Numbered from the stretch's first letter, positions 1-54,044 are shown. The stretch is DNA of 54,044 nt from Verrucomicrobiota bacterium (GCA_016219905.1 JACRKA010000097.1:1-54044); one strand, 5' to 3'. Notes: generated from the letters alone by a model not told the origin. A program made the numbers and translations.

Positions 1-3
1 CCG

Positions 4-1155
4 GTGTTGATCGAGGTGTGCATTTTCACGGCGTTGCTGGGGCTGGCGATGCACGCGCTGCCCGTCCTTTCGCTCCAGGAGGTCGCCGGCACACACGGGG
101 TCGAGCATCATGTGATGGGGCCGGACGCCGCGACCAACCCGCAGCATCGCGAGCTGGAGGCCTCGATGCTCCACTACATGGGCGAGGTGTTTGTCGGCCA
201 TTGGTTCGCGTGGGTCGTGGGCATCGTATTCGCCCTGCTGCTGCTGTCGGCGACCAACACGGCGATCGTGGGCCTGGTGAGCGTGATTTTCTTGATGGCG
301 CGCGACGGCCAGTTGCCGCGGCATTTCGCCACCTTGAACCGCTTCGGCGTGCCGTGGATCCCGCTGCTGATCGCGACGATCATCCCGCTGCTGGTGCTGG
401 ATGCGGTCAACAACATCCAAGGGCTGGCTTCGCTCTACGCGATCGGCGTGGTGGGCGCGATCACGGTGGACCTCGGTTCGTCGGCGTTCAACTTCAAGCT
501 GCCGATGAAGCGGTGGGAGCGCGTGCTGCTGCTGGGGACGAGCGTGTTGCTGGCCGGCATCTGGGTCACGATCGCCGTGACCAAGCCGTATGCGCTGTTG
601 TTCGCGTTGCTGGTCGTCGGCTTTGGCGCGTTGATGACTACGAAGTGGATCAAGGGACCGGCGCCCGCGCCGGCCGAGCCCGGCTTTGACACCAGCGCGA
701 TGGGGGTGCCGGTCCTGGAACCGGTGATGGCGACCGGCGCGGCGGCGGCGGCGGCCACGGGTGGCGCGATCCTCGTGGCGGCGCGCGGGCCGACGGATGT
801 GCTGAAGTTCGCGGTGGACGAGGCGGCGTTGCGCGGGTGCGTGCTCTACGTGCTCTACGTGCGCGAGATCGCGGTGACGATCCCGACGACGTCTCACTGG
901 CGCAACGACCCGGATGCGACGGCGGTGTTCAAGGCCGCGCGCGACCTCGCGAGCCAGCGCGGCGTGCAGGTGTTGCCCGTCTATACGAACAGCGACTCGC
1001 CCGCCCCGATCATCCTGGATCTCGCCGCGACGTTTGGCGTGGAGTATCTGATCATGGGCGGCAGCCAGCGCAGCCGGTTGGTCAACCTGCTCAAGGGCGA
1101 CGTCATCGGCGCCGTGGCGCGCCAGTTGCCGCCGAACATCCGGCTGTTTATCTAG
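4..1155 (+). CDS. APC-family amino acid permease with C-terminal universal stress protein (USP) domain; 5' end lies outside the window
   Basis: Multiple TM helices with APC-type motifs (LLLSATNTAI, MARDGQLP, LNRFGVPW). C-terminal USP-like fold (ILVAARG...LYVLYVRE...YLIMGGSQRS..LLKGDV). Confidence 0.8.
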   Translation: MLIEVCIFTALLGLAMHALPVLSLQEVAGTHGVEHHVMGPDAATNPQHRELEASMLHYMGEVFVGHWFAWVVGIVFALLLLSATNTAIVGLVSVIFLMARDGQLPRHFATLNRFGVPWIPLLIATIIPLLVLDAVNNIQGLASLYAIGVVGAITVDLGSSAFNFKLPMKRWERVLLLGTSVLLAGIWVTIAVTKPYALLFALLVVGFGALMTTKWIKGPAPAPAEPGFDTSAMGVPVLEPVMATGAAAAAATGGAILVAARGPTDVLKFAVDEAALRGCVLYVLYVREIAVTIPTTSHWRNDPDATAVFKAARDLASQRGVQVLPVYTNSDSPAPIILDLAATFGVEYLIMGGSQRSRLVNLLKGDVIGAVARQLPPNIRLFI

Positions 1156-1165
1156 GGCTATGTGT

Positions 1166-1206
1166 AAAACGCAAGCGCCGCCCCCGGGTCCGGGGGCGTC
1201 GCTCGC
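1166..1206. terminator. Hairpin between convergent genes, probable intrinsic terminator for amtB-glnK
   Basis: gcaagcgccgcccccgg / ccgggggcgtcgctcgc inverted repeat, followed on the minus strand by gtttt. Confidence 0.55.
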
Positions 1207-1232
1207 GTGATGAATCTGCGAGGGCGCGTGGC

Positions 1233-1574
<342 letters not shown>

Positions 1575-1599
1575 TCAATCCTCAGTCAGCCTGCGCGGC

Positions 1600-3099
1600 T
1601 CAGATCAGGTTGTATCCTTCCTCGCCGTGGTCCACGATGTCCAACCCTTGGCGTTCTTCATCCGGCGCCGGCCGCAGGCCGATCACCGCCTTGACGATAT
1701 ACGCGAGAATCGCCGTGCCGACAACTGCCAAAACGAACGTCAGCCCGATGGCCTTGACCTGCTCGATCCACAGCGATGAGCCGACCACGGCTTTGAGGTT
1801 GGTGCTGAGGTTGGCGTTGACGTCCAGCACCGCCAGGAATCCTGTCAGCAGCGCGCCCAGCGTCCCGCCCACCGCGTGCACGCCGAAGGTGTCCAGCGCG
1901 TCGTCGTAGCCGATCAGGCCCTTGAGCTTGGTCACCGCGAAGAACGGGATCAACCCCGCCGCGACGCCGATGATGACCGCGCCGGTGGAGTTGACGAAAC
2001 CGCACGCGGGCGTGATCACCACCAGGCCCGCCACCGCGCCCGAGCAGAAACCGAGCACGCTGGGCTTGCCTCTCATGACCCATTCCGCGACCGCCCACGT
2101 GAAGCAGGCCACGGCCGTCGCGAGCGTGGTCGTCATGAACGCATTGGCCGCGATGCCGTCGGCCGCCACCGCGCTGCCCGCGTTGAACCCATACCAGCCG
2201 ACCCACAACATGCCCGTGCCCACCATGCACAGCACCATGCTGTGCGGCGGCATCTGCTCCTTCCCGAACCCGACGCGCGGGCCGAGGATCAGGCACAGGA
2301 TCAGCGCCGACCAGCCGCTCGACATGTGGACCACCGTGCCGCCGGCAAAATCAATCGCCTGGATGGTTGCCTTGGCGTTCCACACGCCGTTCATGAAACC
2401 GTCAATGCCCCACACCATGTGCGCCAGCGGGAAGTAAACGACGAACATCCACAGCGTGATGAACACGAGGATGGCCGAGTATTTCATGCGCTCCGCGACC
2501 GCGCCGACGATCAGCGCCGGCGTGATGATCGCGAACATGAGCTGATACATCGAGAAGACGTTTTGCGAGACCCAGAACGAGTAGTCGGTGTTGGGCGCGG
2601 AATCCACGCCCTTGAGGAACGCGAACTTGGTCCAACTGCCCATGAACGGATTGCCGCCTGCGAACGCGATGCTGTAGCCGCACGCCCACCACAGGATCGT
2701 CACCAGCCCCGCGATGCCGAGACATTGCGCCAGCACCGACAGCACGTTCTTCTTCCGCACCAGGCCACCGTAGAACAACGCCAGTCCCGGCAGCGTCATG
2801 AACAACACCAGCGCCGAACACGCCATCTGCCAGGCGTTGTGGCCGGGGCCGGACGTGGCCGAGGTCGGCGTCGCCAGGCCCTCGGCGATCTTGCCGTCCT
2901 TGTCCTTCAACGGCGCCGCCGGGTCGCCGTTGGTGACGTAGGCCTCGAGCGACGCGATGCGCTGCTCGAGCGTCGGCTCGGGCTTCTTCGGCGCATCTGC
3001 CGCGCCCGCCGGGCCTGCCAGTGTGACCAAGAGCGCGGCCAGCCCTCCTAGGGCCGCCGACCGCGCTCCGAATTTCGCAGTCAATGATTTCAGCTTCAT
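1600..3099 (-). CDS. amtB: Ammonium transporter
   Basis: LFMTLPGLALFYGGLVR, DFAGGTVVH, GWYGFNAGS, DDALDTFGVH, GLDIVDHGE. Start moved to ATG at 3099 (signal peptide MKLKSL...AGA). Confidence 0.95.
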   Translation of the reverse strand: MKLKSLTAKFGARSAALGGLAALLVTLAGPAGAADAPKKPEPTLEQRIASLEAYVTNGDPAAPLKDKDGKIAEGLATPTSATSGPGHNAWQMACSALVLFMTLPGLALFYGGLVRKKNVLSVLAQCLGIAGLVTILWWACGYSIAFAGGNPFMGSWTKFAFLKGVDSAPNTDYSFWVSQNVFSMYQLMFAIITPALIVGAVAERMKYSAILVFITLWMFVVYFPLAHMVWGIDGFMNGVWNAKATIQAIDFAGGTVVHMSSGWSALILCLILGPRVGFGKEQMPPHSMVLCMVGTGMLWVGWYGFNAGSAVAADGIAANAFMTTTLATAVACFTWAVAEWVMRGKPSVLGFCSGAVAGLVVITPACGFVNSTGAVIIGVAAGLIPFFAVTKLKGLIGYDDALDTFGVHAVGGTLGALLTGFLAVLDVNANLSTNLKAVVGSSLWIEQVKAIGLTFVLAVVGTAILAYIVKAVIGLRPAPDEERQGLDIVDHGEEGYNLI

Positions 3100-3211
3100 G
3101 GCTTGGTTCTCGTTTCTGCGGTCGTGGAAGCGGCACCGCTTCCGCGCTTTCACATTCCGATCGCTACGGATCGTTTTGGGACGACATGCGTGTTCGTTCG
3201 CTGGAACCCAA

Positions 3212-3227
3212 AGCAACAGCAGTGCCA
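3212..3227 (-). promoter_or_regulatory. Sigma54 (-24/-12) promoter of amtB-glnK
   Basis: Minus strand reads TGGCACTGCTGTTGCT, with exact GG-N10-GC spacing, about 110 nt upstream of amtB. Confidence 0.8.
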
Positions 3228-3302
3228 GCCCCGCTCACGCTTGCGGGACGCGGAAGGTCTGGCGAAATTTGAGCGGGCTGGTTAAAAGGGACGGGCAGGC
3301 TG

Positions 3303-4343
3303 ATGAAAACGAGCGACTTCGACTACACGCTGCCGTCCGAGCTGATCGCGCAGCAACCGCTGGCCCGGCGCGACACCAGCCGGATGCTCGTCCTCCACCG
3401 CGCCACCGGCGCGCTGGCTCACGAAACCTTCGCGCGTTTCCCCGACCGCCTGCACGCCGACGAAGTTCTCGTCCTCAACGACACGCGCGTCATTCCCGCC
3501 CGCCTCCTTGGCCGCAAACCCACCGGCGGCGCCGTCGAACTGCTGCTTGTCGAGCAACTCGACGCCCTCCGCTGGCTCGCCCTCGCCCGTCCTGCCAAAC
3601 GCCTCCACGACGGCACGGAGTTGGTCTTCGAGGAAAACCCGAATCACGAATCACGTTCCACGCTCTCCGCCATCGTCGAGTCCAAACGCGCGGAAGGCGA
3701 AGTCTGCATCCGCTTCGCGACCGCCCCCGACCTCGACCGCTTCGGCCACGTGCCGCTGCCGCCCTACATCCGCCACGGCGAAGACCAGCCCGACGACCGC
3801 GAGCGATACCAGACCGTCTTCGCACGCCGGCCCGGCGCCATCGCCGCGCCGACCGCCGGCCTGCACTTCACGCGCGAGACCTTCGCCGCGCTCGCCCAAC
3901 GCGGCGTGCTCGTCCACCGGCTCACCCTCCACGTCGGCCTCGGCACGTTCAAACCGGTGGCGACCGACGACATCGAGCAGCACGTCATGCACATCGAACG
4001 GTTCGACATCCCGGAGGAGACCGCGCTCGCCGTCAACGCCGCCAAGCGCGACGGCCGCCGCGTCATCTGCGCCGGCACCACCGTTGTCCGCGCCCTCGAA
4101 TCGGTCGCCGACGAGGCCGGCCAGGTCCGCGCGGGCGCGAGCGAGACCGACATCTTCATCCACCCGCCGTATCACTTCCGCGTCGCCGACGCCCTGCTGA
4201 CCAACTTCCATCTGCCGCGCTCGACGCTGCTGATGCTGGTCAGCGCCTTCGCCGGCCGCGAGCCTGTGCTGGCCGCCTACGCCGAGGCCGTGCGCGAGCG
4301 GTATCGGTTTTACAGCTACGGCGATTGCATGTTAATCGTGTGA
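3303..4343 (+). CDS. queA: S-adenosylmethionine:tRNA ribosyltransferase-isomerase
   Basis: DFDYTLPSELIAQ, LNDTRVIPARL, PLPPYI, AAPTAGLHF, TNFHLPRSTL, YRFYSYGD. Confidence 0.97.
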   Translation: MKTSDFDYTLPSELIAQQPLARRDTSRMLVLHRATGALAHETFARFPDRLHADEVLVLNDTRVIPARLLGRKPTGGAVELLLVEQLDALRWLALARPAKRLHDGTELVFEENPNHESRSTLSAIVESKRAEGEVCIRFATAPDLDRFGHVPLPPYIRHGEDQPDDRERYQTVFARRPGAIAAPTAGLHFTRETFAALAQRGVLVHRLTLHVGLGTFKPVATDDIEQHVMHIERFDIPEETALAVNAAKRDGRRVICAGTTVVRALESVADEAGQVRAGASETDIFIHPPYHFRVADALLTNFHLPRSTLLMLVSAFAGREPVLAAYAEAVRERYRFYSYGDCMLIV

Positions 4344-4347
4344 CCTG

Positions 4348-5046
4348 ATGAAGCGCCCCTACGTCCTGATCAACATGGCCATGACGCTCGACGGCAAGAC
4401 CTCGACCGTCGAGCGGCGGCCCACCGACTGGACCAGCCCGACCGACAAGCGGCGGATGATCGAGCTGCGCGCCACCGCCGACGCGGTGATGGTCGGCGCG
4501 CGCACCGCCGAGACCGACCGCACCAGCCTGAGCATCCCCGACGCGGCCTTGCAGCGACGCCGCGCGCGGCGTGGGCTGCCGCCGCATCCGCTGCGCATCA
4601 TCGTCAGCGGCAACTGCTCTTTCCGCGACACCATCCGCGTCTTCGAGCGGCCCGTCTCGCCCATCCTCATCTTCACCTCGCGCCGCGCGCCGCAGGCAAA
4701 GCTGGACCGGCTCGCGCGCCGGCCCGACACGCACATCTATGTCGCCGGCGGACGCGACGTGGACGTGCCGGCGATGCTCGACATCCTCGCGCGCGAGTGG
4801 AAGGTGAAGCGGTTGCTCGCCGAGGGCGGTGCGGCGTTGAACTGGGCGCTGTTCGCGGCGGGCGCGGTGGACGAGGTCAACGTCACGCTCTGCCCGCGCG
4901 TGTTCGGCGGCGCGACCGCGCCGACGCTGGTGGACGGTGCCGGTTTTCTCCGCGACCGCATCCTCGACGCGAAGCTCCTGCGCTGTGACCGCATCGGGCA
5001 GGAGTTGTTTCTGCGATATCGGAGATTGCCGCTGTCTTCCGGCTGA
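4348..5046 (+). CDS. RibD C-terminal / DHFR-fold reductase family protein
   Basis: RPYVLINMAMTLDGK, LRATADAVMVGA, LLAEGG, VDEV..TLCPRVFGG..APTLVDG. Confidence 0.85.
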   Translation: MKRPYVLINMAMTLDGKTSTVERRPTDWTSPTDKRRMIELRATADAVMVGARTAETDRTSLSIPDAALQRRRARRGLPPHPLRIIVSGNCSFRDTIRVFERPVSPILIFTSRRAPQAKLDRLARRPDTHIYVAGGRDVDVPAMLDILAREWKVKRLLAEGGAALNWALFAAGAVDEVNVTLCPRVFGGATAPTLVDGAGFLRDRILDAKLLRCDRIGQELFLRYRRLPLSSG

Positions 5047-5076
5047 ACCGGCAGCGCGGCCGGGAGGAGAAAGGTA

Positions 5077-5105
5077 TTGCTTCAGGGGTGGCGAAAAGCT
5101 AGTTT
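5077..5105 (+). promoter_or_regulatory. Possible sigma70-type promoter for the Tad locus
   Basis: TTGCTT-N17-TAGTTT in an AT-richer patch ahead of the first prepilin gene. Confidence 0.3.
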
Positions 5106-5148
5106 TCTGGGGCAACTGCGGACCGAGAGCGGTGTTGGACATACAGCC

Positions 5149-5313
5149 ATGATGCAAGTCGCGAGAGGGCCGCGCAGCGGGCAGACGATGACCGAGTTCC
5201 TGCTCGTGGCGATGACGTGCATCCTGTTCTTTTTCATCCTCGCGATTTTTTTGAACTCGTATCTCGAGCATTCATACCGGGTTTTGAGCCTGTTGTCGTC
5301 GCAATACCCCTGA
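5149..5313 (+). CDS. Small Flp/TadE-like prepilin
   Basis: Class III signal motif RSG|QTMTEF followed by a hydrophobic helix; 54 aa; first gene of the Tad cluster. Confidence 0.65.
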   Translation: MMQVARGPRSGQTMTEFLLVAMTCILFFFILAIFLNSYLEHSYRVLSLLSSQYP

Positions 5314-5370
5314 GGGGTGGCGGCGCGGCAGCCAGAGGAGTCATAGCGGCAGCGGTCGGCAGGAGAAACC

Positions 5371-5643
5371 ATGAGCAAGATGCGTAAACTGATGGCGAAC
5401 CGGCGGTCAGGCCAGACGATGACGGAATACATCATCATCGTCGTGATCGTTGCGGTGGCGGCGCTGATCATCTTCGGTATTTTCAGCGACACCATCCGGA
5501 CGAAACTGGCGGGCACCGTGTCAAGCATTGACAGCGGCACGCACGCCAGCGACGCCCAAAGCGAGGTGGCCACCAAGTCGGTGGACATCCTGAAGAACCT
5601 CAACGAACAAGGCATAGACAGCAGCGGTGGCAGCGGGTCGTAG
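5371..5643 (+). CDS. Flp-type major pilin (type IVc)
   Basis: RRSG|QTMTEYIIIVVIVAVAA (Flp G..EY motif); strong RBS aggagaaacc. Confidence 0.85.
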   Translation: MSKMRKLMANRRSGQTMTEYIIIVVIVAVAALIIFGIFSDTIRTKLAGTVSSIDSGTHASDAQSEVATKSVDILKNLNEQGIDSSGGSGS

Positions 5644-5700
5644 TTCGGCGCTTGTAAACGTGGCTGGCAGAGGAGGCCAGCTGCGGCCACGAGGGTCACG

Positions 5701-6267
5701 ATGCGGCGGCAACGCAACCATGCCCGCGCGCGAATGATTGCCCGACGCTCCGGGGAGAGCGGGCAGTCCATCGTGGAGTCTTGTGTCGTCATCATGGTGG
5801 TGCTGCTGGTTTTCTACGGGTTTCTTCAGGCCGCGTTGCTCTACAACCACGAGCGCGTGCTCCAGTTTGCCTCGTTCGCGTCCACGCGGTCGGCCACGGT
5901 CGGGTTCAACGAGGACGTCTATACGCGCGCCTACCGGGCCGCGTCCATCCCCGCGTCCGGCCCGATGCAGACGCCGGGGCAGAACCAGTCGCAGCCGGCG
6001 CAGCTTGGCCTGGAGACCGCCATCATCCCGTGTTACCTGAACCCGGAGAACGGCCAGGGCATTTTGCAGTATGAGTATTGGGACACCTACCGGATGGACC
6101 CGGTGATCACAGGCGGGGGCACTACGATCCAGGAGTATCACGAGCAGCAACACCCGCTGCAGATCTGGAAGGACAGCGGGTTGCTGTGGGCGTTTTATGG
6201 CCGGGACACGGTGACGATCGCCAACGACGTGTCCATGGGGCTTCACTACGAGCATTACCTGCAATGA
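5701..6267 (+). CDS. TadE-like minor pilin
   Basis: SG|QSIVES plus hydrophobic helix, then A..ASTRSATVG as in TadE N-termini. Confidence 0.8.
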   Translation: MRRQRNHARARMIARRSGESGQSIVESCVVIMVVLLVFYGFLQAALLYNHERVLQFASFASTRSATVGFNEDVYTRAYRAASIPASGPMQTPGQNQSQPAQLGLETAIIPCYLNPENGQGILQYEYWDTYRMDPVITGGGTTIQEYHEQQHPLQIWKDSGLLWAFYGRDTVTIANDVSMGLHYEHYLQ

Positions 6268-7886
6268 ACATTCTCCGTCCAACGCCCTCCGCGCCGCCCG
6301 CCTGCAACCGCCGGCGGGGCCAGACGCTGATCTTCGTGATGATGGTGCTGGCGATCCTGTCGTTCGTGATGTTCTCGGTGTATGACGTGCAGCAGGTGGC
6401 CAGCGCGCGGGTCCGGGCGCAGAACGCCTCCGACGCGGCGGCGCTGGCCGGGGCGCGCTGGCAGGTCACGACGCTCAACGCCATCGGCGAGATCAACCTG
6501 CTGAAGCTGACGACGGCGATCATTGACACGCCGCCGTCGCCGTATGCGGGGCCGGTGCCGGCTTCGCAGTGGCACTCGCTTTTTTCTGATATCAGCAACG
6601 GGTTGGATGGGTTGCAGGAGCGGCTCAGCCGGATCGGGCCGTTGCTGGGCGTGTTCTACGCGCAGCAGGCGGCGAAGCTCAACGGCATGCACGTGGTGGC
6701 GTCGTATGCGCAGCCGTTCAATGACACGATCACCTGGATCAGCACGCACGCGTCGGATTATCCGCCGTATTACCAGACGGAGTTGGTGCCGCTGCTGCAG
6801 GAGATCGTCAACCAGGGCGTGGCGGCGTTGCCGGCGGGGGCGCTGGGCAATCCCGGTTCGTTCGACCTCTCGGAAGCTTCGGGATGGGCGGGGTATTTGT
6901 TGAGCCGGCGTTTTTACGAGGCCATCGCCGCGCAGGACTGGTGTTACTTGCGGCCGGTGTTGAACGCGCCCTACACGGACGCGACCTCGTTCTGGGGCAT
7001 CGTGCGGCCGGGCGACCCGCCGGACCCGCTGCAATTCCTGCCGCTGTGGGTGATGCCGCAGTTTTTCTCGCCGGACACCGTCGAGCAGCAGCTTTCGGAC
7101 AGCGTGCCGGCGATCCAGACTCTGACCAGCCTGCGCAACCTGCAACTCAACCCGAATTTCCCGACCAACACAGGCGATACGAACTATCCGCACTTCAGCG
7201 AGCCGGTGGATCCGATCGCCTTCTACGTGCCGCTGCAACTCTTCGTCTATCGGGGGCAGTGGAGTTGGGGCGGCAACGATGACCAGGCGGAAGCGCTGTT
7301 GCTGCGCAGCCGGTTCAAGCCGCAGTTCCGCTACAAGGGCGCCGATTCGGTCTGGGCGGTGCAGGGCACGGCCAACGTGGTGATGGCCCCGGCGAACCCG
7401 GAGCAGGTTTCGTGGACTTCCGCGCACGAGCAGGAAGGCCTGCGCACGGCATTTGGCGAGCTGGCCTACCTCACCAACCGCGTCGGCAGCATCGGCTACG
7501 GCATCATGGGCAGCGCGGCGGCCAAGCCGTTCGGCCAGATTGACGAGAGCACGCCGCCCAACGGCGCGCCCGGCAGCCCGATCCCGCTGGTGCTGCCGGT
7601 GTTCGACTCGGTGCGGCTGATCCCGATCGCGTTCTCTTCGGGCACCGCGCAGTTCGACCCGTTGTGGTTCATCCATCTGCGCGACCATCTTTATCCCTAC
7701 ACGTCGCAAGGCATCGGCGCGATCTCGGGGGCCTGCCCGTATTGCGCCGACTTGATTCTCTGGGAAAGCTCCGCGTTCCGGCAGATCGGGCTGGACTGGT
7801 TTGCCGACGCCGCCAAGGACGGCCGCGACCCGTGCCCGCCCGGCGGCGGCGGCTGGAACAGCAACAACGGCATCATCGCCCACTGA
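6264..7886 (+). CDS. TadG-like large minor pilin / tip protein
   Basis: RRG|QTLIFV hydrophobic helix and the RAQNASDAAALAGA Tad motif. ATG overlaps the previous stop. Confidence 0.8.
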   Translation: MNILRPTPSAPPACNRRRGQTLIFVMMVLAILSFVMFSVYDVQQVASARVRAQNASDAAALAGARWQVTTLNAIGEINLLKLTTAIIDTPPSPYAGPVPASQWHSLFSDISNGLDGLQERLSRIGPLLGVFYAQQAAKLNGMHVVASYAQPFNDTITWISTHASDYPPYYQTELVPLLQEIVNQGVAALPAGALGNPGSFDLSEASGWAGYLLSRRFYEAIAAQDWCYLRPVLNAPYTDATSFWGIVRPGDPPDPLQFLPLWVMPQFFSPDTVEQQLSDSVPAIQTLTSLRNLQLNPNFPTNTGDTNYPHFSEPVDPIAFYVPLQLFVYRGQWSWGGNDDQAEALLLRSRFKPQFRYKGADSVWAVQGTANVVMAPANPEQVSWTSAHEQEGLRTAFGELAYLTNRVGSIGYGIMGSAAAKPFGQIDESTPPNGAPGSPIPLVLPVFDSVRLIPIAFSSGTAQFDPLWFIHLRDHLYPYTSQGIGAISGACPYCADLILWESSAFRQIGLDWFADAAKDGRDPCPPGGGGWNSNNGIIAH

Positions 7887-7897
7887 GAACCCCGGCC

Positions 7898-8500
7898 ATG
7901 AAACCCCTCTTGAAATCCCATCGGTCGCGGGCGGGCCAGGCGATGGCGGAGATGGTGCTGGCGCTGGTCGCGATGGTGGTGATCATGGTGGGCATCGTCA
8001 CGCTGGGCGAAGGCGGCTACCATCAGATCGCCTCGATGCTGGCGGCGTTGCGCGACGCCTCGACGGGCGCGATCCTCGGCGCCTCCAGCGGCGAGACCTA
8101 TCCGCTGGTGCAGGATTGGGACGCCGGCGCCGACAACCGCAACTACACGCCGGACGACCGCGCGAACTACACCAGCCAGGCCAGCCTCTACACCACCAGC
8201 CGCACGGCGCTCTCGCAGGTCGGCAACGGCCAGCCTTTCGATTATCCGAACTACAACCTCGGCATCCAGCAGTTCGACCAGCACAACCTCACCACCCAGA
8301 TCCCCAACGGCGCCGTCACCGGCGGCTGGAGCACGCCGGGCATAGACACCCGCGACCTGACCCTGGGCGGCATCGAGCGCGGGAGCGAGCGCGTGGAATT
8401 CGGCAACGCGCTGCAGCGGCTGGTCTATGACGCCGACAAGATCACCATCCGCAACGAAGTCTATTGGCCGCAATTGTCCAATCTGGACCAGGCGCCGTGA
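7898..8500 (+). CDS. TadE-like minor pilin
   Basis: RAG|QAMAEMVLALV hydrophobic helix; contains a D-x-G-x-D-x-x-x-Y-T-x-D-D loop (possible Ca2+ site). Confidence 0.75.
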   Translation: MKPLLKSHRSRAGQAMAEMVLALVAMVVIMVGIVTLGEGGYHQIASMLAALRDASTGAILGASSGETYPLVQDWDAGADNRNYTPDDRANYTSQASLYTTSRTALSQVGNGQPFDYPNYNLGIQQFDQHNLTTQIPNGAVTGGWSTPGIDTRDLTLGGIERGSERVEFGNALQRLVYDADKITIRNEVYWPQLSNLDQAP

Positions 8501-9228
8501 CGATCCGTCCGCCGGCCAATCTCCTGCTGCTGCTGCTCGCCGGGCTTGCCTTCACGATGGGCGGGCCTTACGCTGCCGCCCGCGTTTTTCTCAGCGGCGG
8601 CGACTCGCCGCTCGCTGCGGCCTCGGAAGAGGCGGGCTTCAAACAGGTGTATAAGACCGAATACAAAATCAACGGCGCCGACGCGGCGCTGGAGGTCTAT
8701 GCGGCCGACCTGCCGGCGGCCGTCGCCGCGCAACGGCTGCAGGACGCGCTGCGCGGACGCCAAATCAACGCCACCGTCACCGCCACCGAGGCGGGCGGCT
8801 CGGGCGTGCTGGCCACCAAGGATGAACTGACCCGGATGCTGTTGCAGGCGGCCAAGCCGGGCCGGACGATGCTCTACGCCGTGCGCCAGAGCACGGAGGA
8901 CGCGGCGAAGTATGCCGCCGCGCGCGCCGGCGGCGAGGTCATTGACGCAAAGCTGCCCGGCATCCCGGCGTATCCCGGCGCGCGGCTGGTGCATCACGTC
9001 GAGGACAAGAAGACGAAGACCCTTCTCGCCGTGTATAAGGGCAGCGGCGAACCGTCGCTGGTGCGGGACTACTTCGCGCAAAGCCTGCCGCCCAACGGCT
9101 GGCAGCCTGTTTTCCCCGGCGGCCCGATGTATCGGCGCGGGCCGATGAACTGCATGATCAGCGTCACCCCCAGCCAGCAGCTCGGCGAACTGACCATCAC
9201 CGTGCTCGTGCGGCACTCCTCGCTATGA
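8497..9228 (+). CDS. Exported hypothetical protein of the Tad locus
   Basis: N-terminal hydrophobic signal; GIPAYPGA motif; coupled to both neighbours by GTGA/ATGA overlaps. Confidence 0.65.
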   Translation: MTIRPPANLLLLLLAGLAFTMGGPYAAARVFLSGGDSPLAAASEEAGFKQVYKTEYKINGADAALEVYAADLPAAVAAQRLQDALRGRQINATVTATEAGGSGVLATKDELTRMLLQAAKPGRTMLYAVRQSTEDAAKYAAARAGGEVIDAKLPGIPAYPGARLVHHVEDKKTKTLLAVYKGSGEPSLVRDYFAQSLPPNGWQPVFPGGPMYRRGPMNCMISVTPSQQLGELTITVLVRHSSL

Positions 9229-10148
9229 AACAGAAAATCATCCTTCTCGTCGCGTTGCTGGCGGGCCTGGCCGCCTTCATCCTCTCCAAGCAATACATCG
9301 AGAACTTCAAGGCCGAATACCAGAAGCAGTTCAACACCATCTCGGTGATCGTGGCGGCCCGCGACCTGGTGCCCGGCACGAAAATCACGAGGGATGACAT
9401 CGGCATGAAGGATGTCTTCGCCAAGGGGATCACCGGCCGCGTGTTCAAGCCGGATGAGGCCGCGGAGCTTATTGGAAAGAAAACACTCTTCATGATCCAC
9501 AAGTTGACGCCCATCAACTGGAACGACGTGGACATGCCCTACCGGGGCTTGAGCGGCCTCTCCGGCATGATCACCCGCGGCGACCGGGCCATTGCCTTCG
9601 CCGTGGATGCCGTCTCCGCCGTCTCCGGCCACGTCAAGCCCAACGACCACGTGGACATCATCGGCACCTTCAGCTTCCCCGGCCAGGGCAAAGGCCCCAG
9701 CGGCTCCGGCCCGGCCGAGACCGTCACGCTGACCATCCTGCAGGACGTCACCATCCTGGCCACCGGCAAGAACACCGGCCGCCGCGGCTTGGAGATGGAG
9801 ATGACCGAGCGCTTCGGGGGCGAGCAATACAACAGCGTCACCGTCGCCGTCACGCCGCGCGAGGCCGAGATGCTGATCTTCGCCTCATCGAAGGGCAAGC
9901 TCGCGCTGGCCCTGCGCAACCGCGAGGACGTCTCCGTGGAGAAACAACTCGGCAACGTGGACTTCCAGCAGTTGGAGAAGAACTTCAACGTCCTCAACGC
10001 CGAGCGGCAGCAACGGCTGCACCCGCCGCTGTTCGGCCAGCCGAGCGCGCCGCCGCCGGCCGCCCTGCCTGGACCCGCTACGTTGCCATCGCCTTCGACG
10101 CCGAAGCCCGCGCCCGTGGCCGTGCCCGGCCCGCCGGCCAAACCGTGA
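9225..10148 (+). CDS. cpaB: Flp pilus assembly protein CpaB/RcpC
   Basis: SAF domain (VIVAARDLVPGTKI), RAIAFAVD.VSAVSGHVKPNDHVDII, ILQDVTILATG, LALALRN; Pro-rich tail. Confidence 0.92.
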   Translation: MKQKIILLVALLAGLAAFILSKQYIENFKAEYQKQFNTISVIVAARDLVPGTKITRDDIGMKDVFAKGITGRVFKPDEAAELIGKKTLFMIHKLTPINWNDVDMPYRGLSGLSGMITRGDRAIAFAVDAVSAVSGHVKPNDHVDIIGTFSFPGQGKGPSGSGPAETVTLTILQDVTILATGKNTGRRGLEMEMTERFGGEQYNSVTVAVTPREAEMLIFASSKGKLALALRNREDVSVEKQLGNVDFQQLEKNFNVLNAERQQRLHPPLFGQPSAPPPAALPGPATLPSPSTPKPAPVAVPGPPAKP

Positions 10149-10178
10149 CCTGCACGCCGAGACCAACCCCAGGCTGAC

Positions 10179-11882
10179 ATGCCAGACGACACTCCCCACC
10201 AACTCGACCTCGTCATCGAACTGATCGAAGACGGCCAGAAACGGATCATCCGCCAGCAGTTGACGCCGGCGGTCTATGCCATCGGCAGCGACCCCAAGAG
10301 CGCCATCTGCATTGACCACAGCGGCGTCTCGCGCAACCACGCCAGCCTCTTCTACGAGCCGAACCAGATCCTCAGCGAAGACCTCGGCAGCACCACCGGC
10401 ACCTTGGTCGAAAACGTCCGCATCAAGCGCGCCGCCCGCGTCCGCATCGGCCAGCGCGTCGGCATCGGCCCGTGCCTCATGTGGCTGGAGCCGCCGAAAC
10501 AGAAGGAAGCCGGGCCGGCGGAGGCCGGGGAACCGGAGCCGGAGAAGGACGCCCGCGTGCCGCAACGCAGGCCGACCGAGGTCATGGCCGGCGACACCTC
10601 CCGCGCCCAGGTCCGCAAGATCAAAGGCCAGATCCACTCCGAACTGCTGCGGCGGCTCGACCTGAAGCGGATGACCGTCAACAAGACCTCCGAGAAATCC
10701 CTCCAGGACAAGGTCCGCACGACGGTCCACGTGATCGTCAACGAGATCAAGAGCCAGCTTCCCTCGAACATCTCGCCCGCCCAGCTCGCGCGCGAGGTCA
10801 TCCAGGAAGCCATCGGCCTCGGCCCCCTCGACGACCTGCTGGAAGACGAGAGCGTGACCGAAATCATGGTCAACGGCTGCGACAAGATCTTTGTGGAGAA
10901 GGCAGGCAAGATCCTCTTGAGCGACCGCACGTTTGTGGACGACACGCAGGTGCTCGCCATCATCGAGCGCATCGTGGCGCCCATCGGCAAGCGCATTGAC
11001 GAAAGCTCGCCCTACGTGGACGCCCGCCTGCCCGACGGCAGCCGCGTCAACGCCATCATCGCGCCGCTCTCGCTCAAAGGCCCCACCATCACCATCCGCA
11101 AGTTCGCCCGGGTGCCGTTCACGGTGGAGGACCTGATCTCGCGGTTCAACACCATGACGCGCGAGATCTCGGAGTTCATGCGCATCTGCGTGCTGCTGCG
11201 CAAGAACATCATCATCTCCGGCGGCACCGGCTCCGGCAAGACCACGCTGCTCAACGTGCTGTCCAACTATCTGCCGAAGGACGACCGCATCGTCACCATC
11301 GAGGACACCGCCGAGTTGCGCCTCAACCAGCCGCACATCATCAGCCTCGAAGCCCGCCCGCCCAACATCGAGGGCCGCGGCGCGGTCACCATCCGCGACC
11401 TCGTCCGCAACGCGCTGCGCATGAGGCCCGACCGCATCGTCGTCGGCGAGTGCCGCGGCGGCGAAGCGCTCGACATGCTCCAGGCCATGAACACCGGCCA
11501 CGACGGCTCGCTCACGACCGTCCACGCCAACTCCCCGCGCGACACCATCAGCCGCCTGGAGACGATGGTGCTGATGGCGGGCATGGACCTGCCCAGCCGC
11601 GCCATCCGCGAGCAGATCGCGTCGGCCATTGACATCGTCTGCCACACCGACCGCCTCAGCGACGGCTCGCGCAAGATCACCAAGGTCTCCGAGGTCATCG
11701 GCATGGAGAAGGACGTGATCGTGATGCAGGACCTGTTCGTGTTCACGCAGACCGGCATCAACCCGCAGAACAAGGTGCTCGGCTACTTCACGCCGACCGG
11801 CTCGATCCCGACCTTCATCGAGGACGTCTCCACGCGCGGCCTGACGCTGGACCGCGCCGTGTTCGCGCCGCGCCTCCCATGA
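10179..11882 (+). CDS. tadA: CpaF/TadA pilus ATPase with N-terminal FHA-like domain
   Basis: Walker A GGTGSGKTT, TIEDTAEL, LRMRPDRIVVGECRG, AMNTGHDGS. N-terminal IG.....I.ID..GVSRNHA....EDLGS..GT FHA pattern. Confidence 0.95.
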   Translation: MPDDTPHQLDLVIELIEDGQKRIIRQQLTPAVYAIGSDPKSAICIDHSGVSRNHASLFYEPNQILSEDLGSTTGTLVENVRIKRAARVRIGQRVGIGPCLMWLEPPKQKEAGPAEAGEPEPEKDARVPQRRPTEVMAGDTSRAQVRKIKGQIHSELLRRLDLKRMTVNKTSEKSLQDKVRTTVHVIVNEIKSQLPSNISPAQLAREVIQEAIGLGPLDDLLEDESVTEIMVNGCDKIFVEKAGKILLSDRTFVDDTQVLAIIERIVAPIGKRIDESSPYVDARLPDGSRVNAIIAPLSLKGPTITIRKFARVPFTVEDLISRFNTMTREISEFMRICVLLRKNIIISGGTGSGKTTLLNVLSNYLPKDDRIVTIEDTAELRLNQPHIISLEARPPNIEGRGAVTIRDLVRNALRMRPDRIVVGECRGGEALDMLQAMNTGHDGSLTTVHANSPRDTISRLETMVLMAGMDLPSRAIREQIASAIDIVCHTDRLSDGSRKITKVSEVIGMEKDVIVMQDLFVFTQTGINPQNKVLGYFTPTGSIPTFIEDVSTRGLTLDRAVFAPRLP

Positions 11883-12769
11883 GCCTCCAGATCGCCAGCA
11901 ACATCTCGGCGCTGCTGTGGTTCCTGGCGGCGGGCGCCGTCGTCTGGGCCATCGGCACGTGGCTGATCGAGATGTTCAAGGGCTACCGGGAGGTCTATAT
12001 CGAGGAGACCGGGCGGCACATGGACGACATGTTCCTGTCGCTGCCGCCGGAGCAGGTGGCCAACCTCGCGCTGATTTTCGGCGTGGTGTTTTTCCTGGCG
12101 TGCTTCGGGACCATCGGCAGCTTCGAGACCACGCCGCGGTTTCTCGGGACGACGTTCTTTTCGCTGGTGATCGGCGGGCTGGGCTTCATGATCCCGCGCG
12201 CTTTTGTGCGCCGGCTGCGGTTCAATCGGCTGCTGCTGTTCAACGAGCAGCTCGTGGACGCGATGGCGACGATGAGCAACTCGCTGCGGGCCGGGTTCAG
12301 CATCCTGCAGTCGTTCGACATGGTGATAAAGGAAAACCGCCGGCCGATCAGCGAGGAGTTCGGCCTGTTCATGCACCAGCACCGCCTCGGCATGAAGTTC
12401 GAGGAGGCGATGGCCAACCTGAGCAAGCGCGTCGGCAGCCAGGACCTGGATCTGATGATCGCCGCCATCGAGACGGCGCGGCAGACCGGCGGCAACCTGA
12501 CCGAGGTGTTTGACCAGCTCGCCACCACCGTCCGCGAGCGGATGCGGGTGGAGGGCAAGATCCGGTCGCTGACGGCGCAGGGCCGGTTGCAGGCGATGGT
12601 GGTGGGGTTGATGCCGCTGGTGCTGGCGGGCGCGATGTATATGATCAGCCCGGTGATGATGCAGGGTTTTGTTTACTCCACGGCCGGCATCGTGACGATC
12701 GCGATTGCGCTCGGCATGGAGGTCATCGGTTACCTCATCATCAAGAAGATCGTGAGCATTGATGTCTGA
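11879..12769 (+). CDS. tadB: TadB inner-membrane platform protein (T2SS F family)
   Basis: QLVDAM..MSNSLRAGFS, TGGNLTEVF, RSLTAQGRL, KKIVSIDV. Confidence 0.92.
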   Translation: MSLQIASNISALLWFLAAGAVVWAIGTWLIEMFKGYREVYIEETGRHMDDMFLSLPPEQVANLALIFGVVFFLACFGTIGSFETTPRFLGTTFFSLVIGGLGFMIPRAFVRRLRFNRLLLFNEQLVDAMATMSNSLRAGFSILQSFDMVIKENRRPISEEFGLFMHQHRLGMKFEEAMANLSKRVGSQDLDLMIAAIETARQTGGNLTEVFDQLATTVRERMRVEGKIRSLTAQGRLQAMVVGLMPLVLAGAMYMISPVMMQGFVYSTAGIVTIAIALGMEVIGYLIIKKIVSIDV

Positions 12770-12785
12770 CGCGAAGGCACGCGGC

Positions 12786-13412
12786 TCAGTAGCCCATGGT
12801 CTTCAGGACCTGCTTGGCGTAGGTGAAGGATGAGATGAAGCTGGCGTAGTCGTTCTTTAACAAAGCGTCCGTGGCGTTGTAGAAGCTGATGGTCAGCGTG
12901 CGGACGGCCGTGGCGCGGGCCACCGAGGACAGGTCGCGGTAACGTTGCGTCAGGGTCTGGAGCAACACGCGGTTCTGTGTCGCGACCTGGCTGACCTGCT
13001 TGTTGCGGTTGCCGACGTTCTTGATCTGGAGCGCCGCCTCCAACTGGGTCAGGATCCGCGCGTAGTTCTTCAGGTCCTTGTTCTGGTCCTTCTTGAAGAC
13101 GAAGCGGCCGGCGAGGAACTGGAGGATCTTCTCGTCGGTGTCTATGGTGTCCAGCACGGCGAACTCGCGGGTCTTCTGGACCATGAACTCGTAGAGTTGC
13201 GGCAGGGTCTGGCGCAGGTGGTTCAGGTCCACTTGCGTCCAGGCGTAGTGCACGCTGCCATACTTGGTCCGGAAGTCGAGGCCTTCGCCGTCGGCCTTCG
13301 AGACCGTGCCCTCGAGTTCGGTGCCGTCGCGCAGCTTGATTTTGTCCGGCGTGGCGGCGGCGAGGGCCAGCGCGGCCGCCGCGAGCCAGGTGACGAAGCA
13401 GTAGGTTTTCAT
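12786..13412 (-). CDS. Exported hypothetical protein on the opposite strand between tadB and tadC
   Basis: Signal peptide MKTYCF...ALAAA; DKIKLRDGTELEGTV small beta domain followed by helices; typical coding codon bias. Confidence 0.8.
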   Translation of the reverse strand: MKTYCFVTWLAAAALALAAATPDKIKLRDGTELEGTVSKADGEGLDFRTKYGSVHYAWTQVDLNHLRQTLPQLYEFMVQKTREFAVLDTIDTDEKILQFLAGRFVFKKDQNKDLKNYARILTQLEAALQIKNVGNRNKQVSQVATQNRVLLQTLTQRYRDLSSVARATAVRTLTISFYNATDALLKNDYASFISSFTYAKQVLKTMGY

Positions 13413-13513
13413 GGGACGTTCCGGTTTTCAGACGCAGTTTACGGCAGAGACATTGAAACAAGCAACATTTGAGAGTGGGCGCCGGGGCCTGGGTCCCGGC
13501 CGCAGGGCGAACG

Positions 13514-14419
13514 ATGACACCGAATGAACTGATAGCGGCGTTGATGTGGATGATCTTCATCGGGGCCGGCGTGCTGTATGTGGGCATCGCCGGCAGCGAG
13601 GTCAAATACGTCAAGCTGGCCGACGGCCGGGAACAGGCGCGCACGCTGCCGCTGATGTTCCGGCTGCTGCTGCCGTTTGTGTCCAACGTCGCGCCGTGGT
13701 TCCGCCACAAGCGGCTGGAGCGGCATCGCGCGCGGATGGACGCGAGGCTGATCTCCGCCGGCCACGAGGGGCTGCTGAACGGCGAAGAGTTTCTCTCGAT
13801 CCAGGCGTTGATGTTCCTGGTGGCGGTGCCGATGTCCTTGGCGCTGCAACCGGCGCTGGCCAACGTGCGGTTCGTCAACCGCTACTGGTGGGCGGTGGCC
13901 TTCCTGATGGTGGCCATGAGCCTGCTGTTCCCCATGTCCTGGCTGCGCAAGACGCGCGAGCTTCGGCACCGCTCGATCCAGAAGGCCCTGCCCTACGTGC
14001 TCGACCTGATGACGCTCTCGGTCGAGGCGGGCCTCGATTTCATGACCGCGGTGCGGAAGATCATTGACCGCCGCGCGATGGACTCCTTGGGCGAGGAACT
14101 GCTGCGCGTGTTTCACGAGATCCAGGTCGGCAAGACGCGCCGGCAGGCCCTGCGCGACATGGCCACGCGCGTGGACCAGCCCGACTTGAGTTCCGTCTCG
14201 CACGCGCTGGTCCAGGCCGACGAACTCGGCGTCAGCCTCGGCACGATCCTGCGGATCATGGCCGACCAGATGAGGTCGAAACGCTTCCAGCGCGCCGAGA
14301 AACTCGCGCACGAAGCGCCGGTGAAGATGCTCGTGCCTTTGCTGCTGTTCATCTTCCCGGCGGTGATGGCCTTCCTGCTGGGGCCGATCATCGTGCAAGC
14401 CTTCAGCCGGACGTTTTAG
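13514..14419 (+). CDS. tadC: TadC inner-membrane platform protein
   Basis: LPYVLDLMTLSVEAGLDF, LVQADELGVS, AEKLAHEAPVKMLVPLLLFIFPA. Confidence 0.92.
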   Translation: MTPNELIAALMWMIFIGAGVLYVGIAGSEVKYVKLADGREQARTLPLMFRLLLPFVSNVAPWFRHKRLERHRARMDARLISAGHEGLLNGEEFLSIQALMFLVAVPMSLALQPALANVRFVNRYWWAVAFLMVAMSLLFPMSWLRKTRELRHRSIQKALPYVLDLMTLSVEAGLDFMTAVRKIIDRRAMDSLGEELLRVFHEIQVGKTRRQALRDMATRVDQPDLSSVSHALVQADELGVSLGTILRIMADQMRSKRFQRAEKLAHEAPVKMLVPLLLFIFPAVMAFLLGPIIVQAFSRTF

Positions 14420-14467
14420 GTTGATGAGTGATTGGAACTCGCTCCTCACTCGCCACGGCTCAGAACC

Positions 14468-14839
14468 ATGCTCATCCGCAACACCACCCGCGGCACCGTG
14501 ATCGCCGACCGCGCCGAGGTCGCGCGCAGCGTTGCGGCCCGCACGCGGGGGCTGATGCTGCGCCGGTTCGACGGGTTCGACGGCCTCGTCCTGGAGCCGT
14601 GCAACAGCATCCACAGGTGTTTCATGCTCATGCCGCTGGACGTGATATTCTTTGACAACCGGCGCGCAATAACGAAAATGGTGTCGGCGCTCGCGCCGTG
14701 GCGGTTGTTCTGCGGTTCCTGGCGCGCTGCCGGTGTGCTGGAACTGCCCGAGGGCGCGATCGCGCGCAGCCAGTCCCAGCCCGGCGACCAACTGGAGTTT
14801 GGCGGGCCGGCCCCGTCACGAGCGGGCACCATCGGTTGA
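14468..14839 (+). CDS. DUF192 family protein
   Basis: EVARS...RTRGLM, PCNSIH..FM..PLDVIFFD, VLELPEG, PGDQL. Confidence 0.85.
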   Translation: MLIRNTTRGTVIADRAEVARSVAARTRGLMLRRFDGFDGLVLEPCNSIHRCFMLMPLDVIFFDNRRAITKMVSALAPWRLFCGSWRAAGVLELPEGAIARSQSQPGDQLEFGGPAPSRAGTIG

Positions 14840-16242
14840 TGAAACTTCGCGTCATCCAAGGCAAACGTCGCGGCAAGGAATTCGCGATCGGCACGGAGCC
14901 GGTCCTGATCGGCCGCGACCCGTCTGCCGGCATCCTGCTCACCGAGGACCAACTGGTCTCCTCCCGCCACGCCGAGGTGGCGCAGGACGCCGACGGCCAA
15001 CTCGTGGTGCGCGACCTCGACTCGGTCAACGGCACCGAGGTCAACGGCGAGCGCATCGAGTCCGCCGGGCTGGGCGCCGGCGACGAACTGACCATCGGCA
15101 ACACCGTCTTCGAAGTCATCGAGGAAGCGGTCGCCCCGCCGTCGCCTCCGCCCTCGCGGCCCAAGCGCGAGCGCAGGGCCATCGCGCCGCTGCCAGCGAA
15201 GCGCCGGCCGCCGCCGCAGGAAGAGATCGAGGAGATCGGGACGGAGACGGCCGCGGAAGAGGAGGCGGTCGAGGAGGCCGGGGAAGCCGAGAGGAACCTG
15301 GAGTTTGGCGAGCAGGCGGAGGTCCGCGCGCGCGCGCCCGCGTCGCTGGCGCGCCGCATCCTGTCGTTGTCGCTCACGGCGCTGATCACGGTCGTCATCC
15401 TCGGCGGCGGCGTTTACATCTGGATGCAATTCCAGCAGACCAAGCCGCGGATGCTCACCGGCAGCGTGAGCAGCGCCGACCGGCTGGACCTCGCCTACGA
15501 AAAGGTCCAGGCCAGCAAGGACAACATCTTCCGCTACGCGCTGCGGATCAGCGGCAGCAAGCTGATGCTGAACATTGATGACCTCAAACAGCGCCGCCAC
15601 CTTCAGAAAGAGAAGACGCTCAAGGAAGGCCTCACCCGGGAACTGGTCGGCCAACTGGAGCGCAACAACTTCAACAACCTCAAGGCCAAATACGGGGGCC
15701 TGCCCGCCGAACAACAGGAAACCTCCGTCATCGAGTTGACGCGCGGCACCCGCTACCAGCGCGTGGAGGTGGACAACACCATCCCGCCGGACATCTTCGT
15801 CTCCGCCCAGAAGACGCTGGAGGAGTTCGCCAAGAACGAACTGGGGCTGGTCGGCGACAAACCGCGCGAGCAGCTCATCCAGGACGCCCAGGAGGCGTTC
15901 CTGGCCGCCAAACGGCTCTACGAGGCGCGCGAGGTGGAATTCCCCAACCTCTACAACTCGATCAAGGCGTTCCAGCTCGTGCAGCTCAACCTCGAGACCA
16001 TCGAGCCGAAGCCGGAGATTTACCGGCAGGCCGTCGCGCTCGAATCCGAGGCGACCGACATGCTCAAGCAGCTCGTGGACAACCTCCGCTTCAACGTGGA
16101 CAAGGCCGTCCGGCTCTCCGAGTGGACCCGCGCCCGCGAGGCCCTGCAACAGATCATGGCCCGCGTCCCGGACCGCGAGGACGACCGTTACCGCGAAGCC
16201 GAGCGGCGCCTGATTATCGTCCAGCAGCACTTGCGGCGATGA
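14839..16242 (+). CDS. Bitopic membrane protein with N-terminal FHA domain
   Basis: LIGRD...VSSRHA...RDLDSVNGT.VNG FHA, Pro/acidic linker, one TM helix, then a helical/TPR-like periplasmic part. Confidence 0.85.
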   Translation: MKLRVIQGKRRGKEFAIGTEPVLIGRDPSAGILLTEDQLVSSRHAEVAQDADGQLVVRDLDSVNGTEVNGERIESAGLGAGDELTIGNTVFEVIEEAVAPPSPPPSRPKRERRAIAPLPAKRRPPPQEEIEEIGTETAAEEEAVEEAGEAERNLEFGEQAEVRARAPASLARRILSLSLTALITVVILGGGVYIWMQFQQTKPRMLTGSVSSADRLDLAYEKVQASKDNIFRYALRISGSKLMLNIDDLKQRRHLQKEKTLKEGLTRELVGQLERNNFNNLKAKYGGLPAEQQETSVIELTRGTRYQRVEVDNTIPPDIFVSAQKTLEEFAKNELGLVGDKPREQLIQDAQEAFLAAKRLYEAREVEFPNLYNSIKAFQLVQLNLETIEPKPEIYRQAVALESEATDMLKQLVDNLRFNVDKAVRLSEWTRAREALQQIMARVPDREDDRYREAERRLIIVQQHLRR

Positions 16243-17618
16243 AAACGAACCAAGAGAAACCAGAAGTCAGAAGCCGGAAGCCCGAAGGCAAGGGCGCCTC
16301 GCGGCTCCCGGCTCTTTTGCTCTGTCTCCTGGCTTCCGTCTTCTGCCTTCTTCCCGCCGGCTGCCAGAAGAACGAAGGCGAGGTCCTCGACGTGCGCACC
16401 AACCCGGCCGGCGCCACCATCGAAGTGGACGGCCAGCGCGCCGACGGCGTCTCGCCCATGCGCCTGCGCGTCCAGCCCGGCGAACACCTCGTCGTGGCCG
16501 CCAAAGGCCCGACGGAAACGCGCGCCAGCGTGACGGTCCGGGCCGGCGTCGTCACCCCCCTCGACCTCGCGTTGCGGCCGTTGCTCGGCCTGGTGCTCAT
16601 CGAATCGTTCCCGTCCGAGTCCGAGGTGCTGCTGGATGGCGCGTCCCGCGGCAAGACGCCGCTGTTGCTGACCGATCTGCCCGGTGGCGAACATCGTTTC
16701 ACCCTGAAGCGTGACGGCTATGAGACCAAGGATGCCGTGTTGGCCATCGCCGACCGCCAGCCGAAACTGCTCTCGCTGGAGTTGAAGTCGCTGCTCACCG
16801 CCATCAAGGTCACCTCCGTGCCCGACAAGGCCAAGGTTCACCTCGACGGCTCCTTCGTCGGCGAATCGCCGCAGAGCATCCAGAACGTCCTCGCCGGCAA
16901 ACACAAGGTCCGGCTCGAACTCGAGGGCTACGAACCGTTCGAGCAGGAGGTCGAGGTCAAGGGCAAGGAGGAATACGTCGTCAACGCCACGCTCCAGGAG
17001 AAATACGCCCGCATCCGGATCGAGACCGAGCCGAAGGGGGGCGAGATTTACCTGAACAATGAGTCGCGCGGCAAGGCGCCCATCGCCCTGGAGAAACTCC
17101 ACGACGGCGAATACACGATCAAGGTCGTCATGCCGAACTACCCCGAAACGGTTCGCAAGGTGACCCTCAAGAAAGGTGAAGACTTGCAGTTGGTCATCCC
17201 GCTCGAAAGGCGCGTGGGCGTGCTCCAGGTCATCACGATTCCCGCCGGAGTGGACGTCTTCGTGGACGGCGAGAAACGCGGCACCACCATCCCCCTGCCC
17301 AACGTCCAGTATTCCTCGCCGCTGTTCATCAGCGATGTCCTGGAAGGCTCGCGCATCGTGAAACTCGTCAAGCCCGGTTTCGCGGAGGTCAACACGCGGG
17401 TGGACATCCGGCAGGGCCAGACCACCACGTTCAGCAACGTCCAGTTGCGCCGGCTGTTCATCCCCGACACCGAGATCGCCACCCGCGACGGCCGCACCTT
17501 GCGCGGCATCGTCACCCGCGTGGACGCCGACGGCACCGTCCACTTCGAGACCGCGCCCGGCATCTTCGTGGACATCCCGGGCGACAACATCGCCTCCCGG
17601 AAACCGATCTCGAAATAG
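16239..17618 (+). CDS. PEGA repeat lipoprotein
   Basis: Lipobox-like LPAGC; about five PEGA repeats (S/T-x-P-x-x-A-x-V-x-LDG...G.TP...G.H....GY). Confidence 0.88.
   Translation: MKTNQEKPEVRSRKPEGKGASRLPALLLCLLASVFCLLPAGCQKNEGEVLDVRTNPAGATIEVDGQRADGVSPMRLRVQPGEHLVVAAKGPTETRASVTVRAGVVTPLDLALRPLLGLVLIESFPSESEVLLDGASRGKTPLLLTDLPGGEHRFTLKRDGYETKDAVLAIADRQPKLLSLELKSLLTAIKVTSVPDKAKVHLDGSFVGESPQSIQNVLAGKHKVRLELEGYEPFEQEVEVKGKEEYVVNATLQEKYARIRIETEPKGGEIYLNNESRGKAPIALEKLHDGEYTIKVVMPNYPETVRKVTLKKGEDLQLVIPLERRVGVLQVITIPAGVDVFVDGEKRGTTIPLPNVQYSSPLFISDVLEGSRIVKLVKPGFAEVNTRVDIRQGQTTTFSNVQLRRLFIPDTEIATRDGRTLRGIVTRVDADGTVHFETAPGIFVDIPGDNIASRKPISK
16261..16351. repeat. Heptamer repeat array and its inverted partner inside the signal-peptide coding region
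   Basis: cagaagt cagaagc cggaagc ccgaagg ... tctgtct cctggct tccgtct tctgcct. Confidence 0.6.
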
Positions 17619-17636
17619 CCGCCCGCCGGCCCGCGA

Positions 17637-18407
17637 ATGAGCGTCCTCGACCAATTCCGACTCGACGGCCGCGTCGCCGTCATCACCGGCGGCTCCAAGG
17701 GCCTCGGCAAATCCATCGCCCAGGCTTTCGCCGAAGCCGGCGCCACCCTCGTGCTGGCCAGCCGCCACCGCGACGAGTGCCAGGCCGCGCTTGAGGACCT
17801 CCGCAAACTCACCGGCTGCGACGGCCTCGCCATCGCCTGCGACGTGACGAAGGAATCAAGCGTGCGCAAACTTTTCGACGCGGCGTTGAAGAAATTCGGC
17901 CGCGTGGACGTGCTGGTGAACAACGCCGGCACCAACATCCGCCATCCGATCGAGGAGTATCCGACCGCCGTGTTTCGCACCGTCCTCGACACCAACCTCA
18001 CCGGCGCGTGGCTTTGCTGCCGCGCCGTCGCGCCCCTCTTCAAGAAACAGCGGCGCGGCGCCTGCATCAACCTCGGCTCCGCGATGAGCCACGTCGGCCT
18101 GCCCGAGCGCAGCGCCTACTGCGCCGCCAAGGCCGGCATCCTCGGCCTCACGCGCGTCATGGCGCTGGAATGGGCGCCGTTCAACGCCCGCTGCAACGCC
18201 CTCTGCCCTGGCCCGTTCGCCACCGAGATCAACGCCCCGTTGCTGAAGAACCCGGCCAAGGCCCGCGTGGTCGTCGGCAGCACCGCGCTGAACCGTTGGG
18301 CCGAACTGCGCGAGATCCGCGGCGCGGCGCTTTTCCTGGCCTCCGACGCCTCCAGCTACGTCACCGGCGCGTCGCTCTCCGTGGACGGCGGCTGGACGGC
18401 CCGCTGA
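17637..18407 (+). CDS. Short-chain dehydrogenase/reductase (gluconate 5-dehydrogenase/FabG-like)
   Basis: TGGSKGLG, NNAG, YCAAK, VDGGW. Confidence 0.9.
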   Translation: MSVLDQFRLDGRVAVITGGSKGLGKSIAQAFAEAGATLVLASRHRDECQAALEDLRKLTGCDGLAIACDVTKESSVRKLFDAALKKFGRVDVLVNNAGTNIRHPIEEYPTAVFRTVLDTNLTGAWLCCRAVAPLFKKQRRGACINLGSAMSHVGLPERSAYCAAKAGILGLTRVMALEWAPFNARCNALCPGPFATEINAPLLKNPAKARVVVGSTALNRWAELREIRGAALFLASDASSYVTGASLSVDGGWTAR

Positions 18408-18416
18408 CGCGGGAAG

Positions 18417-18510
18417 TCCGAAGGTCGAAGGCCGAAATCCGAAACATTGCCTCGGCGTTTCGAACTTCGAGTTTCGGATTTCTTTCGGATTTCGGCCTTC
18501 GGCCTTCGGA
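18417..18510. repeat. Intergenic heptamer-based inverted repeat
   Basis: 28-nt arms 18417-18444 and 18483-18510 with one mismatch, built from ccgaagg/ccgaaat units. Confidence 0.85.
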
Positions 18511-18519
18511 TTTCTGGCT

Positions 18520-19527
18520 TCACGCCAGCCCGCGCGCCTGTAAATCATCTTCACTCAGGCCGAGGTAATGGCCGATCTCGTGCAGCAGCGTCTTGCGGAT
18601 CTCGTCCTCCAGCTCCTCGCGGTCGGTGACGACCTTCTCGAGGTTCTTGCGGAACAGCAGGATCGCGGTCGGCACCGGCGACTGCTCATAGTGCGCGTTG
18701 CCGGTGAACAGGCCGAGCAGTTGCGGGCCAAGCGTCGGGTTCTCCATCACGAACGCGCGCGACGGGAAGTCGTCAATGATCACCGGCACGTCGCGGATCG
18801 CATCGCGGAAGTCCTCCGGCAGGTCGGCGAGCGTCTCCCGCGCGATGCGCTCCATGTCCTTCGGCGAGATGGCCGCCGGCAGCAGGAAGTCCTCCGGCGC
18901 CTGCTCGTGCGCCTTCTCGAACTCCCGCCGCGCCATCGCCTCGAGGCCGAGTTTCTCCAGCACCAGGCCGTAATCCCAATGGATGCCGGGATCCTCCGCG
19001 TCCACTTTCAGGCATTGCTCGTGGACCTTCTTCGCCTTCTCGAAATGGCCGCTCTCGTAAAAGACGTGCGCCTGCCAGCTCAACAGCTCGATGTCCTCGG
19101 GCGAGTCGCCCAGTGCCCGGTCGAGCAGCGTCAACGCCTTCGAGTCGTTGCCGAGGCGGAAGTGGGCCTTCGCGGCGAAGTAGCGCGCGTCGCGCAGGTC
19201 GGCCTTCTTCAGCCGTCGGCGCAGCAGGCCGTCGCAGATCGCCACGGCCTCCTGATGCCGTTCCAGGTGGTCGGTCAGCAGCGCGGCGCGGTTGATGGCG
19301 ATGTCCCCGCCTTCGGGGTCGAGTTTCTGCGCCGTGTTGAGCGCCCGCAGCGCCTCGGCGTAACGCTCCAGCCCCCACAGGCTCAGGCCCAGCCCCTGGT
19401 GCCCGTCGGGCGAATCCGGCTCGACTTCGATGTGCTTCTGGTATAGGGCCGCAGCTTCCTCAAACCGCCCGGCGTCATAGGACTCGTCCGCGCGGTCGAG
19501 ATAGCCTGGCTCGCGGGGCATGATCAT
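18520..19527 (-). CDS. TPR protein with C-terminal minimal zincin metallopeptidase domain
   Basis: Several TPR helices, then LLGLF.G...ILLFRKNL...TLLHEIGHYLGL (HExxH). Confidence 0.85.
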   Translation of the reverse strand: MIMPREPGYLDRADESYDAGRFEEAAALYQKHIEVEPDSPDGHQGLGLSLWGLERYAEALRALNTAQKLDPEGGDIAINRAALLTDHLERHQEAVAICDGLLRRRLKKADLRDARYFAAKAHFRLGNDSKALTLLDRALGDSPEDIELLSWQAHVFYESGHFEKAKKVHEQCLKVDAEDPGIHWDYGLVLEKLGLEAMARREFEKAHEQAPEDFLLPAAISPKDMERIARETLADLPEDFRDAIRDVPVIIDDFPSRAFVMENPTLGPQLLGLFTGNAHYEQSPVPTAILLFRKNLEKVVTDREELEDEIRKTLLHEIGHYLGLSEDDLQARGLA

Positions 19528-19665
19528 ACGGCTTGTTCACTCCTGATGGGTTCCATAATGTGAAGCCAGCAAATCTAGGGCAAGCGTTCTGGGCGCGCAA
19601 GACGCGATGCGTGGCAGGTGAGGGCGCTTGCCGCAACCGCGCGCGGCGACTACACTGTTCCCATC

Positions 19666-20745
19666 ATGGGCAGCACATTCGGCCAACTGTTCCGCGTCAC
19701 GACCTGGGGCGAGAGCCACGGCGGCGCCGTCGGTGTCGTCGTGGACGGCTGCCCGCCGCGGTTGCGGCTGAGCGAGCCGGACATCCAGGAGGAGCTGGAC
19801 CGCCGCCGGCCCGGCCAGAGCCGGATCGTGACGCAGCGGCAGGAGGAGGACCATTGCGAGATCATGAGCGGCGTGTTTGAGGGCCGGACGCTCGGCACCC
19901 CGATCTGCATCCTGGTCTGGAACAAGGACGCGCGGCCGGAGGCGTATCTGGAGATCAAGAAGAAGTTCCGGCCGAGCCACGCGGATTTCACCTACGAGGC
20001 CAAATACGGCATCCGCGCGTGGGCCGGCGGTGGCCGGGCCAGCGCGCGCGAGACCATCGGCCGCGTCGCGGCGGGCGCGATCGCGAAGAAAATCCTGCGC
20101 GAGCGTTGCGGTGTCGAGATCGTGGCCTACGTGACGCAGGTGAAGGACCTCGTCGCGAAGGTCAACCCCGGCCGCGTCTCGGCGCGGCAGGTGGAGTCGA
20201 ACATCGTCCGCTGTCCCGACCGCGCGGCGGCGGCGAAGATGCTCCGGTTGATTGACCGCGCGCGGCGGGCGGGCGACAGCGTGGGCGGCGTGGTGGAGTG
20301 CGTGGCGCGCAACGTGCCGGTGGGCCTGGGCGACCCGGTGTTCGACAAGCTGGAGGCGGACCTCGCGAAGGCGTTGATGTCGCTGCCGGCCAGCAAGGGC
20401 TTCGAGATCGGCAGCGGCTTTGGCGGGACACGGATGTTTGGCAGCGAGCACAACGACATTTTTGTGATGCGCGGCGGCCGGGAGCGGACGCTGACCAACC
20501 GCAGCGGCGGCGTGCAGGGCGGTATCTCCAACGGCGAGCCGGTCGTGATGCGGGTGGCGTTCAAGCCGACGGCGACGATTCTGCTGCCGCAACGGACGGT
20601 GACCGTGGACGGCAAGCCCGCGGTGCTGAAAGGGCGGGGTCGCCATGATCCTTGCGTGCTGCCGCGGGCTGTGCCGGTGGTGGAGAACATGGTGGCGCTG
20701 GTGCTTTGCGACCACCTGCTGCGGCAGGCGGCGCAGTGCGGCTGA
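19666..20745 (+). CDS. aroC: Chorismate synthase
   Basis: [36 protein letters not shown]. Confidence 0.97.
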
Positions 20746-20805
20746 CAGGGGCAAGAATTTGTTTGCAAAGCAGGGCGCGCTCCCTGAGAGTGCTGCGCCC
20801 CGGTT

Positions 20806-20881
20806 GGGGGTGTAGCTCAGTTGGGAGAGCGCCTCGTTCGCAACGAGGAGGTCAGGGGTTCAAATCCCCTCACCTCCACCA
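20806..20881 (+). tRNA. tRNA-Ala (anticodon CGC)
   Basis: Cloverleaf GGGGGTG/CACCTCC with G3:U70, anticodon arm CCTCG-TTCGCAA-CGAGG, GGTTCAAATCC, encoded CCA. Confidence 0.96.
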
Positions 20882-20960
20882 ACCCGCCGGCAAACGGCGC
20901 AACCGCCGGCCAAGTTCGGTGTTTACTTCCGCACTGCTTCCCATAAACTGCTATCCCTTT

Positions 20961-21179
20961 ATGCCGAAGGAAGACGCTGTCCAACTTGAAGGCACGGTCA
21001 GAGAGCTGCTCGCCGGCACGATGTATCGTGTCGAGCTGGAGAACGGCCACGTCGTGCTCGCGCACATTTCCGGCAAGATGCGCCAGAACTTCATCCGCAT
21101 CTCCCTCGGCGACAAGGTCACGGTCGAAGTCTCGCCCTACGACCTCAGCAAAGGCCGCATCACCTTCCGGCACAAGTAG
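20961..21179 (+). CDS. infA: Translation initiation factor IF-1
   Basis: 72 aa; [11 protein letters not shown]...AHISGKMR...[18 protein letters not shown]. Confidence 0.97.
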
Positions 21180-21237
21180 CGATTCCCTCCGAAGCAGTCA
21201 CCCGTCTCAACCACCGGCTTCAAGCCACCGAAACCCC

Positions 21238-22101
21238 ATGTTCAAAAATCATCCCTGGAATGTCTGGTTAATGGTCATGGTGCTGGGCGTCCAACTGCTG
21301 GGCGCACTGGCCGTGCTGCAAGACTTCCGATGGTGGTTTCTGCCGATCATGGTCGGCATGTATCTGTGGATGGGCTTCAGCACCACGTTCTACCTGCACC
21401 GCTTTCTCTGCCACCGCGGGTTCGAGACGCGCGGTTGGATCAAGTTCTTCTTCGCCCTCGGCTCGGCCGTCGGCCTTGCCGGCAATCCGTCCTCCTGGGT
21501 CGGCACCCACCGGTTCCACCACTTCAAGTCCGACACCGCCGAAGACCCGCACAGCCCGCTCGAAGGCCTGCCTTACGCGCATCTGTTCTGGGTTTTCAAA
21601 CGGCCGCGTGAGTTCGAGACCCATTCGCTTCGCTGGGCCGCCGACACGCGCCGCTACTGGTATGTCCGCTGGATGGAACGCACGTGGGTTTACCTGCTCC
21701 CACACCTCGGCTGCGCGGCCGTGCTCTGGGCCGCGCTCGGCGGTTACGGCCTGCTGTGGTGCCTCTACTTCCCCCTACTGTTCGTTTACAATTTCACCTG
21801 GGCCGTCAACTCCATCTGCCATTGGCCCACCGCCGGCTACCGGTCCCACGACACCAGCGACCGCAGCCGCAACGTCCTCTGGGTCGCGCTCGGATCGCTC
21901 GGTGAAGGTTTCCACAACAACCACCATGCCAACCCACGCTGCGCCGCCCACGGCCGCCGCTGGTTCGAAGTGGACCTGACCCGCTACCTCATCTGGACGC
22001 TGGAGAAACTCGGCCTCGTCTGGAACGTAGTGTGGGAAGCCACGCACGAAGCCGATCCCGCCCCCGAAGCCTCCGGCGCCCCGGCAGCCCCGGCCGCCTG
22101 A
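21238..22101 (+). CDS. Delta-9-type membrane fatty acid desaturase
   Basis: His boxes HRFLCH, HRFHH, HNNHH; DPHSP; VNSICH. Confidence 0.9.
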   Translation: MFKNHPWNVWLMVMVLGVQLLGALAVLQDFRWWFLPIMVGMYLWMGFSTTFYLHRFLCHRGFETRGWIKFFFALGSAVGLAGNPSSWVGTHRFHHFKSDTAEDPHSPLEGLPYAHLFWVFKRPREFETHSLRWAADTRRYWYVRWMERTWVYLLPHLGCAAVLWAALGGYGLLWCLYFPLLFVYNFTWAVNSICHWPTAGYRSHDTSDRSRNVLWVALGSLGEGFHNNHHANPRCAAHGRRWFEVDLTRYLIWTLEKLGLVWNVVWEATHEADPAPEASGAPAAPAA

Positions 22102-22155
22102 TTGTTGTTGGCTATTGTCTATCGGCGGTCGGCTCTTTACAGTCCTGCCGAGGTC

Positions 22156-23052
22156 ATGCCAGCCAAGCGCAAACCCAACGTCGTTCGCGTCGGCCTGATC
22201 CAGACGGCCTGCTCGCACGACCCGGCGGCGAACTTGAAAAAGGCCGCGGCCCGCATCGCCGAGGCCGCGCGGCGCGGCGCGCGGATCATCTGCCTGCCGG
22301 AACTGTTCCGCTCACAATATTTTTGCCAGTCGGAGAACTACGCCCACTTCAAACTCGCCGAGCCGGTGCCCGGCCCGGCCACCGCCGCGCTTGCGCGGCT
22401 CGCAAAAAAACTCCGCGTCGTCCTCGTCGCCCCGTTGTTCGAGCGCCGCGCCCCGGGCGTCTATCACAACACCGCCGCCATCCTCGACGCCAACGGCAGG
22501 CTCCTCGGCAAGTTCCGCAAGATGCACGTCCCCGACGACCCGCTTTACTACGAGAAATTCTACTTCACCCCCGGCGACCTCGGCTTCCGCGCGTGGCCCA
22601 CGCGCCACGCCACGATCGGCGTGCTCATCTGCTGGGACCAGTGGTATCCCGAAGCCGCGCGGCTCACCGCCCTCCAAGGCGCGCAGATCCTCTTCTACCC
22701 CACTGCCATCGGCTGGCATCCGCGCGAGAAGGCAAAGCTTGGCGCGGCCCAGCACGACGCATGGGAAACCATCCAGCGCAGCCACGCCATCGCCAACGGC
22801 TGCTTCGTCGCCGCCGTCAACCGCGTCGGCCACGAAGCACCCGCCGGCGGCGACGGCATCGAGTTCTGGGGCCAGAGCTTCGTCGCCGGCCCCGATGGCC
22901 AGGTGATCGCGAAAGCCGGCGCGGCCAAAGAAGAAATCGTCATCGCCGACTGCGACCTCGGCCGGATGGACGGCACGCGCACCCACTGGCCGTTCCTGCG
23001 CGACCGGCGCGTGGACGCCTACGGCGACATCACGAAACGGATGGCCGATTGA
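22156..23052 (+). CDS. aguB: N-carbamoylputrescine amidase (carbon-nitrogen hydrolase)
   Basis: LPELF, RKMHVPDDP.YYEKFYF.PGD, ICWDQWYPE; adjacent to agmatine deiminase. Confidence 0.88.
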   Translation: MPAKRKPNVVRVGLIQTACSHDPAANLKKAAARIAEAARRGARIICLPELFRSQYFCQSENYAHFKLAEPVPGPATAALARLAKKLRVVLVAPLFERRAPGVYHNTAAILDANGRLLGKFRKMHVPDDPLYYEKFYFTPGDLGFRAWPTRHATIGVLICWDQWYPEAARLTALQGAQILFYPTAIGWHPREKAKLGAAQHDAWETIQRSHAIANGCFVAAVNRVGHEAPAGGDGIEFWGQSFVAGPDGQVIAKAGAAKEEIVIADCDLGRMDGTRTHWPFLRDRRVDAYGDITKRMAD

Positions 23053-23057
23053 GGACG

Positions 23058-24119
23058 ATGAAGAGACGCCCGCCAACGCCTGCTGCACTCGGCTACCGCA
23101 TGCCCGCCGAGTGGGAGCCGCACGAGGCCACGTGGCTCACGTGGCCCCATCGCGGCGGCGTCAGCTTTCCCGGCAAGTTCGCGCCGATCCCCGCCTACTG
23201 GGTGAAGATGGCCGAACTGCTCAGCCCGCACGAACGCGTCCACATCGTCGTCCACGACGCCGCCCACGAGGCGGAAGTCCGCCGTCTCCTCGCGAAGTCC
23301 CGCCGCATCCGCCGCGACCGCGTCATGCTCCATCGTTTCGGCTGCGACGAATGCTGGGCGCGCGACCACGGCCCCGTCTTCGTGGTCCGGAAATCCAAGA
23401 TCGCCATCGTGGACTGGCTCTACAACGCCTGGGGCCGCAAATACCCCTCGTGGGACCTCGACGACGCCATCCCGCAGCACGTCGCGCGGCTGCTCGGCGT
23501 GCCGCTGTTCTCGCCCGGCATGGTGCTCGAAGGCGGCTCGATTGACGTCAACGGCCGCGGCACGCTGCTCACCACGCGCTCCGTCCTGCTCAACAAGAAC
23601 CGCAACCCGCGCCTCACCCAACGCCAGATCGAGCAGCGCCTCCGCGACCACCTTGGCGTCACGCGCATCCTCTGGCTCGGCGACGGCATCGTGGGCGACG
23701 ACACCGACGGCCACGTGGACGACATCGCCCGGTTCGTCGGCCCGCGCACCGTTGTCGCCTGCGTCGAAGACGACCCCGCCGACCCGAACTACAAGCCGCT
23801 CCAAGAAAACCTGAAGCTGTTGCGCACCGCACGCGAGCAGGACGGCCGGCCGTTGCGCGTCCTCGCACTGCCGATGCCCGGCGTCATCACGGGGCGCGGC
23901 CAGCGGCTGCCCGCCAGCTACGCGAACTTCTACATCGCCAACCGCGTCGTCCTCGTGCCGGTCTTCTCGCACCCAAACGACCGCCGCGCGCTGGCCATCC
24001 TCCGGCGATGTTTCCCCTCGCGCCGCGTCGTCGGCATCGAATGCACCGACCTCGTCTGGGGCCTCGGTGCGCTCCACTGCGTCACCCAGCAACAGCCGTC
24101 GAATCGTCGTGCGCGATGA
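23058..24119 (+). CDS. aguA: Agmatine deiminase / peptidylarginine deiminase family
   Basis: RMPAEWEPH, WARDHGP, LEGGSID, DDTDGHVD, ASYANF, GALHCVTQQ. Confidence 0.92.
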   Translation: MKRRPPTPAALGYRMPAEWEPHEATWLTWPHRGGVSFPGKFAPIPAYWVKMAELLSPHERVHIVVHDAAHEAEVRRLLAKSRRIRRDRVMLHRFGCDECWARDHGPVFVVRKSKIAIVDWLYNAWGRKYPSWDLDDAIPQHVARLLGVPLFSPGMVLEGGSIDVNGRGTLLTTRSVLLNKNRNPRLTQRQIEQRLRDHLGVTRILWLGDGIVGDDTDGHVDDIARFVGPRTVVACVEDDPADPNYKPLQENLKLLRTAREQDGRPLRVLALPMPGVITGRGQRLPASYANFYIANRVVLVPVFSHPNDRRALAILRRCFPSRRVVGIECTDLVWGLGALHCVTQQQPSNRRAR

Positions 24120-24140
24120 TTGCGAATCGGACGCCGGCGG

Positions 24141-27100
24141 TCATCGCTTTCGCCACGAGAGGATGCGGCCGTCTTGGAGGGAAACGAAGATGCGGGACTG
24201 GTGATCCATGGCGGCGCCGGCCTTGACCGGTGGGGCAGGGAGTTCCTCGCGCCAAACTTCGGAACCGTCTGCAACGTTCACCGCTGACAGGAAGCAACTC
24301 CGTTTGCTTTCGGTGAGGACTTGGCCGGCGGCCAGGAGGGTGTCGGAGGCAACGATGAAGCCGTGGTATTGCGGGCCGGGCTTGTGCTCCCAAAGCACGG
24401 GCGGTCTGCTCTTCGGCGCGGCGAAGCGCGGCAGGACGCGCCAGTTGGGGGGCAGCGGGGCCGCGCCGGGTGGCAGTGGGCCGAACAGGGCCAAGGTGGA
24501 ATGCGCTGCGCCACGACGATAGTCGTTGAAGTCGGCGGCGTAGTTCAAGGAACGGCCGTCGCTCAGGGTGTGGTTCAGGGCCGCATACTGGCCGTAGTCG
24601 GGGTAGTAGGGGTAGAAGGCGGTATTCGCGTGGGCCTTCACGTTGTCCTCGGCCGGATTCATACATTGGCCGGTCTTCAGGTTGTAACGCGCTTCGGGAT
24701 AAACGTTGCCGCCGGCAAAACAAAGCTGGCCGTCCGCCAGATAAAGGTCGCCTTGCAGGCTGATGCCGCTGTGGGTCTTGTCGGAGAGTTGGCCGGAGGT
24801 GGCGTTCTGCCAGCGGGGCTTTCCGGTGACCGCGTCGAGGGCAACGACGTGGGTGCCGTCGTAATGGGCGATGCCCGCCGCGGCATAGACCACGCCGTTC
24901 TCGACCACCACACCGCCGGCGACCGGCCAGGTGGAACTGAGCTTCCCGAAAACCGGAATCCATCGCTCGGCTGGCGCGGCGCGGAACCGCCACAGCAGCC
25001 GGCCCGTCGCCGCCTCGAACGCATACACATGACCGTCGGCCGAGCCGACGAACACGCGCCCCTCCGAGACTGCGGGCGGGAAGTGGATGCTCGCGCCAGT
25101 GTAGGCCTTCCACTTCAGTTTGCCGTCCGCTGCGTCCAAGGCCCGCACGATGCCACGGTCGTCGCCGACGAAAACCATGCTGCCAGCGGCCACCGGCGCT
25201 GTGGGCAGACAGGGCGACGACGGTTCGGAAACCCACGCGCGCGTCACCTGCTTCGGAATGGCCACCTGAGTCGCCGCCGTGCGGGAGTTGTTGGCTTGGT
25301 AGGCGGGCCAGTCGTCAGGATGAACGGGGAACGGCTGGGCCTCCAAGGTGGCACAAGCTTCCAGCTTGCGAATCGCTGAGGTTTGCAACCCCGAAAGCAT
25401 TCGGGGTTGCGCCATTGGCGCGAGGCACACGTTCCCATACAGCGACAACTGGCAGCGGCACTTCCACGCGCCCCACTGAAGCAGCCCGCCGGAAACAATC
25501 ACGCCCTCGTAGCATGGCGGGCGCATCGGGGCGATGTGCTCGGCCGTCCCCGTCGCAAGGTCAACCCGCACGGTCCCTTCCGGTGCGCGGTAGAAGATGC
25601 TGTCGGCGCTGCCGGTGATCATCGTGCAGCCGCGCCGGCCGAAGAAGCGGCTGCGCACCTCGCCCGTGTCGTAGTCCAAACTCATGCCGCCATCCGTGCC
25701 GACCTCGCCCACCGCGTAGAGCGCGTCGGGGCGCAAGAGCAGATGCACACTGCCGCCATCTATCAGCCGGACTTCCTTTTGCCACACCAACCGTCCGTCC
25801 CGGGTTGAGACCGTGACGATACGGGGCATCCGCGGCCCGGAGAAAAAAAGGAACTTGTCGTTGCACCGCACGTAAGGAAACGGCGAGAGGCCGGTCCAGC
25901 GGGGTTGTTGCGGGAACATCGGCCCGATGGCCTTCAGCAGATCGGCGTCGGAGGTTTTCCAAACGACCTTGCCCGTGCCGGCCTCGATGCAGGCGAGAAA
26001 CCGTTCGGGGCTGAGAAAATAGATGCGGCCGTTCTTCATGCACACCGCGCGGCCGTCCACGAACTCCTGCTCGCGATGCCGCCAAAGCAGCTTCCGGGTC
26101 TTCGTGTCAATCGCCAGCAGCGTGCGCCCCTGCGCCCAGGCGGTCTTCGCGTCGGGATAATCGTATCCCGGCCAGTTCGCGCGCGGCCAGCCGCCGATGG
26201 CCGTCCCATCGGTGCGGATCACCTCCGCTTTGAACTCCTCGCCGCCGACCAACGCATAGAGAACGCCGCCTTCTAAAGCCATCCACTTCCACACCCTGCC
26301 GTCGGTCGCCGGGTCCGGGGAAACGATCGCGCCTCGCAACTCGCCGGTCGCCGCGTCGAGCAGTTTGCACGACTCGTCGTCCGCCAGATACAGCGTCTCC
26401 GGCGTGGCGATGATGGTGTTCCGCAAAATCATGAAGCCGTCGCGGAGCGGTCGTTTCCAGAGGATCGTGCCGTTGTAGGCGTTGATGCACAACAACGTGT
26501 TCAGCATCGCGTTCTGGTTCGCCTGATGAGCCTGATGTCCCAGCGCCCTGAACACTCTGCCGCCGGCCGACACCGTGACCGCCGGCGACGGACAGAACTT
26601 CGGGTCGGCCAGAAACTGGGTGAGATAAGGCGCGCGGGCGATCTGGTCGCCGGACTGCGGGTTGTTGTCCGGCGCGTGATACGGGTAGCGCCAGTCATCC
26701 GAACCTGCCGGAAACGGTTTGACGATCTCGCTGCGGGCGAGGATGGCCTTTCCGTTCGGATGCAGCACACGCAGCAACTCCGCCCGGCCAACCGACTTCT
26801 CGGCTGCCGGCGCGACCACGACCGCGCCTGCCAGATTATCGGCCAGATGGATCGTTCTCCAATCACCGCGATCAACGAAGACCCGCCGCCCCAACAGCCC
26901 CGCGACCTCCGCGCTCTTTCGCACCTCGGCGACTTCATCCGCTTCTGGCGACTGGAAGTAGATCAGCAACTCGTTTCCGCTCGCCAGTTGCGCGACGAAC
27001 TCCGCTTCACCCGCCTTCGGAAGACCCAGCACGACACAGATGCCTTTTGCGGTCCCCACCTTTCGCAAGATCGCTTCCGCTCCGGCTCCGCCGGACGCGT

Positions 27101-27185
27101 CACGCGCGGCGAAGCTTGCCGCCGTGACAACCAACGCCGACACCCAGATCGCCAGCCCGCTCCGTCGCTTGCCGTGAAGGTTCAT
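24141..27185 (-). CDS. Exported PQQ-like beta-propeller protein with N-terminal degenerate methyltransferase-like domain
   Basis: Signal peptide; GICVVLG...ELLRVLHPNG; repeated A.DA..G...W blades; PVC-type architecture. Confidence 0.8.
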   Translation of the reverse strand: MNLHGKRRSGLAIWVSALVVTAASFAARDASGGAGAEAILRKVGTAKGICVVLGLPKAGEAEFVAQLASGNELLIYFQSPEADEVAEVRKSAEVAGLLGRRVFVDRGDWRTIHLADNLAGAVVVAPAAEKSVGRAELLRVLHPNGKAILARSEIVKPFPAGSDDWRYPYHAPDNNPQSGDQIARAPYLTQFLADPKFCPSPAVTVSAGGRVFRALGHQAHQANQNAMLNTLLCINAYNGTILWKRPLRDGFMILRNTIIATPETLYLADDESCKLLDAATGELRGAIVSPDPATDGRVWKWMALEGGVLYALVGGEEFKAEVIRTDGTAIGGWPRANWPGYDYPDAKTAWAQGRTLLAIDTKTRKLLWRHREQEFVDGRAVCMKNGRIYFLSPERFLACIEAGTGKVVWKTSDADLLKAIGPMFPQQPRWTGLSPFPYVRCNDKFLFFSGPRMPRIVTVSTRDGRLVWQKEVRLIDGGSVHLLLRPDALYAVGEVGTDGGMSLDYDTGEVRSRFFGRRGCTMITGSADSIFYRAPEGTVRVDLATGTAEHIAPMRPPCYEGVIVSGGLLQWGAWKCRCQLSLYGNVCLAPMAQPRMLSGLQTSAIRKLEACATLEAQPFPVHPDDWPAYQANNSRTAATQVAIPKQVTRAWVSEPSSPCLPTAPVAAGSMVFVGDDRGIVRALDAADGKLKWKAYTGASIHFPPAVSEGRVFVGSADGHVYAFEAATGRLLWRFRAAPAERWIPVFGKLSSTWPVAGGVVVENGVVYAAAGIAHYDGTHVVALDAVTGKPRWQNATSGQLSDKTHSGISLQGDLYLADGQLCFAGGNVYPEARYNLKTGQCMNPAEDNVKAHANTAFYPYYPDYGQYAALNHTLSDGRSLNYAADFNDYRRGAAHSTLALFGPLPPGAAPLPPNWRVLPRFAAPKSRPPVLWEHKPGPQYHGFIVASDTLLAAGQVLTESKRSCFLSAVNVADGSEVWREELPAPPVKAGAAMDHQSRIFVSLQDGRILSWRKR
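25348..25415. repeat. REP-like palindromic element inserted in frame
   Basis: gtggcacaagcttccagcttgcg ... gcaaccccgaa-agca-ttcggggttgc-gccat (perfect 11-bp inner stem). Confidence 0.7.
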
Positions 27186-27308
27186 GATCGCTGCTCCTTT
27201 GCTGTCAGGCGCGCTGCATGAGCAGATAGTATCCCGTCTCAAGCGGCAGAGGCGACCCGATTTTGTGCAGCTTTCCCCTCACATGGGGCACGTCAATCTG
27301 ATCCTGCG

Positions 27309-27986
27309 TCAGGGCTGCTGGCCGCGTGGCTGACGCGACACAGTCTCGGCGATCTTCTCGCCGAGTTCCTTGGCCGAGGCGATCAGGCGGGGGTCGTCCT
27401 CGAAATGCCGCACGCCGACGGAGGCCACGGTGGCTTCGGGGCCGGAAAGCATCTTGATGCCGCTCATCGGGCAATCGTCGCCGTGGCCGCAGCGGATGCA
27501 GGGGACGTTGCCCAGCACGATCAGCGAGCCGAGGTTGACCATGCCCTCTTCCATCATCCAGAAGGCAATCTGCGAACCGGCGGTCTGCGCGGCGGGCGGC
27601 AGGCCGGGAGCGTCGGGCGGGCAGGCCGTGGTGATGACGGACACGCCGACCTTGCCACGGTTCAGGCCGGTCTGGTGCCGCAGGCAATACATCCGCTCCA
27701 TGAACATCTTCGTCCGCGCGTCGAGGCTGCTGTAAGGCGTGAACGCGCCGAGCACAAACGCGCTGGCGCGGCGGAACTTCTCAGCCAGCGCGCGGGCGTC
27801 ATCCTGCACGACGCATTCGTTGGTCTTCACGCAGCCGAGGCAGGCGCGGCACGGCTCCATCCGCAGATCGCTGAGCTTGATGAACTCCCACTCCAAACCG
27901 GTGTGCTCGACGATGGCCTTCACGGCCCGGTCGGTGTTGCTGTCAGGGACGGGGCTGCCGCTGATGCCTAGAATCTTCGCGCTCAT
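27309..27986 (-). CDS. Flavodoxin-like iron-sulfur flavoprotein (NADPH-dependent FMN reductase family)
   Basis: ILGISGSP...SNT, CxxCxxC....C (CRACLGC..TNEC), second Cys motif CIRCGHGDDC. Confidence 0.85.
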   Translation of the reverse strand: MSAKILGISGSPVPDSNTDRAVKAIVEHTGLEWEFIKLSDLRMEPCRACLGCVKTNECVVQDDARALAEKFRRASAFVLGAFTPYSSLDARTKMFMERMYCLRHQTGLNRGKVGVSVITTACPPDAPGLPPAAQTAGSQIAFWMMEEGMVNLGSLIVLGNVPCIRCGHGDDCPMSGIKMLSGPEATVASVGVRHFEDDPRLIASAKELGEKIAETVSRQPRGQQP

Positions 27987-28170
27987 GGTGCACTTCCTGT
28001 TGTCGTTGCGTCGGGTCTGCGCCGCACGGTGTGGTCAACGGGTAGATGATGCGCCGCTGGAAGACAAGACGCAAAATGCCGCGCGCTTTGAATCGCAATC
28101 AGCCAGCATCCCGTGCTGCGACCAAAAGCGGCTTGCTGTCAATCAGCCGCCGGTTCAAGCTCCCTCACTA

Positions 28171-29577
28171 ATGCGCTCCGGCATCGTCCTCATTCTCGCG
28201 GCCGCAATACTCACAGCTCACGCCCGCGACCTCGCGGTTGATCCTGTCAAAGGTGACGACGCGACGGCGGCCGGGCCGTTCAAGACCATCGCGCGCGCGA
28301 TCAAAGTCACATCACCGGGCGACACGATTCATCTCGCGCCGGCGCGCTACAAGGAATCGGCCGCGTTCCACAACAAGTCCGGCGAGCCGGGCCGGCCGGT
28401 CACGCTCGACGGCCACGGCGCGACGCTTGACGGCAGCGACGAGTTGAAGCCGGCCGATTGGGAGTTGGTGTCGCCGGGGCTTTATCGCAATGCGAAGCTG
28501 CTGCCGATGTATCCGGCGGCCCTGATGCGCTGGTTTTTTGTTTTCGATGGCAAGATGAATCACATGGGCCGCACGAGCAAAGGCCCGAGCGCGGCGCTGA
28601 AGAAGGCGGAGGAGCTTCAAGCCGGCGAATGGACTTACGTTCCCGACAAGCCGATCACGCGCGAAACGAAGAATGGCCGGCCGTGGGACGCGCAGCGCTT
28701 GACCGGCGCGTTCTACATCAAGGTTGATCCGGCGAAGACACTGGCCGATTGCCGCATCGAGGCGCCCGTCCGCTCCAACGGCGTGAGCTTCGGCGGGCGC
28801 TGCGAGCACATCGTTGTCCGCAACGTCACTTCCACGCACGTCCACAACGACGGCTACAACATCCACGGCTTCACGCGCGACATTTTGTTGGAGAACGTGA
28901 AGGCGATTGATTGTGGCGACGACGGCGTCAGCGCGCACGACGACTGCCAGATCCGCGTCAACGGCCTCGTCTCCAGCGGCAACTCCACCGGCATCTGCGA
29001 CGTGGGCGACAGCGTCAGCCACTACAACCGCGTCTTCATCAAGGACTGCCTCGGGTTCGACCTCTACTTTCTCGACACCAACGAACACTCGGTCAGCAAC
29101 AGCGTCGTGATGTCGTCGGCCGCGCGCACGATGTTGGTCACCGGCCGGCCGAACACGAACAAAGTCTGCACGCTGCAACTCGACAACGTCCTCATCCGCC
29201 GCGTCACCGGCACCAACGAAGTCCGCGTGACCGCAGGCGCGGTCTTCGAGGGCCGGCGGTTGACGTTGCTCGGACTGAACTTCCAGGCCACGGGCGGCGC
29301 GGTCACATTGCGCGACTCGATCATCGCCGGCACGCCGCAGCCGGAGGTGACGATCTGGAAGGATGTGAAATGGGTGGCGGACAACAACGTTTACGATCTG
29401 AAGTCGCTGCGGCTCGACCAGACGTTCTTCACAGCAAAAACGTTCGCCGGCTTCCAGCGCGCGACGGGACAGGACAAGAGGTCGCAGTGGACGATGCTGG
29501 ATGCACACGCCGCTGGCAAGGACATCGGCGCCGACCCTTCGCGGCTTCCGCAGTCAGAAACAGGAGATTCGAAATGA
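28171..29577 (+). CDS. Exported right-handed parallel beta-helix protein
   Basis: Signal peptide; GDD...GPFKTIARA....PGDTI.L..Y.E, NDGYNIHG, DDGVSAH. Confidence 0.8.
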   Translation: MRSGIVLILAAAILTAHARDLAVDPVKGDDATAAGPFKTIARAIKVTSPGDTIHLAPARYKESAAFHNKSGEPGRPVTLDGHGATLDGSDELKPADWELVSPGLYRNAKLLPMYPAALMRWFFVFDGKMNHMGRTSKGPSAALKKAEELQAGEWTYVPDKPITRETKNGRPWDAQRLTGAFYIKVDPAKTLADCRIEAPVRSNGVSFGGRCEHIVVRNVTSTHVHNDGYNIHGFTRDILLENVKAIDCGDDGVSAHDDCQIRVNGLVSSGNSTGICDVGDSVSHYNRVFIKDCLGFDLYFLDTNEHSVSNSVVMSSAARTMLVTGRPNTNKVCTLQLDNVLIRRVTGTNEVRVTAGAVFEGRRLTLLGLNFQATGGAVTLRDSIIAGTPQPEVTIWKDVKWVADNNVYDLKSLRLDQTFFTAKTFAGFQRATGQDKRSQWTMLDAHAAGKDIGADPSRLPQSETGDSK

Positions 29578-29736
29578 AACCATCCTTCGTCGCATTGGGG
29601 GCGCGAGGAACGGATTCGTTACCTGCTGTCGCAAAAGGATGGAATCAACGAGGTCATCCTCTACGAAGCCGCCTCGTGGATGACTTTGCCGCTCTCGGAC
29701 CACGACCTGTGCGGGCATGGGTTTCTTGACCGATGA
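29574..29736 (+). pseudogene. Possible remnant of an internally deleted gene
   Basis: RBS plus ATG (MKPSFVALG) joined out of frame to a protein-like tail (REERIRYLLSQKDGINEVILYEAASW...GFLDR*). Confidence 0.3.
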
Positions 29737-30836
29737 AGCAAATCAAGACTTCTATCGGGAACCAGCAGCAGACAACATGGAGATCACGAATGAAACGAAT
29801 CGTTACAGTTCGGCAAACACCGAGTCGCCAGTGGTTGCGCCAAGGAGTTTGCCTCATGGTTGAAAGAATCCGCTCGGTTTGCCGGTTGGGCGCGGTCGCT
29901 TCTGTCCTGCTCCTGGTCGCGCTGTCCCAAGCCAACGGCGACGGCTCGAAAGGCGATGCGCACACTCAACTGGTTGCCAAGGGACAGCGCGTCTTCACGT
30001 GCGGCCACAGTTTTCATGTCTGGGTGGTTCGCATCCTGGACGAGATGGCCAAAGCGGCCGGCATTGACCACGAGGTCGCCGGCGTGTCGTCCATCGGCGG
30101 CTCGCGCGTCATCCAGCATTGGGATGTGCCGGACGAGAAGAACAAGGCGAAGGAAGCGCTGCGTGCCGGCAAGGTGGATGTGCTCACGCTCTCGCCCATC
30201 TGGCTGGTCCCGCCGAAGGATCTCAAGGCCGTGACGCCCGTCCCGGGGGACACGCGCGAGATCATCTGGCTGCCCGACGAGGGAATCGAGAAGTTCGCAA
30301 AGCTCGGCTTGGAGCACAACCCGAACATACGGGTCACCGTCCAGGAATACTGGCTGCCGAACGACGAGTATGTGCCGGTGTATCCGTTGCAGACCCGTAA
30401 GAAGGTGGACCACGACGCCACGAATCTCGCGGAGTTGCGGAAAAACCAAACGCGCTATGATTACGACGTGGATGGGTTCGTCCGCGATATCAATAAACGA
30501 CTCGGCAAGGACGTGATTGTCACCGTGCCGGCCGGGCAAGCGGTGCTGGCGCTGCGGGAGAAGATCATCGCCGGGAAGGCGCCCGGTCTGAAGACGCAGG
30601 CGGAACTCTTCCGCGACTCCTGGGGTCACCCCACGGCGCCGGTGCAGGCGCTGGCGACCTATTGCCATTTCGCGGTGATCTACCGCCGCAGTCCCGCCGG
30701 CCTGCCGCTGCCGACGATTCTCACGAAGAACCCGGAGTGGGATGACAAACTGAACCGTCTGTTGCAGGAACTGGCGTGGGAGGCTGTGATCCATCATCCG
30801 TTGAGCGGCGTCCGGGTGACGCACAAAGCGAAATAG
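29733..30836 (+). CDS. Exported hypothetical protein, SGNH-hydrolase-like (true start probably near 29856)
   Basis: VFTCGHSF block I-like motif and a D..GH motif (FRDSWGHP); hydrophobic signal. Confidence 0.65.
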   Translation: MKQIKTSIGNQQQTTWRSRMKRIVTVRQTPSRQWLRQGVCLMVERIRSVCRLGAVASVLLLVALSQANGDGSKGDAHTQLVAKGQRVFTCGHSFHVWVVRILDEMAKAAGIDHEVAGVSSIGGSRVIQHWDVPDEKNKAKEALRAGKVDVLTLSPIWLVPPKDLKAVTPVPGDTREIIWLPDEGIEKFAKLGLEHNPNIRVTVQEYWLPNDEYVPVYPLQTRKKVDHDATNLAELRKNQTRYDYDVDGFVRDINKRLGKDVIVTVPAGQAVLALREKIIAGKAPGLKTQAELFRDSWGHPTAPVQALATYCHFAVIYRRSPAGLPLPTILTKNPEWDDKLNRLLQELAWEAVIHHPLSGVRVTHKAK

Positions 30837-30924
30837 CGGAGGGACGTGGAGAACGGCGAGTCTGCGGGCATGTTTTTTGGCCACTGCAACTAAATCGTCA
30901 AGTGTTGATGATCACTCTCACGCC

Positions 30925-32517
30925 ATGAAAACCAAGCTGATCTCTGTCCTTGCTCTCCTGATGGCCGTCGGCGCGACAGCCGGCGATGACGTCGCCGCCC
31001 GGCTCGCGCAGATGCCGCGGCCGTGGACGGCCAAGCCGAACCGTTTCACGCTGGCGGAATACGAGGCGACGTTGCGTTACTGGGCGGAGAAGCACGCGGG
31101 CGTGTTCAGCTTCGAGAAACGCGGCGCGTCGGTGGAAGGAGTGCCGATTTATTTGGTGAAGATCACCGACCGGCGCGTGCCGGACACAGACAAGCAGGTG
31201 GCGCTGATCACAGCGACGCACTCCGGCGGCGAACGCACGGGCGCGACCAGCGTGATGCGGTTCGCGGAATGGCTGCTGGGCAGTTCGAGCGAGGCGGTCG
31301 AGACGCGGCGCAAGCAGGTCGTGCTGCTGATGCCGGTGGTGAACCCGTGGGGCTACGAGACCGTGGAGAGTCCTTTCAACTCGCAGGGCATTGATCCCTA
31401 CAGCAGCCAGCGCGGCAAGGCGTGGAACCTCGACACGCTGACGCTGAAGGAGCCGGCGAAAAACCCGGAGATCATCGCTGTCCAGTCGGTCTTCGACGAG
31501 TTCAAGCCGGACGTGCAGTGGGACATGCACGGCGTGGCGCTACGCTGGAACGGCCAGCAGGTCGTTGAGTCGTGCGGCACGGCCTACTCGAACTACTCGC
31601 TGCGGCCGTGGGACTGGCGCATCACGGAGGCGATGATCGCCGAGGCGCGCAAGGCGGGTTACGGCATTGACCGTGGCGAGGCGGACACGCAACGGTTGTT
31701 TTTCGGGCCGGACATGCCGCCGCTCGCCGACCGTCTCTGGCTGGGCCGGCCGTTCTTCTACACGGCGATGTATGGCTACGCGCGTTATCACATGCTGCTC
31801 GGCACGGCCGAGGTCGGCTGGGAAGAAAGCGGCGTGGCACGGCTCCGCGGCCTGATGCGCATCGGCAACCGCGTCTGGGACGGTGAGAAGACCGCCGGCT
31901 ATCCGGTCAACGTGGTCAAGTCGCTCGTTGGCCAATGGCTCGTGGCTGCCGGACGCAACGCGACGGAGCAACGCCGCAACCGCGTCGAGTTGTGGCAGCG
32001 CCAAGGATCGTTCACGATGGGCGTGTTGTATCCGCAGACCGATTGCCGCGTCGGCTTGGTCGTGGCGCCCACGGCGAAGGGAGCGAAGCTGATGGATGCC
32101 GACCCGAAGAAGTTCGTCGCGAAGCTCGAAGCAGTGCCCGGTTGCGACGCATCGGCGATTCGTGCGTTTCTCGAAGCCGGGCCGGAGACGAAGATTTACT
32201 ACGAACCGCCCGACCGCGCGCCGGAGGACCGTCCGCTCGACGCGGCGTTCGCGTTCCGGCTGCGCATCCCGTATCGCAACCCGAAGCTGCTCGACCTGCG
32301 GCTCAACGGCCGCGCGTTGCACCAAAGTCCGACCGACGGTTATCAACGCTGGTATGGCGATGGCTACACGCAGGTGCAGGTGAACATTCCAGCGGAGAAG
32401 GCGCGCGGCGCAGACTTGTTCGTCGTGACGTGCGCCTACAAGCCCGACGTGCAGCGCACCTACGGCTGGCGTCCGCCAGCCGAGGTGATGGAGCGGTTGA
32501 AAGCGAAGACGAAGTGA
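30925..32517 (+). CDS. Exported M14-like zinc carboxypeptidase/deacylase
   Basis: Signal peptide; G.S.EG..I, THSGGE, MPVVNPWG, PE, DMH zinc-ligand pattern. Confidence 0.75.
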   Translation: MKTKLISVLALLMAVGATAGDDVAARLAQMPRPWTAKPNRFTLAEYEATLRYWAEKHAGVFSFEKRGASVEGVPIYLVKITDRRVPDTDKQVALITATHSGGERTGATSVMRFAEWLLGSSSEAVETRRKQVVLLMPVVNPWGYETVESPFNSQGIDPYSSQRGKAWNLDTLTLKEPAKNPEIIAVQSVFDEFKPDVQWDMHGVALRWNGQQVVESCGTAYSNYSLRPWDWRITEAMIAEARKAGYGIDRGEADTQRLFFGPDMPPLADRLWLGRPFFYTAMYGYARYHMLLGTAEVGWEESGVARLRGLMRIGNRVWDGEKTAGYPVNVVKSLVGQWLVAAGRNATEQRRNRVELWQRQGSFTMGVLYPQTDCRVGLVVAPTAKGAKLMDADPKKFVAKLEAVPGCDASAIRAFLEAGPETKIYYEPPDRAPEDRPLDAAFAFRLRIPYRNPKLLDLRLNGRALHQSPTDGYQRWYGDGYTQVQVNIPAEKARGADLFVVTCAYKPDVQRTYGWRPPAEVMERLKAKTK

Positions 32518-33212
32518 ACAACGCCGTCCGCAAACACCAGACCCGCTTTGGTGTGCTCGAGGAGCGCGGGCCGGAGACGATCCTCGCCGATGCCGCGACG
32601 GCGTTCATGCTGCCGCTGCTCCGCGTCCGTCGCGGCGACCGCGCCGCCGAGCCGGGCTGCGGCACTGGTGTGTTGAGCATCTGCATGGCGCTTACCGGCG
32701 CGGCGCGAGTGACCGGCACCGACACCGATCCCGCGGCGATTGCCGCCGCGCGGCAGAATGCTGCCAGCAACCGCGCGCCGAACGCCGAATTCATCGAGGG
32801 CAGCCTGCTCGAACCTGTCGCCGGGCCGCTTGACCTTGTCGTCGCCAACCTGCCGCACCGTCCCGCGCCGCAGCCGTTCAACGCGCGCTACTACGGCGGC
32901 TCCGACGGCACCGACCTCGTCCGTGCGCTCATCTCGCAGGCCGCAGACAAGCTCGCGCCCGGCGGACGGTTGGTGTTCTACCTCAACAGCATCGCCAACC
33001 CGCGCCGCGTGCTGGCCGCGCTCGCGGAGCGATTCGACGTGACGACGCTCGGCGAGCGCCGGCGCGATTTCACGCGCGAGGAGTTCGACGCGCTCACGCC
33101 CGGCCTGTTCGCGCACCTCGAAGCGCAGCGCGACCGCGGCGAGGCGGAGTTCTGGCGCGACGAGAACGAGCTTTATTTCACCGGGCGGGTCTATGAAGCT
33201 CGCCTGCGATGA
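32514..33212 (+). CDS. Class I SAM-dependent methyltransferase, HemK/PrmC-like
   Basis: EPGCGTG motif I, ANLPH (NPPY-like), GGSDG. GTG overlaps the upstream stop. Confidence 0.85.
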   Translation: MNNAVRKHQTRFGVLEERGPETILADAATAFMLPLLRVRRGDRAAEPGCGTGVLSICMALTGAARVTGTDTDPAAIAAARQNAASNRAPNAEFIEGSLLEPVAGPLDLVVANLPHRPAPQPFNARYYGGSDGTDLVRALISQAADKLAPGGRLVFYLNSIANPRRVLAALAERFDVTTLGERRRDFTREEFDALTPGLFAHLEAQRDRGEAEFWRDENELYFTGRVYEARLR

Positions 33213-33880
33213 GCCAGCCACGCACCCTCATCATCAACGCCGACGACCTCGGCCTCTCGCCGGAGGTGGACGCCGGCATTCTGGATTGCGTGAAGGCCGG
33301 CACGGTCACGGCCGTGTCGGTGATGGTCAACCCGCCTTACGAAGCAGACATCGCACCCTTTGTCGCCGCAGGCGTTTCGATATGCCTCCACTGGAACCTC
33401 GTGCCTTTGCCAGCCCAGTTTGACCCAGGGGATGCAGAGCGCGAACTGCGGGCACAACTGGACCGTTTCCGGCAAATCACCGGTCGCGAGCCGGCGCAGT
33501 TGAACTTCCACAAGCACCTCCATGCCCGCGACGGGCGGTTGCTGGAGATCGCATTGAAACTAGCGCGGGAGACCGGCGCGTCGCTGCGGGCCATCAACCC
33601 GGCGATGCGCGAACATTGCCGCGCGTGCGGTGTCCGCACCACCGACCATTTCGTCGGCGATGTCGTGCCGGCACCCTACTGGACGGAGGTGCGGCTGCGC
33701 GAGGTGTTGGCGACGTTGCCGCCGGGCGAGACGGAGTTGATGTGCCATCCCGGCAAGAACGTTGGTCCGATTGGAGGCTTGTTTTACCTCGCCGAGCGCG
33801 ACACGGAACGGGTCACGTTCACCTCGCCCGCGACGGCCGCTTTGATTGGCGGTCTTCAACTGCGAGGCTTCTTGCGATGA
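33209..33880 (+). CDS. YdjC/ChbG/HpnK family carbohydrate deacetylase
   Basis: LIINADDLG, LHWN, FHKHLH, ELMCHPG. Confidence 0.9.
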   Translation: MSQPRTLIINADDLGLSPEVDAGILDCVKAGTVTAVSVMVNPPYEADIAPFVAAGVSICLHWNLVPLPAQFDPGDAERELRAQLDRFRQITGREPAQLNFHKHLHARDGRLLEIALKLARETGASLRAINPAMREHCRACGVRTTDHFVGDVVPAPYWTEVRLREVLATLPPGETELMCHPGKNVGPIGGLFYLAERDTERVTFTSPATAALIGGLQLRGFLR

Positions 33881-34683
33881 AACTGACGATCCTCGACTTC
33901 AGCGTTTACGGCAACCGCTACGATCCTGAGAGCGACGCGCTGCTGGAGGCGGCAACCCAACGGCTTGGCGTCACGACGACAACGACGTTCGTATCGCGCG
34001 AGCAAGCTGCGACCGTCTTGCCGGACTCCGAGTGGGTTTGGCTCCGCTACGACCTCCGTTCGTCGGACGATCTGGAACTGGTTGTGTCTCTGGCGCGCCG
34101 GCTGGAGATCGAAGGTCGGCGCGTGTTCCCTTCCGCTGCGGCGATTCTCGCGACGGAGGACAAGTGGGAAGGCTGCCTTGCGCTGCGGCGCGGCGGGGTG
34201 GCTGTGCCGGAGACGGCGCTCGCGATGGAATGGGCGCGGTTTCCGCTGCCCATCATCGTGAAATCCCGCGTCGGCTGGGGTGGAATCGGCACGGCGGTCG
34301 CGCGCGACGCGGCGGAACTGGAGCGCGCGCGGGCGTTGTTGGACGAGGAACACATCTGCCAGCCGTTCATCGCCAGCACGCGCACGCTGGTCGTCGCGCT
34401 CGCCGACGGCGGCGAGATTGCGTGCATCGAGGACCTCTGCGGTCTCTCCACCGACGGCCGGACGCGCACGGTGCCGATGCCGCCGGACGCGGCGGCGCTG
34501 GCGGCGCGCACATTGGAGGCGACCGGATTGGTGGCGGGCACGGTGGACATGATCGAGTCGCCGGACGGCCTGCGCGTGCTGGAGGTCAACTCGTCGCCGC
34601 GCATCACGTATCCGCATCTGCCGGAGTTGGATTTGGCGACGCCGATGATGAAGGCGGTGTTGAGGCAGTGGATGAGCCGATGA
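33877..34683 (+). CDS. RimK-like ATP-grasp ligase
   Basis: EDKW...L...GV.VPET, P.IVK...GWGG.G, QPFI, VDM...DG..VLEVNSSP. Confidence 0.85.
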   Translation: MKLTILDFSVYGNRYDPESDALLEAATQRLGVTTTTTFVSREQAATVLPDSEWVWLRYDLRSSDDLELVVSLARRLEIEGRRVFPSAAAILATEDKWEGCLALRRGGVAVPETALAMEWARFPLPIIVKSRVGWGGIGTAVARDAAELERARALLDEEHICQPFIASTRTLVVALADGGEIACIEDLCGLSTDGRTRTVPMPPDAAALAARTLEATGLVAGTVDMIESPDGLRVLEVNSSPRITYPHLPELDLATPMMKAVLRQWMSR

Positions 34684-35756
34684 AAATCCTGATTTGCATC
34701 CCGTTTGAGCGATCCGCACCGAAAGGCAACAGCGTCGCCGCGCGGCGGCTGGCGGCGGGCTTTGAGCAAAAGAGAAATGCCGTCGCAATCCTCGATTACC
34801 CAGCCGTCGCCGACGCGGCGGCGGTGGCGGCAGTGGTGCGCGAATTCCGGCCCGACGTAGCGTTGGTTATGCACGCGTGGCGTTGCGCCGCGGCCCTGCG
34901 GGCGATCAAGTGCGCCGATGTTCCGGTGGTGGCTTCGTTGCGCGGGACTGACGCGAACGAGATGCTGGACGACCCGGCCACGCGGGACGAACTCGCGGCG
35001 GCACTGTCGGCCAGCGACGCCATCGTGGTGTTTCACGAACGGTTCAAGGAGCGGCTCGCGGCGATGGATGCGCAGTGGGGAGCGAAGACGCTCGTGATCG
35101 CGAACGGCGTCGAGTTGCCCCGGTCAAACATGGACTACCGCCAACGGCTGGCGATTCCAGCTCCAGCCTTCGTCTTCGCGACGGTCGCCGGGCTTCGCGA
35201 GGTCAAGCGGCCCCTATGGCCCGTGCCGCTCTTGGCGCAACTCCGCGAACGGCATCCCGCCGTCTTTTGGGTTCATGTCGGGCCGCCGATCGAGGCCGAT
35301 CTTGCTCGGCAGATGCAGGCGCTCGTGGCGCAGCATCCTTGGATTCGCCACGTGGACGGCGTGCCGCACGAGGAGATGGACTCGTTTCTGCGCGCGGCGG
35401 ACGTGGCGGTGGCCGCGAGCCGCTCCGAAGGCATGCCCCACGCGGTGCGCGAGGCGATGTTGGCTGAACGGGCGCTTCTGTTGTCCGACATCGAGGGACA
35501 TCGCGTCGAGGCCGAACCGGAACGTGAGGCGTTGTTCTTTGGCAACGAGGCAGAGTTTCTCCAACAAGCGACGCGGCTCATCGAAACTCCGGCGCTGCGC
35601 GAACGCCTGGGCGACGCCGCGCGCCGGCGGGTGACTGCGGATTTGCAGCGCCACGACGAAATCGCGGCGTATCTGGTTTTGTTTCGTTCTCTGGTCGAAA
35701 GAGAAGGCACGCAGCGGACTTCCAGAACCGGACCGGCAAGCAATGAGGCCGGTTAG
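34680..35756 (+). CDS. Glycosyltransferase family 4 (GT-B), SenB/GLT1D1-like motifs
   Basis: GN.VAARR, HA, LRGTD, GLREVK.P, SRSEGMP..V.EAM. Confidence 0.85.
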   Translation: MKILICIPFERSAPKGNSVAARRLAAGFEQKRNAVAILDYPAVADAAAVAAVVREFRPDVALVMHAWRCAAALRAIKCADVPVVASLRGTDANEMLDDPATRDELAAALSASDAIVVFHERFKERLAAMDAQWGAKTLVIANGVELPRSNMDYRQRLAIPAPAFVFATVAGLREVKRPLWPVPLLAQLRERHPAVFWVHVGPPIEADLARQMQALVAQHPWIRHVDGVPHEEMDSFLRAADVAVAASRSEGMPHAVREAMLAERALLLSDIEGHRVEAEPEREALFFGNEAEFLQQATRLIETPALRERLGDAARRRVTADLQRHDEIAAYLVLFRSLVEREGTQRTSRTGPASNEAG

Positions 35757-36778
35757 CTGGCCGGGCTGCTGGGGAGCGGGGCGGCGTATTGGTAAGCCGG
35801 GTCCTGCTGCTGCCGCCGCTGAATCGCCGCGATCTCCTTCCATGTGGCGAAGATTCCGACGGGGCACGGCGGCAGGTCGTGTTGGATGGCGGCGTGCAGC
35901 TTGCCGAGTTTGTAGCACGGCACGGCGGCATACATGTGGTGCTCGGTATGATAGTTCATGTGCCAGTAAAGAAACCGGGCGACCGGATTCAGCAGGAACG
36001 TCCGGCAACAGAGCCGGAAATCCGGCACGTTGTCCTGCAGCCCGATGTGCTGCGTCTTGTTGCAAAGGAAGAACAGCCAGTTCCCGCAGAACATGGCGAA
36101 CGTGGTCAGGACCGGCACCATCCAGAGCTTGTAGTAGCACGACACCGCGATGATCAACCCATGCCCGACCAACAGCGTCCAGGCCCAGGCGATCGCCGGC
36201 CGTCGTTTCTCCGGCGCGTCGGGCGGGAACAGCTCCAGTTCCCACTCGCCCTTAAACTTTCCGGCGGCGATGCGCACGGCATCCATGATCAGGGCGGTCG
36301 GTGTGCCCGGGGTCGTGGCGATGTTGAAGAACCCTTCCCTGAAAAAGTCGCGCACCACGATCTTGACCGGCAACACCACCTCACGGTCGTCGGGCGGATG
36401 CAAGGTGTAGCGGTGATGCCGCGCATGGCTGGCGTTGAACGTCTCGAAGTTGATCCAGCCCAGAAAGGCAGTCATACGCTCGAACAGCGCATTGAGCCAC
36501 TTCGTCCGGAAGACCGTGCCGTGGCCGAGTTCGTGGACGGCATTGATCTGAAAGGAGAAACAGGTGCCGTGCAGGAACAACAGCGCGACCACGACCGGGA
36601 CCGGCGCATGGCCCGCCGCGTAGAATGCCGCCCCACCCGTCAGCGCCAGGACGCCGAGATAGCCGAGGCACTGGAGCAATCCCCGCGCATCGCTGCGCTC
36701 GTGCAGGCTGTTGAACACGGCCGGCGCCAGTGGCGTTCGATACCATCGGATCGGCGCGTTCTTTTCCGAGGTGCTCAT
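35753..36778 (-). CDS. Membrane di-iron desaturase/oxygenase (MocD-like)
   Basis: His boxes HELGH, HARHH, HTEHH; YWHMNYH. Confidence 0.85.
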   Translation of the reverse strand: MSTSEKNAPIRWYRTPLAPAVFNSLHERSDARGLLQCLGYLGVLALTGGAAFYAAGHAPVPVVVALLFLHGTCFSFQINAVHELGHGTVFRTKWLNALFERMTAFLGWINFETFNASHARHHRYTLHPPDDREVVLPVKIVVRDFFREGFFNIATTPGTPTALIMDAVRIAAGKFKGEWELELFPPDAPEKRRPAIAWAWTLLVGHGLIIAVSCYYKLWMVPVLTTFAMFCGNWLFFLCNKTQHIGLQDNVPDFRLCCRTFLLNPVARFLYWHMNYHTEHHMYAAVPCYKLGKLHAAIQHDLPPCPVGIFATWKEIAAIQRRQQQDPAYQYAAPLPSSPAS

Positions 36779-36937
36779 GGTGCGCTCTTGGGACGAAACA
36801 AAGGGTCGCGCGGTGCCCACCAACTTGAGTGGTCAGCGTCGCCAAACAGACGGTAGGATAGATGTTGCCCCGCCCGGCCGCAAATCGCGACAAACCGGCG
36901 TTGGTGTTGGAGCTATCTCGTCGGGAAACCTTGAAGG

Positions 36938-38227
36938 TCACCGGCCCAACCCCGACCGGTGTGTCTCTTTCGCCAGCCAGACACTGAGCAGCGTGATGGC
37001 GGCCATCGCGATGAGATAGACGGCAACGGGCCACGGCTTGCCGTCCGCCCATGTCAACAGAGCCGTCGCGATGAGAGGGGCGAGACCGCCGGCCAGGGGC
37101 GCGGCGAGTTGATAGCCAAGGGAGGCGCCGCTGTAGCGGACGTTCGTGCCGAACATCTCGGCGAAGAACGCCGCCTGCGGGCTATACATCGCCGCGTGAC
37201 AGACCAGGGCGATCACGACCGCCAGCCACACCCACGACACGGACCGCGTTTCGAGCAGCCAGAAAAACGGGAACGCAAACAGCGCCAGGAACAGCGCGCC
37301 GCCGAGATAGACCGGCCGTCGCCCGATGCGGTCGGACAACGCGCCGCAGAGCGGAATCGCGACGAGTTGCACGGCGGAGCCGGCCAGCACGGCGTTGAGC
37401 AGGGCGCTTTGCGGAAGACCGAGGTGTTTCGTGCCGTAGGCCAGCACGAACACGGTGAAAACGTAGAACGACGCGTTCTCCGCCAGCCGCGCGCCCATGG
37501 TGAGCAGCACATTGCGCGGATGCGTGCGAAGCACTTCGAGCACCGGCAGGCGCGGCGCGGGTTGGTTTGCCTTCGCTTCCGTGAACACCGGGCTTTCCAC
37601 CAGCCGCAGCCGGATGAACAAGCCGACGCCGAGCAGCACGATGCCCAGCAGGAACGGCACGCGCCAGCCCCAGGCGAGAAACTCCTTTTCGGGCAGCGCG
37701 GAGAACAGGTTGAACACGCCGTTGGCCAGCAGCAGGCCGACCGGCGCGCCGGCCTGCACCCAACTCCCGTAGAAGCCCCGCCGGCCGCGATGACTGTGCT
37801 CCACCGCCATGAGCACCGCGCCGCCCCATTGGCCGCCCACGCCGAGGCCCTGCACGAAGCGCAGCGCGACCAGCAGCACCGGCGCAAGCACGCCGACCTG
37901 CCCGTAGGTCGGCAACAAGCCGATCAGGAACGTCGCCACGCCCATCATCATGAGCGAGGTCACGAGCATGGACTTCCGCCCCAGTTTGTCGCCGAAGTGG
38001 CCGAAAATGATACCGCCGAATGGCCGCGCGAAGAAACCCACCGCGTAGGTGCCGAACGCGGCCATCGTGCCCGCGAGCGGCTCGATGGTCGGGAAAAAGA
38101 GCTTGTTGAACACCAGCGCCGCCGCCGTGCCGTAGAGGAAGAAGTCATACCACTCGATGGCGGTGCCAATGAAACTGGCGAGCACGACGCGAGTCACCGA
38201 CGCAGGCGGATTCCCCGGGGCAGACAT
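36938..38227 (-). CDS. MFS transporter, metabolite:H+ symporter (ShiA-like)
   Basis: GTAIEWYDFFLYG, FGHFGDKLGRK, WGWRVPF, SDRIGRR. Confidence 0.92.
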   Translation of the reverse strand: MSAPGNPPASVTRVVLASFIGTAIEWYDFFLYGTAAALVFNKLFFPTIEPLAGTMAAFGTYAVGFFARPFGGIIFGHFGDKLGRKSMLVTSLMMMGVATFLIGLLPTYGQVGVLAPVLLVALRFVQGLGVGGQWGGAVLMAVEHSHRGRRGFYGSWVQAGAPVGLLLANGVFNLFSALPEKEFLAWGWRVPFLLGIVLLGVGLFIRLRLVESPVFTEAKANQPAPRLPVLEVLRTHPRNVLLTMGARLAENASFYVFTVFVLAYGTKHLGLPQSALLNAVLAGSAVQLVAIPLCGALSDRIGRRPVYLGGALFLALFAFPFFWLLETRSVSWVWLAVVIALVCHAAMYSPQAAFFAEMFGTNVRYSGASLGYQLAAPLAGGLAPLIATALLTWADGKPWPVAVYLIAMAAITLLSVWLAKETHRSGLGR

Positions 38228-38279
38228 GCGGCGAAAGGATTCGCAGTTTCCCCGTGCAAGCGCAAGCGGAGAGTTGCCG

Positions 38280-39644
38280 TCAGCCCCGCTTGGAGGCGGC
38301 GGCCTGCCACAACACAAACATCACGCAGCCCGACACGATTACGCCAGCGCCCGCCAGCAGCAGCACCCAGCCCGAGGTCGCCCACAGGAAAATCCAGCCG
38401 ACCAGCGCGACCGCGGACGGGATGGGATAAAGCCACATGCGGAACGGCAGCGGCACGCCGGGCTGTTTGGTGCGCAGGACGTGCAGCGCGACGATCTGGC
38501 CGACGAACTGCACGAGGATGCGCACGGTCACGGCCGCGCTGATGAGCGTGTCCAGCGGCACGAAGCAGAACACCGCCGTCAGACCGCCCAACGCCAGCAG
38601 CGACACGGCCGGATAGTGCTGGGTCGGGTGGACGTAGCCGAACACGCGGAAGAAATCGCCCGCCTTCGCCGCCGCATAGGGGATGCGCGAGTAACCGAGC
38701 GTGATGGCGAACAGGCACGCCACCGAGGTCCAGATGATGAGCCATGTGAACCCCACCGCCACGTTGCGCCCGAAGAGCCGCTCCATGAACAGCGCGGCGA
38801 CGTTGGTGGATTTCATCGCCTCCTGCCACGGCACGACGGCGATGATGCTGATGTTCATCGTCAGGTAGATCGCCGCGACGAGCAGCACCGAGATGATCAC
38901 CGCGCGCGGGATGGTCCGGCCCGGATCGCGCACCTCGTCGCCGAGGTGGCAGATGTTGTAGTAGCCGAGGTAATCATAGACCGCGATCCGCATCGCCGCG
39001 CCCAACCCCAGCGCGAAGGTCCAATCAAACCGGAACGCATCCGGCGGCATCTTCAGCAACGATGCGTCGAAATGCGTCAGGCCCGCGACGATGACCGTCA
39101 GCACGGTGACAATCGTGCCCGTGCACAACACCACGGCGAGCCAGCCCACCACCGCGATGCGCCGGCACAGCGACAGCGTGATGAGCACGCAACCCGCCGC
39201 CGCGAGGATCTTGCCGCCGCACGGCACGCCACCCAGCACGATGAGGCCGTCGAGGTCCGGGAACACATACTTCACGTAGTCCATCGAGCCGATGTAGCCC
39301 GACGCGACCTCGAGCGTGCCGCTGATGAGGAACTGCCAGATGAACAGGAACGGCAGCAGCCGGCCCCAGCGATAGCGACCGAAGATCTCCTTGAGGAAAT
39401 GATACGTCCCGCCGCTGCCCGGCAGCGCCGCGCCGAGTTCGCTCCAGACCAGCCCGTCGCAAAGCACCAGCGCCGCCGCGATGACCCAGCCGACCAGCGC
39501 CTGCGGCCCGTTCATCGAAGCGATGAAAAGCGGGATGGTGATGAACGGCCCGATGCCCACCATGTTCGCCACGTTGAGCGCGGTGGCCTGGAGCAGGCCG
39601 AGGCTGCGGTCGAGGCGGGGTGTCGCGTGATTCGAAGAGTTCAC
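38280..39644 (-). CDS. APC-family amino acid permease
   Basis: NMVGIGPF, SELGAALPGSGGTY, DEVRDPGRTIPRA, SRIPYAAA. Start moved to GTG at 39644. Confidence 0.88.
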   Translation of the reverse strand: MNSSNHATPRLDRSLGLLQATALNVANMVGIGPFITIPLFIASMNGPQALVGWVIAAALVLCDGLVWSELGAALPGSGGTYHFLKEIFGRYRWGRLLPFLFIWQFLISGTLEVASGYIGSMDYVKYVFPDLDGLIVLGGVPCGGKILAAAGCVLITLSLCRRIAVVGWLAVVLCTGTIVTVLTVIVAGLTHFDASLLKMPPDAFRFDWTFALGLGAAMRIAVYDYLGYYNICHLGDEVRDPGRTIPRAVIISVLLVAAIYLTMNISIIAVVPWQEAMKSTNVAALFMERLFGRNVAVGFTWLIIWTSVACLFAITLGYSRIPYAAAKAGDFFRVFGYVHPTQHYPAVSLLALGGLTAVFCFVPLDTLISAAVTVRILVQFVGQIVALHVLRTKQPGVPLPFRMWLYPIPSAVALVGWIFLWATSGWVLLLAGAGVIVSGCVMFVLWQAAASKRG

Positions 39645-39660
39645 CGGGCGGCCATTTGCC

Positions 39661-39686
39661 AGCGGCGGCGGTTGGAAACCGCCGCT
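39661..39686. repeat. REP-like hairpin
   Basis: agcggcggcggttggaaaccgccgct (minus strand AGCGGCGGTTTCCAACCGCCG). Confidence 0.5.
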
Positions 39687-39699
39687 CATTGAGGCGCGC

Positions 39700-40455
39700 T
39701 CAACTCTTGCCGGTGCGCGCGTTCAACAACTTCATCGTTCGCTGGAAGATTTCCTCGGGCGATCCTTCGGCGATGATGGAGATGAGGACGCCTTTGTTGC
39801 CGTAGTAGTCGGTCAGCGGCGCGGTGCTTTTCGCATAGGCCTGCATGCGGACGCGGACGGATTCGGGGCGGTCATCCTCGCGCTGGAACAGTTCGGCGCC
39901 GCAGTGGTCGCAGACGCCCGCCTTCTTTGGCGGCATGTTGGTGACGTGGAAGACCGCCTTGCATTTCGAGCAAGTGCGGCGTCCGCCGATGCGATCCACG
40001 ACTTTCTCGATGGGCATCTCGTAATTGAGGACAGCGTCAAGCTTGACCTTCTGGGTTTTCAGCATGCCCTCCAGCGCCTCGGCCTGCGCCACGGTGCGCG
40101 GGAAACCGTCGAGCAGGAAGCCGCCCTCGCAGTTGAGGCACTCCACGCGCTCGCGCACGAGGGCCACGACCGTGCCGTCGGGCACCAGGTCGCCGCGTTT
40201 CATGAAACCGAGCGCCTCCTCGATGGCGGGCGTGCGCTCGCTTTCGGGCAGCGCCTTGGCGGCGCGGAAGATGTCGCCGGTGGAAAGGTGGCAGGGGCCG
40301 AGCCGCTCGATGAGGAACTCCGCCTGCGTGCCCTTGCCGACGCCGGGCGCGCCGAGGAGCACGAGCCGATAAGGCCGCTGTTGTGCCGGGGGCTTGTCCT
40401 CGCAGGGGAACTGGGGTCCTTTGAGCCAGGCGCATCGCTCGCGTTTCACGGCCAT
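39700..40455 (-). CDS. adk: Adenylate kinase (zinc-lid type, N-terminal extension)
   Basis: LLGAPGVGKGTQA, LSTGDIFR, LDGFPRT, CSKC...CDHC lid, QREDD. Confidence 0.95.
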   Translation of the reverse strand: MAVKRERCAWLKGPQFPCEDKPPAQQRPYRLVLLGAPGVGKGTQAEFLIERLGPCHLSTGDIFRAAKALPESERTPAIEEALGFMKRGDLVPDGTVVALVRERVECLNCEGGFLLDGFPRTVAQAEALEGMLKTQKVKLDAVLNYEMPIEKVVDRIGGRRTCSKCKAVFHVTNMPPKKAGVCDHCGAELFQREDDRPESVRVRMQAYAKSTAPLTDYYGNKGVLISIIAEGSPEEIFQRTMKLLNARTGKS

Positions 40456-40643
40456 GTTGTGTTGCTCCTTTCGAGAACCTGATTGGTGGTGGCAACTTGT
40501 GTCCCGTCGAAACGGGGCCGGATTCTCGCCGATTCACGCGCCGGAATCAAGCACCGAGGTTGAAGAGAGACGAGCCGGCGGGTGGATGACATTTTGCTTA
40601 CCCGCCCCGCGTCGTGTAGATATGCTTCCGCGCCAAGGTTCAG

Positions 40644-43049
40644 ATGAAAACCGGCAAGGGCAAAAAGGGGTGGGTGTTGGCCGCGGTCATCGTCGCCGCC
40701 GCGTGCGTGGCCTTTGGTGTCTGGAAATCGGGGCGATGGCAAAACACGCCAGCAAACAACCGCACGGTCACGGCCGCGCCGGCAGACGCCGGGTTCACCG
40801 GCTCGCGCACTTGCCGTGATTGCCACGAGAAGTTCTACAAGCTCTGGTCCACGTCGCATCACGGTCTGGCGATGCAGCCGTTCACGGCCGAGCTGGCGCG
40901 CAAGGAGTTGCAGCCGCAGAAGGAGGACCTGGTCATCCGCGGCGTGCGCTACCGGGCCGTCATCGAGGGCGGCCAGAACCACGTGCTCGAACGCGGGCCG
41001 CAGGGCGAGCGGAAGTATTCCATCGTCCACGTCATGGGCGGCAAGAACGTCTATTATTTCCTCGGCCCGCTCGACCGCGGCCGGCTGCAGGTGTTGCCGG
41101 TCGCCTACGACGTGCGCCGCAAGCAATGGTATGACACCACCGCCAGCGCGATGCGCCACTTCCACGAGAACCCCGACGAGGCGCTCGACTGGCGCGAACG
41201 GCCGTTGACGTTCAACACGAGCTGCTTCAACTGCCACGTCAGCCAGCTCGAGAAGAACTACAACCCGCACAGCGACAGCTACCACACGACGTGGATCGAG
41301 CCGGGCATCAACTGCGAGACCTGCCACGGCCCCTGCGGCGAGCACGTCAAGCTCTTCAAACAGCTCGGCCCCGCCGGCGCCGAGCACCCGCCGAAGGACG
41401 TGAAGCTCATCAAGATGACGACGATGGCGCCCGTGCCGCGCAGCGACACCTGCGCGCCGTGCCACGCGAAGATGGTGCCGCTGACCACGACCTTCCAGCC
41501 GGGCGACCGTTACTTCGACCACTTCGACCTCGGCGCGCTGGAGGACCGGGACTTTTATCCCGACGGGCGCGACCTCGGCGAGAACTACACGTTCACGCTC
41601 TGGAAACTCAACCCGTGCGCCAAGAACGGGAAGTTCGACTGCGTCCACTGCCACACCTCCAGCGGGCGCGACCGGTTCGCCGGCGAGAAGGCCAACAACG
41701 CCTGCCTGCCGTGCCACAAGACCCACGTCGAGAACCCCGCCGCGCACTCCCACCACGCGGCCGGCAGCGAGGGCGGCAAATGCGTCGCCTGCCACATGCC
41801 GATGACCGAGTTCGCCCGGATGCGGCGCAGCGACCACTCGATGCGCGCGCCCGCGCCGGCCGCCACGCTCGCGTTCAAGTCGCCCAACGCCTGCAACCTC
41901 TGCCACGCCGACAAGGACGCTGCGTGGGCCGACGGCTTCGTCCGCAAATGGTATCCGCGCGATTACCAGGCGCCCATCATCCGCCTCGGCCGGCTCGTGG
42001 ACGCCGCCCGCAAACGCGACTGGTCGAAGCTGCCGGAGATCCTCGACTACATCGCCAACAAGGACCGCGAGGAGGTTTACGCCGGGTCGCTGGTCCGGCT
42101 GCTGGAATTCTGCGACAACGAGGCGAAGTGGCCGGCGATCGTCAAGGCGCTCAAGAACGACCCGTCGCCGTGGATCCGCGCGCGGGCCGCCGAGGCGTTG
42201 CAGAGCCGGCTCGATTCCGACACCGTCCCGGCGCTGGTGGCCGCCACGCGCGACGACACCCGGCTCGTGCGCATCCGCGCCGCGTCGTCGCTGGCGAGCT
42301 ATCCGGCCGACTACCTCGAACCCGCCGACCGCGAGAGCGTCAAGCGCGCCGCGGCGGAGTTCGAGGCGCACCTGAAGTCGCGCCCTGACGACGGCGCGTC
42401 GTTCTACAACCTCGGCAACTTCCACATGGCCCGGCGCGAGTATGAGCAGGCGATCGCCTGCTTCGAGACGGCGAACAAGCTGCAAGCCGACTTGTTCGCG
42501 GCGCACGTCAACGCCGCGCTGGCCTACAACGCCGCCGGGCGCAACGACAAGGCCGAGGCGGCGCTGCGGCAGGCCATCAAGCTCGACGCGACCAACGCGG
42601 TGGCCAACCTCAACCTCGGCCTGTTGCTCGGCGAACTGGGCCGGGCGCGCGAGGCGGAGGGCGCGTTCCGCACGGCGCTGAAGAGCGAGCCGCGCAACGC
42701 GGTGGCCGCCTACAATCTCGCGGTCATCGCGGGCCAGGACGGCCGCGTGGACGAGGCAATCACGCTGTGCGGCAAGGCCGCCGAGGCCGCGCCGCAGGAG
42801 CCGAAATACGCTTACACGCTCGCGTTCTACCAGCGCCAGAAAGGCCTGACCAACGACGCGGTCCGGACGTTGCGCCGGCTGCTGGCGGGCCGGCCCGCCT
42901 ACGGCGCCGCCTACGCGCTGCTCGGCGAGATTTGCGAGCAGCAGGGCGACCGCAGCGGCGCGGCAGAGGTGTATCGGCAGGCGGCGGAGAACCGGCGGCT
43001 CTCCGAACAGGAGCGGGCGCAGTTCGCGCAGCGGCTGCAGTCGTTCTAG
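40644..43049 (+). CDS. Octaheme c-type cytochrome with HEAT and TPR domains
   Basis: N-terminal TM; 8 CxxCH motifs (CRDCH, CFNCH, CETCH, CAPCH, CVHCH, CLPCH, CVACH, CNLCH); HEAT repeats, then TPRs. Confidence 0.9.
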   Translation: MKTGKGKKGWVLAAVIVAAACVAFGVWKSGRWQNTPANNRTVTAAPADAGFTGSRTCRDCHEKFYKLWSTSHHGLAMQPFTAELARKELQPQKEDLVIRGVRYRAVIEGGQNHVLERGPQGERKYSIVHVMGGKNVYYFLGPLDRGRLQVLPVAYDVRRKQWYDTTASAMRHFHENPDEALDWRERPLTFNTSCFNCHVSQLEKNYNPHSDSYHTTWIEPGINCETCHGPCGEHVKLFKQLGPAGAEHPPKDVKLIKMTTMAPVPRSDTCAPCHAKMVPLTTTFQPGDRYFDHFDLGALEDRDFYPDGRDLGENYTFTLWKLNPCAKNGKFDCVHCHTSSGRDRFAGEKANNACLPCHKTHVENPAAHSHHAAGSEGGKCVACHMPMTEFARMRRSDHSMRAPAPAATLAFKSPNACNLCHADKDAAWADGFVRKWYPRDYQAPIIRLGRLVDAARKRDWSKLPEILDYIANKDREEVYAGSLVRLLEFCDNEAKWPAIVKALKNDPSPWIRARAAEALQSRLDSDTVPALVAATRDDTRLVRIRAASSLASYPADYLEPADRESVKRAAAEFEAHLKSRPDDGASFYNLGNFHMARREYEQAIACFETANKLQADLFAAHVNAALAYNAAGRNDKAEAALRQAIKLDATNAVANLNLGLLLGELGRAREAEGAFRTALKSEPRNAVAAYNLAVIAGQDGRVDEAITLCGKAAEAAPQEPKYAYTLAFYQRQKGLTNDAVRTLRRLLAGRPAYGAAYALLGEICEQQGDRSGAAEVYRQAAENRRLSEQERAQFAQRLQSF

Positions 43050-43160
43050 GCCGGGGACGGACGTCATGGCTGACTTGAAAATGCGATTGCATTTTGATTC
43101 CAACTGGTATTCTCTCCCCGCGCCGTGCGGGGCGGCTTTCCGCGACGCACAAGGATGACC

Positions 43161-44042
43161 ATGGCTTTAACTGAGAAAGAGCTTGCGGATTTGAAGGAGG
43201 GGCTGCGCCGTTGCGGCCCGGAGACAATCGAGGCGGCGGTCCGCTTTCGCGAGAAGGGCGATCTGACCGCCATCCGCCCGGTGGTCTATGGGTTGATCGA
43301 ACGCTACCAGCCGTCCACCGCGCGGCTGCGGTTGAAGGACGCCAGCGAGAGCACGCGGTTGGTGGACGACCTGGGGCTGGACTCGCTGACGCTGCTGGAG
43401 ATCGTGCTTTCCATCGAGGAGGTGCTCGGCCTGCAGATCAAGAACGAGGAGCTGCGGGAAATCCGCACGCTCGGCAACCTCAACCGGTTTCTCCGGGACA
43501 AGATCACGGGCACGCAGGGCGCGCCGGCCGCGAAGCAATACAGCCGGGAGCACGTTGCCTTGATCCTGCCGCAGCAGCCGCCGTTTCTCTTCCTGGACAG
43601 CGCCGAGCTGGGCGATGAGACCTTCCATGCCCAATACGTGATCAAGGGCGACGAGTTCTTCCTGTCGGGCCATTTCAAGGACGAGCCGATCTTCCCGGCA
43701 TCGGTGCTTTTCGAGGCGATCGGCCAGGCCGCGTGCCTGTGGGTCCTGGAGAAGGTCCCGAAGCTGCTGGCCCGCGAGATCAAGTCCAACCACGTCTTCT
43801 TCGCCTCGCTCGACGGCGCGCACGTGTATCGCAAAGCCCGGCCCGGCCAGTTGCTGACCATCGAGGGCAACCTGCTCAAACTCCGCGATCCGGTGGCTGT
43901 TTTTCACGGCACCATCAGCTCGAATGGCGACCGGGTCGCCGTGATAGACCGGCTGGTGCTGGCTTTTGGCGAGCAGTTGGCGCCTGAAGAACCGGCCGCA
44001 ACGGCCGGCGCCGCTGCCGTCCCAGCGACGGCATCCGTGTAA
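43161..44042 (+). CDS. Acyl carrier protein fused to FabA/FabZ-type dehydratase
   Basis: LGLDSL phosphopantetheine site; LPQQPPFLFLD...GHF...PIFP....EAIGQ hotdog motif. Confidence 0.85.
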   Translation: MALTEKELADLKEGLRRCGPETIEAAVRFREKGDLTAIRPVVYGLIERYQPSTARLRLKDASESTRLVDDLGLDSLTLLEIVLSIEEVLGLQIKNEELREIRTLGNLNRFLRDKITGTQGAPAAKQYSREHVALILPQQPPFLFLDSAELGDETFHAQYVIKGDEFFLSGHFKDEPIFPASVLFEAIGQAACLWVLEKVPKLLAREIKSNHVFFASLDGAHVYRKARPGQLLTIEGNLLKLRDPVAVFHGTISSNGDRVAVIDRLVLAFGEQLAPEEPAATAGAAAVPATASV

Positions 44043-44045
44043 CCG

Positions 44046-45332
44046 ATGCACGGATACAAACCGCCCATGAAACGCGCTGTTGTCACGGGGCTGGGGTTCA
44101 TCACGAGCATCGGCAACAGCCGGCCCCAGGTTCTCCGCAGCCTCCGGGAATGCCGCACCGGCGTCGAGGTGTTTGAGGAATTCATCGGCGCCGATGTGCC
44201 CGTGAAACTGGCGGGAACCGTCAAGGGGTTCGCTTTCCCCACGGGGCAGTTTGAGGACTGGACTTATCCGGCGGAATACCAGCTCAGCCGCGAGCAACTG
44301 CGGCCGATGACGCCCAACGCGCTCTACGCCTTCTGCGCGCTGCAACAGGCGATTGCCGAGGCGCAGCTCCCCTCCGACCTGGTGTCCAACCCGCGCACCG
44401 GCCTGATGTGCGCCTCCGGCGGCTCGATGTGGATGACCTACCAGAACCTCCACGCCATGGTCACGCGCGGCGTCAACCGCTGCCAGCCGATGGGCATCGT
44501 CAACAGCATCCCCGGCTCGCTTTACATCAACCTCGTCTCCTGCTTCAAGATCAAGGGCGGCTCGCTCGGCTGCTCCAGCGCGTGCTCCTCGTCGGCTCAC
44601 GCCCTGGGGCTGGCGATGGACTTGATCCGCACAGGGCGGCAGGACACGGTTTTCGTCGTCGGGGCCGAGGACTGCAACAAGTTCAGCATCCTGCTCTTCG
44701 CCAGCATCCGCGCGCTCAGCGTCCAGACCGACCCGGAGAAATCCCCTTGCGCCTTCGACATCAAACGCGACGGCTTCGTCGGCACCGGCGGCGCTTGCGC
44801 GCTCGTGGTCGAGGAACTGGAGCACGCCCGCCGCCGGGGCGCGCCCATCTACGCCGAAATCCTCGGCTGGGGACAATCCTCTGACGGCTACAACGTCATC
44901 GCCCCCGAGCCAAACGGCGAAGGACTGGCGCGGGCCATGCGCGACACGCTTCAGGATGCGGATCTCAAGCCCGGCGATGTGGACTACATCAACGCCCACG
45001 CCACCTCCACGCCCGCCGGCGACATCAGCGAATGTCGCGCCATCCGGCAGGTGTTCGCCGGCGGCAAGGTGCCGTTCATCAGCAGCACCAAGAGCCTCAC
45101 CGGCCACGGCTTGTCGCTCGCGGGCGCGATGGAGGCTGCGTTCTGCTGCCTCGCCTTGCAGGAACGCTTCACGCCCGTCTCCGCGCACATCACCGAGCTG
45201 GACCCGGAGTGCCGGGACCTGCCCATTGTCACCCGCCCGATCGCCGACGCGCCGCGCGTCGCGCTCAGCAACTCCAGCGGCTTCGGCGGCACGAACGTCT
45301 GTCTCGCCCTCCGGCGTTGGGAAAATGGCTAG
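44046..45332 (+). CDS. Beta-ketoacyl-ACP synthase (FabB/FabF family)
   Basis: VVTGLG, SACSSS catalytic Cys, NAHATST, STKSLTGH, SGFGGTN. Confidence 0.93.
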   Translation: MHGYKPPMKRAVVTGLGFITSIGNSRPQVLRSLRECRTGVEVFEEFIGADVPVKLAGTVKGFAFPTGQFEDWTYPAEYQLSREQLRPMTPNALYAFCALQQAIAEAQLPSDLVSNPRTGLMCASGGSMWMTYQNLHAMVTRGVNRCQPMGIVNSIPGSLYINLVSCFKIKGGSLGCSSACSSSAHALGLAMDLIRTGRQDTVFVVGAEDCNKFSILLFASIRALSVQTDPEKSPCAFDIKRDGFVGTGGACALVVEELEHARRRGAPIYAEILGWGQSSDGYNVIAPEPNGEGLARAMRDTLQDADLKPGDVDYINAHATSTPAGDISECRAIRQVFAGGKVPFISSTKSLTGHGLSLAGAMEAAFCCLALQERFTPVSAHITELDPECRDLPIVTRPIADAPRVALSNSSGFGGTNVCLALRRWENG

Positions 45333-46146
45333 CGATTCCGTGACCCGGGTTCTGCTCACCGGCGCCAGCTCCGGCATCGGCTTGGAAATCGCGCGCCTGC
45401 TGACCGCGCGCGGCTGCGAAGTCTGGGGCGCCTCCCGCGACATCGCCCGCCTGCCGCAGCTTCCGCGATTCCACCCCGTGCGGATGGACCTCGCCAGCGA
45501 CGACTCCATCCGCGCGTCGTTCGCGCAGGCGCTCCGCGAAGCCGGCGGGTTCGACGCGCTCATCAACAACGCCGGCGCCGGCGTCTTCGGCCCGACCGCG
45601 GTCGTGCCGGCCGAACTGACGCGCGAACATTTCCAGGTGCTCGTCCACGGCCCGATGGAACTGATCCGGCTCGCGCTGCCCACGATGCGCCAACGCCCGC
45701 GCAGCACCCTCATCAACATCAGCTCGCTCGCGGGGACATTCCCCGTCCCGTTCATGGCCGCCTACAGCGCCGCCAAGGCCGCGCTCAGCGCCTTCAGCCG
45801 CTGCCTGCGGATGGAACTGGCCGGCACGCCCCTCCGCGTCGTGGACGTGCAGCCCGGCGACATCAACACGCCATTTGGCGGTTCCGTGAAGCGTGTGGGC
45901 GCGGAAGCTGCCGGCGCGGACCGCGCTCGCCAGGATACAGTGTGGGAAGCCCAGCGTCACGAAATGGCCGCCGCGCCGCCGCCGCAACGCGTGGCCGAAG
46001 CCGTGTGGCGGATCCTTCAGGCTGAAAACCCGCCGCCGGTGGTTGTAGTGGGTGGATTCGTCCAGGCGCGACTCGCCCCCCTGGCAGCACGCTTGTTTCC
46101 CGCGCGCTGGATGGAGTGGGTGCTGCGGCGCTTCTACCGGCTCTGA
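45325..46146 (+). CDS. Short-chain dehydrogenase/reductase
   Basis: TGASSGIG, NNAG, YSAAK, QPGDINT; overlaps the KAS stop. Confidence 0.88.
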   Translation: MASDSVTRVLLTGASSGIGLEIARLLTARGCEVWGASRDIARLPQLPRFHPVRMDLASDDSIRASFAQALREAGGFDALINNAGAGVFGPTAVVPAELTREHFQVLVHGPMELIRLALPTMRQRPRSTLINISSLAGTFPVPFMAAYSAAKAALSAFSRCLRMELAGTPLRVVDVQPGDINTPFGGSVKRVGAEAAGADRARQDTVWEAQRHEMAAAPPPQRVAEAVWRILQAENPPPVVVVGGFVQARLAPLAARLFPARWMEWVLRRFYRL

Positions 46147-47291
46147 GGCGCGAGCGCCACGAACCTGCGCAGAATCTCGCGCGGGCCGCCGGGCGGGCAG
46201 GCGGCGGCCATCCGTTGCCGGATGCCGGCGGGCAACTCCGCGTTTTCCTTCCACCTCGCAACCCGCCGCGCCAGGTCGTCGGGCCGGCGGATGATTTCTC
46301 CCAAGCCGTGCTTGCGGCAGAACTTCACGTTGATCAGTTCCTGCGGCATCAGCCCGCCCAGACTGTTGATAAGCAACGAGCAGTGGCTGACGATCGCTTC
46401 GCTGCACACGCCCGCGCCGGGCCGCGCCACGACCGCCGAGACACACCGCATCAGCCGCCCGACATCCGTGTCGTGCGGCAGCACGCGCACCAGCAGCGAC
46501 GGGTTGGCCTGCGCCCAGGCCGCGACCGCGCTCGCAGCGTGCGGCGAATCGCCGCAGAGCGCGACGACCTGCGTGTCCACACGCGCCCTTTTCAACGCCT
46601 CCAGTAACCGGACGTGGTTCTGCGCGCCGCGGCCGGAGGCCATCAGCAACAGGATGAACTTCCGCGGGTCGAGTTGCAGTTGCCCGCGGATGAAAGCATC
46701 CCGTTCCCCTGCATTCGGCGCCGGCTCGTAGAAGGACCGGCGCGTCACGAAACCGCCCACGAGAGTCTTCTCCGGGGCCATGCCCCAGCGGATCGCGGCC
46801 TGGCAGGTCTCCGGCACCGCGCCGCCCAAGAGGTCGGCCGCCGGATTCACCCAATGCCGGCTAAAACCGTAGCCGCCCGACAGCTCGTCGCAGTAGGTCA
46901 CGCAGCGCACGCGGTCCCGGCCCAGCACCGCGCGCGCGTAGTCGAAGAAGGTATGGTTGAGCGAGTCGTGGACGCTGAGCACCACGTCGGGCCGCGCCGC
47001 CTCCAGCGCCGCGCGGAACCGGGCCGCGCCGAGCGGCGTGCGTGTGCGGATGATGGAGGCCAGTTCGAGGAAGTTGAAATAGACGTGATGGAGCGCCGGC
47101 GCGGTGCGCTGGATCCAGTTATACAACCCGACGCCGAAGGCGTAGAACCAATGCGACTCCTCCAGCGGCCGGTGCATCTGCACGACGAGGTTCAACTGCG
47201 GTTCCGCCCCGGCCCATTCAGCGAAGGCGCGCGCCCGCATGTCGTGGCAACCGCCCGTGCTGGAGGTCAGGATCAGGATGCGCATGGTCAT
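46134..47291 (-). CDS. MGDG synthase/UgtP-like glycosyltransferase (GT28-like)
   Basis: ILILTSSTGGCH..RA, PDVVLSVH, VVALCG, RPGA...EA, PQE..N. Confidence 0.82.
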   Translation of the reverse strand: MTMRILILTSSTGGCHDMRARAFAEWAGAEPQLNLVVQMHRPLEESHWFYAFGVGLYNWIQRTAPALHHVYFNFLELASIIRTRTPLGAARFRAALEAARPDVVLSVHDSLNHTFFDYARAVLGRDRVRCVTYCDELSGGYGFSRHWVNPAADLLGGAVPETCQAAIRWGMAPEKTLVGGFVTRRSFYEPAPNAGERDAFIRGQLQLDPRKFILLLMASGRGAQNHVRLLEALKRARVDTQVVALCGDSPHAASAVAAWAQANPSLLVRVLPHDTDVGRLMRCVSAVVARPGAGVCSEAIVSHCSLLINSLGGLMPQELINVKFCRKHGLGEIIRRPDDLARRVARWKENAELPAGIRQRMAAACPPGGPREILRRFVALAPQSR

Positions 47292-47438
47292 GCCGGTTGG
47301 CGCGGCGGAGAGTAATCAAACCGCCGCCGGGGGGCAAACACATCCCCTGCCGGCTTTGCGCCCGGAAGCCGGGATTGCCGTGGCGGCCCGCGGTGTTTGA
47401 CAGTCCTGCTGCCGCTGCTATCATCGCGGCAGCCCTGC

Positions 47439-47514
47439 GCTCCCGTAGCTCAGAGGATAGAGCAGCGGTTTCCTAAACCGTTGGTCGCGCGTTCGACTCG
47501 CGCCGGGAGCGCCA
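47439..47514 (+). tRNA. tRNA-Arg (anticodon CCT)
   Basis: GCTCCCG/CGGGAGC acceptor stem, anticodon arm GCGGT-TTCCTAA-ACCGT, GTTCGACTC, CCA. Confidence 0.95.
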
Positions 47515-47606
47515 TTCCACAAGCCGTCGGCACCGGCGCCGGTTTTCCGGCTTTCTACTGCGGGCCAGGTCTGCTAAGTTCCGCCGTGGTTGTTTGGAGG
47601 TCGGCA

Positions 47607-47813
47607 ATGAACGCGGTGATTCAAATGCTCGTTTTCCATCTGGAGAGGTTGCAACTGGCGCTGCCGCTGGCGGTGCGGGAGCGTGTCGTTCGGGCTGTGG
47701 AGGTGATCAATGGCCAACGGCGCGTCGTCCCGGTCGTCAACAACCCGGGGCATCCCGGCCTGCGGCTCGAGGTGATGATCGCGGTGTCCGGAACCGGGGA
47801 GCCTCGCCGATGA
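47607..47813 (+). pseudogene. Truncated CheW-like remnant
   Basis: LVFHLE....ALPL...ERVVRAVEV then IN.Q.RVVPVVN; the usual TPLP.AP...GV segment and the C-terminal half are missing. Confidence 0.55.
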
Positions 47814-49057
47814 GAACAAACACACCCTGTGTCATCGCGCTCACGTCCGCCCTCTGTGCGCTGGCAGCCTGCCAGCCGGCCCCGCGCGAGCCGGTCAAGG
47901 CCGGCGTGCTGCACTCGTTGACCGGCACGATGGCCATCAGCGAGCGCTCGGTGATAGACGCCACCTTGCTCGCCATCGAAGAGATCAACGAGCGCGGCGG
48001 CGTTCTTGGCCGCCCCATCCAGCCCGTCGTGGTGGACGGGAAATCCGATTGGCCCGCTTTTGCCGCCGAGGCCGAGCGGCTCATCACGGAGGAGAAGGCC
48101 AGCGTGGTCTTCGGCTGCTGGACCTCCGCCAGCCGCAAAACGGTCAAGCCCGTGTTCGAGAGACACAACCACCTGCTCTTCTACCCGGTGCAATACGAGG
48201 GCCTCGAGCAATCGCCCAACATCGTCTATACCGGCGCGGCGCCGAACCAGCAGATCATCCCGGCGGTCGAGTGGTGTTTCCGCGAGTTGAAGGCGAAGAA
48301 GTTCTTCCTCATCGGCTCCGACTACGTGTTTCCGCGGACGGCGCACGCCATCATCAAGGCCCAGGTCGGGAAACTGGGCGGCGAGATCGTGGGCGACGAA
48401 CATGTCCTGCTGGGGAGCATGGAGTTCAAAGCCGTCGTGACGAAGATCGCCGCCGCCCGGCCGCATGTCATCCTCAATTGCGTCAACGGCGACAGCAACA
48501 TCGGTTTCTTCGACGAGCTGCGCGCCGCCGGCATCACGCCCGCGACGCTGCCCACCGTCTCGTTCAGCCTCGCCGAGGACGAACTGCGCAGCATGGGCGC
48601 CCAGCGGATGGCGGGCGACTACTGCGCGTGGAATTACTTCCAGAGCGTGGACACCAGGGAGAACCTGGAATTCGTGGCGAAGTTCAGGGGCCGATACGGG
48701 CGCAATCGCGTCACTGACGATCCGATGGAAGCCGCCTACTCCGGCGTGCACCTCTGGGCGCAGGCGGTCCGGCGCGCGGGCAGCGCCGATCCTGCCGCCG
48801 TCCGCAAGGCATTGGCAGGACTGACGTTCGCGGCGCCGGGAGGTCCCATCACCGTGGATCCCGCCACGCAGCACATTTTCAAGACCGTCCGCATCGGCCG
48901 GATCAGGCCGGACGGCCAGTTCGATATCGTCTGGGCATCGCCGGCGCCTGTGCGGCCGGAACCGTATCCGCCCTTCAAGTCCAAGGGCGAATGGGAGAAG
49001 TTTCTTGCCGACCTGTTCAATGGTTGGGGCCGGCGTTGGGCAAACCCGGGGAAATGA
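47810..49057 (+). CDS. urtA: UrtA-like urea/amide-binding periplasmic lipoprotein
   Basis: Lipobox LAAC; LHSLTGTMAISE, FGCWTSASRK, FYPVQYEG, GAAPNQQ, GSDYVFPR, NGDSN, AWNYFQS. Confidence 0.85.
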   Translation: MRTNTPCVIALTSALCALAACQPAPREPVKAGVLHSLTGTMAISERSVIDATLLAIEEINERGGVLGRPIQPVVVDGKSDWPAFAAEAERLITEEKASVVFGCWTSASRKTVKPVFERHNHLLFYPVQYEGLEQSPNIVYTGAAPNQQIIPAVEWCFRELKAKKFFLIGSDYVFPRTAHAIIKAQVGKLGGEIVGDEHVLLGSMEFKAVVTKIAAARPHVILNCVNGDSNIGFFDELRAAGITPATLPTVSFSLAEDELRSMGAQRMAGDYCAWNYFQSVDTRENLEFVAKFRGRYGRNRVTDDPMEAAYSGVHLWAQAVRRAGSADPAAVRKALAGLTFAAPGGPITVDPATQHIFKTVRIGRIRPDGQFDIVWASPAPVRPEPYPPFKSKGEWEKFLADLFNGWGRRWANPGK

Positions 49058-49084
49058 AACAACCCGCAACCAGAGTGGAATGCC

Positions 49085-49222
49085 ATGAAACAAACCGTAG
49101 GCGCGATGATCGGGATGGAGGTTGCCGTGGCGCTCCACGCCCTGCCGCCCGACCGCGTCGCGCCCACGCTTGAATCCCTGATGAATCGCAGCCGGGCTAT
49201 CACAAACCATCCACCCGCATGA
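49085..49222 (+). pseudogene. Possible CheB C-terminal remnant (45 codons, not in the ORF track)
   Basis: ...[22 protein letters not shown] resembles the CheB end (A..VLP...IA..L..L); its stop overlaps the next ATG. Confidence 0.4.
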
Positions 49223-50481
49223 ACCCTGAAGACAACAAGACGCCGCCCCCGACCGAAATCCTGATCGTGGAAGACAGCCCGACCCAGGCGCTGCTCCTGC
49301 GCCGGCTGCTGGAGCAACACGACTGCAAAGTCGCCGCCGCCGGCAGCGGCGCACAGGCGGTGGAGCTTCTCCGCAAGCAGCGGCCCACGATGGTCATCTC
49401 CGACGTGAACATGCCCGGCATGGACGGCTACGAACTCTGCCGCCGCATCAAGGCCGATCCCGCGCTCCGGGACATCCCGTTGATGCTGCTGACCACGCTC
49501 TCCGACCCCAAGGACGTCGTCCGCGGCCTGGAGTGCGGCGCGCACAGCTTCATGACCAAGCCCTACGACGAACGCCAGCTTCTCTCGCGCATCCGCTACA
49601 TCCTGGCCAACGAACAGCTCCGCCGGCAGAATCCGCCCGAAGCCGCCATCCAGATCGAGTTCGCCGGCCAGAAGTATGCCATCGCCGCCGGGCGCGACCA
49701 GGTCCTCGACTTCCTGCTTTCCACCTACGAGACCGCCGTCGAGCAGAACCGCGAACTGCGCGTCACCAGCGACGCGCTCGAGCACCAGAAACAGGAACTG
49801 GCCCGCTCCAACGCCGAGCTGCAACAGTTCGCCTACGTCGCCTCCCACGACCTGCAGGAGCCGCTGCGCATGGTCAGCAGCTACCTCGGCATGATCGAAC
49901 AGCGCTACAAGGACCAACTCGACGCCAGCGCCCACGAGTTCATCGCCTTCGCCGTGGACGGCGCCCATCGCATGAGCCAGCTCATCACCGACCTGCTCAC
50001 CTACGCCCGCGTGGACACCAAGGGCAAGCCCCTCGTGCCCACCGACGCCGCCCGGCCGCTCAACGCCGCCCTGGCCAACCTCAAGCTCGCCATCGCCGAG
50101 AGCGGCGCGCAGGTGACTTGCGGCGCGTTGCCGGCGGTCAAGGCCGACGAGGCGCAACTGGTGCAGTTGTTCCAGAACCTCATCGGCAACGCCATCAAGT
50201 TCCGCAAGAAAACCGGACCCTCCCAGGTTGCCATCGCCGCCACCCGCTCCGGCGCCGAATGCACCTTCACCGTCCGCGACAACGGCATCGGCATGGACCC
50301 CTCGCAGTTCAAGCGCATCTTCCTGATCTTCCAGCGCCTCCACACCCGCGAGGAATACCCCGGCACCGGCATCGGCCTGGCCGTCTGCAAAAAAATCGTC
50401 GAACGCCACGGCGGCCGCATCTGGGTCGAGTCCGAGCCGGGCAAAGGCTCCGTCTTCTCCTTCACCCTCCCGGCGGCTTAG
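49219..50481 (+). CDS. Cytoplasmic hybrid kinase (receiver + HisKA + HATPase)
   Basis: [21 protein letters not shown]; [33 protein letters not shown]. Confidence 0.93.
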
Positions 50482-50563
50482 GGGTGATGCGCAGCGCAGA
50501 CCTGTCCGTTCTTGCGGTGGCGGCTGGTGATGCGGCAGACTGGGCGCGTGCGATGACTCCGCC

Positions 50564-52468
50564 ATGAAACGCGCCGCTGCCATCCTTCCGGTTCTGCTCG
50601 CCCTCTCCACGCTTTCGCTCATGGCCGCGACGACGGACCTGGGCAACGGATTCAGCGACCACGGGGTGGCGACGCCGATCAGCAATCACCGCGGCACGGC
50701 GGCGACGGTGGACGGCCACGGGCGCAACGTGGTGTTGTCGTGGCTGAACGACCATCGCGGCGGCTACGAGTTGCTGTTGGTGGATGTCGAGGCGGGCAAG
50801 GCGGAGGAGCATCCGATGCCGTTCCCGCCGGGGGATCATCCGTTCGCGTCCATCCTGTCGGGCGGCAACAAGTTCTACACGCACTTCAACGGCCGCTTCG
50901 TCGAGTTCGACCCGGCCACGCGCGCGTTCACGTTCTGCCAGAAGACGAAGCCGCAGATGGCGATGAGCATGACGGAGGACGACCACGGGGTCATCTGGTC
51001 GGCGACGTATCCGAACAGCGGGCTGGTGTCGTTCGACCCGAAGACGCGCGAGTTCAAGGACCACGGCTATCTCTACAAGCAGAACTGGGCGCAATACCCC
51101 CGCTCGGTGGCGGCCAACGACGCGGGATGGATTTACCTCGGCATCGGCTCGACGCGCGGGCAGATCATCGCGTTCGACCCGCAGTCGGGGACGGCAACGC
51201 CGCTGGTGCCGGAGGAGCAGCGGGTCCACGGCTACAGCACGCTGTATCGCGACCGGGACGGGAAGGTTTACGGAGATCCCGTTCCGGGAAAGAAGGACAA
51301 CTGGCTGATGCTCCACAAAGGCAAGGCCACGGCCATCGGCAAGCACGACAAGCGGCAGCCCAAACCTGTCATCGCGGACAGCCAGAGCTTGTTTCACAAC
51401 ACGTTCCCCGACGGCAAGCGCATCACGGCCTACAGTCTCGTGGACCGGAAGTTCGCCGTCACGGACCCGAAGACGAAGCAAACGAAGGCGTTCAGCTTCG
51501 ATTACCAGAGCGAGGGCGCGCACATCATGGGCGTCGCGGCGGCGCCGGGCGGCACGATTTGCGGCGGCACGGCGTTCCCGATGCGGTTCTTCAGTTTCGA
51601 TCCGCGCAAGGACGAATGGGTCAACCGCGAGGCTTACGGCCAGTGGAACACGGTGGCGCGGCAAGGCGACCGGTTCTTCGTCGGCGCCTACAGCAGCGGC
51701 TCGCTGCTGGAATGGAATCCATCCAAGCCGTGGGTCGAAACGAAGCAGGGTAAGCCGGAGAGCAATCCGCTCTACCATCTCAACTGCACGCCAACCATCA
51801 TCCGGCCTCACGCACTGCTCGCCCATCCCGACGGCAAGACGATCGTGATGGGCGGCACGCCCGCCTACGGTTGCACCGGCGGCGGGTTGCTTGTCTGGGA
51901 CCGCGAGACGCGCAATAGCGTGCTGCTGACCCATGAACAAATCCTGAAGGAACATTCGACCCTGAGCCTCGCGGCGCTGCCCGGCGGCAAACTGCTCGGC
52001 GGCACCACGACCAGCGCCGGCACGGGCGGCGAAAGGAAAGCGACCGAGGCCGCGCTCTACATCGTGGACATGGCGACGAAGAAGGTGGAGTGGCACGCGG
52101 CGGTCTTTCCCGGCGCGCAGGGCTACACCGACCTTTGCGCCGGGCCGGATGGGCTGGTGTTCGGGTTCGCCGACCAGAAGCGGTTCTTCGTCTTCGACGC
52201 GGCGAAACGCAAAGTCATCCACGAGCAGGACACGAGCGCGAAGTTTGGCCCCACGACGTCGCAGCAGGGGCCGCGCGTGTTCGTGACCGACGGCAAGGGC
52301 AATATCTACGTCCTCTTCGTGAAGGGCGTGGCGCGGCTCGATGCGAAGACGTTCGCGATCACCCTGCTCGCGCAGTCGCCCGTGCCCATCGGCGGCGGCG
52401 GCGACCATCTTGACGGCCGCATCTATTTCTTCCACGGCTCACATCTCTACAGCTACACGCTGAAGTAA
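50564..52468 (+). CDS. Exported hypothetical beta-propeller protein
   Basis: Signal peptide; repeated beta-blade units (FDP.T, G.IY.G, DG.VYG). Confidence 0.7.
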   Translation: MKRAAAILPVLLALSTLSLMAATTDLGNGFSDHGVATPISNHRGTAATVDGHGRNVVLSWLNDHRGGYELLLVDVEAGKAEEHPMPFPPGDHPFASILSGGNKFYTHFNGRFVEFDPATRAFTFCQKTKPQMAMSMTEDDHGVIWSATYPNSGLVSFDPKTREFKDHGYLYKQNWAQYPRSVAANDAGWIYLGIGSTRGQIIAFDPQSGTATPLVPEEQRVHGYSTLYRDRDGKVYGDPVPGKKDNWLMLHKGKATAIGKHDKRQPKPVIADSQSLFHNTFPDGKRITAYSLVDRKFAVTDPKTKQTKAFSFDYQSEGAHIMGVAAAPGGTICGGTAFPMRFFSFDPRKDEWVNREAYGQWNTVARQGDRFFVGAYSSGSLLEWNPSKPWVETKQGKPESNPLYHLNCTPTIIRPHALLAHPDGKTIVMGGTPAYGCTGGGLLVWDRETRNSVLLTHEQILKEHSTLSLAALPGGKLLGGTTTSAGTGGERKATEAALYIVDMATKKVEWHAAVFPGAQGYTDLCAGPDGLVFGFADQKRFFVFDAAKRKVIHEQDTSAKFGPTTSQQGPRVFVTDGKGNIYVLFVKGVARLDAKTFAITLLAQSPVPIGGGGDHLDGRIYFFHGSHLYSYTLK

Positions 52469-52542
52469 ATGGTAGTCACGGGCGGGAGCGGGCGGGTAAG
52501 ATGCCGCCTGCTGCGAACGGCAGAGACAAGGGGTTGATCGCC

Positions 52543-53577
52543 ATGAAGCAGTTCAATGTCGGCATCGTCGGCTACGGTTGGGCGGCGGGCGCGCACATCG
52601 CGGCCATCAACGCCGGCCCGCGCGGCCAGGTCACCAAGGTCTGCTCGACACGGAAGCTGGACGCCGCGGAGTTGTCGGCGAAACACGGCTGTCCCATCCA
52701 GACCTACACCGACTACGAGGCGATGCTCGCGGAGCCGGACCTGCACGTCGTCTCGATCTGCACCTATCACCGCCACCACAAAGAGCAGATCATCGCCGCC
52801 GCGCGCGCCGGCAAGCACATCATCATCGAGAAGCCGCTGGCGCAGAACCTCCGCGACCTGCGCGAGGTTGAGCAGGCCGTGCGGGCGGCGGGCGTGAAGC
52901 TGTGCATCTGTTTCGAGATGCGGTTCTCGGAGCAGTTCCGGACGATCAAGGCGCTGATTGACGAAGGAAAGCTCGGCCGGCTGCATTACGGCGAGGTGGA
53001 TTACTACCACGGCATCGGCCCGTGGTATCCGGGTTTCAAGTGGTATCAAACCGCCGAGGACGGCGTCAGCAGCCTGCTGCTGGCGGGCTGTCACGCGATG
53101 GACACCCTGCTGCTCTGCCTCGACGGCGACGTGGACGAGGTGTTCAGTTACAGCACCGCGTCCTCCAACGCCGTGTTCGCGCCGTATGCGTATCCCTCGA
53201 CGACGGTGACGATGCTCAAGTTCAAGGACGGCAAGGTCGGCAAGGTCGCGTCGGTGCTGGATTGTTTCCAGCCGTATTATTTCCACACGCACCTCGTCGG
53301 CAGCGAAGGCACGCTGCTGGACGACAAGTTTGCCGGCCAGGACAAGCAATGGACCAAGCTCCCCTACAAGCCGGTGGATTCCGGTGACGTGAGCGACCAT
53401 CCATATCAGGTGGAGTTCGATCGGTTCTTCGAGGCGATTGCGCGCGGCGAGGAGATGCCGTTGACGGGACTCGCCGACGCGGTGCGCACGCACGAGGTGA
53501 TCTTCGCCGCCGACCTGTCGTGGCAGCAGAAACGGCCGGTGAAGCTGGAAGAGGTTCAACGCAAAGGAGTCCGATGA
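52543..53577 (+). CDS. Gfo/Idh/MocA family oxidoreductase
   Basis: VGIVGYG, AGKHIIIEKP, G.LG, GCHAMD. Confidence 0.9.
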   Translation: MKQFNVGIVGYGWAAGAHIAAINAGPRGQVTKVCSTRKLDAAELSAKHGCPIQTYTDYEAMLAEPDLHVVSICTYHRHHKEQIIAAARAGKHIIIEKPLAQNLRDLREVEQAVRAAGVKLCICFEMRFSEQFRTIKALIDEGKLGRLHYGEVDYYHGIGPWYPGFKWYQTAEDGVSSLLLAGCHAMDTLLLCLDGDVDEVFSYSTASSNAVFAPYAYPSTTVTMLKFKDGKVGKVASVLDCFQPYYFHTHLVGSEGTLLDDKFAGQDKQWTKLPYKPVDSGDVSDHPYQVEFDRFFEAIARGEEMPLTGLADAVRTHEVIFAADLSWQQKRPVKLEEVQRKGVR

Positions 53578-53909
53578 AATTCGATCACGTGGGCATCCCG
53601 ACGACCGAGAACAAACCCGGAATGCAGTTCGTGGCCGCAACGCGCGTGTGGATCACCAATGCCTACAGCCATCCGTTCCGCGTGGAATGGCTGCGCTTCG
53701 AGCCGGACAGTCCCGTCACCGGCCCGCTGCATGACATGCCGCACGTGGGCTACCGCGTGGACAGCATCGAGCAGATCAAGGAACTGGGCAAAGGCATGAA
53801 AGTGCTGCTGGAGCCGTTCGACGCGGGCTTCGCGGTGGCAGGCTTCTTCCAGACGCCCGACGGCGCGAGCGTCGAGCTGGTCTGGTATCGCGAAGAACCC
53901 AAAGGCTGA
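53574..53909 (+). CDS. VOC/glyoxalase-like small protein
   Basis: FDHVGIP...PHVGYRVD...FF...DGA.VEL metal-ligand pattern; ATGA overlap. Confidence 0.65.
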   Translation: MKFDHVGIPTTENKPGMQFVAATRVWITNAYSHPFRVEWLRFEPDSPVTGPLHDMPHVGYRVDSIEQIKELGKGMKVLLEPFDAGFAVAGFFQTPDGASVELVWYREEPKG

Positions 53910-53913
53910 CGCC

Positions 53914-54044
53914 ATGCTCAAGGGATTGCTGAAAGCGCTCGACGCCGGCGGCATGGAGCGCATCCATCGCGGCGCGCTGGCCGTGCTCGAACGCACCGGC
54001 CTGCGCAGCCGCGGCCGGTTCCTGCTGCGGGCGCTCGCGGACGC
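53914..54044 (+). CDS. Start of a probable trimethylamine methyltransferase (MttB) family protein, truncated by the window end
   Basis: MLKGLLKALDAGGMERIHRGALAVLERTG matches the L.....I..IH..AL.VLE..G N-terminal pattern; only 43 codons visible. Confidence 0.5.
   Translation, partial: MLKGLLKALDAGGMERIHRGALAVLERTGLRSRGRFLLRALAD

Follow-up and report, generated by a model that had tools for sequence, protein, structure and literature searches.

A probable Tad-type pilus machine with an FHA-fused ATPase and an FHA/PEGA module in Verrucomicrobiota

We found that a locus in a groundwater Verrucomicrobiota bacterium (MAG, 89% complete) probably codes for a pilus machine of the Tad/Flp type (type IVc), belonging to the class with an FHA-fused ATPase, in a variant typical of Verrucomicrobiota which carries an FHA-TM protein and a PEGA lipoprotein as an accessory module. 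Regulated attachment or contact would be its most likely use. The absence of a secretin is the main peculiarity of the locus: as none is encoded with the system, this would be a surface pilus in a diderm without the usual exit. A sequence-only reading of the same window (the whole analysed stretch of 54,044 nucleotides) had noted this absence but did not recognise its weight. The design is not a one-off and is common across Verrucomicrobiota.

Gene content and layout of the locus

Using ORF calling and Pfam, 13 co-directional genes were identified at 5149-17618: two Flp-like pilins, three TadE/TadG-like minor pilins, an exported two-domain protein, CpaB, an FHA-fused TadA, TadB, TadC, a DUF192 protein, an FHA-TM protein and a PEGA lipoprotein. 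A further gene on the minus strand, located between tadB and tadC, brings the total to 14:

5149..5313, + strand: Flp-like prepilin 1, 54 aa; RSGQTMTEF then a hydrophobic helix, G/QTMTEF site
5371..5643, + strand: Flp-type prepilin 2, 90 aa; G/QTMTEY processing-type motif
5701..6267, + strand: TadE-like minor pilin, 188 aa; PF07811 TadE (below cut-off, see text), G/QSIVES
6264..7886, + strand: TadG-like large minor pilin, 540 aa; PF13400 Tad (E 7.9e-11), G/QTLIF
7898..8500, + strand: prepilin-like protein, 200 aa, TadE/F-like by its N-terminus only; G/QAMAEM
8464..9228, + strand: exported two-domain alpha/beta protein of no family, 254 aa; model pLDDT 83
9225..10148, + strand: CpaB/RcpC, 307 aa; RcpC 1.7e-26, SAF 3.1e-7, TIGR03177 6.7e-50
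10179..11882, + strand: FHA-fused TadA/CpaF motor ATPase, 567 aa, class III architecture; FHA, T2SSE
11879..12769, + strand: TadB platform protein, 296 aa; T2SSF 4e-17, ATGA overlap with tadA
12786..13412, - strand: opposite-strand exported protein, 208 aa; signal peptide, GC3 0.93
13514..14419, + strand: TadC platform protein, 301 aa; T2SSF 7.4e-16
14468..14839, + strand: DUF192 protein, 123 aa; PF02643 1.8e-16
14839..16242, + strand: bitopic FHA-TM protein, 467 aa; FHA 3.2e-14, Yop-YscD_cpl 3.1e-15, one TM segment
16239..17618, + strand: PEGA-repeat lipoprotein, 459 aa; PEGA 4.5e-65 in five stretches, signal peptide and lipobox-like LLPAGC

Judged by their domains, TadB and TadC as platform, TadA as hexameric-type motor and CpaB make up the core of the machine, and the pilins are parts of the filament. 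All 14 frames are intact, with GC3 values of 0.71-0.94 in the chosen frames. ORFs, GC3 and Pfam confirmed every gene named by the sequence-only reading at its position, although the minus-strand 208-aa gene had been overlooked. The description of the genes as mostly linked by overlapping stop and start codons held for 5 of the 11 same-strand junctions (ATGA or TGATG) and may hold for one more; the remainder are gaps of 11-57 nt, including 30 nt between cpaB and tadA.

Five prepilin-like N-termini were read from the translations at 5149-8500. Prepilin 1, counted from the ATG at 5149 (its ORF opens at a TTG at 5077), had no Pfam match and has an orthologue in 9/9 family loci. Prepilin 2 matched Flp_Fap with an E value of 6e-4 and 20 bits, under the cut-off of 32.2, and is kept in family loci and in PVC loci of other classes. 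The TadE-like pilin, whose match to PF07811 (E 6e-4, 20.3 bits) lies under the cut-off of 22.9, had local HMM matches in most PVC loci, and the TadG-like gene overlaps it via ATGA. The protein at 7898..8500 had no Pfam or NCBIfam match; its N-terminus reads RAGQAMAEMV followed by a hydrophobic helix, and its position is conserved in family and PVC loci.

The exported protein at 8464..9228 had no Pfam or NCBIfam match, and Foldseek returned nothing at E ≤ 0.001. Its C-terminal domain (residues 160-254) resembles PA1624 (6td9_B; Z 10.7, rmsd 2.2, 94 aligned) and DcrB (Z 8.1). Local HMM matches to this protein were found in 11 of 20 other-class PVC loci, and its profile aligned with that of a Myxococcota protein encoded before cpaB (prob 90.8, E 1.2e-6). 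CpaB itself ends in a Pro-rich C-terminal tail. The start of tadC was placed where orthologue alignments begin. The DUF192 gene adjoins tad genes or the FHA-TM gene in PVC, gamma- and betaproteobacterial and Myxococcota loci. The minus-strand gene was found at this place in 9/9 family loci vs 0/22 more distant PVC loci; it is an insertion restricted to this family and divides the locus into two transcription units. Its product had no Pfam or NCBIfam match, and its best Atlas score (0.78) is a lead only.

Pfam searches of 14 locus and 29 window ORFs gave no match to a secretin (PF00263), a ParA/TadZ-like protein (ParA/CbiA/AAA_31) or Peptidase_A24. The locus might therefore be a decaying or silent Tad remnant which has lost its secretin, TadZ and peptidase, and the degenerate pThr-binding residues of the ATPase FHA domain (see below) would fit with this, as would the RNA-library contigs, among which only short, 90-95% alike pieces from relatives and no transcript of this organism were seen. 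We consider such decay highly improbable: against it stand the 14 intact frames with high GC3, an ATPase core with 86% identity to its counterpart in a sister genus, and the conservation of the module across about 40 families. Moreover, the order of all 14 genes is preserved in 8 of 9 related loci (the ninth ends at a contig edge), with orthologues 33-93% identical across three genera.

The FHA-fused motor and the FHA-TM/PEGA pair

The motor ATPase has an FHA domain at residues 33-97 (2.3e-14) and a T2SSE domain at residues 213-488 (1.8e-62). It matched the Caulobacter CpaF structure 9e24 with an E value of 3.2e-121, and alignment to CpaF structures begins at residue 106-150. The phosphothreonine-binding positions of the FHA domain read S-S-H-T rather than R-S-H-N, and R-S-H-N is kept in only 6 of 25 PVC rows. 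Since the phosphate-binding Arg is lost in this family, the sequence suggests that the domain is more probably a phospho-independent docking domain, and its degeneration weakens a simple model of a phospho-switch on the motor.

In the ATPase tree (M. xanthus not included) the PVC FHA-TadAs formed their own clade (support 95/92), apart from the second, canonical TadA of the same genome. Grouping with canonical non-FHA TadAs, which had been named beforehand as evidence against a Kil-like system, did not appear. The PVC clade was separate from the Myxococcota clade (97/93), with no support for their mutual placement, and the proteobacterial FHA-TadA clade (99/98) could be joined to the PVC clade without loss of likelihood. 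Independent evolution, which had been offered as one option, is not favoured because a single clade of all three FHA-TadA groups (PVC, Myxococcota and proteobacterial) was not rejected (AU test: p = 0.508).

The FHA-TM protein was modelled (pLDDT 81) with a cytoplasmic FHA domain, a disordered linker and one TM helix (170-200), followed on the periplasmic side by a Mago-like alpha/beta domain and a helical domain. The similarity to 1hl6_B spans residues 214-340 (Z 14.8, rmsd 2.6, 121 aligned). G-R is kept in 16/16 FHA-TM orthologues, and the copy in this locus retains S..H and N-G. The protein is homologous, over the FHA and C-terminal helical domains, to an FHA-IDR-TM protein at the equivalent position of a Myxococcota locus (hhalign prob 98.7, E 2e-16). 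The PEGA gene lies directly 3' of the FHA-TM gene in 10 of 20 other-class loci (linked), and the two are adjacent in 9/9 loci where FHA-TM is unlinked from tadA. The expectation that FHA-TM, PEGA and DUF192 genes are conserved neighbours was thus upheld in the family, PVC and unlinked loci surveyed.

Complex structure prediction, which the sequence-only reading had proposed as a check, gave an ipSAE of 0.74 for the FHA-TM/PEGA pair, while the best control reached 0.00. Among solved complexes 116 of 157 attained this value, and among mismatched pairs 2 of 215, a calibration which is rough here as our own alignments were used. The runs had at least 84% of contacts in common and partner pLDDT was at least 82, with a predicted interface between FHA-TM residues 215-308 and PEGA residues 64-177. 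The modelling supports binding of the PEGA lipoprotein to the periplasmic domain of FHA-TM. The bitopic FHA-TM protein would then dock onto the PEGA-repeat lipoprotein, and the pair may form an envelope-spanning accessory module which couples the machine to Ser/Thr-kinase signalling, or which positions it. The cluster is flanked directly by Pkinase genes in 3 of 22 PVC loci, and by a SpoIIE phosphatase gene in 1 of 22; the cross-phylum locus L204 has a kinase and a PP2C phosphatase, and there are 26 Pkinase matches in the genome studied here. The machine could serve for regulated attachment to, or contact with, surfaces or other cells; we infer adhesion as its purpose from what Tad pili do elsewhere.

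Distribution and the missing secretin

The periplasmic part of FHA-TM was found, as a single copy, in at least 153 of 401 sampled Verrucomicrobiota genomes (at least 38%), including genomes of 1.7-2.1 Mb. This marker was found only in families which also have the ATPase (f32 10/10, f37 16/18 and f39 6/6, vs 0/26, 0/35 and 0/31 in ATPase-less families). TadA matches at E ≤ 1e-120 were found in 187 of 401 genomes, which is an upper bound because the non-FHA TadA on contig C196 of our genome scores 1.5e-144. The cluster is split over two loci in about half of PVC families.

No secretin was found in 22 PVC loci (123 flanking ORFs). In these loci, as in ours, cpaB directly abuts tadA, whereas a secretin separates the two genes in 12 FHA-TadA loci from other lineages, namely Myxococcota, Proteobacteria, a Lentisphaeraceae MAG and an uncultured bacterium. 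The Tad-type secretin N domain PF13629 was present in only 35 of 401 genomes, and a match to it was absent from 131 of the 153 FHA-TM-positive genomes (cross-tabulated by hand), for a marker which caught only 11 of 17 TadA-adjacent secretins in comparison loci. The only PF13629-bearing secretin of the genome studied here (89% complete) belongs to its other Tad locus on contig C196, a separate one of canonical type, where three Flp genes and CpaB accompany this secretin and a TadA which is not fused. In two small genomes, of 2.1 and 3.4 Mb (98% and 92% complete), 2 secretins stand against an apparent 3 T4F-type systems.

With no outer-membrane conduit among its genes, the machine would either borrow another secretin or work without one. 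If it works without one, the FHA-TM/PEGA module of PVC bacteria may have replaced the secretin (and TadZ), and the filament would be a periplasmic piston or endopilus, or would cross the outer membrane by an undescribed route. The abutting cpaB and tadA, the genomes without a PF13629 match, the shortage of secretins in the two small genomes and the invariance and predicted binding of the FHA-TM/PEGA pair all point this way. However, we regard such a machine as rather unlikely: at least two sharable secretins of other types are present in each of 10/10 PVC genomes checked, PEGA repeats are beta-sandwiches and not a membrane barrel, and FHA-TM of this type lies alongside a secretin in the Myxococcota locus L249 (a secretin was confirmed in the sister locus L246). 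We know of no precedent for a secretin-independent Tad machine. It is similarly doubtful that this is a widespread Kil-related Verrucomicrobiota Tad machine without any secretin, in which the FHA/TM/Mago-like protein clamped to the PEGA lipoprotein would be a new envelope-spanning scaffold for kinase- or contact-responsive gating of a filament that would act within the envelope or through it, perhaps against adjacent cells. For the probable pilus machine proposed above, the single A24 peptidase gene in the genome, which is unlinked and lies on contig C386, would supply the enzyme which processes the pilins; PilD of Bdellovibrio, which processes Flp1, is a precedent.

Comparison with known Tad systems

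The Myxococcus Kil genes are MXAN_3102-3108 and MXAN_4648-4661 (PMC8460266). The description of Kil in the sequence-only reading, with an FHA-fused ATPase (KilF in this source), further FHA proteins and split clusters, agrees with PMC8460266 and its Supplementary file 1. We likened our locus to Kil by gene order and annotation; sequence alignments used other Myxococcota loci and not M. xanthus. The order of pilins, TadG-like protein, unknown protein, CpaB, two platform genes and FHA membrane protein mirrors MXAN_4661-4648 (Kil cluster 2), with the unknowns MXAN_4653/4654 in the position of our exported protein and MXAN_4649 (annotated FHA/PrgH-like) in that of the extra FHA protein after the two platform genes. 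Both have an FHA-fused TadA-type ATPase, a TadG-like protein with minor pilins, and one or more unknown genes ahead of cpaB; the Kil gene list contains no TadZ, and the split over two loci recurs in about half of PVC families. In contrast, the present locus lacks a KilC-type short secretin, an in-cluster KilA peptidase and a KilD-like FHA+TPR protein (no such ORF among 14 locus and 29 window ORFs; FHA+TPR proteins do occur in Myxococcota and Oligoflexia, at loci L134, L246 and L150). It adds a PEGA lipoprotein and DUF192, its ATPase sits with the platform genes and has an FHA domain without the conserved Arg, and its host is a Verrucomicrobiota bacterium. The likeness to Kil therefore stands for architecture and gene order, but not for the secretin, the FHA+TPR protein or the ATPase clade.

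A contact-dependent prey-killing machine, which was among the proposals of the sequence-only reading, would fit with this likeness and with the splitting of the cluster in about half of PVC families, as would the RHS or pesticin-like lysozyme genes that lie beside tad genes in some FHA-type or related loci (L158, L150 and L145). Killing is nevertheless very unlikely here and the claim is unsupported: Pfam found no toxin, lysin or RHS gene in the locus (5149-17618), KilC- and KilD-like proteins are absent, the ATPase clade is separate from that of Myxococcota, and the design is present in at least 153/401 genomes, including ones of 1.7-2.1 Mb. Members of the FHA-CpaF class are also present in genera which, to our knowledge, are not known as predators, among them Acidithiobacillus, Thauera and Castellaniella.

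With the canonical Tad/Cpa systems (Aggregatibacter tad, Caulobacter cpa) our locus shares the Flp motif, TadE/TadG-like proteins, CpaB, TadA/CpaF, TadB and TadC, but its ATPase is FHA-fused and it lacks the RcpA/CpaC secretin, TadZ/CpaE, TadV/CpaA and TadD. Bdellovibrio-type Tad loci have a Tad core with nearby FHA/TPR and PP2C regulators (L150) and a shared PilD peptidase, which processes Flp1 according to a preprint (10.64898/2026.07.08.737194). They differ in having a secretin with a BON domain, an RHS-repeat gene 3' of tadB and, in the 5 Bdellovibrionota-type rows sampled (of 11 ParA-fused rows in all), an ATPase with an N-terminal ParA/CbiA (TadZ-like) domain in place of FHA.

FHA-fused CpaF is a recognised class III (FHA-IDR-CpaF), described in PMC12019362 as mostly betaproteobacterial, e.g. 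Achromobacter. The domain order given there, with an N-terminal FHA, a linker and the CpaF three-helix bundle, NTD and ATPase, is identical to that of our motor, and DUF192 follows tadC in 4 class III loci as in ours. In the class III loci, by contrast, cpaB and tadA are separated by a secretin gene, a small TPR (TadD-like) gene is present and the FHA-TM/PEGA pair is missing. Kil of Myxococcus and class III CpaF both fall within the FHA-fused-ATPase class.

Gene content, conservation and distribution of the locus

The locus comprises 13 plus-strand genes and one minus-strand gene in a metagenome-assembled genome (MAG) of 4.88 Mb (393 contigs, 89% complete), and is flanked upstream by the housekeeping genes queA and a RibD_C gene, and downstream by an SDR gene, a TPR-zincin gene and aroC. 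The following features were identified:

TadG-like N-terminus (Pfam, 7.9e-11)
8464-9228, plus strand: exported 254-aa protein preceding cpaB
CpaB (Pfam, 1.7e-26)
FHA domain and T2SSE ATPase, i.e. TadA (Pfam, 2.3e-14 and 1.8e-62)
Two T2SSF proteins (Pfam)
12786-13412, minus strand: signal-peptide protein of 208 aa, between tadB and tadC
DUF192 protein (Pfam, 1.8e-16)
14839-16242, plus strand: FHA/YscD-like protein (Pfam), 467 aa and bitopic, here called FHA-TM
16239-17618, plus strand: lipoprotein with five PEGA repeats (Pfam, 4.5e-65)

The gene inventory of the sequence-only reading was borne out by Pfam, GC3 (0.71-0.94 across all 14 genes) and N-terminal motifs, with two corrections: the genes had been described as mostly overlapping, and overlap was seen at 5 of the 11 same-strand junctions, and the minus-strand gene for the 208-aa exported protein had been left out. 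Both Flp-like genes, and all but one of the three minor pilins, were assigned from sub-threshold matches or N-terminal motifs alone. A scan for promoters and terminators gave results at chance level (1 found vs 1.3 expected; 11 vs 9.0). Elsewhere in the window, and with no relation to the pilus locus, the 801-aa protein at 40644-43049 carries multihaem cytochrome c motifs (Cytochrome_C554/C7) together with HEAT and numerous TPR repeats.

The best matches to the window TadA were named Verrucomicrobiae/Verrucomicrobiia, followed by Kiritimatiellia and Lentisphaerae. All 14 genes, including the minus-strand one, were collinear in 8 of the 9 loci fetched from the same family (three genera), the ninth being cut off by a contig edge, and the housekeeping flanks were not kept. 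The RNA-library runs X6 and X20 yielded only short contig pieces, most over the conserved ATPase core; these were only 90-95% alike and therefore came from relatives, and no transcript of the window organism was seen in the contigs of these two runs. The locus was present in DNA runs X1 and X2 (groundwater, one study), which may be its source. Set beside the collinearity within the family, a silent remnant is scarcely credible.

The minus-strand gene is limited to the family (9/9 family loci, 0/22 other loci), and its position is the exact point at which the cluster is split in other PVC genomes (Verrucomicrobiota and relatives), with tadC lying beside FHA-TM/PEGA in loci L277 and L278. There is weak similarity (pairwise E 0.009) between the N-terminus of its product and the C-terminal end of the PEGA lipoprotein, and the product matched only unnamed Verrucomicrobiota clusters in the ESM Atlas (0.78).

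Among 401 sampled genomes of the phylum, 187 had a TadA match at E ≤ 1e-120, which is an upper bound because an unfused copy on contig C196 of the same genome scores 1.5e-144. For the 150 of these 187 matches that were listed, 129 align from residue 35 or earlier and therefore cover the FHA domain; in the remaining 21 the alignment begins at residues 104-146, but the open frames around it are 445-728 aa long. The match was absent from most families in the class to which the window organism belongs (0/26, 0/35, 0/31) and frequent in other classes (43/65, 10/10, 17/18, 24/24, 6/6). The periplasmic part of FHA-TM (marker 15439-16242) is more specific: it was found, as a single copy, in 153 of the 401 genomes, was distributed over the families in the same way, and had no matches in any listed family which lacked the ATPase match.

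We also searched 20 loci from 20 families of other classes with local HMMs built from family orthologues. FHA-TM and PEGA followed tadC in 10 of the 20, DUF192 was found in 7 and the 254-aa protein in 11. Where FHA-TM was unlinked, the PEGA gene came immediately after it in all nine other-class loci, with DUF192 adjacent in three and tadC accompanying the pair in two. Family f10 of the window's own class (two genomes) has an unlinked FHA-TM preceded by DUF192, and no PEGA gene was detected there. As FHA-TM is found unlinked from tadA, the system is frequently split over two loci. It should also be noted that in FHA-type Tad loci of several phyla (L141:13327-13686, L144:13320-13667, L138:6018-6371, L164:13454-13783 and L134:598-2382), as in PVC loci, DUF192 either comes straight after tadC or neighbours the FHA-TM gene, a recurring association of this domain of unknown function with the Tad machine.

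Secretins and the outer-membrane exit

No secretin, ParA/TadZ-like ATPase or A24 peptidase was found among the 43 window ORFs scanned, nor any secretin, A24 peptidase or ParA-like protein among 123 ORFs flanking 22 distant PVC loci. The genome contains three secretin genes (contigs C72, C196 and C300), seven T2SSE ATPase matches and a single A24 peptidase gene, on C386. The observations cover gene content, conservation, co-occurrence, clade structure and predicted folds, and we infer how the system is assembled, what it binds, how it is regulated and what it is for: we consider it fairly probable that it is a signal-gated FHA-class Tad pilus for attachment or contact, which uses an unlinked A24 peptidase and an FHA-TM/PEGA envelope module and whose outer-membrane exit is not encoded with it. 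Pilins would then be processed by a peptidase encoded away from the locus.

A secretin gene lies exactly between cpaB and tadA in 12 FHA-TadA loci (from Myxococcota, Gamma- and Betaproteobacteria, Acidithiobacillus, a Lentisphaeraceae MAG and an uncultured bacterium), and likewise in the further Myxococcota loci L243 and L246. In the sample of 401 genomes used for the FHA-TM count, PF13629, the N domain of Tad-type secretins, was found in only 35; this profile detected 11 of 17 TadA-adjacent secretins and is thus imperfect but not blind. Hand cross-tabulation of the 153 marker-positive genomes gave 22 with PF13629 and 131 without, and those 22 mostly had at least two TadA matches, i.e. a second Tad locus. 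Such findings would suit a truly secretin-independent machine, as would two small PVC genomes with two secretins for three apparent systems (T4aP, one with a further GspE/PilB-type ATPase, and FHA-Tad). We nevertheless regard such a machine as unlikely; other, larger secretins were present in 10/10 PVC genomes checked. For the signal-gated pilus that we favour, the outer-membrane exit would be encoded elsewhere than in the system's own locus.

The window organism also has a second, canonical-type Tad locus outside the window (G000 C196:7486-15918), preceded by a response-regulator-like gene. It consists of a TadE-like gene, three tandem 64-aa Flp genes, CpaB, a 142-aa gene, a 578-aa secretin carrying the Tad-type N domain, an unfused TadA of 432 aa, TadB and TadC.

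FHA domains and the predicted envelope module

Phosphothreonine binding in FHA domains depends on four residues, R-S-H-N. The FHA domain of the window ATPase has S-S-H-T at these positions, and all four expected residues were kept in 6 of 25 PVC ATPase rows compared with 11 of 23 alignable rows of other phyla, those 11 being Myxococcota or Myxococcota-clade rows. The window FHA-TM retains the canonical residues IGR, S..H and NG, with the G and R invariant in 16/16 orthologues. From these residues, FHA-TM would act as the phospho-reader in the window's family and the motor FHA as a docking domain. Ser/Thr kinase genes adjoin the cluster in 3/22 PVC loci and a SpoIIE phosphatase in 1/22, a kinase is accompanied by a PP2C phosphatase and a double-FHA protein in locus L204, and the window organism's genome has 26 Pkinase and 12 FHA matches.

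The FHA-TM model (pLDDT 81, 16-row alignment) consists of an FHA domain at 1-95 resembling GarA/OdhI and, more distantly, YscD; a disordered stretch (98-167); a TM helix (170-200), also found by topology prediction; a Mago-like fold at 214-340 (1hl6_B, Z 14.8, rmsd 2.6, 121 aligned); and a helical domain at 343-466. Foldseek matched the FHA domain only, the helical domain reached only Z ~10, below the meaningful level for helical folds, and for the C-terminal part the ESM Atlas gave only unnamed Verrucomicrobiota clusters (0.94). A complex of PEGA 43-459 with FHA-TM 205-467 scored 0.74 against 0.00 for the best control, at a score mark reached by 116 of 157 complexes of solved structure and 2 of 215 mismatched pairs (an approximate benchmark, as own alignments were used). 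The runs had at least 84% of contacts in common, with partner pLDDT ≥ 82. The predicted contacts lie between FHA-TM residues 215-308, in the Mago-like domain and taking in its conserved YEKV..NIFRYAL strand region (215-250), and residues 64-177 of the PEGA protein, which make up its first two PEGA domains. The modelling supports binding between FHA-TM and PEGA, and the pair may form an envelope module.

The 254-aa protein was modelled as two alpha/beta domains (pLDDT 83), of which the second resembles PA1624 (Z 10.7), DcrB (Z 8.1) and BamC (Z 7.0); Foldseek gave no matches at E ≤ 0.001. By its predicted fold it is a periplasmic accessory and not a channel. DUF192 matched only two uncharacterised PDB entries.

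ATPase phylogeny and comparison with Kil and other Tad systems

ATPase trees were built from 360 ATPase-core columns and did not include canonical Caulobacter and Aggregatibacter sequences or M. xanthus KilF. In a quick tree of 142 rows, with seven near-duplicate family loci left out, PVC rows were monophyletic (SH-aLRT 92). A careful tree of 80 rows representing each group (LG+C20 PMSF, bootstrap not fully settled) gave a PVC FHA clade (95/92), a proteobacterial FHA clade (99/98) and a clade of Myxococcota plus one Phycisphaerales (97/93), with no resolved order among these and the ParA-fused clades; the unfused C196 TadA fell in a weak non-FHA group (87/79). A constrained tree uniting the three FHA clades did as well as the free one (delta lnL 0.03, p-AU 0.508), so these sequences would allow a single origin without proving it. 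The Lentisphaeraceae-type FHA-TadA (L210, L204) was placed elsewhere, and therefore the fusion or its loss occurred more than once.

A third TadA architecture, beside plain and FHA-fused, has a TadZ-like ParA/CbiA N-terminus. This fusion takes the place of FHA in the 5 Bdellovibrionota-type rows sampled and in 11 rows in all (L158:9248-11470, L150:9164-11314, L147, L156, L160, L139, L165, L178, L186, L189 and L199), with hosts including Bdellovibrio sp. HCB288, Oligoflexia, Omnitrophota, WOR-3 and Elusimicrobia. Most Myxococcota FHA-Tad loci (L243-L254) have a second TadA-like ATPase of ~375 aa a few genes downstream (e.g. L251:14918-16057), and 5/6 of the second-ATPase rows formed a separate clade (100/100, careful tree). 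In gammaproteobacterial FHA-Tad loci CpaB is extended or followed by beta-flower/DUF3659 repeats (L141:7035-8510, L136:6356-8284, L138:299-991).

FHA-Tad systems and Kil, the prey-killing Tad system of Myxococcus xanthus, are already known. The available part of one paper describes FHA-fused CpaF as 'class III' and mostly betaproteobacterial (PMC12019362); here it was found in Acidithiobacillus ferrianus, Thauera, Castellaniella and Quisquiliibacterium, and in Alcaligenaceae, Chromatiales, Oleiphilus and a Spirochaetaceae MAG. In the part of the Kil paper available, Kil-like systems are said to be restricted to predatory delta-proteobacteria, KilF has a fused FHA domain, cluster 1 encodes KilA, KilC (BON, pilus N domain, secretin), KilF, KilD (FHA+TPR) and an FHA protein, and cluster 2 runs FHA+TPR, FHA/PrgH-like MXAN_4649, KilH, KilG, KilB, two unknowns, KilK, KilL, a TadG-like protein, KilM and a zinc-finger protein (PMC8460266). 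What the sequence-only reading said of Kil, namely the FHA-fused ATPase, extra FHA proteins and split clusters, agrees with this account. DnaJ-type CxxCxGxG zinc-finger proteins adjoin pilin genes in two PVC loci (L097:3728-4858, L107:16822-18048) and are reminiscent of MXAN_4661, a 'putative zinc-finger' protein that is likewise encoded at the pilin end, in cluster 2.

We compared the window with Kil by gene order and, at the sequence level, through Myxococcota other than M. xanthus. The PVC FHA-TM profile aligned to an FHA protein directly following the platform gene(s) in Myxococcota locus L249 (prob 98.7, E 2.2e-16), over the FHA and C-terminal helical domains; this protein shares the FHA-linker-TM-helical topology, but has no Mago-like domain. 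For the 254-aa family a weak match (prob 90.8, E 1.2e-6) was obtained with a protein encoded before cpaB in another Myxococcota locus. A homologue scan found Myxococcota MAGs and a Bdellovibrio and no Myxococcus among the best 80 of at least 607 stretches, a protein search with the Myxococcota FHA-TM gave 24 matches with no Myxococcus among the few named, and the exact cluster-1 layout was found in no locus across 151 Myxococcota genomes and 16 fetched loci. RHS-repeat proteins directly follow tadB in Bdellovibrio and Oligoflexia loci (L158:12379-14031, L150:12231-14051), and the Acidithiobacillus ferrianus FHA-Tad locus encodes a pesticin-like lysozyme-domain protein (L145:12584-13864); these may be cargo, or enzymes acting on the cell wall, that are linked to some Tad loci. 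The window contains neither kind of protein, and for all its likeness in gene order a Kil-like killing device is very unlikely; the pilus that we favour would serve attachment or contact.

Literature searches found no publication on DUF192 with pilus having either term in title or abstract, none joining PEGA domain and pilus, nothing by title or abstract on the present system under Flp pilus and Verrucomicrobi*, and no 'Tad pilus' paper among the best matches listed for PVC. The literature searched (mostly titles and abstracts) thus gave no account of the PVC variant, of how widely it occurs, of its consistently missing Tad-type secretin or of the FHA-TM/PEGA pair.

The order of genes in the window is that of Kil cluster 2 with the ATPase inserted after cpaB. 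The Kil design principle of an FHA-fused motor, a post-platform FHA membrane protein and often split loci is found in at least 38% of 401 Verrucomicrobiota genomes, and FHA-fused motors also occur in several proteobacterial lineages, indicating that the class is broad and old, with Kil as its sole studied member. The PVC puzzle is that of a diderm Tad machine consistently without a Tad-type secretin and with an FHA-TM/PEGA pair predicted to bind, and solving it would reveal how Ser/Thr phosphorylation regulates type IV filament machines and how these can be rebuilt at the outer membrane.
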